This document shows, one piece after another, positions 1 through 54,978 of a stretch of DNA of 54,978 nt. Where the stretch lies: positions 1 through 54,978 of the IMG/VR virus record IMGVR_UViG_3300027963_000094; one strand, written 5' to 3'. This stretch comes from a virus. Taxonomy: Duplodnaviria; Caudoviricetes. A program made the position numbers and the translations under genes. Each line of letters starts with the position of its first letter. The first letter of the stretch is position 1. The notes under the pieces are model-generated. The model saw only the letters and a program-made list of their open reading frames with translations, searched no databases and had not been told where the DNA came from.

Positions 1-154
1 GCAGAAGAACCGTTGTAGGAAGTTCCAGTAAGTCCAGTGCCAATGGTCAAAGCATTTGTGGCTGTGGCAGTAACTGTAATTGACCCACCTAAACTTACAG
101 GCGACCCGTTGATTGTGACTGCGCTATTTGTTAATGACGCATTTGCAATGTTAG
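1..154. repeat. Terminal direct repeat (left copy); contig overlap within a tail-fibre repeat
   Basis: 1-154 matches 54825-54978 except one base (G28 vs A54852); 29-154 (126 bp) is identical. Confidence 0.95.
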
Positions 155-1283
155 TCAGCGTGTTGCTTGCACCGCTGATCGTCTTATTTGTAAGAGTTTG
201 CGTTCCAGTCAGCGTTGCAACTGTTGAATCAATTGCAATTGTTACTGCAGCAGAACCATTGTAAGAAGTACCTGTAAGTCCTGTGCTAATTGTCAGTGCA
301 TTTGGTGATGCCGCTGTAATAGTACCTGCAGCGCCAAGGGCAACCGTGACGCCATTGTAAGTTACTGAACTGTTTGTTAAACCCGCGTTAGGGATAGTAG
401 CTACTGCAGTAAGAGCGCTTGTGCCATTACCAAACACATAGCCAGTCAAAGTACCTGTTCCTGTACCACCACTTACAACATTAAGCGTACCGCCTAGAAC
501 AATTGCGCCACTTGTAGGAACTGCAGGCGTTAACCCTGTAGACGCGCCACTAAACGATGTCACTCCACCAGCAAGAGAGAACTGTCGCCATATGCCTGAA
601 GAGAAACCATCAAATGTTGAAGTAGTTGTGTTGAATCTAAACTGGCCTTCAGCGCCAACGGGTTGCTGACCTGTTGTGCCTGACACTACAGTCATTGCGC
701 CTGTACCCGGAAGTACTACGTTATCTGCAATAGTTAATGTAGGGTCACCTGCGCCATTACCATTGACAACGCTAATCTGATTAGCAGTACCTGTGATTTG
801 ACGGCCTGCAATCGTAGTCCCACCAACAATTGCCAACATGCCCGTGCCTGACGCGTTTGCAATAGCCGCAGCAATGCCAGTCAACGAAAATGTAGGATTC
901 CCAGAAACACCATTACCATCTGCAACAGTAATACCGTTTCCTGTCGTTGACAATGTTCTAGGCACCACAGTGGAGCCGCCCGTCTTAACAATGATGCCGT
1001 TGCCTGCAGACTCTAAACTGCCAGACGCGCCATTTAATGTTATTTGCAACGTTGACTGAGCACCGCCATCAACTAAACCTATGCCTGTGCCGCCTGATAG
1101 CGCACGACTGTTAGCTAGTTGTGGAGTCTGATTGACCGTTAAATAAGTATACGGTTGACTTGGCGATGCAGCAATGGCGCCTGTAGTCGTCTTAACCGTA
1201 ACACCATTTTGAACAATAGGCACCGACTCGGTGCCTGTGATTGCACCAGCTGCTGGTAGTTGCGTAATTTGTATATTGGCCAT
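3..1283 (-). CDS. Tail fibre / virion structural protein, N-terminal part (runs off the left end and continues at 54978-53666)
   Basis: Missed by the ORF track because there is no stop in the window. ATG at 1283 gives MANIQITQLPAAGAITGTESVPIVQNGVTVKTT..., an open Gly/Thr/Ser-rich frame to the edge, in frame with 53666-54978 across the overlap (about 813 aa if merged). Confidence 0.85.
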   Translation of the reverse strand, partial: MANIQITQLPAAGAITGTESVPIVQNGVTVKTTTGAIAASPSQPYTYLTVNQTPQLANSRALSGGTGIGLVDGGAQSTLQITLNGASGSLESAGNGIIVKTGGSTVVPRTLSTTGNGITVADGNGVSGNPTFSLTGIAAAIANASGTGMLAIVGGTTIAGRQITGTANQISVVNGNGAGDPTLTIADNVVLPGTGAMTVVSGTTGQQPVGAEGQFRFNTTTSTFDGFSSGIWRQFSLAGGVTSFSGASTGLTPAVPTSGAIVLGGTLNVVSGGTGTGTLTGYVFGNGTSALTAVATIPNAGLTNSSVTYNGVTVALGAAGTITAASPNALTISTGLTGTSYNGSAAVTIAIDSTVATLTGTQTLTNKTISGASNTLTNIANASLTNSAVTINGSPVSLGGSITVTATATNALTIGTGLTGTSYNGSS

Positions 1284-1284
1284 A

Positions 1285-1620
1285 TTACGGACTCAGGTTA
1301 TCAAGGTTGCCATTGGTCTCTGGATCATCGGTATTCTGCTCCGGAGAAATGTTGTACGTATTATAAGGCCCAGTAATCAACGAGTCTTGGTTTGCAGCTA
1401 CACTGACATCAGGCCTTGGAAATCTAAGTGCAATCTTTTCAGGCTGCCGCGCTGGTAAACGGTATGGGTCAAACTGATCTCTGCAGCCATGATCACAGAC
1501 TTTTAAGCCCGGATTATTGCCGTCAGGCATCAATTCAACATACGCTCGCTTCATGTGACACCTGTCACAAATTGCAATACTTAATACCGCATTGCCAAGA
1601 GTATCAAGCGTACGTGGCAT
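1285..1620 (-). CDS. Hypothetical virion-region protein with Cys cluster (CDRC...CDHGC)
   Basis: 111-aa ORF tightly packed in the minus-strand structural operon. Confidence 0.8.
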   Translation of the reverse strand: MPRTLDTLGNAVLSIAICDRCHMKRAYVELMPDGNNPGLKVCDHGCRDQFDPYRLPARQPEKIALRFPRPDVSVAANQDSLITGPYNTYNISPEQNTDDPETNGNLDNLSP

Positions 1621-1622
1621 AC

Positions 1623-2681
1623 TTACCTCGTATAGTAACTAATATTAGGAGCAAAGTAAATCGGACTCTTGTCTCGTTCCTCTTGCTCAGCAATATTCCA
1701 ATACTTTTCAGCTTGCCCTTCAAGGTAAGAGATACGATCCCCTTGAACTGTAGGTAGCTCCATGGCCATCTGATGCGCAAGCATATTCTGAATGGCCAGA
1801 TACCATCTCTGAGGAATTTCTATCTCACCTGATAAATCACCTACATCCTGAATTTGCCGATGTCTCCAGACCACGATTTGTGGAGCGTATGACGACGGTG
1901 CAGGCCAAAGATACATTGCAGGCTGCGGAATGTTACGGTCAAACCAAAATTGCAACGGGTAAGCGCTAGTAAAATTCTTGTTAGGCAGGTTTGTGTAGTC
2001 ATCACGATTCAAACGTGCAAGTGGAATTTCCGTGGCATTTGAGCCAAAAACCACCTGATAAACACCCATATTAGAGCCTGCTGTTTGCAAGATTCTCCAA
2101 TACGGCGTGCTTGCTGAAGGCTCTAAATCATAGTAGATCCATGTGCCTGCAACCCAAGTAACTGCTCCGGGCGCGTAAACCGTTGTCCAAGTCGTGCCAT
2201 TGGTAGAAGACTGAATTAAGAGGGTCACTGAGCCGGATATTGCCGGTAGTATACCCACGGTCCCCATGTAGATGTCATTTCCAGACCCGTTGTTGATACC
2301 AATAAAGCCCGTGTTAGTGGTTAACTGGCAAATATTGGTGTATATACCATCAAAAGCGTTGGCTGCAACGCCAGAAGAACTGTTTGCGCCAGTGTTATTT
2401 GCAGTAACTGTTCGGTAATTAGAATTCAAAACATCTACCGTGCCTGTTGGCAGATAGTAAACATACTTGTCGGGATTAAGACCTATGACTGTCTTGTCAA
2501 TACACCAGTATTGAATGCCGCGATTTGCAAGATTAGAAAGCAAGTAGTAAAGACTATCCTTAGATGCCGATACTTGCTCATTGGTTAATTCTTCAGCCAG
2601 CTTTCCGGCACGACGCGCGCCATGATCAATCAGATTTTGAACCGTGATTGTTGTTTGGCCAACTGTTCCACTAGTGCTCAT
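1623..2681 (-). CDS. Head-tail adaptor / tail tubular-like protein with inserted beta-sandwich domain
   Basis: 352 aa; N-terminal helical segment (SLYYLLSNLANRG) and C-terminal LWPAP...EIPQRWYLAI resemble podovirus adaptor proteins; central AFDG-containing discoidin-like insert. Confidence 0.6.
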   Translation of the reverse strand: MSTSGTVGQTTITVQNLIDHGARRAGKLAEELTNEQVSASKDSLYYLLSNLANRGIQYWCIDKTVIGLNPDKYVYYLPTGTVDVLNSNYRTVTANNTGANSSSGVAANAFDGIYTNICQLTTNTGFIGINNGSGNDIYMGTVGILPAISGSVTLLIQSSTNGTTWTTVYAPGAVTWVAGTWIYYDLEPSASTPYWRILQTAGSNMGVYQVVFGSNATEIPLARLNRDDYTNLPNKNFTSAYPLQFWFDRNIPQPAMYLWPAPSSYAPQIVVWRHRQIQDVGDLSGEIEIPQRWYLAIQNMLAHQMAMELPTVQGDRISYLEGQAEKYWNIAEQEERDKSPIYFAPNISYYTR

Positions 2682-2684
2682 ACA

Positions 2685-3230
2685 TTACCACCCAGGACAA
2701 TTCCAACGTTTAAGAGATGCGGCCTTACGAGTAAGCTCGCCTTTTTCATCGCGCTTAGGCCCCGGCATTCCAGACATTCTAGCACAGAATGAATCCTTAC
2801 GACCTTGATCAGCTTTTGTTTTTGGGTTAGGCGCAGGAGCTTTAAGATTAGAGCCAGTTGCACGATTAAACTTATCACGGCCTTTTTTCGTTAATCCGGC
2901 GCCTTGACTTGTAGGTAGCTTCTCACCACGAGAGACCGAGAGTCTAGGGTCACCGCCATCTTTCATTTTGGCTGTTTTGGCTGACTGCTTAAAGTCTTCA
3001 GCCGTTGGCGCGCCTTTGCTACCCACTCTGCGCATTTTCTCCCCAGAGCCTTCAGCGATTCTTTCACGTTTTGCATGAATGTTGGCATATAAACCGCCTT
3101 CTTTAAATTTCTTGCCTTTATCAGCCTTGACAAACTCTTTGCCAACTTTTTGCGGCACACCACCAAAGCCATCTTTTGTATGCGCGGCGGCTTGCATTAA
3201 ACGATGCTGAGCTGGTGATTTGCTTGGCAT
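2685..3230 (-). CDS. Basic Lys-rich hypothetical protein with xKxGG motifs (DUF6321-like C-terminus)
   Basis: 181 aa; FKEGG and MKDGG motifs; C-terminal RKDSFCARM...SLKRWNC. Confidence 0.75.
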   Translation of the reverse strand: MPSKSPAQHRLMQAAAHTKDGFGGVPQKVGKEFVKADKGKKFKEGGLYANIHAKRERIAEGSGEKMRRVGSKGAPTAEDFKQSAKTAKMKDGGDPRLSVSRGEKLPTSQGAGLTKKGRDKFNRATGSNLKAPAPNPKTKADQGRKDSFCARMSGMPGPKRDEKGELTRKAASLKRWNCPGW

Positions 3231-3232
3231 AA

Positions 3233-3637
3233 TTAGTTATACCCTTTGACCATTTCCAAAATGCACCAGTATGTGTCACCAGAAGATGCATCAGCAGTGC
3301 TAAACATAATGTCGCCAGTAACACCCGTACCGCCGTTGTTGGTAATACCACCAAAGCCTGACATGTCAAGCATTTGCGTTGCACCGGGCGAGGACAAAAA
3401 GAACGGCACATCTGTTGTGGCGTCCCAATACATTCTGACTTCCATGCCATGGTTGGCAATGTAGATTTTATTGACTGTAACTCTGGTGCAAGTTTGACCC
3501 GACGCGCTTGGCGTTAATGCAGAAACATCTACTTTTAAAACTGCAGATTCACCAGTGCCATCACTGATGTTTGTAAATTTCATGATGACCATGCGCTCAC
3601 CATCGATAAGCGTCTGGCTCGTAACCGAATCAGCCAT
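3233..3637 (-). CDS. Hypothetical structural protein
   Basis: ATG at 3637 preceded by GGAG; 134 aa, beta-rich; lies in the structural operon. Confidence 0.8.
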   Translation of the reverse strand: MADSVTSQTLIDGERMVIMKFTNISDGTGESAVLKVDVSALTPSASGQTCTRVTVNKIYIANHGMEVRMYWDATTDVPFFLSSPGATQMLDMSGFGGITNNGGTGVTGDIMFSTADASSGDTYWCILEMVKGYN

Positions 3638-3651
3638 ATTTTTCTCCAATT

Positions 3652-3677
3652 AAAAGGAAGGGGCCGAAGCCCCGACC
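3652..3677 (-). terminator. Rho-independent terminator with C(UUCG)G tetraloop
   Basis: Minus strand reads GGGGCTTCGGCCCCTTCCTTTT just after the stop at 3682. Confidence 0.75.
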
Positions 3678-3681
3678 TTGA

Positions 3682-4146
3682 TTAGCAAGAACCGCCGTAA
3701 GCTTTTTTCATCTTACCACCGGTTTTGTACTTTTGAATTACGCCACCTGTAGCGTACTTCTCAATTACTCCACCAGTTTTCAGACCTTTATGAGCTTTAG
3801 ACGCAGACTTATCTGCATGAGACTTAAGATCGCCCTTAATGCCTTTAATAGCTGACATCTCAGCTTTGTGCATCTTAGGAGACTCTACCTCACCGCCCTT
3901 TTTACGCATCATTGGCGCAGGCATTGCACCAGTTTCCATACGAGTGGGGATACCACCCATACCGATACCGCGCTTAGGCATGGCAGGCGCCATACCACGG
4001 CGAGCAGCCATAGGCGCACCACGTGCAGAAGCTTTTTCAGGGATAATTCCACCCATAGCTTTCTTTACTGCGCCGCCTTTTTTAAGCTTCAGTTCAACTG
4101 AAGGCTCAGTGGTCATCATCTTAGGCATTGGTTTAAATTGACCCAT
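3682..4146 (-). CDS. Basic low-complexity protein with multiple xxxGG motifs
   Basis: ATG at 4146 preceded by AAGGGG; contains LKKGG, KAMGG, RKKGG, LKTGG, YATGG, YKTGG, KAYGG. Confidence 0.8.
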   Translation of the reverse strand: MGQFKPMPKMMTTEPSVELKLKKGGAVKKAMGGIIPEKASARGAPMAARRGMAPAMPKRGIGMGGIPTRMETGAMPAPMMRKKGGEVESPKMHKAEMSAIKGIKGDLKSHADKSASKAHKGLKTGGVIEKYATGGVIQKYKTGGKMKKAYGGSC

Positions 4147-4156
4147 GTCGTTCCCC

Positions 4157-5134
4157 TTAGGCTTGTGTGACGCCAAATGCGCCAACACGAGTTGCATTTG
4201 GACCTGCCGCAATTGCTGGCAGGGCTATTCCCATTACAAGACGCTTGATACCGTCACAAGCAGACGAGGGCAAATAAGTACCCCTCACATCACCAGTGGT
4301 TGTGGTTGCTGTGGCGGTAGCGGCAACAGTCATAGTTCCAGCATCTTCAGCCAAAGTATTGTCCCAACCAGCGCGGGTAACGTAGCCTCTATCAATGATA
4401 CGCAATGGTGCGCCCAAGATGTCGGTTGTACCTACCGCAACAGTTACCACACTTCCGCCAGAAGCAGTGACACTAGAGATCTGGTAGAAGGCTTTTTTAC
4501 CATTAACAGTTGTTGATGCCACTGTTCCTGTTGCAATCACCTCGCTCATGGCTTGACCGTAGTAGTCGTAACCAGAAACAGTAATGTTGACGGAAGTTGG
4601 AGTACCAGCACCAGTGGTTGTAGAAACCGCACGAGGGCAGTCAAGTTGCAAGCCTGTTGCACCGCCTGTAATTGTGGCGGATGTAACACCAGCACCTGCG
4701 GCAAGCGTGAGCGTGGTAGCAGTTGTGATGACAGCGGCGACAATGTTGGTTGTCAGCTTTGCTTGTGGTACAGCGTCCCAAACGTAGAGGCGACCCAATG
4801 GGCCAACACCTGTGCTCATTGGCGATGGGTTTTGCAACAAAGCATTACCTGAGCCAATAATTGTGGCGCTTGCCACAGTCTGTGAAGCACTTACGGTGTA
4901 AGTACCAGTACCACCTGTACCCGTGCCAAAAGCAGTAATGTAGGTACCATTAGTAAGCGACGTTGAACTGTCAATGAACATACCCACAGTAATTGGGTCA
5001 CCCGAAAGCATGGCGGTGACGGTCAATGTGGTGGTAGCAATTGAGCCAGTAAAGGTTGCAACAGCAGGGTAGGCGTCCGCACCTTGATAGGTAATGGCAG
5101 AGCCTAGAAAAAGATCATCTGAAAACTGGGGCAT
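4157..5134 (-). CDS. Thr/Gly-rich virion structural protein (capsid decoration or fibre-like)
   Basis: ATG at 5134 with AAGGAG RBS; 325 aa, beta-rich; directly downstream of the major capsid gene. Confidence 0.7.
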
Positions 5135-5168
5135 GGTCTGCTCCTTGAAAAGTTTGACCAAACATTAA

Positions 5169-5197
5169 GAAAAGAGGCAGGAGTTTATTCCTGCCCC
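5169..5197 (-). terminator. Rho-independent terminator after the major capsid gene
   Basis: Minus strand GGCAGGAATAAACTCCTGCC followed by TCTTTT. Confidence 0.7.
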
Positions 5198-5206
5198 CAC
5201 TTGGGT

Positions 5207-6121
5207 TTAGACGCCGGGTGTACCGTACATTGAGCGCCAGTCAGTCCAACCAAGGTCATAACGCTCGGTGGCCTTATAACGCATTGAGTCGGTCTCAAAG
5301 TCGCCTTCCATGGTCTTTTCCAAGCCACGGCGCATCATCAACTTCATGCCTTCAGGTGCATCAGTCTGAACCCACCACGCTGTGGCAGATGTCAAACGGG
5401 AGATAACTGAAGCGCCTTCAGGCATCAGACCAATTGATTTAATTGGGTTGATGTCATTGTTGGCTGTGCCAGCACGAAGAACAGATTTCAGCAAAACTTC
5501 AGCTTGGAAGACATTACCGGGAGCAACCACTAACTTCAGAGGTTGCAAGCGGATCTTCTTGCCGTTGTTGTCTACTGCTTGACGAACTTGGATCAGCATC
5601 TGCTCCAAGGAAGTCTGGCTTAAGTTAGCAGCTGTGTTCAGCAAGTTACTTGCTGTACCGCTAACCAGTGGGTGCGTAGAAGCATTTAACTGAACGCCGT
5701 CGCCACCAGCATATGCCGAGTTAAACGCTTGGTTCATCACGTTGGCAGCCAATGTCTCTTTAGTTTCCACCAAAGATTGAGCCAAGTGCTTAGCGTAAAC
5801 TTGACCGATACGGATGTGGTCGCCGTCTTCAACCAATACCTTAGTCAATGCGAAGGCTAAGCCATACACATTGTAGAGGTAACGCTTGAGGAACAGCACG
5901 CCACCTTGTTGGTAAGCAACAGGGCTGCCGTCAGGCAACTGAGGTGCTGCACCAAAGCCGTACAAGACAGGCTCTTCGTGGTAGTTACGTGGAATACCTT
6001 GTTGTTCACGGAAAACCGTGGACCATTCGTCCGAACGTTGATCGTAGACACCGTCGAAACATTCATTAAGAATTGGTTCGACGATGCTACGAAAGTCGGT
6101 ACTGCGCATTGGAGCTGCCAT
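5207..6121 (-). CDS. Major capsid protein (Mu gpT-like, HK97 fold)
   Basis: 304 aa; strong AGGAGG RBS; motifs GGDGVQL...HP, P.KLVV.P and GDFETDSMRYKATERYDLGWTDWR typical of this MCP family; lies downstream of scaffold and portal. Confidence 0.85.
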   Translation of the reverse strand: MAAPMRSTDFRSIVEPILNECFDGVYDQRSDEWSTVFREQQGIPRNYHEEPVLYGFGAAPQLPDGSPVAYQQGGVLFLKRYLYNVYGLAFALTKVLVEDGDHIRIGQVYAKHLAQSLVETKETLAANVMNQAFNSAYAGGDGVQLNASTHPLVSGTASNLLNTAANLSQTSLEQMLIQVRQAVDNNGKKIRLQPLKLVVAPGNVFQAEVLLKSVLRAGTANNDINPIKSIGLMPEGASVISRLTSATAWWVQTDAPEGMKLMMRRGLEKTMEGDFETDSMRYKATERYDLGWTDWRSMYGTPGV

Positions 6122-6136
6122 GGTTCACTCCCTCCT

Positions 6137-6709
6137 TTAAACTGCAACAACGGACGCATTGAACTGCGACTCGTTGATAGTTACGCGCACAATCGTGTAC
6201 GCATCGCCCCAAGCATTGTCAGGGTACGGAGCTAAGTCACGGATCAACATCTGTGCGCTATTACCAGCGCCAACCAATGTGGTTGACAAGGTGCAAGCAG
6301 ACAAACCAGTTGTGGTTGAACCAGCAGTGGTGTTGCTCAAATCAGCCATGTCACCCACGGATGTTTGCGCTAACGAACCAGCAGCTTGAATCTCATACAC
6401 AATGTTAGGATCGTTGTAATAGTATGCAACGCATGAGCCAGCAGTATACGCAGTATTTGCTGGCCAATTGTTAGATACACGTGCACGACCTGTACTGTCA
6501 GTAAACTGCACGCCAGCAAAGGCGCCTTGGAATGAATCCCCAGCAGCAGCGACGACAATATTACCTGAAGTGTTCAACTTTACGGGTTGACCCTTTAAGA
6601 TGGCCGTGTTATAGGCAGAAGCGATGCCGTCAGCCAGCGTCACAGCGCGATCTAACCCTGAGGGATGATACGCGGGACGAAGACCAAACGGCGCATTAGT
6701 TGCACTCAT
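6137..6709 (-). CDS. Capsid decoration / minor capsid protein
   Basis: 190 aa starting MSATNAPFGLRP; immediately upstream of the MCP. Confidence 0.65.
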   Translation of the reverse strand: MSATNAPFGLRPAYHPSGLDRAVTLADGIASAYNTAILKGQPVKLNTSGNIVVAAAGDSFQGAFAGVQFTDSTGRARVSNNWPANTAYTAGSCVAYYYNDPNIVYEIQAAGSLAQTSVGDMADLSNTTAGSTTTGLSACTLSTTLVGAGNSAQMLIRDLAPYPDNAWGDAYTIVRVTINESQFNASVVAV

Positions 6710-6751
6710 GATTGAGTCCTTTCAAATATTGAAATAAAAACTTTGTCATGT

Positions 6752-7288
6752 TTACTCAAAAACAGGACGGGGTTTAACTTTTGCATCGAAACCTGTGCCA
6801 TTGCCTTCAATAGTGACCAATGTCTTGCCATTGCTATCACGTTCACCCAGCAATTGTTCTTGTTGAATCTTAATCTTCTGTTGCTCTTCCATAGGAGCAA
6901 GATGATGAAGTTCATACATAAGTTCTTGATAAATGTCCATAGGCAATTTATACAAAAGCATCTCATTACAAGCAACAAAACCGGTGTGTTCGCCAGCTTT
7001 CACCTTCAAATGCTCAAAGCCGGGTAATTCTTCGGCTTTTACTGGTTCGTAGCCCAGTCGCATACGCTTGTGAATTGGGTCATATTGGTTGGTAGAAGAC
7101 AACCAGCATAGGTGGTATCCCGGTATCTCGGGAGGGGTCGGAAGCGCTTCTTGAAGCCACTCCGAGCGGAACATCCTACGACGTTCCTCGGAAGAAACAA
7201 ATTTTTCTTCAGGTGCAGCGCGTGATTCATCTTGCGATGCACGATTCTCACGTCCTGCGTTGGTGTTCTTTTTAATACGATCGTCCAT
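6752..7288 (-). CDS. Conserved phage head-region hypothetical protein
   Basis: 178 aa; PPEIPGYHLCWLS...GYEPV motif; between scaffold and capsid genes. Confidence 0.75.
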   Translation of the reverse strand: MDDRIKKNTNAGRENRASQDESRAAPEEKFVSSEERRRMFRSEWLQEALPTPPEIPGYHLCWLSSTNQYDPIHKRMRLGYEPVKAEELPGFEHLKVKAGEHTGFVACNEMLLYKLPMDIYQELMYELHHLAPMEEQQKIKIQQEQLLGERDSNGKTLVTIEGNGTGFDAKVKPRPVFE

Positions 7289-7290
7289 GA

Positions 7291-8283
7291 TTATTTCCGT
7301 TTCTGTTGTTTGTCATATTCTGCGAACTTGCGAATCATTTTGTTTCGCTGCTCGATGTTATCCCACATGCCTGCCTCTTTAATGGCAGCAACACGCTTAG
7401 GATCAACGATGTATTCGTTGGCCCTTGTCGTCGCAGTGGTATCACGTCCTGAACTTGTCACAACAGATCTCGGTCTTTGGTTTCTCGTACCATTACTATA
7501 CCCCGAATTATATCGGTGTGGTAAATATTTTTGCAATCTGTCGTCGAGCTCATCCCAGTAGTCGGGAAGTGCTGGGTCGTAGCCTTCTTCGGTCAACGCC
7601 ACGTCAATGGTCTGAGCAATCTTAGAATCTGCATCCTTCAATTGCGGGTCATACCACTTATTCTTATCGATCCAATCAGAGGCCATTTTCTGGACCATTG
7701 GGTCGGGAAGCTTAATGTTCTGTGAAGTCTGTGTAAGCTGCTTGTTAGCAGTTTCACGCAATGACTGCAAAGACTCTAAATGTCGTTGGCTGTCGTACCA
7801 AAGCTGCTGAGCCTTGGTAACTTCTTCACCATTACGAGCATTCACAGCCTCTTGTAGCTTCATTTTGGCGTACTCAAGCCTTGTGCCTGCGTCGTCAATG
7901 GCCTTATCAACCCTTGCCAACTCAGCACCAGACGTGCGTTTCTCCAAAAGAGCTACTCGCTCCGCCATTTGTGAGTTCTGCTTACGCAGAGCCGTGATCA
8001 AATGATTAGATTCACGAGCTTTTTCACGATGAAGTTGCTTCTTAAGCCTTCTTTCATCGCGTCGAGCGGCACGAATGGCCTCTCTTTCCGGATCGTCTGT
8101 GTTAGAACCTTCACCACCGTCGTCTCCGGGTCCCTCAGTGTCACCTGATGCCTCAGATACGCCATCTTCGTCATCATCTTGGTCGTCAGACTGGGGATTT
8201 GACATTCCGTCGGGTAGTTGCGCAATTGCCGAGCCATCTTTGGTCTCGTCAACCTGCATTTCCAACTTTTCAGTTGCATTCAT
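7291..8283 (-). CDS. Capsid scaffolding protein (putative)
   Basis: 330 aa; acidic N-terminus, long coiled coil, basic C-terminal tip; position between portal and MCP. Confidence 0.65.
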   Translation of the reverse strand: MNATEKLEMQVDETKDGSAIAQLPDGMSNPQSDDQDDDEDGVSEASGDTEGPGDDGGEGSNTDDPEREAIRAARRDERRLKKQLHREKARESNHLITALRKQNSQMAERVALLEKRTSGAELARVDKAIDDAGTRLEYAKMKLQEAVNARNGEEVTKAQQLWYDSQRHLESLQSLRETANKQLTQTSQNIKLPDPMVQKMASDWIDKNKWYDPQLKDADSKIAQTIDVALTEEGYDPALPDYWDELDDRLQKYLPHRYNSGYSNGTRNQRPRSVVTSSGRDTTATTRANEYIVDPKRVAAIKEAGMWDNIEQRNKMIRKFAEYDKQQKRK

Positions 8284-8301
8284 ATATCATCCTTTCAAAG
8301 C

Positions 8302-8724
8302 TTAAATAAAAGCTTTAATGTCACGAGGGTCGCCAGTGACTTTGCCAATGAGTTCATGATCATTGAAGAAGGTGAAAAGGCATTTGCCTTCAGCGCCATG
8401 CTCATCTTTGAAATCAATCTCCCATCGATCACCGCCCCACTTAGGTACACGAACAAAGTCGCCTACCTGTGCCCATGCGCCTTCAGGCCAAGACTCCATG
8501 GATTCGCGTTTCTTAAAAGCAAGAGGCCCGATTGAAATGATCTTCCCGACTTGGGTATTCCACTTCTCGGTCTCCTTAGTTTCCTGCGGAATAAAAATTC
8601 CAGCAGATGAGACTTTTTCTTTAACTGCTCGTAACTGCACAAGAATCCTTGCGCCATACGGTGCCATTAAAGGGTCTATGGTAGGGAACGCTTCTGCAAG
8701 CGTCTGTTCAATGTCATTCGACAT
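8302..8724 (-). CDS. groES: GroES-like co-chaperonin
   Basis: PYGARILVQ...SSAGIFIP...GKIISIGP...VGDFVRVPKWGG...NDHELIG matches the Cpn10 pattern. Confidence 0.85.
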   Translation of the reverse strand: MSNDIEQTLAEAFPTIDPLMAPYGARILVQLRAVKEKVSSAGIFIPQETKETEKWNTQVGKIISIGPLAFKKRESMESWPEGAWAQVGDFVRVPKWGGDRWEIDFKDEHGAEGKCLFTFFNDHELIGKVTGDPRDIKAFI

Positions 8725-8899
8725 TTTTTTCCTCTTCTAAAAGTTGGTTAATGATAAGCAAGGCTTCCTCCAAGCCTTGGTGCTGGCCGACTAAGCGCTG
8801 GTAGGCTTCGAATGTGACTGCGTTTCCCTGAACTAGGGATTCAGCAATTCGCTCTTGCCTTTGCTTAATAAGACCAATGAAATTTGCAAGCGTCGCCAT
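8714..8899 (-). CDS. Small hypothetical protein
   Basis: 61 aa (YQRLVGQHQGLEEAL), a type of ORF typically found just upstream of phage groES. Confidence 0.75.
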   Translation of the reverse strand: MATLANFIGLIKQRQERIAESLVQGNAVTFEAYQRLVGQHQGLEEALLIINQLLEEEKNVE

Positions 8900-8901
8900 G
8901 T

Positions 8902-9189
8902 TTAGCGGCCACGACCTGCAGACTTCTTCACGGGGATCGCGATGGTTACTGCAAAGCCAGACATCTTCTTGGCGGCTCCGCCTTTTTTCATCGTCGCAAT
9001 TTTGCCAGTAGGCTTAGGCAAGGGTGGAGGCGCAGAGCCACGTGCTGGCAAATTAGCCACACGAGACTCAGGCATCACGCTGCCGCCTGACTTATATTTT
9101 TGAATAACGCTTTTGCCTTTAGCAATGGCTGTGGACTCACCCATTCCCATTGCCAAGCGCTTGTGCATGTTAATGCCTTCATCAGCCAT
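8902..9189 (-). CDS. Small basic protein with xKxGG motifs
   Basis: 95 aa; YKSGG and MKKGG; overlaps the portal stop. Confidence 0.7.
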   Translation of the reverse strand: MADEGINMHKRLAMGMGESTAIAKGKSVIQKYKSGGSVMPESRVANLPARGSAPPPLPKPTGKIATMKKGGAAKKMSGFAVTIAIPVKKSAGRGR

Positions 9190-11722
9190 TTTGAGCTCCT
9201 AGAGTTTGTTGAATTAGATTCTGCGCTTCTAAAGCAGTTTTAACCTGCTCATACTGTAAGTTAGCGGCATCGCGCGTAAGGTCCGCTGACTTAATTCTTT
9301 CTTGCGTAAGATTGTTCTCAGTATTCTTAGCCATATCGGCTTGGAGTTTCTGAGTTGCAAGTTGCATGTCCTGCTGAAGCTTAGCAGCTTCCAATTGCAT
9401 CTCGGCTTGATCTTTGGTAGCGCGGCGCTGTGTCTCGGCCATGCTGGTTTGGATGAAAGCTTGAGTTGCGGGATCGGTAGGCGGTTGGCCTGACAATTGC
9501 TTGATAGCAGCAATGGCGTTCTGAATGATAGGTGGCAATGCCTTAAACGTCTCACCAGTATCTTTATGCACGTGCTGCGCAACTGCGGCAAGCAACTGAT
9601 CCGCGCCTTGCGGCAGTGTCTGCTCTTTCAAAACATTGAATGGTCTGTTCAACGCAGCGCTGCTATAAGAATCAACTTGGTTAAGGTACCACAAAGTCAA
9701 GTGCTGCTTGACATGCTCTAAACATAGCGGTATGAAAGTTGGAGCCATGATTGGATTGGCACCATACATGGGGTCTTGCAAGTAATCCAAGTGAACCTGA
9801 ATGTGGGATAAATGATCTTGCCTTGGGAAAGCGCCGGCGTGCTTGCCAAAAGTCATGGCCACGTTCTCCAAGGCAGGATTCATTTCCTTCACGTCGTTAG
9901 GATCAGGCAGCACCTCGTTGACATCAGGCAGCCTGATCTGCTTAAGGATTCGCTTCTCAACAGCAAGGCGGTTGTACAAGTCAGGGTTGGCCTGAGCTCG
10001 TGCAGCCAAAGTCTGGATCTGCGCATACCGTTGCGTCTCAGCAAAGATGTGAGGGTCAGACACTGGAACAATGTCGGAGTTCCTAGCAAAGTCTTCCTTG
10101 GTGACATCCAAGTCCTCAACCATGTCGCCTTTAACCTGCTCATCCAAGTACCAGTTATTCAACCTTGCAATAACTTTCAACACTCGGCGTTGTGAGTCGT
10201 GGAGTCTTGCATGCACAGCGCTAAACACCGCGGCGCCTTGCTCAATCAAAGCTTGTGTTGTGCCAACTGGAGCGTTAGATGTAATGTCTGCAATCTTCTC
10301 TTCGCTTGTAGTAACCACGCCTTTTGCAGCGGTGGTTAACCAACCTAGCAACTCAAGCAGCACAGGAGAGGGCTGGTTAAATGGCAATGGCATGGCAATC
10401 TTGCGAATATCGTCAATGCCCGGTGCGCCCTCAATCTCACTGACCTGCGTAGGCTCAACGACTAGCGACTGCCCTGACATCTTGGCGCCTTTAAGCTTAA
10501 GCATTGTAGGCGCGTTGGTAATATGCGCTGAATCAAGCAGTGCACGCAACGAGCCAGTAAGTGCTGCAGATAGGCCACCAATAAGATGCGGTAAGCCGAT
10601 TGCGTAAGCCCCCCGCCATGGAATAAACTTAAACTCGATCAACCAGTCCAGCTTGGTCATGGTCTTATCACCATCCGACCAGTTGCGATACAAGCCAACA
10701 ACCTCGGTTGTTAGGTCATCAATCATCAAGATGTACGGCGCACGCTTTGAATCTGAGTAGTTGTCATCATCAAGGTTTAGCCAAGTGTAGATGTGGTATA
10801 CACGGCGCACGCCGTCTACGTTATCCGCTTGGCTCTTACGACCTTCAATCTTATTGTTTGCCTTCTCGGACTTGGACTCTTCAGGCTCCATGCTGGCGCG
10901 AACAATATCAATGTCAATATACAAACCGGTGTCAACGCGCTCTTCAAAAGTCTCTTGCGTAATGTCTTGGACTTCAGTGACGCGGCCTGCAGTGTAAAAG
11001 TTTACAGCTGCAAAAGGCAAGTACACGTTGTCAATAGGCACAAACTCAGCGCAAGGCCTGCGCTTTTGGTCATCGTACCAGATCTTCATGTATTGGCTAC
11101 CACCAAGCGGCAACTGAGTTAACAGCTGCTCTTCCTCGTCGCGGTATTCCTCGATCTGCTCAGTAAGCTGCCAGTTCATGTAGTCGCGTTTACGCTCGGC
11201 GCGTTCTACCTTTTCATCCGTAGTCTCGCCAATGATCTTGGTTTTGACCGGCCCATCAGCAGGGAATAGTTCCTTGATGGCTCGAGCGGAGAAGTCAACG
11301 CATGCCTCAGCCATGAGTGGGTGGACAACCTTGCTGGCTCCGGTAAACTGCGCTCCGCCCGGTGCATCGTGGCCTAAGCCCGTACGACGCAAGCCTTCTT
11401 CGTATTGCTTATCACGCTCCTCGCGAGCTTCCTTGTCTTTCTCAATCAGATCAACGTACTTGTGAGCTAATTTGCTGAGGTCGTAACTATCAAGCACGTC
11501 AGCTAAGTTCTCGTAGAAGTCCGGTTCGCCTTCAGGCCCCTTGGAATCATCTTCCATTCTTACGATGGCCGAGCCGTCGGGCAATTCTTCTACTTCCGGA
11601 GTCTCATCTTCCATCTCATCGAACATGGTGAGAGCAGAAGGCCCAGCGGCTTCGGCTTCATCGTCTGACATGGGCTCGATAAAGCGATCGAAGTCCGGTG
11701 GAATTGGCATCTGTGTGGCCAT
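9182..11722 (-). CDS. Portal protein (P22-like, with C-terminal coiled-coil barrel)
   Basis: 846 aa; GASKVVHPLMAEACVDF, LPLGGSQYMK, NAPVGTTQALIEQG and PVSDP motifs; Gln/Ala-rich helical tail. Confidence 0.85.
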   Translation of the reverse strand: MATQMPIPPDFDRFIEPMSDDEAEAAGPSALTMFDEMEDETPEVEELPDGSAIVRMEDDSKGPEGEPDFYENLADVLDSYDLSKLAHKYVDLIEKDKEAREERDKQYEEGLRRTGLGHDAPGGAQFTGASKVVHPLMAEACVDFSARAIKELFPADGPVKTKIIGETTDEKVERAERKRDYMNWQLTEQIEEYRDEEEQLLTQLPLGGSQYMKIWYDDQKRRPCAEFVPIDNVYLPFAAVNFYTAGRVTEVQDITQETFEERVDTGLYIDIDIVRASMEPEESKSEKANNKIEGRKSQADNVDGVRRVYHIYTWLNLDDDNYSDSKRAPYILMIDDLTTEVVGLYRNWSDGDKTMTKLDWLIEFKFIPWRGAYAIGLPHLIGGLSAALTGSLRALLDSAHITNAPTMLKLKGAKMSGQSLVVEPTQVSEIEGAPGIDDIRKIAMPLPFNQPSPVLLELLGWLTTAAKGVVTTSEEKIADITSNAPVGTTQALIEQGAAVFSAVHARLHDSQRRVLKVIARLNNWYLDEQVKGDMVEDLDVTKEDFARNSDIVPVSDPHIFAETQRYAQIQTLAARAQANPDLYNRLAVEKRILKQIRLPDVNEVLPDPNDVKEMNPALENVAMTFGKHAGAFPRQDHLSHIQVHLDYLQDPMYGANPIMAPTFIPLCLEHVKQHLTLWYLNQVDSYSSAALNRPFNVLKEQTLPQGADQLLAAVAQHVHKDTGETFKALPPIIQNAIAAIKQLSGQPPTDPATQAFIQTSMAETQRRATKDQAEMQLEAAKLQQDMQLATQKLQADMAKNTENNLTQERIKSADLTRDAANLQYEQVKTALEAQNLIQQTLGAQNG

Positions 11723-11725
11723 AAG

Positions 11726-14700
11726 TTATTTTCTCCGCATCGTGAGGGCGTATCGCATTTGATCGGTAGTCGGATTTTGTTGGACTATACCACCATTTGC
11801 CTTTTTAATGAAGGCTTGACCCTGAGTTTGTGTACGAGATGCACGTTCAGCTTCCGCCTGTACGAGATCTTCCAGCTCGGCCTGAGACTTGGCACGTTGC
11901 CCCAGCTCTGCTCCAAAGCGGTTATTGTGGGTATCCATACCATAGTCAGCTGGCATTTGCCCTCCAAACATGGATTTGACAGCCTGAAGCGGGGAAGTCG
12001 TGAACTCGTGTGCTTTGCCTAGGAATTCAGCTGTCTTAGGCCCATACTTACGTGAAAGGGTGCCTGCTGCCAACATATGCCTTGCTGCATCCCGCTGGTC
12101 ATCTTGCCCTTTTTGGCCGGGGTACATCTCATAAGCTACAGTCTCCGAGTAAGTCGGGACACTGAATAGCCAAGGCGTTGGCACGTCAGGCTTTTTGACA
12201 GACCCACCGGCTTGGTAGCCACGAACTGGACCGCCATTGGCGTAGTCGTCCATGCCTTGGTATCTTGCAACAAGCGCTTCAAGCTTAACTTCAAGAGCCT
12301 GCATAAGCTCAGGTGACCATTCATATCCTGTTGTGGCCATGCCTAAGATGTCTTCAAATGCCTGTTCGCCACTGCGATTCAACGCACGTAAATGCTGTCG
12401 AATTAAACGAACAGCAGCACGCGGATTAGGCGTGTCTGTATAGTAACCGTCCTCAAGCAAGTTTACAATCTCTTCAGCTGTTGCACTATACTCAGCGTTT
12501 CTAGCAAGAGCTTCAGGTAAGCCACGTGTCTCAACAAGTTGCGCTAACGCCTCGCGTTGTGCCTGTGTTGGATTATGCGTGCCAATCTCATCATCGCCTC
12601 GAATAAAGTCCGCTAACTCAGCAGGTTGCCATTGTTCAGTAATCTCGCCATTGTCAAGCAAGCGTTGATAATCTCTAACGTAGTTATTGTATAGAACATC
12701 TAATTGCTCAGGGCTTATCTGCGCAATGGCGCCTTGATCTGGTACAGGTCTATCAGGGCGTATTTGCGTAATAGGCGGCTCAATCAAATCAACCATGTTA
12801 GCCAAGTCTCTAAGCGCTTGCGCAGTTGTAGGATTAGTCTCTATCTCTGCGGCCTCGTTAAGTCGAGTTGCAAACGCCGCAGGCTGTTCTCTAAGAGCTT
12901 CATCTACGTCAGGAAAACCTATGCCATCAGCAATAGTTTCACTAATGTGGCCAACATCACGTGCAGTAGGCGCAGGCGCGTTTTCGCGTAGATAATTAAC
13001 AAAGAGGTTAAAGTCTCCAACTTCAAAGCGTCGCATTGCAGGGGCAGGCGGTACACCATTTGGATTCAGTGCTCTAAGTTGCGGCTCTTCTAATAACCGC
13101 TGCATTTCAAGAGCAGTTGCTTGAGCCGCTCTAGCACGCTCGATAGGTGCTAAACCTCGTAACACCTCATGATCGTAGTCATTATTCTCTAGCAATGTTA
13201 AGGCGTCTACGCGATGCCCAGGCGCTTCTTCACCAATAATACGTTGCGCGAGATCACGAGGGTTAAACTCAATGTAATTGGCGCGTTGGCGAAGTGCTTG
13301 CGCGTAATCGCGACGTTCAGTTTCCGCTAAAGAGATCCAGTGATTGTTTGCCGCTTGATTCAATGGGTTGCTTAACTCATTTGCCAAGAAGCGCAGATCA
13401 TTAGGGTTTAATTCCGGATCATTTATCGCGTTTTCAAGTTGAAATATACGATCATTACGTTGATTATCAAGATCTGCAGGGCGTGGTTGCGCAGTTGCCT
13501 CAACGTCATCAGCTAGTCTATTTAACTCACGCGTAATAGTAGCATGGGTAGCGTTCACACTTTCTGCGCGCAACGCATTAGCGTAGCCTACAGGGTCTAC
13601 CTGCGGGTTATATTGCGCAGCTACATTGCGCGCCATTTCAGCGTAGCGACGAGCAATGGTCTCACTTAAAATGCGTAGCTCATCAGCGGCTGTATCCACA
13701 GTATTTTCAAAGTCAAAAGCCTGAGGTCGACGCGCAGGTGGCTGCGCATCTGCTGGCTCCCAATCACGTATGTACGCACTTTCCATTTGATCAGCCAACT
13801 CATTCAATACTATCTCTGCACTACCGTTAACAGCAGCGTCTGCCTGTTGCCGTAGAGCGCGAATATACGCATCGGTGTCATTTGCGGGGTCAAGCGCCCT
13901 GTCAATCTCCCCACGACCTTCTGAAATAAAGCGCAAAGCGGCGCGTACTTCGTCAGCAGTTTGCACACCCCATTGTCTATCAGCTGCCAACGCTGCATCA
14001 TGCGTCATACGCAAGTAATCAGGTCTTACTTCTGGCAATAAGCGATTGTTTTCTCGCCAATTTGCGTACTCGTCAATCATATTGCCAGTAATTTCAGGTG
14101 TGGTTGCATCTTCCCAGCGAGCTGCAAAGTCCTGTAACCAATCTACTTGCGCAGGCGATAAGCGATCGCGGTACGCAGTAAGCAGTTCTGGCGTGTCTAA
14201 ATTAGGCATTGGGTCGCCACGTTGCTCAAAAGCAAAAGGTTGTGCCGCTTCCTCAGCGGCTATACGCGCGGCTACGTAATCTGCTTGCAACCCTAAAGTT
14301 TGCTGTAAGTCTCTAATGCCTTCAGCAATAATGTTGGCAACTATACGTGGGCTATTGGCGTATTCGTTCTCAAGATCATATAGTCGTTGATTAGTAAGCT
14401 CTAATGCACGAACTGGACCTTGCAAGTTTTGATACGAATCAAAGTAATCACGGATGCCACTAAAGAATGTTTCTGCTTGAACAAACTGATTGCTCTCCCC
14501 TGCCTCATCAAATGCGCGTCTTTGAGAATCAAGTGTATTGTCGATTGACGACGCCACAGCGCCTGAAGTAGACGCTGACAAGCTTTCACTAGGCCGTTGC
14601 GACAAGACTGCAGGTGCTGATTCTTGCGGCGCATTAGCTTTAAGCTCTTCAACATAATTGCGAATGTCGCTGCTTGTGACAAACCGCGGCAGTCCTGACA

Positions 14701-17296
14701 GGTCATACTTTTTAAACGTAGTCACAGGTGTATTAACAACAGCGGCCAGCGCACTGTTCGACATACGCTTGCTATCGTAGATACCTAAGTTCTCATTCAT
14801 CTTATCGCTAACACCACGAATTCTATCTTCACGGCTGTTCAGATAAGACTTAATGCCTTCAACATACTCAGTCTTAACAGCACCGTTTTTGCGACCTGAC
14901 GCAAAGTTAATGTCATACTTACCAGATGAGCTAGGGTTAAAGTCAAAAATGGCAACAGGCTCACCTGTAACTACATCTCTAAAGCTAACCATTTGCGAGC
15001 CATTTGCAACAGCGTTAATGTATGTCCCTCTTGGGCTGGTTGCATTCGGGTCACGCTGGCCTGTAACAATGTCATAAATTGGAATGTACTGGCGATCACC
15101 GGTGCCGGGATGCCAAGGGTTTGGCTTATTTTTAACATTACCGCCTTCGCCAATGCAAACGTCCAAAGCCAAAGTGTCTTCACTAACTAATTGCGCAACT
15201 TGCTCAGGCGTAAAGCGATTGGTGATCTCCAACGCGCCAACGTTGCCAAAGACCTTGTCATTAGGAATATACAACGCCGCGCTTCGTGCAAACTGGTTAT
15301 CAGCATCCGTCTTAAATTGCTTCTCTTTAGCTTGCGCAAGCTTTTCTTTAGCAATACGACCTTCAGCAGTATCGCGTATATATTTTTCAACAGTCATCTT
15401 TGGAACTTTGTCCAACTTTATTTTACGCGACATCACATCGCTGTAAAAGCTTTTTGCGAGGTCACCAAACCCAAGCTCACGCAATCGTTGTGGTGATGCC
15501 ATATACACACGCTCTTCATCAGGTGTTCGCATTAGTGCAGGGTAAAACTGCTGCTCACCGTATCCAAGGTCTTCTTTCAAGCTCTTGGCGGTGTCTGCGT
15601 TAATTGCAATGTCAGTTGCAGCTTCATACGCAGAGCCTAAACGCAAATTGTCAACCACCTTTTGTTGCTTTCTATACGCGGCGTTTGCTTTATCAGACTC
15701 ACGTGATGCCTGTGCAAAAGGCTCATACCTTCCAAGATTCATACCTTCAGGCACAACACCTGTATTAGGGTCAACTGCGCCGTAACCTAGCTGCTGGGCA
15801 ATTGCCTCCTGCTCACGTTTACGAGTTGCAGCGTCAGCAGATTGTTGTACCAAGTCAGACAACTGCTGATTTGCTGCAACCAATGCCTCATCAGTTGGTG
15901 TTTTGACTGGCATGCCTGCTGCAGCGCGCTTATTGCTAACTATGGAACCTGTCATGTTTGCGCTATCAAATATTTCTGATGGCGGGTAAAACGTTAAGCC
16001 TTGGCTTGCCAGCTTGGCTGCAGGCTCATTAGGCGTGCCAACCTTCTCAATGATGTAATTGGTAAACTGGGAATTAAGCCAATTGGCTGCAGCTTCATGC
16101 ATTGCAGGCAACTCTTCTGCAGACGGTAAGTCAAGCTCCGCTCTGTATTGCATGCCTTTAGGCGTATTTAAGAACTCGTCGTACATCTCTAATGAGTGCG
16201 CAGCAGATGCTTCCCTATCGCCGAATCTGGCTTTATACGCCGCCAATGCCGCGCCTTCTGATGGGGCGTCAGGAAACATCTCATTGGCCTTTGTTTTAAG
16301 GAAAGACTCGAACGCTCTGCGTGCAGACGCTGATTCAGGTTTACCTAAAATGTTGTGCTGTATCTCGTCCAATGCCTGTACAGGCGTCATATTTGTATCA
16401 CTAATGACACTACGAACAAGATCACGTGCAGGTGTGTAAGTCGCAGCATCTTGCTTTGCAGTTGCAGGCAGTGTGGCAGATGTAATCCTTGACCCTTCAG
16501 GTCGCATGGCATATAGCTTAGGGTTTGTTGGCTGCATGGAAGCTGGGAGCCCAGGGATAGGTGGCAACCCTTGCATTTCCCTTTGCGCCATAATGTCGCC
16601 AATGCTATCAGCAACGCCTTGGAGCTTAGCGCCGTATGTAGGCTGACCTGTGATTGGGTCTAACCTTTGCATGCCAGATTGCGCGTTCACAAAGTCTGTA
16701 GGTATATCCTTGACTTGCCTGCCTACACGCGTGGCCTCAGCGCCCATAACCCGCAGATCATTAGGGGTAAATGCTGGGCGGCCAGTTGACATCTGCCCAA
16801 GGTACGCAGGCAGATCAGCCATGTACGGCGCAATCGCGCTTGTGAATTCCTGCGCCATTGGCGTTTGCGGCGCGTTCTGTTGCATGAACTGCGTGGCAAC
16901 TTTCTCGGCGTATGCAGGCGCTTTGCCTGATGTAAATGTGCCAGCAGGTGATGTGGTTAAGCTTTCACCAACGCCTTTGACCGCAGCCACAGCAGGCACG
17001 GTGATGATACCTGCAGCTTCACGCATGGACTTGGCCATCATTAGCGGATTGAACTTGGTGGCCAACTCAGTAAAGTTACCAGCAGCTGAGCCCAACGGGT
17101 CAGGCGGCGTTTGTGATGGCGGGACTGGGCGGCCGTAGCCGGGGATCTGTGATGCCAAGGACTGTGGAGCTACGAACTTCTCCATCTGCTGCGGCGTAAG
17201 TCTGTTCTGCTTTGACAGCTCTAGATTCATTTGATCTAGTGTAGGACCACCGTCATCGCCTATGATGTTACCTTGCGGATCGTAGATTGCTGCCAT
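11726..17296 (-). CDS. Giant multidomain putative internal virion / polyvalent protein (PcfJ-like domain; C-terminal DUF6973-like domain)
   Basis: Uninterrupted 1856-aa ORF between terL and portal; EDTLALDVCIG...YINAVANG...VSFRD segment; C-terminal DAARH...AHE...MDTHNNRFG. Confidence 0.75.
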   Translation of the reverse strand: MAAIYDPQGNIIGDDGGPTLDQMNLELSKQNRLTPQQMEKFVAPQSLASQIPGYGRPVPPSQTPPDPLGSAAGNFTELATKFNPLMMAKSMREAAGIITVPAVAAVKGVGESLTTSPAGTFTSGKAPAYAEKVATQFMQQNAPQTPMAQEFTSAIAPYMADLPAYLGQMSTGRPAFTPNDLRVMGAEATRVGRQVKDIPTDFVNAQSGMQRLDPITGQPTYGAKLQGVADSIGDIMAQREMQGLPPIPGLPASMQPTNPKLYAMRPEGSRITSATLPATAKQDAATYTPARDLVRSVISDTNMTPVQALDEIQHNILGKPESASARRAFESFLKTKANEMFPDAPSEGAALAAYKARFGDREASAAHSLEMYDEFLNTPKGMQYRAELDLPSAEELPAMHEAAANWLNSQFTNYIIEKVGTPNEPAAKLASQGLTFYPPSEIFDSANMTGSIVSNKRAAAGMPVKTPTDEALVAANQQLSDLVQQSADAATRKREQEAIAQQLGYGAVDPNTGVVPEGMNLGRYEPFAQASRESDKANAAYRKQQKVVDNLRLGSAYEAATDIAINADTAKSLKEDLGYGEQQFYPALMRTPDEERVYMASPQRLRELGFGDLAKSFYSDVMSRKIKLDKVPKMTVEKYIRDTAEGRIAKEKLAQAKEKQFKTDADNQFARSAALYIPNDKVFGNVGALEITNRFTPEQVAQLVSEDTLALDVCIGEGGNVKNKPNPWHPGTGDRQYIPIYDIVTGQRDPNATSPRGTYINAVANGSQMVSFRDVVTGEPVAIFDFNPSSSGKYDINFASGRKNGAVKTEYVEGIKSYLNSREDRIRGVSDKMNENLGIYDSKRMSNSALAAVVNTPVTTFKKYDLSGLPRFVTSSDIRNYVEELKANAPQESAPAVLSQRPSESLSASTSGAVASSIDNTLDSQRRAFDEAGESNQFVQAETFFSGIRDYFDSYQNLQGPVRALELTNQRLYDLENEYANSPRIVANIIAEGIRDLQQTLGLQADYVAARIAAEEAAQPFAFEQRGDPMPNLDTPELLTAYRDRLSPAQVDWLQDFAARWEDATTPEITGNMIDEYANWRENNRLLPEVRPDYLRMTHDAALAADRQWGVQTADEVRAALRFISEGRGEIDRALDPANDTDAYIRALRQQADAAVNGSAEIVLNELADQMESAYIRDWEPADAQPPARRPQAFDFENTVDTAADELRILSETIARRYAEMARNVAAQYNPQVDPVGYANALRAESVNATHATITRELNRLADDVEATAQPRPADLDNQRNDRIFQLENAINDPELNPNDLRFLANELSNPLNQAANNHWISLAETERRDYAQALRQRANYIEFNPRDLAQRIIGEEAPGHRVDALTLLENNDYDHEVLRGLAPIERARAAQATALEMQRLLEEPQLRALNPNGVPPAPAMRRFEVGDFNLFVNYLRENAPAPTARDVGHISETIADGIGFPDVDEALREQPAAFATRLNEAAEIETNPTTAQALRDLANMVDLIEPPITQIRPDRPVPDQGAIAQISPEQLDVLYNNYVRDYQRLLDNGEITEQWQPAELADFIRGDDEIGTHNPTQAQREALAQLVETRGLPEALARNAEYSATAEEIVNLLEDGYYTDTPNPRAAVRLIRQHLRALNRSGEQAFEDILGMATTGYEWSPELMQALEVKLEALVARYQGMDDYANGGPVRGYQAGGSVKKPDVPTPWLFSVPTYSETVAYEMYPGQKGQDDQRDAARHMLAAGTLSRKYGPKTAEFLGKAHEFTTSPLQAVKSMFGGQMPADYGMDTHNNRFGAELGQRAKSQAELEDLVQAEAERASRTQTQGQAFIKKANGGIVQQNPTTDQMRYALTMRRK

Positions 17297-17310
17297 GTGC
17301 GCACCTTAAG

Positions 17311-18738
17311 TTAGACGGCGTAGGGGTTTACCCGCTTAGGACGATCTTCTTCGTAGTCGTCATCCGGATTGTATACCGGGTCGATGGAAATTAACCCTAA
17401 GTCTCGCAAAAGCCTTAACGCCTGAGATGTGGAGTCCACCAAGTCATCGTGCCGGACTTCGGGGAAGGCGCATAGCTGGCTGATCAAAGGCTCGGCCCAA
17501 TCACGAGCCATGCCTGCGTTGACCGAGGACTCGGGAATGTAGACACGGCCTTTGGCTATGATGGGAGCCACGATGTTGAGGCGTGTAGTCTTGTCCGCGT
17601 TCCCGGGATTGTAGCTTCTCACAGGCAGACCGGCGCGTTGCAGATCTTGGATAAGCTGCGTGCCGGCGGACTTGTCCTCGATGAGGATCATGTCTACTTT
17701 TTTCCCGTGACCAAACTCATTCTCATCACCGTAAATGGCGGTGGACTCCTCGATCACCTTAGGTCGCAGTTCAGGATACTGCATGTACTCCTCCCAGCAG
17801 TCGATGAGCATAACACTCATAGCCTTGTCGGGACTTGGCCTAAAGATACCCCACACCGTGCAGGCCGTCGGGTCATTCTTGGTCTTGTCACTGGTCGCGC
17901 AGTCATAAGACTGAAGCACGTACTCAAATCTAGGCAGCGGCTTCTCGTTGTCCCATAGCTTGAACCAGTCACGCTTGATGATGCCAGCCTCTTCAGGATC
18001 TAGAATCTCGGCGTAGATCTCTTGGCGTCCGAGCTTCGTACCCTCGTACTGCAGGATCTGCGCTTTGAACGATGGGGCGAGGTTGTGGATGTTGTCGTAC
18101 GTGCTGGCCTTGGTACATATCACATCCTCCCCATCTCTGTTCACCAGATCCACGATCAATGGCTTAGGCTTAGGCGTTGTGGTGCATAGCATCTTAGGCT
18201 TCTGACCTAAGCGCATACCAAACTGAATCATGTCCCAGGATTCGTCAAGGTAGTCCCATGCAGCAAGCTCGTCGAACCAGCCTCCATGGAATTGCGGACC
18301 GCGGAATCGTGAGGGCTCAGACGCCGGAATCCCCTTGATCAGCGACCCGTTAATGAGGACTATCTCATGCAAGGATCGCGTGTAGTGGTGAATCAGCTGC
18401 TCTGGGATCACCGTTGTCAAACCTGAGTCGCCTTCGAAGCAAACGTCGCGGACATCGGATGATGTAGGCGCGGAGACTAACCATCGAGTCTTAGGATGCG
18501 TCCAAGCTTCGTACCATAGCCACTCTGCAGCTGCGCGAGTCTTGCCTGCGCCTCGGCCTGCGAGTAAAAGCCATACAGTCCACCAATCTCCGGGTGGAGG
18601 AATTTGATGGTCATTGGCAATTCTGAGCCAATCTTGTCGAGCCTTGTGCACAGCTTTGCGCTCATCCGCCATGAGGTTAAGATCAGGACCCTTGCGGATC
18701 CGATCGGCGAACTCACTTGCTCTTGCTTGACTTAGCAT
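17311..18738 (-). CDS. terL: Terminase large subunit
   Basis: Walker A LAGRGAGKT, Walker B WFDELAAW, TTTP coupling motif, RNase H-like SYDCA...IEDKSAG...HDDLVDS. Confidence 0.95.
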   Translation of the reverse strand: MLSQARASEFADRIRKGPDLNLMADERKAVHKARQDWLRIANDHQIPPPGDWWTVWLLLAGRGAGKTRAAAEWLWYEAWTHPKTRWLVSAPTSSDVRDVCFEGDSGLTTVIPEQLIHHYTRSLHEIVLINGSLIKGIPASEPSRFRGPQFHGGWFDELAAWDYLDESWDMIQFGMRLGQKPKMLCTTTPKPKPLIVDLVNRDGEDVICTKASTYDNIHNLAPSFKAQILQYEGTKLGRQEIYAEILDPEEAGIIKRDWFKLWDNEKPLPRFEYVLQSYDCATSDKTKNDPTACTVWGIFRPSPDKAMSVMLIDCWEEYMQYPELRPKVIEESTAIYGDENEFGHGKKVDMILIEDKSAGTQLIQDLQRAGLPVRSYNPGNADKTTRLNIVAPIIAKGRVYIPESSVNAGMARDWAEPLISQLCAFPEVRHDDLVDSTSQALRLLRDLGLISIDPVYNPDDDYEEDRPKRVNPYAV

Positions 18739-19183
18739 CAGCTTGGCGCGTAGCTAGGAGATCATCCAACAAGGCTTGTGAGAAGTCATGCACCATGTCG
18801 ACTTGAACTGGCCCGTCATTCTTGCCTGTGACCTCGAGCTTAGAGTTCTCACGGTACTGATCAGGGAAACGCGCCGACATACTACGACTCCACAACCCAG
18901 TGTTAAGTCTCGGCCCGCCAGGGTTCTCAACCATGTGATTCTGTGCGAGTTCTTCCCAGTAACACAGCGCATCAAGTCGTGCTTCTTCCAATGCAGCCCG
19001 AAAATCGTCGTGTGCGCCTTCCCAGTTTTGGAGATTGCGCCATCCGATGTTAAGCTTCGATGCGATTTGCCAACGCGATAAGCCCTCTTTGCCAAGAGCT
19101 GCGATTTGCTCGCAGTATGCAGGGTCGTACTTTGAAGGACGGCCCAAGAACTTACCGTTCTCAGATTGTGTCTTTGTAGTCAT
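18713..19183 (-). CDS. terS: Terminase small subunit
   Basis: GRPSKYDPAY N-terminus followed by an HTH (P22 gp3-like); overlaps the terL start. Confidence 0.85.
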   Translation of the reverse strand: MTTKTQSENGKFLGRPSKYDPAYCEQIAALGKEGLSRWQIASKLNIGWRNLQNWEGAHDDFRAALEEARLDALCYWEELAQNHMVENPGGPRLNTGLWSRSMSARFPDQYRENSKLEVTGKNDGPVQVDMVHDFSQALLDDLLATRQADAKSSKSK

Positions 19184-19219
19184 GTGCGGATTGTAATCCT
19201 AGAGTTGGAAGTGTGTACA
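19184..19219 (-). promoter_or_regulatory. Candidate sigma70-like promoter for the terS operon (possibly leaderless)
   Basis: Minus strand TGTACA-18 nt-TACAAT-6 nt-ATG; no Shine-Dalgarno before terS. Confidence 0.4.
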
Positions 19220-19232
19220 TTTTATTGCTGCA

Positions 19233-19390
19233 GGTAACGGTAACAAGGTAACATATGGTCCAGAAAACTATATAGCTATACACTATTACTATATATACTA
19301 TACTTTATAAAATAATAGTTACCTACTGTTACCTTGTTACTATTCAATCCAGATAAGGCTTTCAGAAGTAACAGTTTGGTAACAGGTAAC
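19233..19390. repeat. Iteron array / putative replication origin
   Basis: Nine (G)GTAAC/GTTAC(C) repeats in three clusters; 14-bp perfect inverted repeat (19240-19253 / 19327-19340) around a very AT-rich core; immediately 3' of the primase-helicase. Confidence 0.7.
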
Positions 19391-19402
19391 AAGTGCTTGA
19401 CA

Positions 19403-21490
19403 TCAGAAACTACCATTTTGCTCCAATTCACGCTGCAGTGCGTCCTCTGTTCTCGTGACAACCTGTGACCAAGTCGGCTCGACCCTTCGAGCTAATGTTA
19501 CCTCAGACGTGATAAACGTGGTGTAGCGTGAAGGTTTACCATGCACTTTTATGAGCTTACTTGGATCAATTGTCCCTTGCGGTTGCAAAGCCTTACGTAT
19601 GTATTGCGCTTTGGCTCGGCTATCGTGGCCCCAACGCTCACATAAAACCTGCAGCTGGGGCGCGGTGAACGCCGCCATCCCTTCAAGGTGATCATTGACC
19701 CAAGCTTTAAGCTCTAATGCAAAAGCTTCAAGTGGAGTCTTGGAAAGCTGGATCGCAGTCTCACGATACTGAGTCTTTGGTGCAGCTTGCTTGCAATCAA
19801 AGCCAGATATATCACGATTCATGTACCAGTTAAGCATGATGCCAAAGCCCTGCTGCGCCTTGGCCCAGCGCATTAAAGCCACGACCTTGGGATGTGTTTC
19901 TTGGTTGGACAAGCTAGCCGGACTATAGATAGCTTCACGCCTTGCGGTATCCCCCATGTGCGTGACGTAGCTCTTATTTGTCGTGAATACGAAGTTGATG
20001 TAGTTGGTGATGGCGTACTGAGCGCCGTACTTATTGTTGATGGTGAGCTCATTAGATGTGATGTAGTTCTTAAGCTTCGCCGAGTGGTCATCACGATCAG
20101 ACGATGGTTCGTTCACGACTATGAAGATCTTACCCTTTAACATGCCGTTGAAGTTGCCAAATAGCTCATCAGGCCCGATGATAGCAGCAGGCCCGCCGTC
20201 CCCAATGCCTAGCATCTCGGCTATAAACTCGGCGATGGCTGATTTGCCGATGCCCTCAATGGAAGAAGCAAACTGCGGTGTGGTGTAGTTCCTTCTCCAT
20301 GGGAATTGTACAACATTGGCCACCCAGTTATGCCAGTAGTCGGCAAAAGCAGGCTCATCACGAAAGAAGTATTGGCAAAACTCAAGGTAAGGTGTAGGAT
20401 CACCCACGGTAGGCTCGTTGGACCAGTTCTTGAACAGGTTGTAATGCCTTGTCGGGGTGATAGTAAGCCCTTGATACTCGGGAAACATGCCTACGCCATC
20501 CAGATCACACCGCTTTGCCCAGTCCTTATAGGCATCCAAGATGTAGATGGTCTTGCTACTGGTGCCACCATTAGGCCGCTGTGTAACTTGCACGAAGTAA
20601 TCCTGCGCTGCGTCTATACGAGCCTTGTTCCAGCCAAGTATTAAGCCGTCTTTGAGTCTGATCACATCGCCGTTGATGAGGGCGTACTGCGTTTTGAACT
20701 CATAAAGCTTGGTTTCCAAAGTGTCGATGCCGTTCATCACCGTGCTAGTGCTGGTGAGGACTTGGCCAAGATTGCCGCCGGCTTGTAGGTGGTCATCAAT
20801 GGCGTACTTGGTGCCCTTACCAGCTCCGAACCTGCCAACACGGCAAAGGTGTACCTCAGCCCCTAGCCCTCGAAGCGTGACAGCAAGCTTGGTTTCGGCC
20901 ATGCCAACCTGTTCATTGGGCTCACCATCCTCGCCTGCTCCATCGTAGTCGAAGACAATATAGACCTTGCGGTGCTTCTCAGCAAAGCTGGTCTTACGCT
21001 GCCAAATGATCTTCATCAGGTCTTTGTGAAGGTGTAAACCAGATTTGTCAGTCCAACTTGTAACACCGGCTAAACCTAATGTGGCGTAGTTAAGGGTGTC
21101 CTTGCTGATTTGCTTGGTAATGGCCCATGTCTTGAACTCACCTTCGGTGATGATGATAGGAACATCTACGTCCTGCGCGACCTGCTTCCAACCTATGGTG
21201 GGTGGAAAGTATACGTGGCTTCCGCTGGCTCGAGCCTGAGAATACTTCATTTTGCCCTTCGGTGTCAGTATCCTGACCCGATTAAAGCCGGTTTCTTGGC
21301 CCAGCATATCAAAATACGGGATTTTGATGCTCCACTCACGAGTGTGGCCTAGTAATTGGTAACATTCCTCGGGGTCAAGCAAAGATAGGCCCAGCGCCTG
21401 TATATCTTTGTCCTCAAATGCCCTTGCCGCTAGGAAGTTAGTGTATAATTCTGTCGGCTGTGTTGTTAGTGCTGCAAAACCTGATGACAT
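19403..21490 (-). CDS. Primase-helicase (TOPRIM DUF3854-like plus SF3/D5-like helicase)
   Basis: TOPRIM motifs IIITEGEFK and VFDYD; Walker A SIEGIGKS; FNG.LKGKIFIVVNE; FVFTTN motif C. Confidence 0.9.
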   Translation of the reverse strand: MSSGFAALTTQPTELYTNFLAARAFEDKDIQALGLSLLDPEECYQLLGHTREWSIKIPYFDMLGQETGFNRVRILTPKGKMKYSQARASGSHVYFPPTIGWKQVAQDVDVPIIITEGEFKTWAITKQISKDTLNYATLGLAGVTSWTDKSGLHLHKDLMKIIWQRKTSFAEKHRKVYIVFDYDGAGEDGEPNEQVGMAETKLAVTLRGLGAEVHLCRVGRFGAGKGTKYAIDDHLQAGGNLGQVLTSTSTVMNGIDTLETKLYEFKTQYALINGDVIRLKDGLILGWNKARIDAAQDYFVQVTQRPNGGTSSKTIYILDAYKDWAKRCDLDGVGMFPEYQGLTITPTRHYNLFKNWSNEPTVGDPTPYLEFCQYFFRDEPAFADYWHNWVANVVQFPWRRNYTTPQFASSIEGIGKSAIAEFIAEMLGIGDGGPAAIIGPDELFGNFNGMLKGKIFIVVNEPSSDRDDHSAKLKNYITSNELTINNKYGAQYAITNYINFVFTTNKSYVTHMGDTARREAIYSPASLSNQETHPKVVALMRWAKAQQGFGIMLNWYMNRDISGFDCKQAAPKTQYRETAIQLSKTPLEAFALELKAWVNDHLEGMAAFTAPQLQVLCERWGHDSRAKAQYIRKALQPQGTIDPSKLIKVHGKPSRYTTFITSEVTLARRVEPTWSQVVTRTEDALQRELEQNGSF

Positions 21491-21521
21491 AGTGCTTTTC
21501 TTTGCAAGTTGCCTACTTTAT

Positions 21522-21556
21522 AAGGGTCTAGACTTACCTCTAGATCCTTTCTTTTT
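21522..21556 (+). terminator. Plus-strand rho-independent terminator (antisense to the primase leader)
   Basis: AAGGGTCTAGA-CTTACC-TCTAGATCCTT followed by TCTTTTT; one pair is G-U on plus but would be A-C on minus. Confidence 0.65.
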
Positions 21557-21870
21557 GCCTGTGTGCAGGCTATATTGAGTGTGGCGGTGCTCGGCCAATG
21601 GTGGCCATGCGTAATGTCAATAGTCATAATGTTCCAATTTATCAATAAAAATCTACCCTGTACGGCAGACGGTGGGGTAAGTAATATACATCAGCTGCGG
21701 TGGCGGTCAAAAGTATTTCTTTTCGGTCTTTTGAGTAACTGTTACCTCGAGAAACAAAAGTATACAGAAGCACTAACTGCTGCAGTTTTTGAAAACACAG
21801 GTATTCAAAAATAAATGCAAAAAAGTTGAAAATAATTGCAAAAACCTGTTTTCAATCACGAGAATGGCTA

Positions 21871-21929
21871 TATAATTCACTTACAGCAACAAACTTCAGA
21901 TTGCTGTAACTTAACTGACTTTTGAAAGG
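21871..21929 (+). promoter_or_regulatory. Early promoter/leader element (TATAATTCAC-hairpin-AACTGACTTTTGAAAGG)
   Basis: TATAAT at 21871; TTACAGCAA/TTGCTGTAA hairpin; 17-nt RBS-containing box shared 16/17 with 33398-33414. Confidence 0.65.
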
Positions 21930-21937
21930 TATTTATC

Positions 21938-22900
21938 ATGGCACACTTAATCGCAAACACAATCTCCGGCAAGGCTGCAATCGCTTACGTTGGTGAAACT
22001 CCATGGCACGGTCTTGGCCAGCAGTTGACTGCTGACTCATCCATTGAAACATGGGCCGAAGAATCTGGCCTTGACTTCCAATTGGCTACCGCTGATGTGC
22101 AGTTCACTCCTCCAGCCAGTGTGTGGAACGGCTTCAAGGCGCAGGCCCTGCCTTATGACGGCAAGAAAGTAATGTATCGCACAGACAGCAACTTGCCTTT
22201 AGGCTTGGTGTCTAGCCAATACAAGATCGTTCAGCCGATCGAGGTCCTCGAATTCTTCCGCGACATGGTCGGCAATATTGCTCACCTTGAAACAGCCGGC
22301 GTCCTACGCAATGGCGCGCATTACTGGGCCCTCGCCAAGATGGATGGCGAGTTCAACATTGCAGGCGATAAGGTTAACCAATATCTCTTATTGGCTAGCT
22401 CCGCTGATGGCTCTCTGGCCACTCAGGCTCGCCTCACCAGCGTTCGTGTTGTATGTAATAACACTTTGCAGCTGGCACAGCAAAAAGGCAAGGCCAACGT
22501 CAGCGTTCGTCACAACTCCATCTTCCGCCCCGAGGCCATCAAGGCCGAGTTGGCCAACAGCAACGAAACATTCCGCATGTTCGAGCAAACGGCCAAGTTC
22601 TTGGCTTCAATCAAGGTTGGCTCCACACAGGCACAGGCCATCTTCACCAAGATCCTTGGCGGCGATGAAAAGAATCCTTCACGCGCAGCAGCCAGAGCAT
22701 TGGCTCTCTTCGAAGGTGCAGGCATTGGCGCTGAGTTGGAATCAGCCAAAGGCACAGCATGGGGCGCTTTAAATGCCGTCACTCAGCTGATGGATTGGGA
22801 AACAGCTCGCACCGGCGATGCGCGGTTGGCCAATGCTTGGTTTGGCGGCGGTGTGAATGTTAAGCAACAAACTGTTGACGCCCTCTTGGCATTGTCATAA
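21938..22900 (+). CDS. DUF932 family phage/plasmid protein (TIGR03299-like)
   Basis: PWHGLG, YKIVQP.EVLEFF, ETAGVLRNG, VRVVCNNTL and GTAWGALNAVT motifs. Confidence 0.9.
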   Translation: MAHLIANTISGKAAIAYVGETPWHGLGQQLTADSSIETWAEESGLDFQLATADVQFTPPASVWNGFKAQALPYDGKKVMYRTDSNLPLGLVSSQYKIVQPIEVLEFFRDMVGNIAHLETAGVLRNGAHYWALAKMDGEFNIAGDKVNQYLLLASSADGSLATQARLTSVRVVCNNTLQLAQQKGKANVSVRHNSIFRPEAIKAELANSNETFRMFEQTAKFLASIKVGSTQAQAIFTKILGGDEKNPSRAAARALALFEGAGIGAELESAKGTAWGALNAVTQLMDWETARTGDARLANAWFGGGVNVKQQTVDALLALS

Positions 22901-22903
22901 TAT

Positions 22904-22934
22904 TTTTGGGGGTACCTCACACGGCCCCCAAAAT
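22904..22934. terminator. Inverted-repeat terminator-like hairpin after DUF932
   Basis: TTTTGGGGGT...GCCCCCAAAA. Confidence 0.55.
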
Positions 22935-22997
22935 TGTTGTACAATTTAATCTCACGTTACTAGTCCTCCTGTTTTTTTGATTATTGAAAGGTATTGT

Positions 22998-23510
22998 ATG
23001 AACATCTTTTTCTTACACCATCTGCCCAGCATTGCGGCAGTTATGCATTGCGACAAGCATGTCGGCAAAATGCTTATCGAATCATGCCAGCTGCTTGCAA
23101 CTGCGCATCACTTCTACGGCAACGGCGACAAAGTATCCTATCGCCCCACGCATGCCAATCACCCCTCAGCCGTCTGGGTTCGCGAATCACGGTTGCATTA
23201 CAACTGGGTCAGCGATCTTGCACGTTTCCTTGGCCGTGAATTCAAGTACCGCTATGGCCACGGCCACAAAAGCAATGATGTACTACACGCCGAATTATTA
23301 GTGTGCCCCGAGGCCATGCTCATGCTTCCTACCAAATGGTCTCCACCTACATTGGCAATGCCCGATGAATTCAAAAGCAACGACCACGTCGCATCATATC
23401 GTCGCTATTACGCTAGCAAAATTGCTACCATGCCGCTTGTGTACAACAAAGGCAAAGACCAGCAGCCATTGTGGTTGCAAGACTTACTCAACCAAGTGGA
23501 GGCCGTATGA
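22998..23510 (+). CDS. Pyrimidine-dimer DNA glycosylase family protein (DenV-like)
   Basis: MNIFFL...HCDKHVGKMLIESCQLL...YRPTHANHPSAVWVRES...AMPDEFK...SYRRYY; ATG at 22998 after GAAAGG. Confidence 0.8.
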   Translation: MNIFFLHHLPSIAAVMHCDKHVGKMLIESCQLLATAHHFYGNGDKVSYRPTHANHPSAVWVRESRLHYNWVSDLARFLGREFKYRYGHGHKSNDVLHAELLVCPEAMLMLPTKWSPPTLAMPDEFKSNDHVASYRRYYASKIATMPLVYNKGKDQQPLWLQDLLNQVEAV

Positions 23511-23959
23511 CTAAAACTGTAACCATCCCTCTTATCGAGCTGCAGGAAATCTACCAAGGCCTTGAGGCTTTTGTCATTGACGCACCTGCTGATGCCATTG
23601 TCTTGGCGTCGTGGAAAGAGCAATTGGAATTGCGCATGGCAGCAGCACGCGCCCTTGGCCACCTCAGCGCATACGTTATTTACGCAACACCAAAACCTAC
23701 TATGCCAGATGAATACGAATACTCCTTAGATCACTATGGCTTAGACAATTGGCAAGCCGAGTGGGGTGATGGTGATATTGAACGCGACATTGTTGTTATG
23801 TATACCCCTACGCATCGCGGTTTTGACTACTGCGTTTTAATGGATGGCAATGACATTACAGCAACGCTTAACCCAGCCAACCGCAATGCGTATGAGGCGC
23901 ACATGTCAAAAGAATGCGCAGCCCGCGCTGCAACAGCAAATGATTATGCATATGACTAA
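23507..23959 (+). CDS. Hypothetical protein
   Basis: ATG at 23507 overlaps the previous stop; GGAGG RBS; 150 aa. Confidence 0.7.
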   Translation: MTKTVTIPLIELQEIYQGLEAFVIDAPADAIVLASWKEQLELRMAAARALGHLSAYVIYATPKPTMPDEYEYSLDHYGLDNWQAEWGDGDIERDIVVMYTPTHRGFDYCVLMDGNDITATLNPANRNAYEAHMSKECAARAATANDYAYD

Positions 23960-24359
23960 TTCAGAAAAGGTATTGGCATTCCGTCGCAAGATGGGTTTGC
24001 CAATCTCCACTACACCTACTCTGCTCTCGTCTGAGCAGGCCAGTTACTTTGCTCGCTTCATCATGGAAGAGCTTAGTGAATACCTTCGTGCTTGCGAGGA
24101 GAATAGCCTTGTTGATGCTGCTGATGCTTTGGTCGATCTTGTCTACGTCACCATGGGTTGCAGCCATGCTATGGGGTTACCTTTTGACCAGCTTTTTAAT
24201 GTGGTACACGAAGCAAACATGAACAAAGAACCAGCCAATGATTACATTAGGTCATTGCGCGGCTCACAATACGACGTCATCAAGCCCATGGGTTGGCAAG
24301 CCCCTGAGGCCATGATGTTGGCCATCATACAAACAGAACAACAGAAAGCAAAGCCATGA
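23952..24359 (+). CDS. All-alpha NTP pyrophosphatase (MazG/PRA-PH/dUTPase-dCTPase-like)
   Basis: MEELSEY...DAADALVDLVYV..G...VHEANMNK...KPMGWQAP pattern. Confidence 0.85.
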   Translation: MTNSEKVLAFRRKMGLPISTTPTLLSSEQASYFARFIMEELSEYLRACEENSLVDAADALVDLVYVTMGCSHAMGLPFDQLFNVVHEANMNKEPANDYIRSLRGSQYDVIKPMGWQAPEAMMLAIIQTEQQKAKP

Positions 24360-24721
24360 ACATTAAAGAATTGATTGATGATTACGTTGCAACTAAAAAT
24401 GCGCGTGAAGAACTTTCTACTACAATCAAAGACATGACGGCCAAGCTCGGTCGCCTTGAAGGTGACATCATGGCCCTTATGTCTGATGCAGGCATTAGCC
24501 AAGCGGCATCCGATAAAGCATCATGCTCTATGAAAATGACCAAGCACCCTGCCATCAAAGATTGGCAAGCTTTTTACGGCTATGTCGCACAGACAAGCCA
24601 ATTCGAATTGCTGCATAAGCGGCTTTCCTCAACAGCCTTCCGTGAGCGGTGGGAAGCTGGTGAGGCCATCCCCGGGACCGAAGCATCTGAGGTCTGGGAA
24701 CTTACCGTTCGTCGTAAATAA
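24356..24721 (+). CDS. Conserved phage hypothetical protein (coiled coil; DWQAFYGYV...LLHKRLS)
   Basis: 121 aa, translationally coupled, in the replication module. Confidence 0.75.
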   Translation: MNIKELIDDYVATKNAREELSTTIKDMTAKLGRLEGDIMALMSDAGISQAASDKASCSMKMTKHPAIKDWQAFYGYVAQTSQFELLHKRLSSTAFRERWEAGEAIPGTEASEVWELTVRRK

Positions 24722-24747
24722 TCTCTTGTTTAACTTTAAGGAATTGT

Positions 24748-25497
24748 ATGTCTAAGACTACTACACAACTGGCTTTGTTTGAAGACCAGCTCGCCGCATT
24801 GGCCATTGAATCGGTAAAGGCCGAGCAAAGCAGCCTCGCCACTGCATTTCTTTCCACCAAGGGGGGTAACCTCACATACCGTGGTGATGTAATCACTGGC
24901 AACAAGCTGGCCTGCGTCGTATTGGCGGCTCCCATTGAGCGTCTGTACTACAGCAGCCGTTATGATCCTACTAAGGTCACAGGCCCTGATTGCTTTGCAA
25001 TTAGCGCAACGGCAACAGGCATGGCTCCTTCATCCGCATCACCTGCAGTTCAGCATGCAACCTGCGAAGGCTGTCCTAAGAATGAGTGGGGCTCCGCCGC
25101 TAATGGCGGTAAAGGCAAAGCTTGCCGTGAAACACGTCGCCTGCTGCTAATCCCTGCTGATAGCATTGGCAGTGTTGATGCCGTCAAGGCTGCTGAGGTT
25201 GCAGCACTGCGTCCGCCCGTTACCAGCTTAAAGAACTACGCAACATACGCGCAGACTTTGGCTGCAACACTGAAGCGTCCACCGCTTGGTGTGATCAGTG
25301 AAGTTGCTGTTGCACCAGATGCCAAGACACAGTTCAAGGTAGTTTTTAACATGGTCAAGGCTATTGAGGATAACGCTGTCATTGGCGCATTGATTGAGCG
25401 TGCCAAGACAGAAGTGCAAAAGGCAATTGACTCAGCCGGTGCTGTTAACGAAGAAGTTGATGCCGCCGTAGCTGTGGATGGCAATCCAAAGTACTAA
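24748..25497 (+). CDS. Putative ssDNA-binding / annealing protein
   Basis: 249 aa; PDCFA...CEGCPKNEWGS...GKGKACRETRRL motif; directly upstream of the DNA polymerase. Confidence 0.6.
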   Translation: MSKTTTQLALFEDQLAALAIESVKAEQSSLATAFLSTKGGNLTYRGDVITGNKLACVVLAAPIERLYYSSRYDPTKVTGPDCFAISATATGMAPSSASPAVQHATCEGCPKNEWGSAANGGKGKACRETRRLLLIPADSIGSVDAVKAAEVAALRPPVTSLKNYATYAQTLAATLKRPPLGVISEVAVAPDAKTQFKVVFNMVKAIEDNAVIGALIERAKTEVQKAIDSAGAVNEEVDAAVAVDGNPKY

Positions 25498-25500
25498 AGC

Positions 25501-25531
25501 GCTGGGGGAAAGCCTACGGCAAGTACCCCGC
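25501..25531 (+). ncRNA. Structured cis-RNA hairpin with a GAA/AGUA (loop E-like) internal loop upstream of the polymerase
   Basis: GGGG-GAAA-GCC-TAC-GGC-AAGTA-CCCC; no U-tract follows. Confidence 0.45.
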
Positions 25532-25538
25532 CTTCATT

Positions 25539-27359
25539 ATGAAACCTGTTTATCTTGATTTTGAAACAATGGCTATTGGCCCACGGCCGGAGTATCCTCC
25601 GGTGCCAGTTGGCTTGGCCGTCTACGACCCTGAAGGTGAATACCCAGATGGCTACCACGCCTTTGGCCACCTCACAGGCAATAACACAACGCAAGCAGCT
25701 GTCAAAGCTATGATGGAGTTGATCTATGATAGTGGACGCGACATCTGTTTTCATAACGCTATGTTTGACCTTGATGTTGCTGAAACTCATTTGGATGTAC
25801 CCATCCCACAGGACACCACGCGTGTACATGATACTCTTATTCTTGCTTTTCTCCACGATCCTCACGTTCAGTCTTTATCTCTAAAAGACTTGGTTGTTAC
25901 TTGGAGCTTGGATATCCCTAACGAAAGGGATGAGCTGAAGGAGTGGATCCTTGCTAATGTAGATGAGGCACGTCGTAAAAAGTCTACATGGGGCGCATAC
26001 ATTTCTCGTGGCCCCGTGGAATTGGTAGGCAAATACGCCGCAGCTGACGTACGGCTTACAAGCAAGCTTTATGAGTATCTCATCGAGCAGGTTTTACCCG
26101 CACAGCAGGAGGCTTACCACCGTGAGGTGGCTTTGATTCCAATGTTACTTGAAAACTCCCGGTTAGGAGTAAGGGTTGATCGAGTCGGTTTGCAAAAAGC
26201 AAAAGAGCAAGCAGTAATAGATATTGAAAAGTGTAATGTTTGGGTTCGCGCATTGTTAGGTTCTCCTGAGTTGAATCTTGACAGCGATAAAGAGCTGGTC
26301 AATAGTATTTATCCCACAGAATACTGGATCAAAGATAATGGGTGGCCTACCACGGATAAGGGCCAACCTAGGGCAGACAAGGAAACCTTTGAAGAACTAA
26401 TCACCCATACGGAGTTAAAAGATGTCCTCAGATATAGAGCCAACCTATCAACATGTTTGTCAACTTTCATTGAGCCCTGGTTACAAGCTTCTGCATCTAC
26501 AGGTCGAATCTACACAAACTGGAACAGTGTACGAGGTGAGCGTGGGGGTACACGAACCGGCCGACTCTCCTCAACACCCAACTTTCAAAATGCGCCTGTC
26601 CGTTACCCGAAAGTTGGGATCCCACCCGACTTGGATGTGGCAACCCTCCCACTCATCCGCAGCTTCATCCTAGCCGATGAAGGTCATAAGCTAATTGCAT
26701 GTGACTTTAACGCTCAGGAGTTGCGTATCTTTGCGCACTTTGAAGGCGGTGCATTGATGCAGCAGTATCAAGCCGATGCTCGTGCTGATCTGCATACTTA
26801 CGCAGCAAAGATGATGACTGAGGCCAGTGGCCGTGAGGTGTCAAGGACTTACTCCAAAGGCGTATCATTTGCTATTCTTTACGGCGCAGGCCCTAAGAAA
26901 ATCAGTGAAATGCTGGAGATAGACTATGAAATGGCAAAGACATTGGTGGATACATATACCACCGCGGTGGCTCCGGGCCTCAAGACAATGCAGACCACCA
27001 TGCGGACAAGGTATAAATTGAACCAACCATTGAAAACCATTGGCGGGCGTCTAATCAAGATGGAACCGCCTAAGATTATCAATGGCAGGTTAAGAGAGTT
27101 TGACTACAAAGGGGTTAACCTTTTGATTCAAGGCTCTGCGGCTGATCAGGCCAAGGCCGCCATGCTGCTGTACCAAAGCAAACGTCAAGGCAGCAGGCTT
27201 TTGCTTAGTGTTCATGATGAGTTGGTTATCTCAGCTCCGGAAGAGCATGTGGTTCGTGAGGCTGAATGCCTAACATGGTCTATGTGCAATGCAATAACAA
27301 TGGATGTGCCTATGGTTAGTGATTACAAAATTGGTAATACGTATCAGGAGGTCAAATGA
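25539..27359 (+). CDS. polA: Family A DNA polymerase with 3'-5' exonuclease
   Basis: Exo I DFET, Exo II HNAMFD, Exo III YAAAD; TGRLSS; motif A DFNAQELR; motif B KGVSFAILYG (Phe at the E. coli 762-equivalent); motif C VHDE. Confidence 0.95.
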   Translation: MKPVYLDFETMAIGPRPEYPPVPVGLAVYDPEGEYPDGYHAFGHLTGNNTTQAAVKAMMELIYDSGRDICFHNAMFDLDVAETHLDVPIPQDTTRVHDTLILAFLHDPHVQSLSLKDLVVTWSLDIPNERDELKEWILANVDEARRKKSTWGAYISRGPVELVGKYAAADVRLTSKLYEYLIEQVLPAQQEAYHREVALIPMLLENSRLGVRVDRVGLQKAKEQAVIDIEKCNVWVRALLGSPELNLDSDKELVNSIYPTEYWIKDNGWPTTDKGQPRADKETFEELITHTELKDVLRYRANLSTCLSTFIEPWLQASASTGRIYTNWNSVRGERGGTRTGRLSSTPNFQNAPVRYPKVGIPPDLDVATLPLIRSFILADEGHKLIACDFNAQELRIFAHFEGGALMQQYQADARADLHTYAAKMMTEASGREVSRTYSKGVSFAILYGAGPKKISEMLEIDYEMAKTLVDTYTTAVAPGLKTMQTTMRTRYKLNQPLKTIGGRLIKMEPPKIINGRLREFDYKGVNLLIQGSAADQAKAAMLLYQSKRQGSRLLLSVHDELVISAPEEHVVREAECLTWSMCNAITMDVPMVSDYKIGNTYQEVK

Positions 27360-27448
27360 TGACACGCTGGGAAAAGCTTGAAAGGGTTGTGTTTCTGTTA
27401 GGACTTATTGTTGTGTTGATGGATTTGTATGTTTGGAGGCCGCTATGA
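27356..27448 (+). CDS. Small membrane peptide (30 aa)
   Basis: AGGAGG RBS; MMTRWEKLERVVFLLGLIVVLMDLYVWRPL; ATGA overlaps at both ends; below the ORF-track cutoff. Confidence 0.65.
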   Translation: MMTRWEKLERVVFLLGLIVVLMDLYVWRPL

Positions 27449-27663
27449 CTGAAGAAGATGAGGCGTTTAACGAGCTTGAAAAGGCGTTGGGCTGGCGCAA
27501 ACGGCAAATGATTATGAAACAGCTTGACCCTATCTCAAACAAGATCAGAAACGACGCCCTTGAAGAAGTGGCAAAAGAAGTTGACAACTTCAAAGCGTTT
27601 GAAAAAGACACAATGGCAAGCTTTGCCGCATACGTAAGGAGTATGAAAGGTGCCCAGACCTAA
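27445..27663 (+). CDS. Hypothetical protein
   Basis: GGAGG RBS; MTEEDEAFNELE...RNDALEEVAKE. Confidence 0.7.
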   Translation: MTEEDEAFNELEKALGWRKRQMIMKQLDPISNKIRNDALEEVAKEVDNFKAFEKDTMASFAAYVRSMKGAQT

Positions 27664-27838
27664 ACCGCCTGAGCCTTTGATAGGCAGACAAATACGAATG
27701 TCAGATAGACAATTCATTGTTTTTAATCATCTTGGCGGCGCTGAATGGTTAAGACAATTGCTAGATAAAAAAGATCCATTTCCTAAACAATACTATGAAA
27801 AACTAAAAGATGCAAATAATGGAACTAATAAAATATGA
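27650..27838 (+). CDS. Small putative DNA-binding protein (ribbon-helix-helix-like)
   Basis: MPRPKPPEPLIGRQIRMSDRQF...LGGAEWLR. Confidence 0.6.
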   Translation: MPRPKPPEPLIGRQIRMSDRQFIVFNHLGGAEWLRQLLDKKDPFPKQYYEKLKDANNGTNKI

Positions 27839-28040
27839 TCATGAAAAAGGTTGCTTTGTTGCAAAAAGCAATAAACCTACTCATGTGGTAAGCCCCTTTG
27901 AATGGCAAAGCGATCCACGGCCTAGCATCTTTTTGCAAGACCCTAGATTTCGTACACGCAATGGCATGCAGCAAGTAAAGCTTGTTGTTGATAACCCAAA
28001 GCCTTTCTTCCCTTATACTGATACTCTGAAAGACAAGTGA
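27810..28040 (+). CDS. Hypothetical protein
   Basis: 76-aa ORF filling the gap before the nuclease gene. Confidence 0.6.
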   Translation: MQIMELIKYDHEKGCFVAKSNKPTHVVSPFEWQSDPRPSIFLQDPRFRTRNGMQQVKLVVDNPKPFFPYTDTLKDK

Positions 28041-28675
28041 TGGCATACTCAAACTCATCAATCAAAACATACGAAGACTGCCCTTACAAGTATAAGCTGA
28101 CTCGCATTGAGCATCGGCATGAGCCGGCAGGCGACGCCGCGGAACGTGGCAAGATGATTCACGCCGAGTTTGAAGACGCTTTAATCAATCTCAATCTAAT
28201 TCCTGATGAACGCAAGTTCTGGTTTCCTTACCTTGAAGAGCTTGTTGCAAAGAAAACACGCAGCGAGGTAGAGTTTGCTGTAACCAAAGATTGGCAACCG
28301 TGTGACTTCAAGGCCCCCGAGGCTTGGGTAAGGGGTATCTATGATGCTGTGTATTTCGATGGCGCCAGAGCCCACGTCCTTGACTGGAAGACCGGCAAAG
28401 AGCGTGAGTACGGTGATCAGTTAAAGTTGTATGCAACAATCATCTTGTCCAGCCACCCAGAAGTGGAGACCGTAACCACCGAGATTTGCTACATTGACTT
28501 AAACAAGCAATCACCCTACCCAGCGTACACACGCAAAGACTTTCCAACATTGCAAGCTTGGCTGTCAGCACGTGTAGGCAAACTTGAGAATGATGACGTC
28601 TTTGCGCCTAAACCGTCTTATGGCTGCAGGTGGTGCCACTTCCGCAAATCCAATGGCGGGCCCTGCCAGTGGTAA
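28037..28675 (+). CDS. PD-(D/E)XK exonuclease (Cas4/RecB-like)
   Basis: SSIKTYEDCP, RGKMIHAEFE, GIYD...LDWKTGK, QLKLYA and C-terminal CRWCHF...C cluster. Confidence 0.85.
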   Translation: MMAYSNSSIKTYEDCPYKYKLTRIEHRHEPAGDAAERGKMIHAEFEDALINLNLIPDERKFWFPYLEELVAKKTRSEVEFAVTKDWQPCDFKAPEAWVRGIYDAVYFDGARAHVLDWKTGKEREYGDQLKLYATIILSSHPEVETVTTEICYIDLNKQSPYPAYTRKDFPTLQAWLSARVGKLENDDVFAPKPSYGCRWCHFRKSNGGPCQW

Positions 28676-28956
28676 CCGCGGTTTTGCTTGAGCGGCATTT
28701 GGAGACTTACTTCTCTGCAGCTTGCAAGAAACGTGGCTTGCTTACGTTGAAGTTGAACGTACGCTATGCCCGTGGTTGGCCCGATCGTATTGTGCCGTTG
28801 AAAGGTGGCGGGGTTTTGTGGGTAGAACTAAAGCGGCCCGGGGGTAAAACCTCAGCGCTGCAGGACAAGGTGCATAACGACTTGCAAAAGTTTGGCCACC
28901 ACGTCCACATCATTGACTCTAAGGAAGGTATTGACAATGTTTTGGGAACCGCATGA
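28669..28956 (+). CDS. VRR-NUC domain nuclease
   Basis: GWPDRIV...WVELKRPGGK.SALQ pattern. Confidence 0.85.
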   Translation: MVTAVLLERHLETYFSAACKKRGLLTLKLNVRYARGWPDRIVPLKGGGVLWVELKRPGGKTSALQDKVHNDLQKFGHHVHIIDSKEGIDNVLGTA

Positions 28957-30334
28957 GTACCAGAAAGAAGCTGTAAAGTTTCTGGTGGAAAAAGGCTCGG
29001 CAGCTTTATGGCTGGATCCCGGGCTTGGTAAAACAGCTGTTGTGCTATCGGCTTTTAGAATCCTGAAGCTTAAAGGTTTGGCCAAGAAAATGCTGGTCAT
29101 TGCTCCACTCAGGCCTGTGCATGGCGTGTGGCCGCCTGAAGCTAAGAAGTGGGAGCAGTTTGCAGATTACTCAGTTGGCGTGCTGCATGGTGGAACCAAG
29201 GCTAAAGTCTTAAAGCAACAGCATGACATATATGTTATCAACTTTGAAGGCCTTGGCTGGCTGTCTTCGCAACTTAATGGCAAAGATTGGCCCTTCCAAA
29301 TCCTGACGGTGGATGAGATATCTTATATGAAAAACACCCAAACTCAAAGGTTTAAGACAATAAAGCCTTTGCTGGACAAGTTTGACCGCAGGTGGGGCTT
29401 AACCGGATCACCAGCGCCAAACAGTTTGCTTGACATCTTCGGCCCTCAGCTTATCCTTGACCAAGGTGCTACCTTTGGCCCTTACATCTCACGATTCCGT
29501 ACTGAATACTTCTTCCCTTCCGGTTACGGCGGGTATGAGTGGAAGCTGCAATCAGACGGTGAGGCTAGGATTCATGCGGCTTTGGCTGGCAAGGTGCTTC
29601 GTATGGCGGCGCTGGACCATCTAGATCTGCCCGAGTTAACTTACAACGACATTATGGTAGATCTACCACCTAATGCCAGAAAACTGTACGACGCCTTTGA
29701 AAACAACCTGACAGTGGAATTGAATAGCGGGAATGTAACGGCTGTCAACGCTGCTGTGGCCGTAATGAAAGGCCAGCAAATTGCCAATGGTGGCTCATAC
29801 TTGGATGATGATGGGAGTGGTAATGCTAGAATCTCAACGCATCTTCATGACGCGAAGACTGAAGCGGTTCTCGATCTGGTCGAGGAGCTATCAGGGCAAC
29901 CTTGCATCATCGGTTATCATTTTACGCATGACCTCGAGAGGCTTAAGGTTGCCTTTCCTAATGCGCCTATCATTGGCAGTGGGGTTATTGGTCGTAAACT
30001 TGATTCTGTTATTGATGATTGGAACGCCGGTAAGACATCAGTTCTTCTGGCTCACCCAATGTCGGCGGGTCACGGTCTTAACTTACAAGGTACTGGGCAT
30101 GCTGTCATCTGGTATTCGCTGACTTGGAGCCTTGAGATCTATGAACAGTTTATTCGCAGACTCTGGAGGCAGGGTCAAAAGAATCATATTGTTGTTCACC
30201 ACATCATGGCCAAAGACACCATTGATGAAGCCATTATGATGGCCATCAGAAGAAAAGATAAAACGCAGCAAACTTTGTTAACCGCAGTGCGTGATTACGT
30301 TAATCGTGATACAATCAATCCCGTTGACCATTGA
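28937..30334 (+). CDS. SNF2-family (DEAD-like) helicase
   Basis: HEYQ, LDPGLGKT, VDEIS, LTGSP, SAGHGLNLQ and RLWRQGQ motifs. Confidence 0.9.
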   Translation: MFWEPHEYQKEAVKFLVEKGSAALWLDPGLGKTAVVLSAFRILKLKGLAKKMLVIAPLRPVHGVWPPEAKKWEQFADYSVGVLHGGTKAKVLKQQHDIYVINFEGLGWLSSQLNGKDWPFQILTVDEISYMKNTQTQRFKTIKPLLDKFDRRWGLTGSPAPNSLLDIFGPQLILDQGATFGPYISRFRTEYFFPSGYGGYEWKLQSDGEARIHAALAGKVLRMAALDHLDLPELTYNDIMVDLPPNARKLYDAFENNLTVELNSGNVTAVNAAVAVMKGQQIANGGSYLDDDGSGNARISTHLHDAKTEAVLDLVEELSGQPCIIGYHFTHDLERLKVAFPNAPIIGSGVIGRKLDSVIDDWNAGKTSVLLAHPMSAGHGLNLQGTGHAVIWYSLTWSLEIYEQFIRRLWRQGQKNHIVVHHIMAKDTIDEAIMMAIRRKDKTQQTLLTAVRDYVNRDTINPVDH

Positions 30335-30338
30335 AAGG
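30307..30338 (+). promoter_or_regulatory. Extended -10 promoter and RBS box for the base-modification operon
   Basis: TG-A-TACAAT at 30307-30315; TGACCATTGAAAGG at 30325-30338. Confidence 0.55.
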
Positions 30339-30345
30339 AATCTAT

Positions 30346-30618
30346 ATGCAACTTACCGCTATTGTCGAAAGACCTAACCCCATACAACAGGAAGATACTG
30401 ACATGTCAGAAGCAAAGCTACGCGCCCGTGCAAACAAAAAAGCAATCATTACTTTGGTTGCAGAAACCAACCCAAAGCGTAACAACACATTGTCACGTGA
30501 ACGTTTTGCTTTGTACCGCACTGGCATGACAGTTGCTGAATACATTCAAGCCGGTGGCAGATCAGGCGATGTGAATCACGACGCTGCTGAGGGCTACATC
30601 ACGCTTGCATTGCCATGA
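30346..30618 (+). CDS. Small conserved phage protein (NPKR...RF..Y..GMTV.EY...GG..D)
   Basis: ATG at 30346 (or an internal Met near 30403); stop overlaps the start of the glycosyltransferase-like gene. Confidence 0.7.
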   Translation: MQLTAIVERPNPIQQEDTDMSEAKLRARANKKAIITLVAETNPKRNNTLSRERFALYRTGMTVAEYIQAGGRSGDVNHDAAEGYITLALP

Positions 30619-31526
30619 ATATCTTAATTACCGGCGTTACAGAGACGCATACCAACCATCCACAGCGTGCTAGCTCTACCAAGTTTATTTCCATCCCCGA
30701 ATTGATGGCATCAGCTTTTGGTCGTATGGGGCATCACGTTGATCATCGTGCCGTTACATCGGGTGAAGACCTCTCACGTTACGACAAAGTGTTTGTGTAC
30801 CTATACCCCTTGGATCACAATGCTTTGAACCCTGATGGGGCCTTGTGGGCCTTAGAAAGCCGCTTTGATGCGTATGTTTGCCTTGATGATTGGGCTTTCC
30901 AAAAGATCCTACCATCATGGGAAAATAAGATCGCACCAGAATCATTGTGTGAGCATACATGGATTGCGCCGCTATTTCCATGGGGCAGCACACAAGCCAT
31001 GGGTTTGCCAGTGGAAGACATTATTGCATGGGATCCAAGCCCGCTGTATGAAATGCCTGCTGTGCATCAAATGTCTTGGGATCGTCGCAAAACCGAGTGG
31101 TACAATGCATCCCTTTCAAAAGAGGCGCATGACTGGGCTTCGGCACAACACCTTGCATGGCCTATTCACAGTGTAGGTGGCAAGGCACTAGGTCAGCCTA
31201 GAATCCTTGAGTCCGATGTTGTTTGGCAGTACGGTAGCTATAAAGGCGTGCTGTGCCCTACGTATAAGCATGCAGGCTGCGGTTGGTGGCGTGTTCGTTA
31301 CTTGCACGCCGCGCATGCCGGCTGCGTTCTTGGCGGCGACCCCAAGGAGCTTGGCGTCATTGACCCATCATACGATTACACACTCCATGAATTAGAAAGC
31401 ATGGATGATTACCAACTTCAACTGACTGCAGCGCAGCAGGCTACTTACTTGCGCACCGCGTCGCTTGAAGACACACTATCAAAACTTGAGGGTATCTTAA
31501 ATGATCGTAATTCTAGAAGGGGCTGA
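30615..31526 (+). CDS. Putative DNA glycosyltransferase (GT-B / T4 BGT-like)
   Basis: Rossmann-like start MNILITG...MGHHVD...DLSRYDKVFV...LDDW; C-terminal GVLCPTY.HAGCGWWRVRY; adjacent to a dNMP kinase and a dCMP-type TS homolog. Confidence 0.55.
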   Translation: MNILITGVTETHTNHPQRASSTKFISIPELMASAFGRMGHHVDHRAVTSGEDLSRYDKVFVYLYPLDHNALNPDGALWALESRFDAYVCLDDWAFQKILPSWENKIAPESLCEHTWIAPLFPWGSTQAMGLPVEDIIAWDPSPLYEMPAVHQMSWDRRKTEWYNASLSKEAHDWASAQHLAWPIHSVGGKALGQPRILESDVVWQYGSYKGVLCPTYKHAGCGWWRVRYLHAAHAGCVLGGDPKELGVIDPSYDYTLHELESMDDYQLQLTAAQQATYLRTASLEDTLSKLEGILNDRNSRRG

Positions 31527-32442
31527 TGGCGGGGGAAAGACTACCCTGTCAGAGACCTTGCGACAACGATTGCAGAAGGACAAGATGACCCATGTCGTAA
31601 AGCATGGTCCTTATCGTGGTATGAATACCGAGGACCTTTGCCGTACGTATTTTCGTGGCATGACAGCGGCGTTGACCTACGATGACCACGTCATCATGGA
31701 TAGGTCATGGCTGTCTGAGCCAGTCTATGGCAACGTGTACCGTAAAGGGGATAACCGCATTGATATGCCGCGCCGTAGAATGTTAGAGCGTGCAGCCTTG
31801 GCACGAGGTGTTGTGGTTATTCATTGCCAACCGGATTTTGAAGTGTGTATGCAAACATTCAAAGATCGCATTGAGGATGAGTACTTGGATAATATCAAAC
31901 AATTGGAGCAAGTGTATGAAGGCTACACATCATTGCCTATGGATACCTCACTGCCAGTCATCACCTACGACTATACCAAAGATGATATAGAAGAGTTGTT
32001 CATTAAGCTTGCAACCAAGACAATGACTAACAAATCATCCGGTGGCGGCGCCTTTGTTGAAGGCAATACACTAATGCTTTGCGATAAGGGGCCTCGTACA
32101 AATGTTAAGTCCACCGCAGCCGTGGTGCCTTTCATTAACTTCTTGGATAATGATGGCCCTAGCAGAATGCTGGCTGAAACTCTGGAGCGTGAGAATGTAC
32201 CTGAAACTGGTTTGTACTGGGTTAACACTCAAACTTACCAAGGCACACCTATGGATTCAGCCTTCATCAAACAACTGAAGCCAAAACGTATCTACGCCCT
32301 TGGCAACAATGCCTACACGTGGGCAATAAACAATGAAGTGCCGGTAATTAAGTTACCACCGCCTTTGTATCATATGCAACACTATCCCGACCAACCCTAT
32401 TTAATTACGGAAGCTGATTATGGAAATGCTGATTCGCAATGA
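31501..32442 (+). CDS. dNMP kinase fused to a degenerate UDG-like domain
   Basis: P-loop EGADGGGKTT and DRSWLSEPVYG; C-terminal LYWVN...LKPKRIYALGNNA...KLPPP resembles the UDG superfamily. Confidence 0.8.
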   Translation: MIVILEGADGGGKTTLSETLRQRLQKDKMTHVVKHGPYRGMNTEDLCRTYFRGMTAALTYDDHVIMDRSWLSEPVYGNVYRKGDNRIDMPRRRMLERAALARGVVVIHCQPDFEVCMQTFKDRIEDEYLDNIKQLEQVYEGYTSLPMDTSLPVITYDYTKDDIEELFIKLATKTMTNKSSGGGAFVEGNTLMLCDKGPRTNVKSTAAVVPFINFLDNDGPSRMLAETLERENVPETGLYWVNTQTYQGTPMDSAFIKQLKPKRIYALGNNAYTWAINNEVPVIKLPPPLYHMQHYPDQPYLITEADYGNADSQ

Positions 32443-33202
32443 GCCTGAGCTCATCAATCTTTACAACGTGCTGCAGCAGCATGGCACTTGGACAAGTCCA
32501 CGTGGTGAACGGTGCCTTGAGATTGAAAACTTTACTTACACGGTCAACCCCTTTGTAAGGTTCAATTCATTCAAAGGTCGTAACTTCAATGTGAAGTACC
32601 TTAAGCGCGAAATGTCTTGGTACATCAAAGCTGACCCGTATGATCTTAGCATTGCTGATCACGCTGCGCAGTGGGGCAAGATTGTAGCCAACGGCAAGTT
32701 GAATAGCAACTACGGCAGCTATTGGTTTGGCAAACACGGCGCTCTGCATATTGCAAAGTTGCTGACGCAGGATCCAATGTCCCGCCGCGCTGTGATTCCA
32801 ATGTACGGCACTGACATAGACCATATGGATATAGAGGCAAAGGATGTTCCATGCACGCTGGCCATTGAGTTCCGAATCAGGAATGGTAGATTGAACGCCA
32901 GAGCCATCATGCGAAGCCAAGATATTCTTTGGGGCATGGCAAATGACTTGCCAACTTTCAGCTTTTTGCAGGAAATTGTGGCTAACTTGGTTGGCGCCGA
33001 GATGGGAACATTGACAATATCTGCAGGTTCTTTCCATGTCTATGAGTCTCGATTAACCATGTTCAATGACATCATCAATACCAATATCCATGAAGTGCTG
33101 GTTGACAAGCCTCCACGGATTAACAGGTACGAGGCCAATCTCTTGGCAGTCAAATCCATTAACCCTACTTTTGAGTTTGCAAAATGGCTATCGAACGTGT
33201 AG
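32420..33202 (+). CDS. Thymidylate-synthase-fold dCMP-modifying enzyme (dCMP hydroxymethylase-like)
   Basis: SPRG, SRRA, catalytic PCT, MRSQDILWGMANDL (Asp where dUMP-specific ThyA has Asn), GSFHVYE. Confidence 0.85.
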   Translation: MEMLIRNEPELINLYNVLQQHGTWTSPRGERCLEIENFTYTVNPFVRFNSFKGRNFNVKYLKREMSWYIKADPYDLSIADHAAQWGKIVANGKLNSNYGSYWFGKHGALHIAKLLTQDPMSRRAVIPMYGTDIDHMDIEAKDVPCTLAIEFRIRNGRLNARAIMRSQDILWGMANDLPTFSFLQEIVANLVGAEMGTLTISAGSFHVYESRLTMFNDIINTNIHEVLVDKPPRINRYEANLLAVKSINPTFEFAKWLSNV

Positions 33203-33366
33203 ATTTATCATTCGCTGTTCAAAAAGAACTTAGAATATTTGTTTTTGAACTTATTCGTGACGGTTATCAAATGGAGGATATACTGACGGCATTGGCCGCT
33301 CTAAAAGTGGAAATGGCTTCTGCCATGGTTTGGCAAGATGTAATAAGTACAAAAGACGTGATATAA
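33184..33366 (+). CDS. Hypothetical protein
   Basis: 60-aa ORF overlapping the end of the TS homolog. Confidence 0.55.
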   Translation: MAIERVDLSFAVQKELRIFVFELIRDGYQMEDILTALAALKVEMASAMVWQDVISTKDVI

Positions 33367-33414
33367 TTCACGTTATGGGATAACCCCATACTTTGTAAAC
33401 TGACTATTGAAAGG
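33359..33414 (+). promoter_or_regulatory. Extended -10 promoter/leader element (TGATATAATTCAC-hairpin-AACTGACTATTGAAAGG)
   Basis: Perfect TGnTATAAT; TATGGG/CCCATA hairpin; box shared with 21913-21929. Confidence 0.7.
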
Positions 33415-33421
33415 AATTGAA

Positions 33422-34132
33422 ATGTTAAATAAAATTCGTTGGACCAAGATAGAACGCAGCATCGTCATTGAGACGGCAGTGACGTTCTACAATGAAGGCA
33501 CCTATAGCCCAATTGCAGCAATTAGACAAGCTCAGCAAGTTGTGCTATTGCCCAATCGCCGCCGCACACTTGCTAGCCACTCAGCAGCGCCTGACTTGAT
33601 CAAATTGCTCAAGCAAAAGGCGGCGCAGGATGTGCCAAAGCAAAAGGTGGTGGAAACTACCACACCAGTGGAAATAATGCCTCCAGCGCCACTGGTAGTG
33701 CCTAAAACCGATGCACCAGTTGATCTCGTTGAGCAGTTGGTGAATACTATTACACAACGATTCATTCTGGGGCTTCGTGAAAGCCTGCAGATTGCCGTTA
33801 AAGAGCTTGAGCATGAGTTTAAGCTTCCAAGGCATAACCCTGAGTACAACGCAATTGGCAAGTCATTGCCTAAGGTAGTCATCATTGGGTTGCTGGGTGA
33901 TCAGGTCTACGCCATCACCAAAGAATTCTCTGATCGGTACGAGGTAAAATGCATTGATACTGATAGAGCCATGGGTATGTCACCGCCACAAGCTAATGCA
34001 TACCTTTTGATGAAGAACTTCATCAACCATCCGCTGTACCACAAGTACCAAGCATTTCCCAATCATGTTTTAATAGACGGCGGCATGTCAACACTTCGCA
34101 TGTGGCTCAATACTAAAGGACAAGACTTATGA
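33422..34132 (+). CDS. Hypothetical protein with C-terminal DUF2325-like domain
   Basis: 236 aa; KVVIIGLLGDQ...FINH...DGGMSTL. Confidence 0.65.
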   Translation: MLNKIRWTKIERSIVIETAVTFYNEGTYSPIAAIRQAQQVVLLPNRRRTLASHSAAPDLIKLLKQKAAQDVPKQKVVETTTPVEIMPPAPLVVPKTDAPVDLVEQLVNTITQRFILGLRESLQIAVKELEHEFKLPRHNPEYNAIGKSLPKVVIIGLLGDQVYAITKEFSDRYEVKCIDTDRAMGMSPPQANAYLLMKNFINHPLYHKYQAFPNHVLIDGGMSTLRMWLNTKGQDL

Positions 34133-34341
34133 CAACCGAGGATTTTGTGTATACACCTTCATCAACTTGCATCACCGAAAGATGGCGCCGCGTTTACAAC
34201 TGGGTCCCCCCATCCGAGGATCCTGCGTATACCAAAAAGTGGTATGACTTCAGAGCCAGATTTGCTCGAGGCCTTGAGGCTTTAGATCAAACCATTGATG
34301 TTCCGCAGTTCATCTCTATCAAGAAGTGGAAGAAGCAATGA
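34129..34341 (+). CDS. Hypothetical protein
   Basis: AAGGA RBS; FVYTPS...ITERWRR..WVPPSE. Confidence 0.7.
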   Translation: MTTEDFVYTPSSTCITERWRRVYNWVPPSEDPAYTKKWYDFRARFARGLEALDQTIDVPQFISIKKWKKQ

Positions 34342-34664
34342 AGCAAGCCCCTGACATGGTCAAAATGAGTTTTGATGATTGGGTAGATCTGCTCACGCAT
34401 ACTAACCACTTGGAACTGCTAAGTAATCCATACGACGTGTGGATCGAGGCTTTCCATGTAGGTAGTACTTTAGAGCGTAGGAACTGCGCGCATCAAATAC
34501 GCACAAGCATGGGGCTGGTTTCTTCAGAAGACTTTGATGATGACACGACTATGTCGGTCACCGATGTCAAGCAAATGCAAATTGGCTTACTTAAGAAAGT
34601 CTTGGAGATCTTAGAGCCTACCGCACAGACCCCGGCGGTTCCGATGGTGGAGGCAAAGCCATAG
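34338..34664 (+). CDS. Hypothetical protein
   Basis: Last plus-strand ORF; its 3' end overlaps the convergent virion gene by 47 bp. Confidence 0.65.
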   Translation: MKQAPDMVKMSFDDWVDLLTHTNHLELLSNPYDVWIEAFHVGSTLERRNCAHQIRTSMGLVSSEDFDDDTTMSVTDVKQMQIGLLKKVLEILEPTAQTPAVPMVEAKP

Positions 34665-35631
34665 GGTTAGCCTTAGGCGCTGCAGGCTCATTGTACTTAT
34701 CCAAAGCGTATTGCGCTCCTGTGGCGCCTAGTCCTACCGCAAGCCCTGGGATTTGAAGCCCTGGAACCATAGACATTAAACCGCCAGCGCCGGCCAAAGC
34801 TGATAGCACAGCTCCGGATGTATCACCATTCATATAACGTTGATAAGCTTCATAAAAGCTCATACCAGCCCCTGCACCGCCTAAGGCTCCACCAACAAGC
34901 GGCGCTTTAGCAACACTTGCCAACTTGGACATAGGCCCTGGAGTTGCGTCAGCCAACCGCTTAGCAGCGGCAGCTTCAGCAGCTGGCATTGCGGCGTTTC
35001 TTGCAGCAGTGGCAGCCTCGGCTTCTTTGCCTTGCGCAATAAGTCTATCCACCAAAGACGGTTTGATTTGCCCGGGCTCGCCGGTAAAGAGGTCAGGCCC
35101 AAACTTCTTGGTCAAGTTCTTGGTAACTTCACCTTGGCCTTTACTGCGCTGATACTGGCCTGCGGCTTGTGGAACTCCACCGGCAATCTCTTTATTTCCA
35201 CCAGCCCAATTCTGATACCACTTGGTGCCAGAAGTTGGCGTCTTGGCTGCAACAGGCTCAGGCTGAATGCCAGCCTTAAGTAACTCTTCATCCCGCAGCT
35301 TTTGCAACATGTCTTTAACACGCTGCTCTTCTTGAAGCTTCTTTACACCTTCAGCTGTTCGCATTTCCTGTGTTGGAAATAACTTGCCCATACCTTTTTG
35401 TACAAGCGGGCCAGATGCGGCGCCTACACCAGTGGCAACAGCTTTTTCTTCACCCGGCGACAAGCCTAGTTCAGGAACTAAGGTCTTACCTTTTTTGCCG
35501 GTAGTTGGCGCAGTCTTTGCAGCACCAATTGGCATGGCAAAGATGTCATCGAGTTGGTCTAAACCCTCAACCTGTGATGTACCCTGTTGGTCGCCAAAAA
35601 TAAGTGCATCCAGCTTGTCGTCTTTTGCCAT
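34618..35631 (-). CDS. Putative internal virion / DNA-ejection protein
   Basis: 337 aa with Gly/Ala-rich hydrophobic C-terminal helices; last gene of the tail operon. Confidence 0.6.
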   Translation of the reverse strand: MAKDDKLDALIFGDQQGTSQVEGLDQLDDIFAMPIGAAKTAPTTGKKGKTLVPELGLSPGEEKAVATGVGAASGPLVQKGMGKLFPTQEMRTAEGVKKLQEEQRVKDMLQKLRDEELLKAGIQPEPVAAKTPTSGTKWYQNWAGGNKEIAGGVPQAAGQYQRSKGQGEVTKNLTKKFGPDLFTGEPGQIKPSLVDRLIAQGKEAEAATAARNAAMPAAEAAAAKRLADATPGPMSKLASVAKAPLVGGALGGAGAGMSFYEAYQRYMNGDTSGAVLSALAGAGGLMSMVPGLQIPGLAVGLGATGAQYALDKYNEPAAPKANPMALPPPSEPPGSVR

Positions 35632-35642
35632 ACATTAGCTCT

Positions 35643-37214
35643 TTAAGGGTTAAATTGACGGAACAACTGCATCCGATAATCGGCGTAGTCTTTGTTGATC
35701 TTCTCATACACGCTGCCGGGGCTAAAGAATTGTCTTGGTGAAGCAGCGGGGCCAGCTTTGCTGGTGTACCCATCATATGCGCCGTATAAAGCTTCACGTT
35801 GCTTATTTAATAGCAACTGCTGGCGTGCCCATAACTGAACAGCACGTGATGAGTCATCAATACTTGCCATTGGTGCCTGTAAGAGCCTTGCATCGTTATC
35901 CGTGGGGTTAACACCCAATAAGCCTTTATTGGCTTTCACGTTGGATAAGAATTCAGTTCCTAAGATGCGACTAACATCACGCACAGCTTGCTGATCTTCA
36001 GGTGAAAGCTTAACACGCTGTAAGAATTCTTTGACTGGCAAACCAACTCTTACGTTGTATTGGCCGGCTTGAGCTTGAATACCTTCTTGCGCTGCCGTCA
36101 TCAAGCCAGAAAGCAAACCTTCATTTTGCATCATTGCAAAGATTTGCGGCTTACGTGTTGCAATCTCGTTCAACTGCTTTAAATTAGTATTGGATGATTC
36201 CAATAGCTGCGGCGTGTAGTTAAGGATCTCATCACGCTTGGCGTTAAATGACTTATCAGCTTCTTGCACACGTTGCTTTTGAATCTCAGCTTGTGATTGC
36301 AAAGGCATACCGCCCAAATCATTAGCCCTAGGCACTTGCCCGGGTGCAGGCATTGCAGGTTGAGCCATAACTGCTGGTGCTGGCGGTTGGCCTGCTTGTT
36401 GCTGCGCAACCAATGGCATAACAACAGGCGGCGGAGCTGGAGCACCGGGTATAGCACTTGGAGCTGCACCGGGCATTGCTGCTGGAGCTCCAGGCATTGC
36501 TGCAGCTGGCGCAGGCGGTTGAACAACTGGTGCTTGCGGCTTGCTACCTGCAAAACGCTGGCCACCGGGCATGATGGCAACTACAGCGTCGCCGTACTTG
36601 GCAATAAGATCAGCCTCAGTCATACCAAGCTTACGATCTTCAAGAGCGTTAGTAATTAGACGTTGATCTTGCTCTTGCTTAAATTTATCTCTATCAAGTT
36701 GGAGCTTGCCCATCTCATTCTGCATGGTGAATGTACCCTTGACAATCTCACCAACTTTAGGCGAGAGTTGCGCAACCATGGGGTAAATTTGTGCAAGCTT
36801 TGCTGCAACATCTGGAGTTACGTTGCCACTTGCTAATGCGGCTTCAACTTGAGCCGGTGCGACGCCTAAAGTGCTAGATAGTAATTGCAAAGCTTTGCCT
36901 TGGTTCTCTACTTCATATTTTTGACCAGCCAGCTGAGCTCGCATTTGCGCAATAGGTAGCTGAGCCTCGTTTTGTCTTTCTTGCTGCGCGCCAATAACAC
37001 CTGCTGCTCTGCCTGCTGCTTCACCAAAGTTGCCTGTGCGGCCGGGATCTAATAGCGCTGCGCCAACTTGAAACCAGTTAGGTCCTTGTTGCGTTCTTGC
37101 TTCCAACGCTGCAAGAGTCTTTTGAATTGCATCAAAATATTCAGTTTTAGCTCTATCATCTCCGCCAATCAGGAATGGCGTTGATGAAGGTAATGCGCCT
37201 GTTGGTGTTGCCAT
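35643..37214 (-). CDS. Putative internal virion / DNA-ejection protein
   Basis: 523 aa, helical, with a Pro/Ala/Gln linker (PAAMPGA repeats); LLDPGRTGNFGE motif. Confidence 0.6.
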   Translation of the reverse strand: MATPTGALPSSTPFLIGGDDRAKTEYFDAIQKTLAALEARTQQGPNWFQVGAALLDPGRTGNFGEAAGRAAGVIGAQQERQNEAQLPIAQMRAQLAGQKYEVENQGKALQLLSSTLGVAPAQVEAALASGNVTPDVAAKLAQIYPMVAQLSPKVGEIVKGTFTMQNEMGKLQLDRDKFKQEQDQRLITNALEDRKLGMTEADLIAKYGDAVVAIMPGGQRFAGSKPQAPVVQPPAPAAAMPGAPAAMPGAAPSAIPGAPAPPPVVMPLVAQQQAGQPPAPAVMAQPAMPAPGQVPRANDLGGMPLQSQAEIQKQRVQEADKSFNAKRDEILNYTPQLLESSNTNLKQLNEIATRKPQIFAMMQNEGLLSGLMTAAQEGIQAQAGQYNVRVGLPVKEFLQRVKLSPEDQQAVRDVSRILGTEFLSNVKANKGLLGVNPTDNDARLLQAPMASIDDSSRAVQLWARQQLLLNKQREALYGAYDGYTSKAGPAASPRQFFSPGSVYEKINKDYADYRMQLFRQFNP

Positions 37215-37220
37215 ATTGTG

Positions 37221-38228
37221 TTATCCTGGAAAGTCGCCTAATGATTTGGAGTAATCCGCTATTTGCTGTGCAGTAGGCCCTGGTGCTGCGCCCGTTGCGT
37301 CTATAGTGTTACCGCTTGGAAACAACCCACTTATAAAATTGCCTGCTGCCGTGCCAAACGGTGTTTGACTTACGCCGCCAATGATTGAGCTTAAGCCTGC
37401 AATTTGCTGAAGTGGTGAAGCTGCATAGGCGCCAGGGATTGGGCCTGTGTAGGTATTGGCAACTGATGTTGGCACATTGTAACCACGAAGTGCTTGTGCG
37501 CCAAGATTGGCAGCTGTCAACGGGAACAGTTGCTGGTTTTGATTGATGGTTTGCTGCTGACTGCCCATGGTGGCCAGCGCGTTAATGTCTGCCAAGTTAG
37601 CTGCTTGGCCTGCAGTTGCAAGACTGCCGTACTGCTGCGCAGCATTTAGCTTTTGTGTTTGATCAGCTTGTGCAGCTCGTAATGCTTCAGTATAGCCTTG
37701 CTGCAATGCCTGTGATTGCGCAGCTTGTGTATTTTGTAGTCCCGTGTTAATGGCTTGACCAAGAACCTCGGCGCCACGCTTAGACCCGAATTGGCCAGTG
37801 CCAACCGCTGATGCTGTAGCCTGCGGGGCCAAGAATTGCTGAATATTGCGCTGACCCAATGTCCCTAGTGCATCCACAACCTGCGTTGTGTAAGGGTTCA
37901 TGAACTGCTCAATCCGGCTTTCGCCGTCTTTAATTGGCAATCCTGTTTTTGGATCTACAGGCTTTGCCGTAATATCGGTTTGACCAATATTACTAGTTGC
38001 TTGCAATGCAGTATTGAAATACCCAGGGTAAGTATTGGTTGTGGTTGCAGCTTTCTCAAATGCTGCAGTTTGCAGCGGCTGCGCATTAGCATACGAGGCG
38101 CCTGCAACATTTGCGGTAGTACTTTTTGCTAAGTCACTTAAATAATCAGTGTACCAAGACGGCGCAGATGTTACTTGATTCTGCGTCGTGGTGATATTCG
38201 GTAGTGGATCACCTTGCATTAAACTCAT
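37221..38228 (-). CDS. Putative DNA-transfer / pilot protein
   Basis: 335 aa, Gln/Ala-rich; FMNPYTTQVVD...GQFGSKR motif typical of podovirus ejection proteins. Confidence 0.6.
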   Translation of the reverse strand: MSLMQGDPLPNITTTQNQVTSAPSWYTDYLSDLAKSTTANVAGASYANAQPLQTAAFEKAATTTNTYPGYFNTALQATSNIGQTDITAKPVDPKTGLPIKDGESRIEQFMNPYTTQVVDALGTLGQRNIQQFLAPQATASAVGTGQFGSKRGAEVLGQAINTGLQNTQAAQSQALQQGYTEALRAAQADQTQKLNAAQQYGSLATAGQAANLADINALATMGSQQQTINQNQQLFPLTAANLGAQALRGYNVPTSVANTYTGPIPGAYAASPLQQIAGLSSIIGGVSQTPFGTAAGNFISGLFPSGNTIDATGAAPGPTAQQIADYSKSLGDFPG

Positions 38229-41200
38229 TTCATGCCTTTCAAATATGACAGGGGTGACTTAGCCTTAGGGGGTATTTTACCAACAGGGGCTGATCTTTTG
38301 TGTTCTCTTATGCTTTCACGCATTTTATCCAAAACTTGGGCACCAGCCTTATTTGAGCCATTGCCCAGTGCTGCAACTGTATCAGCGTCAAACACGTACT
38401 CGCCATCCGCTAACATGGCGGGAATACTATCTGACTGGCCATCGCCTGCACCTTGCACGTAATTGCCGGTCTTTCCAGTAATAAACTTGGGAATATGCTC
38501 TACTTGACCGCCTTTAGCATAGCCCGATAGCGGGCTGCCACCAAGATATTTTAGTCCAGATGCAGTCAAGTTGCCTGTACTCACGCCCGGGATCATCGTG
38601 CTATTATCGCTACCGCTTACTGGATTCCCGGGAGATGGCGTGCCTGCAAGTTTGGCCCCTACAAAGCCGGTGCCTTCTTCAGTCTCAGCAGCTTCTGCAG
38701 TGGCAGGCTTAACCCGACCTGTTAAGACTTGCAATAGCTTGGAGTCTACATTAGCCAATTGTGGGTAAAGTTGCGTAAGTTGCGTCATCCCTGAATCATC
38801 CTTAATTCCTGCGCCAGCCAGCATTGTTGGTGTTAACGTCCCGGGCAATGCACCGGTACTTGCTGGAGTTGTTACTGCACCAAGTGCGCCTGACTGCGTT
38901 GTCTTTGTTGGTGTCTTTGTTGTAGGCGTCTTTACGCTTGGTGTTGTAGTTTTTGTAGGGTCTGTTGGTGTGGTTGTAATGGTTGGAGGTGTTGTCGTAT
39001 CAGTTGGTGGAGTAGATATAACAACAGGAGGCGTTACATCCTCAGGTGGGGGCGTGACAATACCGGGAGGTGTTACTGGCAAACTGCCTGTAGGTATTGT
39101 AGGCGTTGTAAGTGTAGGTATGTCTGTATTGACAGCTGGGTTAGTCGTAACTGTTGGGTTAGTCGTAATCGTTGGATTAGTTGTAATCGTTGGGTTAGTC
39201 GTAATCGTTGGATTAGTTGTAACAGTCGGATTAGTTGTAATCGTTGGGTTTGTAGTAACTGTTGGGGTTGCAATAACAGTGGCCAACGGGTTAGTTAAAA
39301 CTGTAGGGTTTATATTAACGTTAGCGTCAATTGCAGCTTGCGCATCAATCGCAGCTTGTGCGTCAGCGGCAGCCTTAGCATCAGCTGCGGCTTTAGCTTT
39401 AGCATCCGCAGCAGCCTTAGCCGCAGCCTTAGCCGCAGCCAGAGCTGCTAACGTGGCATTTGTTGTTGGGGCAGCTGTTACCGTGGCAGCAGCGGCGGCG
39501 TCTGCAGCAGCCTGCGCATCAGCGGCAGCTTGAGCAGCTGTAGCAGCATCCGCAGCAGCCTTGGCGTCCGCAGCAGCTTGAGCGGCAGCAGCAGCGTCAG
39601 CAGCAGCCTTAGCATCAGCGGCAGCTTTAGCATCAGCGGCAGCCTTAGCAGCAGCAGCGGCATCAGCGGCAGCCTTGGCATCAGCGGCAGCCTTAGCATC
39701 TGCTAGAGCTTTAGCCTCAGCTGCTGCAGCAGCCTTGGCAGCAGCATCCGCAGCAGCATCCGCAGCAGCCTTGGCAGCGGCATCCGCAGCAGCCTTAGTG
39801 GCAGCATCGGCAGTTGCAGCAGCCGCGGCAGCATCAGCTAGAGCCTTAGCATCAGCCGCAGCTTTGGCAGCAGCAGCGTCGGCAGCAACTTTGGCGTCAG
39901 CAGCAGCTTTGGCATTTGCGGCAGCAGTGGCAGCAGCAGCATCAGCTGCAACTTGCGCAGCAATAGCTGCATCAGACGTAACTTTAGCATCAGCTGAAAA
40001 CAGTGCGGCAGCTTTTGCAATGGCATCAGCTTTTGCTTGTGCTTCAGCTTGTAGTGCTGCGTCTATTGTTAATTGCGACCCTGTACCTGTTGTTGATGCG
40101 GCTCCAGTTCCGGCTGTTGTCGTTAACGCGCCTGTGCCTGTAGTTGAAGCAGCACCCGTTCCGGCTGTAGTAGCTGCACCCGTTCCTGCTGTAGTTAATG
40201 CGCCAGTACCAGATGTTGTAGCGGCACCTCCACCAACGGTAGATAGCGCGCCTGTATTGGTTGCTGCAGCTGCTGTACTCTTTGCAGCAATTGCAGCACT
40301 TACGTCACTTAAGTTTAACCCTGCCTCAGCCATAGCTGCGCCAACTTCTGCTTGTGACGCGCCGGGATGGTCAGCTAACCAAGAGTTAATGCTCTCATGA
40401 ACTTGATCTTGTGAGATATTATTTTCTTGTGCCCACTTCATCCCTGAACTTGAAAGATCCAAGCTTGAATTTGCATTGCCAATGTTAGTTAAAGTTTGCG
40501 CACCGGCGTCGCTAATTACAGACTGCCCAGTTGATGTGTCTACTAATGCGTTAATTTTGCCTGAGCCGTCTGTTGATGCAATGCCTGACTTACTAAGTTC
40601 TTCGTTAAAGGTGCTGTTAGTATCAGCAATAACTTTTTGAATGTTTGAGACTTCAATAGATGACGAGGTCTTGCCAGCAATAAGACCTTCAATCACGCCT
40701 TGTGTTAAAGACTTATTGATATTTACAGGTCTGCCTAAGGCAACGTCGGTAAGAACATCGGTTGTAAATGCCTCGATAAGATCGGATGTGCCTTCTTTTG
40801 TAAAACTAGCGCCTGCTTTGGTTGTTGCTTTACTAAGCGCGTTACTAACTTTATTAACCAATGCAGCATCTGCAACTCCGCCTGTAGCTACTGTGACTGC
40901 TGCAGCAATTTCAAATGCTGTTGACGCTTCAGCATCAGCTTGCGCATCAGTCTTATTTGCAGCTTTAGCTTCTCTATACTTATCGTTGTAAGCTGCACCA
41001 CCTGATTCCATGGCGTTCAATGCAACATCAACGCCTACAGCTGCAAATTTACCTGCATACTTAAGCACTTTAAGACCTAAGCCAATTGGTAAGCCTTCTT
41101 GGATAACCTCAATGGCAGCCATATTAAGTGACTGCGGATTGTTGTAAACAGCTTTTACGCCTGCAACAATCTTATTTCCTAGTCCTTGCGCGTCATTCAC

Positions 41201-43924
41201 TGCTTGAATAACATTTTGATTGGCTTCATTAACAGACTCTAGCTGCAAAGCCTCACCTGCACGTGTAATTGACTGCCCAGCATTTGTCATCGCGTTTACA
41301 GGGCCTGTAAGACCTAAGGCTGACCCTGTGGCGCCTACAAACTCAATAGTTTGACCCGTTGCTTGATTGATGTTTGCTAAACCTTGTTGCGCAATTGCTG
41401 CAGCGGTAGAACCTTCACCAAAAATGGAATTAATCGCAGCTTTAGCGGCTGTTGCTGCTTGCGCAGCTTTGGCTAACCCTAGGGCGTTGTTTTGCTCAAA
41501 TAATCTTTTGGTCTCAGCGCTAGACTCAGTGGTGTTAGCATTAGCCAATGCTGCGTTTTGGTTAGCCAACCGTTGCGTTTCAGCATTTGATTGCTGGACA
41601 GTAAGGTTGGGAGTCTGCAACGCGCCAATAGTATTGCCTAAAGCGTCTGTAGTTGCTGTACCTGACCAATAGTCAGTATTGCCAGCGTTTGCTACGTTAT
41701 TGGCGCTTGTCAATGCTGCAGTGTTTTTAGCTGCTAATGCACGAGCAGTGGCATCATTCTGTGCTGCAACTGTCTGAGACGCATTAGTTACTGTAGATAA
41801 GTTAGCAGCATTTAAAGCGCCAATCTTAGCATTTGCAGCTGCTGTAGCTTCTTCGCCTGTGCCAGTAGTAAAAGTGCCTGTTACGCCTGTTGCAGGATTA
41901 GTCCATTCAAAGGTAGTATTAGGCCCAAATGCTGCGCGATTAGCTGCAAACGTGTCATTGAATGACGTAGGCTTTGTAACTTTGGCTGCATTTGCCGCAA
42001 CTGCTGCGTCGTAGTTACCAAACTCATCCGTGTAGTTGCCAACATCGGTAAGGATGTTAGAACCATTACCAAAGTTTAACGTATTGATTGCGCCGGTATC
42101 ATTGCCAATTGATGAAGTAATCTGCTTGGTAGATAAGTTTGATGCGCCTGTAAGACCGGTCTTATCAGTTGTTGCCGCAGTTTGCAATGCGCCTACTGTA
42201 TTTTGGCCTTTAGCCTCGGCTATAGTTGCGTTGGCTGTTGCAATAGCGGAATTGATTACAATTTGATCAAGCGTTTGGCCTGATAGAGCGCCTGTTGTAG
42301 CGTTAATAACGAGTTGTTTTTGCGCGTTTGAAAGATCTGCAAACCCATCGATACTACCTAACAGCGTATCAACAGCGGCGCCTGTTCCACCAGTAGCAGC
42401 ACCTTTTAGTACGGCATCGCCAATGTCTTGGCCTGACAATACAGCTTTACCGCCTGCCACAGCTGCATTTTGGAATGCTTTGGATAATATGCCTGAGGAG
42501 TCAACTGTATTAAGAAAGTTGGTGCCGTCTTTAATAGCGTCAAGTCCTGGGATTTGCGCGCCTGCATAACTAATTGCGGCACCCTTAATTGCTTCCCCTA
42601 TATCTTTACCTGATAAGACTTGCACAGCCATGTTAGCTGCAATCTGTTGTGGCAAAGATAAGCCACCTGTTGCAATTGCAAGACCAATTTGCGCAAGTGG
42701 TCCCAAATCTTGCATCAAGATTGCAAGGTCATTAGATGTTGCTTGTGTTGTATAAAAGATAGGATTGCCTGATGCATCAAACTGCACGCGGTAACCGGTG
42801 TTGCCTTTACCGTCAAAGGTGCCGCCAAAGGCATTGCCTTGCTGGCGCTCACCGTATGTGCTGGCAACTTCTTGCCCAGTAAGCTTATTGCCAAATACTT
42901 CTTGCTTTCCTACAGGCGCTGTGTAGACAAGCTCTGCACTGCCTGAATCACCACCACTGTAGACTGTATCTGACTTAACCAAACTGGCGTCAACAGGTTT
43001 TCCATTTTGATCTACATAACCAACTATTTTCTGTGAGTAAAATTGCTGACCTTCACTATCTGTTACCAAGTCGCCTTGCGCGTATACAGGCTGCACCGCT
43101 GCGTCAACAGTTTTAGTAACCTTGCCAAACTGGCTAATATCTGTAGCGCCAGTATCAGCAATGATCTTGGCCATGTCTGCAGCATTCTTTTCAGCAGAGC
43201 CTTTGCCTTCACCTTTCCACTTGTCTGAAGTGCCTTGCGCAAGAATCTGCTGCGTAATCTTAGCTACAACATCTTCTTTGGACATAGGCGCTGCTGCTGC
43301 GGCAGTATCAGCTTGCGCTAACGCGCCGGTAGCTGCTGGAGTAGTAACTACTGGCGCAGCTTGTGCTAACGCGCTGGTTTTAACCACAGCAGCATCAGTC
43401 TGCGCTTTCGTGGCAGCATCCGCTGCAGTTTTAGCAGCAGCAAGTTCATTTGCACGTTGTGCGTCAGCTTGTGCTTTAGCTGCTGCGTCAGCTTGTGCCT
43501 TAGCTGCTGCGTCTGCTTGCGCCTTGGCTGCAGCTGCCTCGTTGGCTCTTTGCTGCTCTGCGTATAAGCGTTGATTTTCAGCTTGTTGCGCTGCCCATTG
43601 CCGCTGATTTTCAGCTTGCTGTGCTGCCCATGCAGCCTCGTTGGCAGCTTGTTGCCTTGCAGCTTCTGCCGCGGCAGCTCTATCAGCGGCTGCAGTATCA
43701 GCAGCAGGTGGTGCTACATTTGCTGAGCCAAAGTAATTATTAACTTCTGCAGTTGAAAAGCCTGTAACCCTTGCAAGATCTGCAACAGACACGCCATTGG
43801 CCGCTGCTGCAGCTGCAATTACGGCAGGGTTGTTAATGTTGGCTTGTACAAACGCAAGAATTACGTCATCTGACAAGCCACCTGTGTCTTCGTATGCTGT
43901 GCTGTATGATGCTTTTGCTGCCAT
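38225..43924 (-). CDS. Giant Ala/Thr-rich putative internal virion protein with a tape-measure-like C-terminal module
   Basis: 1899 aa; AAADAKAA and TTNPT(I/V) repeats; C-terminal YAKGG...GAGDGQSDSIPAMLADGEYV. Confidence 0.75.
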   Translation of the reverse strand: MAAKASYSTAYEDTGGLSDDVILAFVQANINNPAVIAAAAAANGVSVADLARVTGFSTAEVNNYFGSANVAPPAADTAAADRAAAAEAARQQAANEAAWAAQQAENQRQWAAQQAENQRLYAEQQRANEAAAAKAQADAAAKAQADAAAKAQADAQRANELAAAKTAADAATKAQTDAAVVKTSALAQAAPVVTTPAATGALAQADTAAAAAPMSKEDVVAKITQQILAQGTSDKWKGEGKGSAEKNAADMAKIIADTGATDISQFGKVTKTVDAAVQPVYAQGDLVTDSEGQQFYSQKIVGYVDQNGKPVDASLVKSDTVYSGGDSGSAELVYTAPVGKQEVFGNKLTGQEVASTYGERQQGNAFGGTFDGKGNTGYRVQFDASGNPIFYTTQATSNDLAILMQDLGPLAQIGLAIATGGLSLPQQIAANMAVQVLSGKDIGEAIKGAAISYAGAQIPGLDAIKDGTNFLNTVDSSGILSKAFQNAAVAGGKAVLSGQDIGDAVLKGAATGGTGAAVDTLLGSIDGFADLSNAQKQLVINATTGALSGQTLDQIVINSAIATANATIAEAKGQNTVGALQTAATTDKTGLTGASNLSTKQITSSIGNDTGAINTLNFGNGSNILTDVGNYTDEFGNYDAAVAANAAKVTKPTSFNDTFAANRAAFGPNTTFEWTNPATGVTGTFTTGTGEEATAAANAKIGALNAANLSTVTNASQTVAAQNDATARALAAKNTAALTSANNVANAGNTDYWSGTATTDALGNTIGALQTPNLTVQQSNAETQRLANQNAALANANTTESSAETKRLFEQNNALGLAKAAQAATAAKAAINSIFGEGSTAAAIAQQGLANINQATGQTIEFVGATGSALGLTGPVNAMTNAGQSITRAGEALQLESVNEANQNVIQAVNDAQGLGNKIVAGVKAVYNNPQSLNMAAIEVIQEGLPIGLGLKVLKYAGKFAAVGVDVALNAMESGGAAYNDKYREAKAANKTDAQADAEASTAFEIAAAVTVATGGVADAALVNKVSNALSKATTKAGASFTKEGTSDLIEAFTTDVLTDVALGRPVNINKSLTQGVIEGLIAGKTSSSIEVSNIQKVIADTNSTFNEELSKSGIASTDGSGKINALVDTSTGQSVISDAGAQTLTNIGNANSSLDLSSSGMKWAQENNISQDQVHESINSWLADHPGASQAEVGAAMAEAGLNLSDVSAAIAAKSTAAAATNTGALSTVGGGAATTSGTGALTTAGTGAATTAGTGAASTTGTGALTTTAGTGAASTTGTGSQLTIDAALQAEAQAKADAIAKAAALFSADAKVTSDAAIAAQVAADAAAATAAANAKAAADAKVAADAAAAKAAADAKALADAAAAAATADAATKAAADAAAKAAADAAADAAAKAAAAAEAKALADAKAAADAKAAADAAAAAKAAADAKAAADAKAAADAAAAAQAAADAKAAADAATAAQAAADAQAAADAAAAATVTAAPTTNATLAALAAAKAAAKAAADAKAKAAADAKAAADAQAAIDAQAAIDANVNINPTVLTNPLATVIATPTVTTNPTITTNPTVTTNPTITTNPTITTNPTITTNPTVTTNPAVNTDIPTLTTPTIPTGSLPVTPPGIVTPPPEDVTPPVVISTPPTDTTTPPTITTTPTDPTKTTTPSVKTPTTKTPTKTTQSGALGAVTTPASTGALPGTLTPTMLAGAGIKDDSGMTQLTQLYPQLANVDSKLLQVLTGRVKPATAEAAETEEGTGFVGAKLAGTPSPGNPVSGSDNSTMIPGVSTGNLTASGLKYLGGSPLSGYAKGGQVEHIPKFITGKTGNYVQGAGDGQSDSIPAMLADGEYVFDADTVAALGNGSNKAGAQVLDKMRESIREHKRSAPVGKIPPKAKSPLSYLKGMK
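39130..39275 (-). repeat. 18-bp tandem repeat encoding TTNPT(I/V)
   Basis: About 7 units of ACxACTAAyCCrACnrTT on the minus strand. Confidence 0.85.
39340..40060 (-). repeat. Ala-rich low-complexity tandem repeats (AAADAKAA)
   Basis: Repeated GCAGCCTTAGCATCAGCG-type units on the plus strand. Confidence 0.85.
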
Positions 43925-43926
43925 AA

Positions 43927-44187
43927 TTAGCTCGTTGCTGGGTTAACTGCATTGACAAGCTGCTCAGCCCATTCTTGCCAATCATCAAACTGGTATGGCC
44001 CGGGAATACCCTCATTGGTAAACACGTCAATGGATTTTAATCCTGCGCCCCATGCTTTCCAATCAGTATTTGCATCAGGAATTGATAACTGCTGCGCCGA
44101 GTATAGCTCAACCATAAGGCAAGCCCACGACTCAAAAGTGTGATACCTAGGGTCATAGACCTGAGCAACGTTAAGTAGATTAGCCAT
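43927..44187 (-). CDS. Trp-rich hypothetical tail-region protein
   Basis: ATG at 44187; 86 aa; DWKAWG...PGPYQFDDWQEWA. Confidence 0.75.
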   Translation of the reverse strand: MANLLNVAQVYDPRYHTFESWACLMVELYSAQQLSIPDANTDWKAWGAGLKSIDVFTNEGIPGPYQFDDWQEWAEQLVNAVNPATS

Positions 44188-46168
44188 AAGGTCTTGAATC
44201 TCCAACATCCGCGTCTAACAAGATCTTACCTAATTGGTAGTCACCGCCTGCCACGTTAGATACAAACTTCAATCGCAACTCACGACGCTGTTCACGCATG
44301 TCAATCTTACCTGTGCTGGAGCTAAAGGTGTAAGCCGCTGAGGTTACGTCAGCTGTTTGCGCAAATGGACGACCCGTGACATACAAATCCATGTCACCTT
44401 CTTGTATAAAGTCAGGCTCTACACGCTCTAGTCTTAACCATCTATTCTCACCAACAGGGCTAGGTTGCGACGGGCCACCTGAAACCAACCCAACGTCATT
44501 AGTTTCAAAATATGACTCAATAGCTGTGGAAAGCGCGCCTACAACTTTATCAGTGCCAATCTCATTCTGGTACAGTGAGACAAAGCTCATTAGTGTAGCA
44601 ACTGTTAAAACAAAACCTGAACCGCCTGCAATGGTTGCAGACAGCGTATTGCCAACGACGTAGTTAATGCCGTGGCCATTGATCACCACAGCAGTTACAA
44701 CATTGCCCGCTACAGTAATATTAGCTGTTGCGCCTGTACCCGAGCCACCTGTCAATACCGTATTGTTATAAGTGCCATTAGTGTATGCTGACCCTGCATT
44801 GGTAATAGTTGCAGTTAAGATGCCACCGGTGGCATTGACATTCCAATCTGTAGTAATGGGGTAATGGAACACTTGAGAGAAGTAACCTGCAGATCGCTGA
44901 GCGCCTACTGCAAAACCTGCGTCATACCACACGTTTTCACGCACGTTATAAATAACAGCGTCATTGCACTCGGTGGCAGTGCCTGAGGGGTAGAACCACC
45001 AGATCTCTCCAAAACGAGGTACCTTGGTGACCCAAATCTTTTCACGTTGAGCGTAGTTCAGGTTGTCAAAGAAGTGATTTTGGTTGAACGCGTTAGGGAT
45101 CTCTTTTACAACGCCGTTATAAAGCAAAAACCTATCAACACCACACCAGTAATACACACCGTCATACTCAATGACCGACTGGCTTGAAAGAATAGATGAC
45201 TGGCTTGAAATTAAGTCATACCGCCAGTACTGCGGAGGTGACCCTGCACCGCCAATGTAAGACACTCGAATTAAAGAATCCAAGCTCCAAAAGAGACCCG
45301 ATGGTGCATTTGAGCCACCACGTACGGGTAATCCTTGGACAATCTTGCCGGTGGCCACTGAGACCTCGTTGGCGTCAACAGATACCCAATCATTCACATT
45401 TCCAGCTGAGCAATTCTTAATTAGCCCATCATTACCATAAACAAACACGTAGGGGTGAAGCGTAACCACGCCACCTGATACAGAGATCTGATTGTTAAAA
45501 GTTAGTGTAATGCTGGAGCCTGTAGCAGTTGCAGGAGCAGAAATTACCAGCGTAGTGCCTGAGATGGACACAACAGTTGCCGCTGAAGGAATACCCGTGC
45601 CCGTCACCACTTGGCCTGCTCCAATCTGTGTATTAGCAGCAGCCAAAGTAATGGTGGCTGACCCGCTGGTAATAGTTGCAGCAACTGCTGTGAACACGCC
45701 AATAGGACTTAAACTTGTGCCTGTAATGGTGCCACCAAGCACGGATGTGTTGACGTTGTTGTCAATCAGTGAGAGGTTCTGCCCAGGATGAGCCAGCAAT
45801 AAGTTATTACCTGAGCCCGTGCCGTCAAAGAATGTATCAAACTGCCAGAGGTTATTAGCGTTTGCAGTAAACCCGGTTAACGTAAAGTCAGTAATGCCCG
45901 AGCCAATACCCACATTGTTAATCGGTAAAACTTGCAACCCACCTGAATAGCCATTGAAAACGTTGTTAAAGCTTTGCTGTGGGTTCAAGTAAACACCACG
46001 ACTGGGGCCTGCAAAGTCATTCACAATCTCTCTGTAGCCACCTATCTTTCGCGGACGGCCTCGTTGAAACCTTACCCAGCGACCATCAGAGTACGCATCT
46101 GCATCAAGTGTGGTGCCATCCCGTTGAATTCCGGGCTTTGTATCTAAGGCAAAAACTTTCTTGGTCAT
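44180..46168 (-). CDS. Tail tubular/nozzle (P22 gp10-like stabilization) protein
   Basis: 662 aa; KPGIQRDGT...WVRFQRGRPRKIGG; EIWWFYPS; beta-propeller-like composition. Confidence 0.7.
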   Translation of the reverse strand: MTKKVFALDTKPGIQRDGTTLDADAYSDGRWVRFQRGRPRKIGGYREIVNDFAGPSRGVYLNPQQSFNNVFNGYSGGLQVLPINNVGIGSGITDFTLTGFTANANNLWQFDTFFDGTGSGNNLLLAHPGQNLSLIDNNVNTSVLGGTITGTSLSPIGVFTAVAATITSGSATITLAAANTQIGAGQVVTGTGIPSAATVVSISGTTLVISAPATATGSSITLTFNNQISVSGGVVTLHPYVFVYGNDGLIKNCSAGNVNDWVSVDANEVSVATGKIVQGLPVRGGSNAPSGLFWSLDSLIRVSYIGGAGSPPQYWRYDLISSQSSILSSQSVIEYDGVYYWCGVDRFLLYNGVVKEIPNAFNQNHFFDNLNYAQREKIWVTKVPRFGEIWWFYPSGTATECNDAVIYNVRENVWYDAGFAVGAQRSAGYFSQVFHYPITTDWNVNATGGILTATITNAGSAYTNGTYNNTVLTGGSGTGATANITVAGNVVTAVVINGHGINYVVGNTLSATIAGGSGFVLTVATLMSFVSLYQNEIGTDKVVGALSTAIESYFETNDVGLVSGGPSQPSPVGENRWLRLERVEPDFIQEGDMDLYVTGRPFAQTADVTSAAYTFSSSTGKIDMREQRRELRLKFVSNVAGGDYQLGKILLDADVGDSRPYG

Positions 46169-47400
46169 GTGAACGTACCTCCAGCAATGCCGGTGGTAAA
46201 CGTGCCTGAGCCAGTCACAGAAACGCCAGTAGCAGTTGCTTTAAGCCTTTGCGTGCCAAGCACTGAAATGCCAAACTCGCCAGCTGCAGGTCGATACACG
46301 CCGGTGCTGGTTTCAGCAGCAAAGTTAAGTGACGGTGTTCCGACAGTTCCGTCAACTAAACTAATAGACGTTGCGCCGGCTTGGGTTGTATTGGCGTTTA
46401 AAAAGTTAATGCTATCACAAATCAGCGTGGCTTGCTGCCCAGGAGGAATTGTAGCAGTGGCTCCAAGGCCGGTTGTAATAGTAAGGCTATAGCCATTATC
46501 CGTTGTCTGGTTTGAGATGACGTACAGGTTAACAATTGGCGGAAACGTTACGGTCACGTTGCTTGTTAAATTGCCAACGTACTCTTGAATATTGTTTGCC
46601 GCTTCGTTGTTGGTCAACAAAACCGCGCCACCCGTAACACTCTTTGTTAAAGAGGTAAACACAAATGAGGTGCTTACTCCATAGCCAACGGTGACATACG
46701 CCGTGCCAGTGCAAACAATAAACGCCGACTCTGTTGGGTTAAACGTCTTGGTGCTATTGCCATCAATCAGCTCAGCGCCAGTACAAGAAATAATGAATGA
46801 GCCTGTGCCATTGTTCTTAAACAACGTGAACCAGTTATTGCCTAACGTTGCAGCTGCTGGAAGTGTTGCAGTGCCTGCACCGCCGCCCCACACTCTGGTT
46901 TGCGCTCTGTCTGTAGTTGCAAATGTAGAGGTCGATGTGATTGCCGCTGAAGGATGGCTTTGATTCAGCGTTACGCCGCTTGCAACTAATCCGTAGCCTG
47001 CCAACGTGGTGGCGTCGGCGCTGGACGTGCCAGTTCCAAAGGCAATAATGCCCCAAGTGCCTTGGCTGGTTGAATTAGTTGTTATATAGATATACTTGGA
47101 TTCTCCGGCAGCCACTGAGACGATGGTATTTGTGCCTGCGTAGTCCTTAACAGTGAACGTATTGGCGCCAATGTTGCGAATTAGCGCGTCGTTGCCTACA
47201 GATGTTTGATCCGCCGGTGGCATATACAAGTTAAGACCGGCAGTGCTAGCCGTGACCTGCATGATACGCGCAGCAAAGTCAGAGTTGGTTGTACTATTGG
47301 AAGGCCAGTTTAACTGCGTGTTGGCAGTTAGCGTGACGGCGCGGTAGCTAACATCAGTTGGCTGAATAACATCACCGGTAAAAGGGCTTACATAGCTCAT
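46165..47400 (-). CDS. Tail structural / fibre-attachment protein
   Basis: 411 aa, Thr/Gly-rich; DGTVGTPSLNFAAETSTGVYR; ends TTGIAGGTFT. Confidence 0.65.
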   Translation of the reverse strand: MSYVSPFTGDVIQPTDVSYRAVTLTANTQLNWPSNSTTNSDFAARIMQVTASTAGLNLYMPPADQTSVGNDALIRNIGANTFTVKDYAGTNTIVSVAAGESKYIYITTNSTSQGTWGIIAFGTGTSSADATTLAGYGLVASGVTLNQSHPSAAITSTSTFATTDRAQTRVWGGGAGTATLPAAATLGNNWFTLFKNNGTGSFIISCTGAELIDGNSTKTFNPTESAFIVCTGTAYVTVGYGVSTSFVFTSLTKSVTGGAVLLTNNEAANNIQEYVGNLTSNVTVTFPPIVNLYVISNQTTDNGYSLTITTGLGATATIPPGQQATLICDSINFLNANTTQAGATSISLVDGTVGTPSLNFAAETSTGVYRPAAGEFGISVLGTQRLKATATGVSVTGSGTFTTGIAGGTFT

Positions 47401-48032
47401 GAATCCACCGCAATGGCTTGACGATCTGCAATGCGAAGCTTATCTTCAGCCATCAGTGTTTGCATGATCAAATCATAATTTTGCTGCCACATTGGCATAC
47501 GCTCGTCATTCTTCAGGAATGGCATCGCTTGCATCAGTGACCCGTACAGCAACGCCTGAGGAGCGTATATGGTAAACCAATTAGTTTGATTCGATGAATC
47601 CAGAGGTTGTACTCGTTCATAATATAACACCTCAAACGCGTAGTTAGCGTTTGGCGTTGGCGCTATCAACCAGTTGGAGTAATCATAGTCGCAGTAGTAC
47701 AAAGGCACATCAGTGGCTGTTGAATCCGGCCAGTAATTGCGAAGGTACTCGTATTTACGAAGCAGTACGGGCTGACGATCACCACTTACCGTCACGTTCA
47801 TGGAAACAGTCTTATGCCAACGAGCGGGCTTGGCAATAACGCCATTGCCTGATACCATTGTGCTTGTATTGACCGTTAAGTTGCCAAGGAACTTAATCTG
47901 GCTAGCAATGATCTGCTCAGCCAACATAATGAAAAGCGGAATCTTATTAAGCGTAGCAGTGTCCGTACGCTCTAAATAAGACTCAATATTTTCCACCAAA
48001 GTGGTGTATGTCATTACTGCAGCAGTTGCCAT
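47397..48032 (-). CDS. Tail adaptor (tail tubular protein A-like)
   Basis: MTYTTLVENIESYLER...IPLFIMLAE...IAPTPNANY...ALLYGSL..AMPFLKND pattern. Confidence 0.7.
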   Translation of the reverse strand: MATAAVMTYTTLVENIESYLERTDTATLNKIPLFIMLAEQIIASQIKFLGNLTVNTSTMVSGNGVIAKPARWHKTVSMNVTVSGDRQPVLLRKYEYLRNYWPDSTATDVPLYYCDYDYSNWLIAPTPNANYAFEVLYYERVQPLDSSNQTNWFTIYAPQALLYGSLMQAMPFLKNDERMPMWQQNYDLIMQTLMAEDKLRIADRQAIAVDS

Positions 48033-48034
48033 AC

Positions 48035-48205
48035 TTACTTGCCCCGTTTCCTAGCCATAGCCATATTATCAACTAAATTAGGGTAAGGTCTACCTGCTGC
48101 TTTAGCTCTTGCTTTTGCTGCCGACTTTTTCTGCGGCGAAAGAGGCTTAGGTTTACCTAATGATTTTGGCCGTGGTTTTTCCCAAACAGGCTTACTTGAT
48201 GCCAT
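48035..48205 (-). CDS. Small basic protein (56 aa)
   Basis: TAAGGAG RBS; MASSKPVWEKPRPKSLGKPKPLSPQKKSAAKARAKAAGRPYPNLVDNMAMARKRGK; below the ORF-track cutoff. Confidence 0.75.
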   Translation of the reverse strand: MASSKPVWEKPRPKSLGKPKPLSPQKKSAAKARAKAAGRPYPNLVDNMAMARKRGK

Positions 48206-48241
48206 TTTAAACACTCCTTAAAAATAAAGATATAATATTTT

Positions 48242-48685
48242 TCACGTGAGCAAAGCGCACTCAGCAGTACGCCGTTTAAGCAAGCCCGGCAATACCTTGC
48301 CGCCACCTTTAGTCCAGAGCATCAGTTGTTCTTTTGCCCCTTCCCAATCTTGTGCATTGATCTTACGCTTTAACGTAGATGTTTGCAAGCGTCCAGTGCC
48401 CAAATTGTAGGCAAAGTCCACAATGGCATTGCACTTACGCTCATCAGTTATCAAGCCGGGGCAGTTACGTAGAACACCGGGTAGGTACGTGTGCTCAAGC
48501 TCAATCATTAAAAGAGCACGTGCCGTGGATTCATCCATCGGAGCATCTTCCAAGGTTACCTTGCGTTTATCTGCATAGTAGGTAGAACCATAGCCAATCG
48601 TGGCTACACCAGCCGGACAAAGGTAAGGCTTGGCCCGATACCCCTCGTACCGGCGGCACAGTTCAGCGGCTAGTTCTAGATTCAT
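48242..48685 (-). CDS. Endolysin (GH24 phage lysozyme)
   Basis: RRYEG...PYLCPAGVATIGYG, FAYNLG and LPGLLKRRTAE motifs; ATG at 48685. Confidence 0.9.
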   Translation of the reverse strand: MNLELAAELCRRYEGYRAKPYLCPAGVATIGYGSTYYADKRKVTLEDAPMDESTARALLMIELEHTYLPGVLRNCPGLITDERKCNAIVDFAYNLGTGRLQTSTLKRKINAQDWEGAKEQLMLWTKGGGKVLPGLLKRRTAECALLT

Positions 48686-49176
48686 ATGCCACGCTGTTTC
48701 AGAGTACGGTCGAGGAACCAATAGTTAATTGTCCCAGACAGCAGGGCTGAGAAGTCAGGTGTCATCATGGTTTTAAACACTTCTACAGCTGGTGCACCAC
48801 CAAGCCATGCGTTCCATGCAAACCATACGTGGATAAACGACCAGACAAACAGCACCCAGTAAGTCACGACTGGACGTACAGAAGCTGACAGGCTAGCTAC
48901 CCAACCGCCTGCGGCTTTAACCATCTCGGCCTGCTGGGTGATGGCGTTATTAAAAGCATCCATAACCCCAACGTCCATGGCTGCTTCACGTTGCGCGCCA
49001 ATCTCAGCCAGCTTTTGCTGACCACGAAGTGTTTCAAGCTCGCACTGTCGTGCAAACATATTCAGCTCGTGCTGTCGCTCGTTCTTCTTGTCAAAGAACT
49101 TTAGCACCTCGGGTGCCATACGAAAGATGCCACCAAAGATGGAGCCTAGCAAACCACCGGAAAGAATGTCTAACAT
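48682..49176 (-). CDS. Putative holin (3TM / GTA-holin-like)
   Basis: N-terminal amphipathic helix, SASVRPVVTY, two hydrophobic segments, YWFLDRTL; adjacent to the lysozyme. Confidence 0.7.
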   Translation of the reverse strand: MLDILSGGLLGSIFGGIFRMAPEVLKFFDKKNERQHELNMFARQCELETLRGQQKLAEIGAQREAAMDVGVMDAFNNAITQQAEMVKAAGGWVASLSASVRPVVTYWVLFVWSFIHVWFAWNAWLGGAPAVEVFKTMMTPDFSALLSGTINYWFLDRTLKQRGI

Positions 49177-49451
49177 TTGTGATCCTTTTTATCTTCATTT
49201 TGCATTAGTTTGATACCACTCAGGAACCCAATCATGCCGCCGATAAGTGTAGAAAAAGCGGGTGAAATCATTTTGAATATCTCTGCGTTGTCCACTTCTT
49301 TGGCCCAAAGGCCAAGCATAAAGCTGAAGACCATAGCCAAAACAGAGATGCACAGGGTGAAGCTGACCATTAACGTGACCCACAGGGTCAGCTTGTCTTT
49401 GGTGTCCATCGACACTTTCTTCACTGGTCTGGGTATCGGCTTTCTGGTCAT
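49170..49451 (-). CDS. Two-TM membrane protein (lysis region)
   Basis: Two hydrophobic helices; ISPAFSTLIGGMIGFLSG. Confidence 0.7.
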   Translation of the reverse strand: MTRKPIPRPVKKVSMDTKDKLTLWVTLMVSFTLCISVLAMVFSFMLGLWAKEVDNAEIFKMISPAFSTLIGGMIGFLSGIKLMQNEDKKDHKC

Positions 49452-49687
49452 ACATAAATATCCAGCTTACGGTTGGTAAAAATCTCAAGGCTAAGTTGGT
49501 TGCGTTCTGCCTTCTTTACGTACAACTCAAACTCAAGATCATCAATTTTATCCTTCACCTTCTTCATCTTTAAAGCTTGCGCGTATTCTTCTTGCATACG
49601 TTCAGCCCTACGTTCAAGCGCATCTGTTTTAGTTGGCTCGCCTCCCGGTTGTACCATAGGATACCACTTGTGAATTGGCGGAATCAT
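49448..49687 (-). CDS. Hypothetical coiled-coil protein
   Basis: 79 aa; translationally coupled at both ends. Confidence 0.65.
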   Translation of the reverse strand: MIPPIHKWYPMVQPGGEPTKTDALERRAERMQEEYAQALKMKKVKDKIDDLEFELYVKKAERNQLSLEIFTNRKLDIYV

Positions 49688-49971
49688 TTCTTTTCACGCT
49701 CAAGTGCATCTTTATACCCATGTACAACCTTGTTTCTAAGCCATGTGGAGTCGGCTGTGCCCGCCCACTCTGACAGATTGTTCCAGATAACTACATATTC
49801 TGTTGATTTGCAGTAGGGCGCATTCTTGTCGAGCCACGCCATCATTTCTCTGTGCCGTATGGTCGGGTCGTGAATTGTATAGCCTATGCCGTAAAACTCT
49901 CGTACATGACAGCCATTCTTGGCAACAGCCCCCACTAGGGCTAACAACATTAACAATATAAGCCAGCGCAT
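49684..49971 (-). CDS. Hypothetical protein with N-terminal signal/TM segment
   Basis: MRWLILLMLLALVGAVAKNGC...; 95 aa. Confidence 0.65.
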   Translation of the reverse strand: MRWLILLMLLALVGAVAKNGCHVREFYGIGYTIHDPTIRHREMMAWLDKNAPYCKSTEYVVIWNNLSEWAGTADSTWLRNKVVHGYKDALEREKK

Positions 49972-50067
49972 TCACCATATTCCTACCCATACAATCATAC
50001 AAGTACAGAAAATAATGGTGACTGCTATAAGGGCGGCGACTGTTAAAGCCTCCGCCCAGTCCCACAT
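49972..50067 (-). CDS. Small membrane peptide (31 aa)
   Basis: MWDWAEALTVAALIAVTIIFCTCMIVWVGIW; exactly fills the gap between its neighbours. Confidence 0.55.
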   Translation of the reverse strand: MWDWAEALTVAALIAVTIIFCTCMIVWVGIW

Positions 50068-50312
50068 TACTGCACCGATACGTCAGTTACGTCAGTCACG
50101 GCCTCTTCAGGCTTGGTTTCTAACGCATCCTTCAGCATTCTGAAGAAGGCATCTCTGCCCACCTGAAGCTGATCCACATTGAATCGTGCTGAGTCCAACT
50201 TACGATCCAAGTCGGCAACATGGTTGAGCAACATCTGCTGTTGCTGACTCATGTCTTCAAACTTGTAATCTACGCCGTCAATCGTCACAGGGGTTTTTTC
50301 GTTTTTTCCCAT
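50067..50312 (-). CDS. Hypothetical tail-fibre-associated protein
   Basis: 81 aa; VTIDGVDYKFEDMS followed by a coiled coil; AAAGGA RBS. Confidence 0.75.
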   Translation of the reverse strand: MGKNEKTPVTIDGVDYKFEDMSQQQQMLLNHVADLDRKLDSARFNVDQLQVGRDAFFRMLKDALETKPEEAVTDVTDVSVQ

Positions 50313-50357
50313 GATGTTTCCTTTAATGTGCCACCAAGATTGGGTGGTGGCTTCCCG

Positions 50358-50576
50358 TTATGCTGATGCTGTACGCAGGGGTGTTAAATCTTCTGTTGTC
50401 CAGAATTCCTTGGCAAGCATGATTTTCAAATGTTCTTTGTTGCGTGAAAGGCAATCAGCCCATTCGTCAGCAGTCATACCTTCGGGCTTGACGCCGTTGA
50501 TAAGATTCACCGAGTCCATTGCGGCGCTGTAGTGCTGTGCGATTTCTTCTGTTGTGGGTTTAGTATCAATAGTCAT
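50358..50576 (-). CDS. Putative tail-fibre assembly chaperone
   Basis: 72 aa directly after the fibre gene; HYSAAMDSV.LIN...RNKEHLKIM...WTTEDL. Confidence 0.65.
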   Translation of the reverse strand: MTIDTKPTTEEIAQHYSAAMDSVNLINGVKPEGMTADEWADCLSRNKEHLKIMLAKEFWTTEDLTPLRTASA

Positions 50577-50591
50577 AATTTACCTTTCAGT

Positions 50592-53500
50592 TTAAAGATT
50601 AGCGGCATCTAAACGCGCCTTGAGAGAATCGTTTTGTGCTTTCAGTTCTTTGACAGCGTTAATTAAGTACCAAGTTAGGTTGTCGGTATCGACAGATAGG
50701 ACACCAGTTGATTCTTGTTTTACGCAATCAGGTAGAACAGCTTGTAATTCTTGAGCAATTACACCTAACTGAACACCTGATTTATGGATTGCGTCACTAG
50801 AACTTAGTTCTGTAATTTCTTCAGGCAAACGATATTCAAAGTTACGAACTTGAAGTTGCGTAAGTTTTTCCAAACCAACATTATTGTTGACGATGTTCTT
50901 CTTTAATCGTTGGTCAGAAGTTGTTGCCCAAGACGATGAGTTGTTGCCCTGATAAACACCACCACTATTAGGATTGATAAAACCTGTGCTGTTGCCTTTA
51001 CCTAATGAGGGAGTAGTTGTGCCAATAACAATTTGATTGTTGCCACTAGATGCGCTTGGGCATGGCCTATTACCAATTAAAATGTTTTCATAGCCTGTGG
51101 TCAGACTAAAGGCTTCATCACCTGCGCCATAACCAATCAGCACATTTTTATATCCAGTAGTTACTGTACCCCCTGCTTGAGTTCCAATAGCTGTATTGTA
51201 CGCAGTACTGTCTGAGGTTCTATTAGAACTAGCAAGAGCAGCCCAACCCACCGCTGTATTACCATTTGCCGTAGTGTTAGAGCGAATTGCGGCATTACCT
51301 ATTGCGGTGTTATAAGAGCCAGTTGAGTTGTTTGCAAGTGCTGCATATCCAGTAGAACTATCTTCACTACCCATAGCCACGTTGTCTGTGCCAGTGGTAT
51401 TGCCCCCTAATGCGCCAGTACCAAACGCATTGTTGTTTGCGCCAGTTGTATTGTTTTGCAATGCGTAAGCACCAACAGCAGTAACCCTATTTGCGGTGTT
51501 CAAACGCATGGTCTTGGCGCCAATGGCAGTACATCCAAGCGTTGTTAATAAAGAGGCAAGAGCCGAGCCACCAATTGCTACGTTATCATAACCAGTTGTG
51601 ACAGAAGCGCCTGCACCATTACCAATAAACACAGAACCCCAACTATCACCGCCTGTGTATGCAAAACCCGCATTTTGACCAATTGCCGTGATTGGGCCAC
51701 CAGTCTGATTTGAATATGCGGCACGATAGCCTAACGCAGTATTGTTTGAGCCTGTGGTGTTGGAACGAAGTGTTTGATAACCATAACCAGTATTGTTACC
51801 GCCAGTTGTGTTTGAAAGAAGCGACTCCACACCAAAGGCGCAATTCAAAGCCCCAGTTGTGTTAGCCCTTAGTGCGTTATAGCCAAACGCGCTGTTTTCA
51901 CCAGCCGTTGTATTTGAATAAAGTGCGCCGTACCCAACGGCAGTATTAACAGTGCCTGTGGTGTTGCTGTACATCGCCTGATAACCTACAGCAGTGTTGT
52001 TAGATGCTGTGTTTAGATAAAGTGCTCGGTCTCCAAGGGCTGTGTTGTAGCTACCTGCGGTATTTGCCCGAAGTGCGTTTGAGCCAATAGAAGTGTTATC
52101 AACTCCAGTTAAATTTTCAAACTGAGAAAAACTACCTACAGCAGTATTATCTGAGCCTGTAGTTTTTTGCAACGACGAATAACCAAATGTCGTATTAGCA
52201 CTTCCAGTAGTAACAGCGTTTAACGCGCCATACCCAAATCCAGAATTATTTGTTCCAGTGGTAATTGCCGCACCAGCATAAGGGCCAAAAATTGAGTTTC
52301 CGCTACCAGTAGTGATTGCGCCTAAAGCCCCGTTAGAGCCAACCACAGTATTTGAACTAACAGCACTTGCACCGCGACCAATTCTCACACTGGTTGCATA
52401 AGTATCATTAGCGAGAGTAACTGTAGTTCCATCAAATGTAAAATTGGCAGAACCAGCAAATGCTCCAGCGTTGTTGTACTGAACTTGCGTAGTTGAACCG
52501 CCGGGCGTTCCACCACCACTTACTGTTGTCCATGTTGGAGCCGCCGCAGAACCGCCAGAGGTCAGCACCTGACCGTTTGTGCCGTAGTTAGCACCGTTTA
52601 GTCCGTATGCACCAGAAGTGTTAATTGCTAGTCGTGGGTTGCCATCACCATCAGACAGCACGATGTAGTTGCTGGCAGTGCGAATGTCTAGGCCACCTAA
52701 GTTTCCTGAGTAGCCACCGATGATGACATTTTTAGAACCTGTGGTCATTACCTCGCCCGCACTGGTAGTGCCTGACCCAATAAATGTATTAGATGCACCT
52801 GTTGTCAGTACATTACCAGCCGCATAACCAAGCATTGTGTTAAAAGAGCCAGTTGAAACAGCATTACCTGCGCTTTTACCAACAAATGTATTTGCGGCAC
52901 CTGTTGCTAAATATCCTGCTTGGTAGCCAACAAATGTCTGTGAACTTGATGTCGTATTTGTATATCCCGCCTGATAACCTACCGCAGTATTGTTGCTGGC
53001 TGTGGTGTTGGAAAACAAGGCTGAATTGCCAAGTGCTGTGTTACCTGCACCAGTAGTGTTGTTGTACAAGACTGCATTACCAACGCCAGTATTAGCACCG
53101 CCTGTTGTTACTACCCTGAGAGCGCCATTTCCTAAAGCGGCATTTTCAGCACCACTCGTATTTGCCGCCAAAGCATTAGCACCCACCGCAGTATTGCTAG
53201 ATACAGCACCCGTACCACGACCAACAGTTAGACCATAAACAGTCAGGTCAGTACCAGAGTACAACAAGTTAGCAGAGTCAGTTAGCAAGCCACCAGTTGA
53301 TGCGTAAGGAACGCGACCAGAGGTCAGGCTAGAGAGCGTAATGGAGCCAGACGAAGTCAGGCCAGTCAAGCCAGTCAAAATGCCAGCATCGCTCAAGATG
53401 CCAACAGAGTTCTGAATTAGTTTACCTGTGGTGAGGTCAAAACGTGCCAGAGCATTGTCAGTGGCAGAGGCTGGGCCAACCACATCGCCAGAAGCGCCTG

Positions 53501-53666
53501 CGGCTGAAGCCAGCAACGTCACAACACCAGAATTGTTTTCGTAATAAAGTTTGCCGTCAACAATGTTGATTGCTAATTCACCTTGCGCAAGATTTGCCGC
53601 CAGAGGCACAGCCGCCGCAGTGGTGCTGTAGTAGAGAGATATTGGGGTGTAGCCTGCTTGAGACAT
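50592..53666 (-). CDS. Tail fibre / receptor-binding protein with Mtd-like N-terminus, beta-helical NTAVG repeats and C-terminal S74 intramolecular chaperone
   Basis: LAQGELAINIVDGKLYY; many 14-aa NTAVGYxALxSNTTG repeats; SDQRLKKNI...GVIAQEL...LINAVKEL. Confidence 0.9.
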   Translation of the reverse strand: MSQAGYTPISLYYSTTAAAVPLAANLAQGELAINIVDGKLYYENNSGVVTLLASAAGASGDVVGPASATDNALARFDLTTGKLIQNSVGILSDAGILTGLTGLTSSGSITLSSLTSGRVPYASTGGLLTDSANLLYSGTDLTVYGLTVGRGTGAVSSNTAVGANALAANTSGAENAALGNGALRVVTTGGANTGVGNAVLYNNTTGAGNTALGNSALFSNTTASNNTAVGYQAGYTNTTSSSQTFVGYQAGYLATGAANTFVGKSAGNAVSTGSFNTMLGYAAGNVLTTGASNTFIGSGTTSAGEVMTTGSKNVIIGGYSGNLGGLDIRTASNYIVLSDGDGNPRLAINTSGAYGLNGANYGTNGQVLTSGGSAAAPTWTTVSGGGTPGGSTTQVQYNNAGAFAGSANFTFDGTTVTLANDTYATSVRIGRGASAVSSNTVVGSNGALGAITTGSGNSIFGPYAGAAITTGTNNSGFGYGALNAVTTGSANTTFGYSSLQKTTGSDNTAVGSFSQFENLTGVDNTSIGSNALRANTAGSYNTALGDRALYLNTASNNTAVGYQAMYSNTTGTVNTAVGYGALYSNTTAGENSAFGYNALRANTTGALNCAFGVESLLSNTTGGNNTGYGYQTLRSNTTGSNNTALGYRAAYSNQTGGPITAIGQNAGFAYTGGDSWGSVFIGNGAGASVTTGYDNVAIGGSALASLLTTLGCTAIGAKTMRLNTANRVTAVGAYALQNNTTGANNNAFGTGALGGNTTGTDNVAMGSEDSSTGYAALANNSTGSYNTAIGNAAIRSNTTANGNTAVGWAALASSNRTSDSTAYNTAIGTQAGGTVTTGYKNVLIGYGAGDEAFSLTTGYENILIGNRPCPSASSGNNQIVIGTTTPSLGKGNSTGFINPNSGGVYQGNNSSSWATTSDQRLKKNIVNNNVGLEKLTQLQVRNFEYRLPEEITELSSSDAIHKSGVQLGVIAQELQAVLPDCVKQESTGVLSVDTDNLTWYLINAVKELKAQNDSLKARLDAANL

Positions 53667-54978
53667 TAAAAAGTTCCTCCGAAGATGCCAGTTGTTGCGG
53701 TTACTGTTGTTGCGGCTACAGTAGTAAATGCGCCTGTCGTAGGCGTTGTAGCACCAACAGTACCGTTAATGTTGATCGATGCAGTACCTGTTAGGTTTGT
53801 AACTGTACCACTGCTAGGTGTTCCTAAAACTCCACCGTTGACCAAAACAGAACCAGCAGAGCCAACAGCAACACCTAAAGCCGTTGCAACGCCAGTTCCA
53901 AGGCCAGATACTCCAGTGCTAATTGGCAATCCCGTAGCATTTGTTAACGTTCCTGAGCTTGGTGTACCCAATGCACCATTGAACGTCACAAAGGCGCCAG
54001 CAGAGCCTACGTTGACCGCCAAGGCAGTCGCCACACCTGTACCCAGTCCAGTAATGCTTCCGACCGCTGGAGTGACCGTGATGTTGCTTGCTAGGGTCAA
54101 CTGACCTTGAGCATTGACCGTGAACGTACCCACCTGTGTGGCAGAGCCATATGAAGCCGCCGTTACAGCCGTATTGGTGATGCTGAACTGCGTCCCCGTA
54201 AGAGTCAATCCCGTACCTGCGGTGTATGAGCCTACACCCGCAAACTGAACCCAAGTGATAGGGGTTGTGCCTAAAGTACCGCCAGCGTTGGAAGTACATA
54301 CCCAACCTGTGTCAGCCCAAGTGGTTCCTTGTTCGATGAAGGTGAACGCCCCCGGCACCTCCGCCCATGTGTCCATATCCGTTGCACGAGTCCATGCACC
54401 CGCCGCAACCAAATAAATTCCATTGTTCTGACTCAGTGTCTGGTCTTTAACCAAGCACCTATCTCCCGCAATCAACGCCACACCATCAATCGTCTGCGTT
54501 CCAGACAATGTAATGTTTGTCGTCGTTGCCGCCACGCAAGATGCCTTGGGGTCTAACCCTTGAGCCACAGAATCTACATACTGCTTAGTTGCTAATTCAA
54601 GCGCAGACGTTGGGTCTTGCGTCACGGCAACAGAAGTCAATCCGCCCAAGGTAAGACTTGATGCACCCAAAGCAATTGCCGTAGTACCAACAGTTACCGA
54701 TGAGTTGGTTAGGCTTGCGTTGGCAATGTTTGTCAGGGTATTGTTTGAGCCACTGATCGTCTTGTTGGTCAGCGTCTGAGTACCAGTTAGCGTAGCAACA
54801 GTTGAGTCAATGCCAATAGTGACAGCAGAAGAACCGTTGTAGGAAGTTCCAATAAGTCCAGTGCCAATGGTCAAAGCATTTGTGGCTGTGGCAGTAACTG
54901 TAATTGACCCACCTAAACTTACAGGCGACCCGTTGATTGTGACTGCGCTATTTGTTAATGACGCATTTGCAATGTTAG
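53666..54978 (-). CDS. Tail fibre / structural protein, C-terminal part (continuation of 3-1283)
   Basis: Open frame to the right edge; ATKQYVDSVAQGLDPKASC...TIDGV...DRCLVKDQT...QNNGIY domain; ends TTGIFGGTF. Confidence 0.85.
   Translation of the reverse strand, partial: NIANASLTNSAVTINGSPVSLGGSITVTATATNALTIGTGLIGTSYNGSSAVTIGIDSTVATLTGTQTLTNKTISGSNNTLTNIANASLTNSSVTVGTTAIALGASSLTLGGLTSVAVTQDPTSALELATKQYVDSVAQGLDPKASCVAATTTNITLSGTQTIDGVALIAGDRCLVKDQTLSQNNGIYLVAAGAWTRATDMDTWAEVPGAFTFIEQGTTWADTGWVCTSNAGGTLGTTPITWVQFAGVGSYTAGTGLTLTGTQFSITNTAVTAASYGSATQVGTFTVNAQGQLTLASNITVTPAVGSITGLGTGVATALAVNVGSAGAFVTFNGALGTPSSGTLTNATGLPISTGVSGLGTGVATALGVAVGSAGSVLVNGGVLGTPSSGTVTNLTGTASININGTVGATTPTTGAFTTVAATTVTATTGIFGGTF
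54825..54978. repeat. Terminal direct repeat (right copy)
   Basis: Matches 1-154 with a single mismatch. Confidence 0.95.

What the first reader, a model, noticed from the sequence alone, without database searches (positions are those of the whole stretch)
30307..33202. Self-contained cytosine-hypermodification operon (dCMP-type TS homolog, dNMP kinase fusion, putative DNA glycosyltransferase) in a small polA podovirus-like phage
Seen in sequence: four overlapping genes behind their own TGnTACAAT element. The TS-fold protein reads RSQDILWGMANDL and keeps the catalytic Cys (PCT). Established: dUMP-specific ThyA has Asn at this position (E. coli N177), whereas T4 gp42 dCMP hydroxymethylase has Asp in an ND dipeptide, as here. 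T-even phages pair gp42 with a dNMP kinase, a dCTPase and DNA glycosyltransferases. Inference: this phage makes a 5-substituted dCTP (hydroxymethyl, hydroxy or methyl), incorporates it with its polA, and adds a sugar or other group after replication using 30615-31526. No sugar-nucleotide biosynthesis genes are visible, so the donor would come from the host. The transferase is divergent, so the final base may be undescribed.
Basis: partly seen in the sequence, partly recalled or inferred. Interest (0 to 1): 0.85.

Follow-up and report, generated by a model that had tools for sequence, protein, structure and literature searches.

The report
Phage genes for sugar-modified hydroxymethylcytosine DNA
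An uncultured phage carries a conserved gene row that most likely replaces cytosine in its DNA with 5-hydroxymethylcytosine and then attaches a sugar, a known anti-restriction strategy built here with an uncharacterised transferase family and an unusual kinase fusion.

Summary
The genes are real. The order helicase, small ORF, 303-aa protein, 313-aa kinase fusion, 260-aa thymidylate-synthase (TS) homolog is kept in all 44 related viral contigs, as far as each contig reaches.

- **TS homolog:** it has the T4 gp42-type dCMP hydroxymethylase signature: Cys146, L143D, D169 kept, N177D in E. coli numbering. It lacks the D169N mark of 5-hydroxy-dCMP synthases (PMC13326640).
- **303-aa protein:** its model has a GT-B glycosyltransferase fold. 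It belongs to a large unnamed family. Members are fused to C5-cytosine DNA methylases or sit beside UDP-galactopyranose mutase in T4-like and other phages.
- **Kinase:** it is YorR/Tmk-like and homologous to RB69 gp45. It does not match SP10 gp186, a 5-hmU DNA kinase. Its C-terminal domain is probably UDG-like.
- **Pyrophosphatase:** a MazG-like enzyme, a candidate dCTPase, lies 6 kb upstream.
- **Cultured relative:** phage AXL3 carries the same kinase fusion and Asp-type TS, and its DNA resists G/C-site restriction enzymes.
- **Promoter:** the claimed TGnTACAAT promoter is no more frequent than chance.

Verdict: a T-even-like pathway in a new variant. No chemistry was tested.

The parts
30307..30315 (+). 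TGATACAAT, an extended -10-like word inside the end of the helicase gene; not shown to be a promoter
   Evidence: Read. There are 3 matches in the window against 2.39 expected. Not listed by the promoter scan.
30346..30618 (+). Small conserved ORF of unknown function: 90 aa from the ATG with AAGGA upstream, or 95 aa from the TTG at 30331. Its stop overlaps the next start (ATGA).
   Evidence: Conserved at 47-99% identity in 44 of 44 related loci. No Pfam, PHROG or NCBIfam match. The Atlas gives only unnamed viral clusters.
30615..31526 (+). 303-aa GT-B-fold protein of an uncharacterised phage family; candidate DNA (5hmC) glycosyltransferase
   Evidence: AF2 model: pLDDT 82.2, pTM 0.84. Foldseek against PDB: SenB 8jjn E 3.5e-5, TM 0.60; also GtfC, BshA, LmbT. 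BFVD: family members, then named viral glycosyltransferases. phrog_14998 'unknown function'; no Pfam. The family has 715 representatives, with fusions to C5 DNA methylase. It lies next to UDP-galactopyranose mutase in Aes012, FBB1 and DSL-LC01.
31501..32016 (+). N-terminal P-loop nucleotide kinase domain (residues 1 to about 172) of the 313-aa fusion; candidate 5hm-dCMP kinase
   Evidence: Pfam Thymidylate_kin 35.2 bits. Foldseek YorR 3kb2 E 2.3e-8. Profile against YorR 3.2e-11. hhalign to RB69 gp45 96.3% and to Xp15 gp37 98%. No match to the 5-HMUDK SP10 gp186 (5.7%).
32026..32442 (+). C-terminal domain (residues 176-313) of the fusion; probably UDG-superfamily fold with eroded motifs; role unknown
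   Evidence: Pfam UDG in 2 of 23 homologs. Type-4 UDG chains at E about 0.25 on profile positions 177-246. 25 of 30 named Atlas hits are UDG-bearing viral clusters, score 0.90-0.91. Alternating strands and helices in the model, which I read as compatible with a UDG-type alpha/beta fold (recalled topology, not tested). hhalign to a Pfam-recognised UDG domain is not significant (9.4%).
32420..33202 (+). 260-aa thymidylate-synthase-fold enzyme with the dCMP hydroxymethylase signature
   Evidence: PDB: MilA 1.8e-17, T4 gp42 4.8e-13. Alignment anchored on E. coli ThyA: C146, L143D, D169, N177D. RSQD against RSQN of RB69 gp48. Signature kept in 38 of 38 related loci. Far below the NCBIfam thymidylate synthase cut-offs.
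33184..33366 (+). 60-aa ORF overlapping the TS stop; conserved in close relatives; unknown function
   Evidence: matches in 28 of 44 loci.
33407..34132 (+). 241-aa (or 236-aa) co-directional ORF of unknown function that ends the row
   Evidence: No family match. 331 unnamed homologs.
23844..24359 (+). MazG-like all-alpha NTP pyrophosphohydrolase; candidate dCTPase of the pathway, 6 kb upstream
   Evidence: Pfam PRA-PH 1.2e-16. PDB: 3nl9 and DR2231. 32% identical to AXL3 gp30 and 28% to Xp15 gp38, which sit directly upstream of the kinase-TS pair in those phages.

Best explanation
This is a T-even-style cytosine replacement and decoration pathway. Inferred steps follow. The TS-fold enzyme (32420-33202) converts dCMP to 5-hydroxymethyl-dCMP using methylene-tetrahydrofolate. 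The translationally coupled Tmk/YorR-like kinase (N-domain of 31501-32442) makes the diphosphate. Host NDP kinase makes the triphosphate. The MazG-like pyrophosphatase (23844-24359) probably removes dCTP. The phage PolA then incorporates 5hmC. After replication the GT-B-fold protein (30615-31526) transfers a sugar from a host nucleotide-sugar to the 5-hydroxymethyl group in DNA, which protects the genome from restriction. The UDG-like domain on the kinase either removes uracil or deaminated bases during replication, or is a non-catalytic base or DNA binding module. Shown here: folds, signature residues, homologies and conserved gene order. Not shown: any enzymatic activity, the donor sugar or the base in virion DNA.
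For: TS homolog: the best solved relatives are cytosine hydroxymethylases. C146, L143D, D169 and N177D are seen in an alignment anchored on E. coli ThyA, beside T4 gp42, which has the same four residues. SPO1 gp29, a dUMP hydroxymethylase, keeps Asn. These residue rules are stated in PMC13326640 sections 24 and 28. The signature is kept in 38 of 38 related loci.
Kinase: Tmk/YorR fold. It is homologous to RB69 gp45, which lies two genes from the modified-dCMP synthase gp48, with the transferase between them. The same kinase stands directly upstream of an Asp-type TS homolog in AXL3, ctUtU524, DSL-LC01, Xp15 and MD-2021a.
Experimental proxy: AXL3 virion DNA was cut by only 2 of 37 enzymes, both with A/T-only sites (PMC7504290 passages).
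Transferase: GT-B fold. 4 of 10 long family members scanned carry a C5-cytosine DNA methylase domain and 1 a dUTPase_2 domain. It lies next to UDP-galactopyranose mutase in three phage lineages. Tandem copies lie near an Asp-type TS in 4 of 4 L060-type contigs examined, out of 15 fetched. A preprint reports that phage GT-B enzymes often neighbour ThyS (section 9).
Pyrophosphatase: same family as the one next to the kinase-TS pair in AXL3 and Xp15.
Against: No activity or DNA chemistry was measured. The residue rules for product type are correlative and come from one paper. The 303-aa protein has no sequence match to any named GT family. It has no significant match to T4 beta-GT (23%) and none to RB69 gp46/47. 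Its fold matches are moderate (TM 0.5-0.6), and the best one, SenB, glycosylates a small molecule rather than DNA. No nucleotide-sugar gene was found among the 33 ORFs scanned against Pfam; smaller ORFs were not scanned. The nearest solved relatives of the MazG-like protein include DR2231; from recall, not from a call, DR2231 prefers dUTP. dCTPase activity is therefore a guess. The kinase's substrate is inferred from context only.
Confidence: 0.55

Rival explanations
1. The phage makes 5hmC (or another C5-substituted C) DNA, but the 303-aa GT-B-fold protein does not act on DNA. It glycosylates something else, such as a small molecule, a host envelope component or a virion protein, or it has a non-transferase GT-B activity such as an epimerase.
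For: The best fold matches act on small molecules: SenB, BshA, LmbT. There is no significant similarity to T4 beta-GT. No sugar-nucleotide genes were found among the window ORFs scanned. The preprint notes that about 65% of phage GT contigs lack a nearby base-modification gene.
Against: The position between the replication helicase and the kinase-TS pair is fixed in 44 of 44 loci. The family is fused to C5-cytosine DNA methylases, a UDG domain and a dUTPase_2 domain. It co-occurs with Asp-type TS homologs in unrelated phage lineages.
Confidence: 0.22
2. The kinase fusion works on DNA, not on free nucleotides. The UDG-like domain flips 5hmC out of the duplex and the P-loop domain phosphorylates its hydroxymethyl group, by analogy with 5-hmU DNA kinases. 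This creates a leaving group for a further substitution, so the final base is not a simple glycoside.
For: A base-flipping-type domain is fused to a kinase and lies beside a base-modifying enzyme. The T4-like phages RB69 and DLP3 keep a Tmk-like kinase in the modification cluster although they also have a gp1-type dNMP kinase that was shown to act on the modified dCMP (and Table 1).
Against: There is no match to the Pfam 5-HMUDK families, while SP10 gp186 matches them strongly. hhalign to SP10 gp186 gives 5.7%. The fold and P-loop context are those of nucleotide monophosphate kinases. Stand-alone kinase domains without the UDG-like part occupy the same position in Xp15 and MD-2021a. No other candidate kinase for 5hm-dCMP was seen in the window. 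No aGPT-Pplase-like transferase was found.
Confidence: 0.07
3. The TS homolog makes 5-hydroxy-dCMP, as in RB69, DLP3 and RL38J1, or 5-methyl-dCMP, as reported for Xp12 (abstract listing of PMC7653180), rather than 5-hydroxymethyl-dCMP.
For: It shares the Asp at N177 and an acidic residue at L143 with the 5hoC synthases. It also shares the three-part arrangement (kinase, transferase, TS) seen in RB69.
Against: All tested 5hodCMP synthases have Asn at D169 (PMC13326640 section 28); the window has Asp, RSQD against RSQN in RB69 gp48. A bulky hydrophobic residue at L143 is linked with methyl products (section 24); the window has Asp.
Confidence: 0.08
4. This is an ordinary nucleotide-supply module: thymidylate synthase plus thymidylate kinase making dTTP, with an unrelated neighbouring gene.
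For: Database names ('thymidylate synthase', 'thymidylate kinase') are given to homologs. The AXL3 paper read it this way.
Against: Asp replaces the uracil-specifying Asn177. Scores are far under the NCBIfam equivalog cut-offs for ThyA and Tmk. AXL3 also carries a separate ThyX, and its DNA resists G/C-site enzymes.
Confidence: 0.04

Closest known systems
T4 (T-even) glucosyl-5hmC pathway: gp42 dCMP hydroxymethylase, gp1 dNMP kinase, gp56 dCTPase, alpha- and beta-glucosyltransferases
   Same: A TS-fold enzyme with the same four signature residues as gp42. A nucleotide kinase, an all-alpha NTP pyrophosphatase and a GT-B-fold transferase are present. In T4 too the transferase gene (beta-gt) lies next to gene 42.
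   Different: The kinase is Tmk/YorR-like and carries a UDG-like domain; T4 gp1-type structures are not among the fold matches printed. The transferase shows no significant similarity to T4 beta-GT. The replicase is PolA in a 55-kb genome with a podovirus-type SU10 adaptor. The pyrophosphatase is of the family seen in AXL3 and Xp15; it was not compared with T4 gp56.
Arabinosyl- and hexosyl-5-hydroxycytosine clusters of RB69, DLP3 and RL38J1 (PMC13326640)
   Same: The same three-part core: a Tmk-like 'nucleotide kinase', a first transferase and a TS homolog, adjacent (Table 1). The window kinase is homologous to RB69 gp45. YorR (3kb2) is the top fold hit both for DLP3 gp78 in the paper's Table 1 and for the window kinase.
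   Different: The window TS keeps D169, so it is the hydroxymethyl type rather than the hydroxy type. The transferase family is different. There are no sugar-nucleotide synthesis genes. The gene order is different. The kinase carries an extra domain.
Kinase-TS modules of Stenotrophomonas phage AXL3, Pseudoxanthomonas phage PW916, Actinomycetia phage DSL-LC01, Xanthomonas phage Xp15
   Same: Full-length kinase plus C-terminal-domain fusion (about 30% identity; 92-96% of the query covered in AXL3 and PW916). In AXL3 and DSL-LC01 it overlaps an Asp-type TS homolog. The same NTP pyrophosphatase family is present. AXL3 DNA is restriction-resistant at G/C sites.
   Different: Those phages pair the module with other tailoring genes: a methyltransferase in AXL3, a NodU-type carbamoyltransferase in Xp15 and MD-2021a. 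Only DSL-LC01 also has a member of the 303-aa family, and there it has its own UDP-galactopyranose mutase. None has had its base identified, as far as searches found.
Phage C5-methyltransferase/TET-dependent GT-B DNA glycosyltransferases (Pyle et al. preprint 10.1101/2023.12.21.572611)
   Same: GT-B fold with BshA among the structural matches. Some members of the 303-aa family are fused to C5 DNA methylases. The preprint reports that GT-B hits often neighbour ThyS.
   Different: Here 5hmC would be made before replication by a TS homolog. I could not test whether the 303-aa family is among the preprint's GT-B profiles, because its sequences are in supplements that were closed.

Membership tests
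dCMP hydroxymethylase (T4 gp42 type, thymidylate synthase superfamily) | Thymidylate synthase fold and sequence family | tested here: met
   Pfam PF00303 65.3 bits against a cut-off of 24.3. PDB T4 gp42 4.8e-13 and MilA 1.8e-17.
dCMP hydroxymethylase (T4 gp42 type, thymidylate synthase superfamily) | Catalytic Cys (E. coli C146) | tested here: met
   Invariant column C146 in alignment A5.
dCMP hydroxymethylase (T4 gp42 type, thymidylate synthase superfamily) | Asp at E. coli N177 (cytosine rather than uracil) | tested here: met
   GMAND against E. coli GLPFN and T4 GFRND. Rule from PMC13326640 section 24.
dCMP hydroxymethylase (T4 gp42 type, thymidylate synthase superfamily) | Acidic residue at E. 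coli L143 (water access; hydroxymethyl rather than methyl) | tested here: met
   KDVPC against E. coli ALAPC and T4 SDFMC. Rule from section 24.
dCMP hydroxymethylase (T4 gp42 type, thymidylate synthase superfamily) | Formation of 5hm-dCMP from dCMP and methylene-THF | not testable with these tools
   Needs an enzyme assay or in vivo LC-MS.
5-hydroxy-dCMP synthase (RB69 gp48 type) | Asn at E. coli D169 | tested here: not met
   The window has RSQD; RB69 gp48 has RSQN. Rule from section 28.
Canonical thymidylate synthase ThyA | Asn177 and an equivalog-level score | tested here: not met
   Asp at 177. Best NCBIfam score 62.8 bits against a cut-off of 174.55.
GT-B glycosyltransferase | Two Rossmann-like domains; structural match to GT-B enzymes | tested here: met
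   Model pLDDT 82.2. Ten of the 12 PDB matches at E<=0.001 are chains of two glycosyltransferases, SenB and GtfC; TM 0.5-0.6. Named viral glycosyltransferases appear in BFVD.
GT-B glycosyltransferase | Membership of a named GT sequence family | tested here: not met
   No Pfam or NCBIfam match. phrog_14998 'unknown function'. The family profile finds no PDB sequence at E<=1.
GT-B glycosyltransferase | Nucleotide-sugar donor use and transfer to 5hmC in DNA | not testable with these tools
   Context only: methylase fusions and neighbouring UDP-galactopyranose mutase.
T4 beta-glucosyltransferase family | Sequence or profile homology to T4 beta-GT | tested here: not met
   hhalign probability 23.4% over 49 columns.
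Tmk/YorR-like nucleotide monophosphate kinase | P-loop and kinase fold | tested here: met
   EGADGGGKT. PF02223 35.2 bits against a cut-off of 27. Foldseek 3kb2 2.3e-8 and thymidylate kinases. RB69 gp45 96.3%.
Tmk/YorR-like nucleotide monophosphate kinase | dTMP kinase equivalog | tested here: not met
   TIGR00041 40 bits against a cut-off of 83.25.
[quoted passage not shown] | Match to PF18748 or PF18723, or to a proven member | tested here: not met
   No such Pfam hit, while SP10 gp186 hits both. hhalign to SP10 gp186 5.7%.
Uracil-DNA glycosylase superfamily (C-terminal domain) | Match to PF03167 or a solved UDG, with motifs A and B | tested here: inconclusive
   The window protein has no Pfam UDG hit. 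2 of 23 homologs hit at E<=0.01. Type-4 UDGs at E about 0.25. Atlas 25 of 30. hhalign to the UDG domain of P0282 9.4%. The His-Pro of distant homologs reads Pro-Pro in the window clade. No fold search of the domain alone could be run.

The most novel reading that the evidence does not exclude
The 303-aa family is a major, so far uncharacterised class of DNA glycosyltransferases. It may put sugars not yet described on 5hmC: galactofuranose in the members that travel with UDP-galactopyranose mutase, and an unknown host-derived sugar here. The UDG-like domain on the kinase would be a repurposed, non-excising reader or flipper of the modified base that couples nucleotide supply to replication or to decoration. 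The virion base of this abundant uncultured clade would then be a new one.
Probability: 0.2. Interest if true: 0.7.

Novelty: new variant of a known kind. Interest (0 to 1): 0.45.

Why it matters
Hypermodified bases decide which restriction, CRISPR and type IV defence systems a phage escapes. They are also sources of DNA-modifying enzymes used as tools. This locus points to three things worth testing:
- a large GT-B family with no Pfam or NCBIfam match and a PHROG of unknown function (715 clusters at 50% identity), tied to cytosine modification by fusions and neighbours;
- a kinase family that recurs beside Asp-type TS homologs across unrelated phages, directly upstream in five, including the restriction-resistant cultured phage AXL3;
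- a UDG-like domain attached to that kinase.
The clade is common in metagenomes: 44 viral contigs and dozens of protein clusters (81 and 94 listed). Its DNA chemistry may therefore affect how well such phages are recovered by sequencing.

Tried and rejected
- **Own promoter:** rejected. TGNTACAAT is no more frequent than chance.
- **Near-identical or related DNA in cultured phages:** none found by blastn.
- **5-hydroxycytosine reading:** rejected on D169.
- **5-HMUDK reading of the kinase:** rejected on Pfam and hhalign.
- **Xp15 gp37 and the MD-2021a 165-aa ORF:** I first guessed these were stand-alone UDG-like domains. hhalign showed they are stand-alone kinase domains.
- **Homology of the 303-aa family to T4 beta-GT and to RB69 gp46/47:** not found. 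Its profile finds no PDB sequence.
- **UDG-like domain profile:** an HMM of the domain found nothing among the transferase-family proteins, including P0282, which has a Pfam UDG domain. hhalign to that domain was not significant.
- **Complex prediction:** run on the 303-aa protein with the UDG-like domain; it returned no verdict (score 0.00). This says nothing for or against binding.
- **Small ORF and the 241-aa ORF:** no function found.
- **Scan with P0196:** found no viral relatives.
- **Not done:** no TS phylogeny was built, because there were too few references of proven function. Sequencing runs were not searched. I did not check whether Aes012 and FBB1 carry a gp42 homolog. The supplements of PMC13326640 and of the Pyle preprint were closed; they may hold sequences that would show whether the 303-aa family or this kinase has already been tested.
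- **Claim that the kinase/UDG-like fusion and this transferase family are uncharacterised:** it rests on searches and on database names only.

Full report
**What is there.** The window is a whole IMG/VR virus record of 54,978 bases, 99% complete by CheckV. Between 28,000 and 34,700 the + strand carries these genes in order:
- a PD-(D/E)XK nuclease and a VRR-NUC protein;
- an SNF2-type helicase (28892-30334);
- a small ORF (30346-30618 from its ATG);
- a 303-aa ORF (30615-31526);
- a 313-aa ORF (31501-32442);
- a 260-aa ORF (32420-33202);
- a 60-aa ORF (33184-33366) and a 241-aa ORF (33407-34132).

They are real genes. A scan of viral contigs with the 303-aa protein gave 44 loci at 63-100% identity. 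In all 44, helicase, small ORF and the 303-aa gene stand in this order on one strand. The kinase gene follows in 41 and the TS gene in 38. Each absence is at a contig end.

**The promoter claim fails.** TGATACAAT is present at 30307-30315, within the last codons of the helicase gene. The pattern TGNTACAAT occurs 3 times in the window against 2.39 expected, and 45 of 100 shuffles do as well. The consensus promoter scan lists nothing there. The row is more simply read as part of the replication gene block.

**The TS-fold enzyme.**
- It matches Pfam Thymidylat_synt. Its best solved relatives are MilA CMP 5-hydroxymethylase (1.8e-17) and T4 gp42 dCMP hydroxymethylase (4.8e-13), ahead of true thymidylate synthases.
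- I aligned it with E. coli ThyA taken from the K-12 record, T4 gp42, SPO1 gp29 and other phage homologs.
- In E. coli numbering the window enzyme has C146, Asp at L143 (KDVPC), Asp at D169 (RSQD) and Asp at N177 (GMAND). T4 gp42 has the same four residues. SPO1 gp29, a dUMP hydroxymethylase, keeps Asn at 177.
- PMC13326640 (sections 24 and 28 read) gives three rules. N177D gives preference for dCMP. An acidic residue at L143 goes with hydroxymethyl rather than methyl products. D169N marks every tested 5-hydroxy-dCMP synthase.
- A pairwise alignment with RB69 gp48, a proven 5hodCMP synthase, shows RSQN there against RSQD here.
- The three motifs are kept in 38 of 38 related loci that cover them. 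Scores against the NCBIfam thymidylate synthase equivalogs are far below their cut-offs.
- I conclude that the enzyme is most likely a dCMP hydroxymethylase. The product call rests on correlative residue rules, not on an assay.

**The kinase fusion.**
- Residues 1 to about 172 match thymidylate kinase weakly in Pfam. The AF2 model of the whole protein is confident (pLDDT 90.4).
- Foldseek's best PDB match is YorR of the SPbeta prophage (3kb2, 2.3e-8), followed by thymidylate and deoxynucleoside kinases. A family profile finds YorR at 3.2e-11.
- YorR and thymidylate kinase 4s35 are also the listed matches of DLP3 gp78, the 'nucleotide kinase' of the arabinosyl-5hoC cluster (Table 1).
- The family profile matches RB69 gp45, the equivalent gene, at 96.3% probability.
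- It does not match SP10 gp186, a proven 5-hmU DNA kinase (5.7%). SP10 gp186 does match the Pfam HMUDK families, and the window protein does not.
- The full-length fusion occurs in the cultured phages AXL3 and PW916 and in uncultured ctUtU524. In DSL-LC01 a 331-aa 'thymidylate kinase' stands in the same place but was not compared directly. In AXL3, ctUtU524 and DSL-LC01, whose annotation I read, the kinase gene sits directly upstream of, and where annotated overlaps, a TS homolog with Asp at position 177.
- In Xp15 and Acinetobacter phage MD-2021a, a stand-alone copy of the kinase domain holds the same position (98.0% and 96.5%).
- This fixed pairing is the main reason to assign the kinase to the product of the TS homolog.

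**The C-terminal domain (residues 176-313).** In the alignment of 23 homologs, distant members show G-E/D, P-F, a W-x-N strand end, an A-L-G strand and H-P-Q in this order. The window clade reads C-D-K-G-P and P-P-P at the first and last of these. Four weak lines agree on a UDG-superfamily fold:
- Pfam UDG in 2 of 23 homologs (best E 0.0018);
- type-4 UDG chains at E about 0.25, all on profile positions 177-246;
- 25 of 30 named Atlas neighbours are viral UDG-bearing clusters at scores 0.90-0.91, a range that shuffled proteins reach 4-10 times in 100;
- alternating strands and helices in the model, which I read as compatible with a UDG-type alpha/beta fold; the topology is recalled, not tested.

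A profile comparison with a Pfam-recognised UDG domain was in register but not significant (9.4%). I could not search the domain's fold alone. I hold the UDG-like fold at roughly three in four. Its role is open. PolA enzymes fused to an active UDG are described in phages with modified thymine (PMC13697223, abstract read). Replication-coupled removal of uracil is therefore a precedent. The eroded motifs also allow a non-catalytic role.

**The 303-aa protein.**
- It has no Pfam or NCBIfam match, and its PHROG has no known function.
- A profile search of 1.84 billion representatives found 715 relatives at E<=0.001.
- Of 10 long members scanned, 4 carry a C5-cytosine DNA methylase domain, and one of these also has a Pfam UDG domain. 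Two carry SAM methyltransferase domains, 1 a dUTPase_2 domain, and 3 nothing recognisable.
- In cultured phages it has 42 tblastn matches.
- In the T4-like Aeromonas phage Aes012, the T4-like Erwinia phage FBB1 and the lake actinophage DSL-LC01, it lies directly beside UDP-galactopyranose mutase.
- DSL-LC01 also has a 'thymidylate kinase' of fusion length (331 aa), an Asp-type TS and a MazG-like gene.
- I examined four of 15 further viral contigs. All four show an Asp-type TS, dCMP deaminase, PolA, then two tandem family members followed by a dUTPase_2-type pyrophosphatase and a C5 methylase.
- The AF2 model (pLDDT 82.2, pTM 0.84) matches GT-B enzymes in the PDB: SenB selenosugar synthase (E 3.5e-5, TM 0.60), GtfC, BshA and LmbT.
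- In BFVD it matches family members first (TM 0.72-0.78), then many named viral glycosyltransferases, including those of the hypermodified phage SP-15.
- It shows no significant profile similarity to T4 beta-GT and none to RB69 gp46/47.
- Fold plus context make a DNA glycosyltransferase the best reading. The best fold matches act on small molecules, and nothing here shows a DNA acceptor.

**Other parts of the pathway.** A MazG-like pyrophosphatase at 23844-24359 is 32% identical to AXL3 gp30 and 28% to Xp15 gp38. Both of those sit next to the kinase-TS pair in their phages. Its solved relatives are DR2231 and 3nl9, so its specificity is unknown. No nucleotide-sugar synthesis gene was found among the 33 window ORFs scanned against Pfam.

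**Experimental anchor.** For AXL3, the paper reports that 37 restriction enzymes were tried and only TasI and Tru1I, both with A/T-only sites, cut the virion DNA (PMC7504290, passages read). AXL3 also has a separate ThyX. This fits a cytosine replacement made by the same kinase-TS module. The base itself has not been identified in what I could search.

**Comparison and novelty.** The logic is that of T-even phages, and of the RB69, DLP3 and RL38J1 clusters, which share the kinase, transferase and TS core. A preprint reports that phage GT-B enzymes found in IMG/VR often neighbour ThyS (section 9). The general architecture is therefore known. What differs here:
- a transferase family without any characterised member that I could find;
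- a Tmk-like kinase carrying a UDG-like domain;
- the setting, a 55-kb PolA phage with an SU10-type adaptor, whose nearest cultured relatives by terminase are Caulobacter phages at 47-48% identity.

I class it as a new variant of a known kind, of moderate interest.

**Confidence.** I put synthesis of a C5-modified dC at about 0.85. Hydroxymethyl as the group is about 0.75. DNA glycosylation by the 303-aa protein is about 0.55-0.6. The whole statement together is about 0.55.

Noticed in passing
window 33407-34132: The 241-aa ORF that closes the row has no family match but 331 unnamed homologs. The 120 listed are mostly single-member clusters at 78-95% identity, so it looks more variable than its neighbours. 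It is 37-93% identical across the related loci, against 63-100% for the transferase.
   Followed up: partly
window 23844-24359: The MazG-like NTP pyrophosphatase is of the same family as the 'hydrolase' genes placed directly upstream of the kinase-TS pair in AXL3, ctUtU524 and Xp15. Here it is separated from the pair by PolA, nucleases and the helicase.
   Followed up: partly
L054 (Xp15) 2339-5762 and L053 (MD-2021a) 1904-5804: Xp15 and Acinetobacter phage MD-2021a combine the stand-alone kinase and an Asp-type TS homolog with a NodU/Nol-type carbamoyltransferase. This suggests a carbamoylated hydroxymethylcytosine made before replication. Xp15 gp37 is annotated 'putative DNA polymerase subunit' but is a homolog of this kinase.
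   Followed up: partly
L048 (AXL3) 4602-7744: AXL3 pairs the kinase fusion and Asp-type TS with a methyltransferase (gp31). Its paper reads gp28/gp29 as ordinary dTMP synthesis, while the residue pattern points to cytosine modification, in line with its G/C-site restriction resistance.
   Followed up: partly
L060 7956-13294 (and L062, L063, L074): Freshwater viral contigs carry two tandem paralogs of the 303-aa family, followed by a dUTPase_2-type pyrophosphatase, a C5-cytosine methylase and a pyrimidine-dimer glycosylase, with an Asp-type TS 7.5 kb upstream.
   Followed up: partly
window 11726-17296 and 47397-48032: The 1856-aa protein between terminase and portal has a DUF6973 domain at residues 1719-1813. 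A 211-aa protein matches the SU10 adaptor family, which supports a podovirus-like tail.
   Followed up: no
window 31098-31106: A second TGNTACAAT word (TGGTACAAT) lies inside the 303-aa gene. It is one of only three in the window, a count expected by chance.
   Followed up: yes
rank 6: A 351-residue UniParc entry without a name is the best BFVD match outside the family (E 2.8e-7, TM 0.56). From recall, 351 residues is the length of T4 beta-glucosyltransferase, but its identity could not be checked.
   Followed up: no
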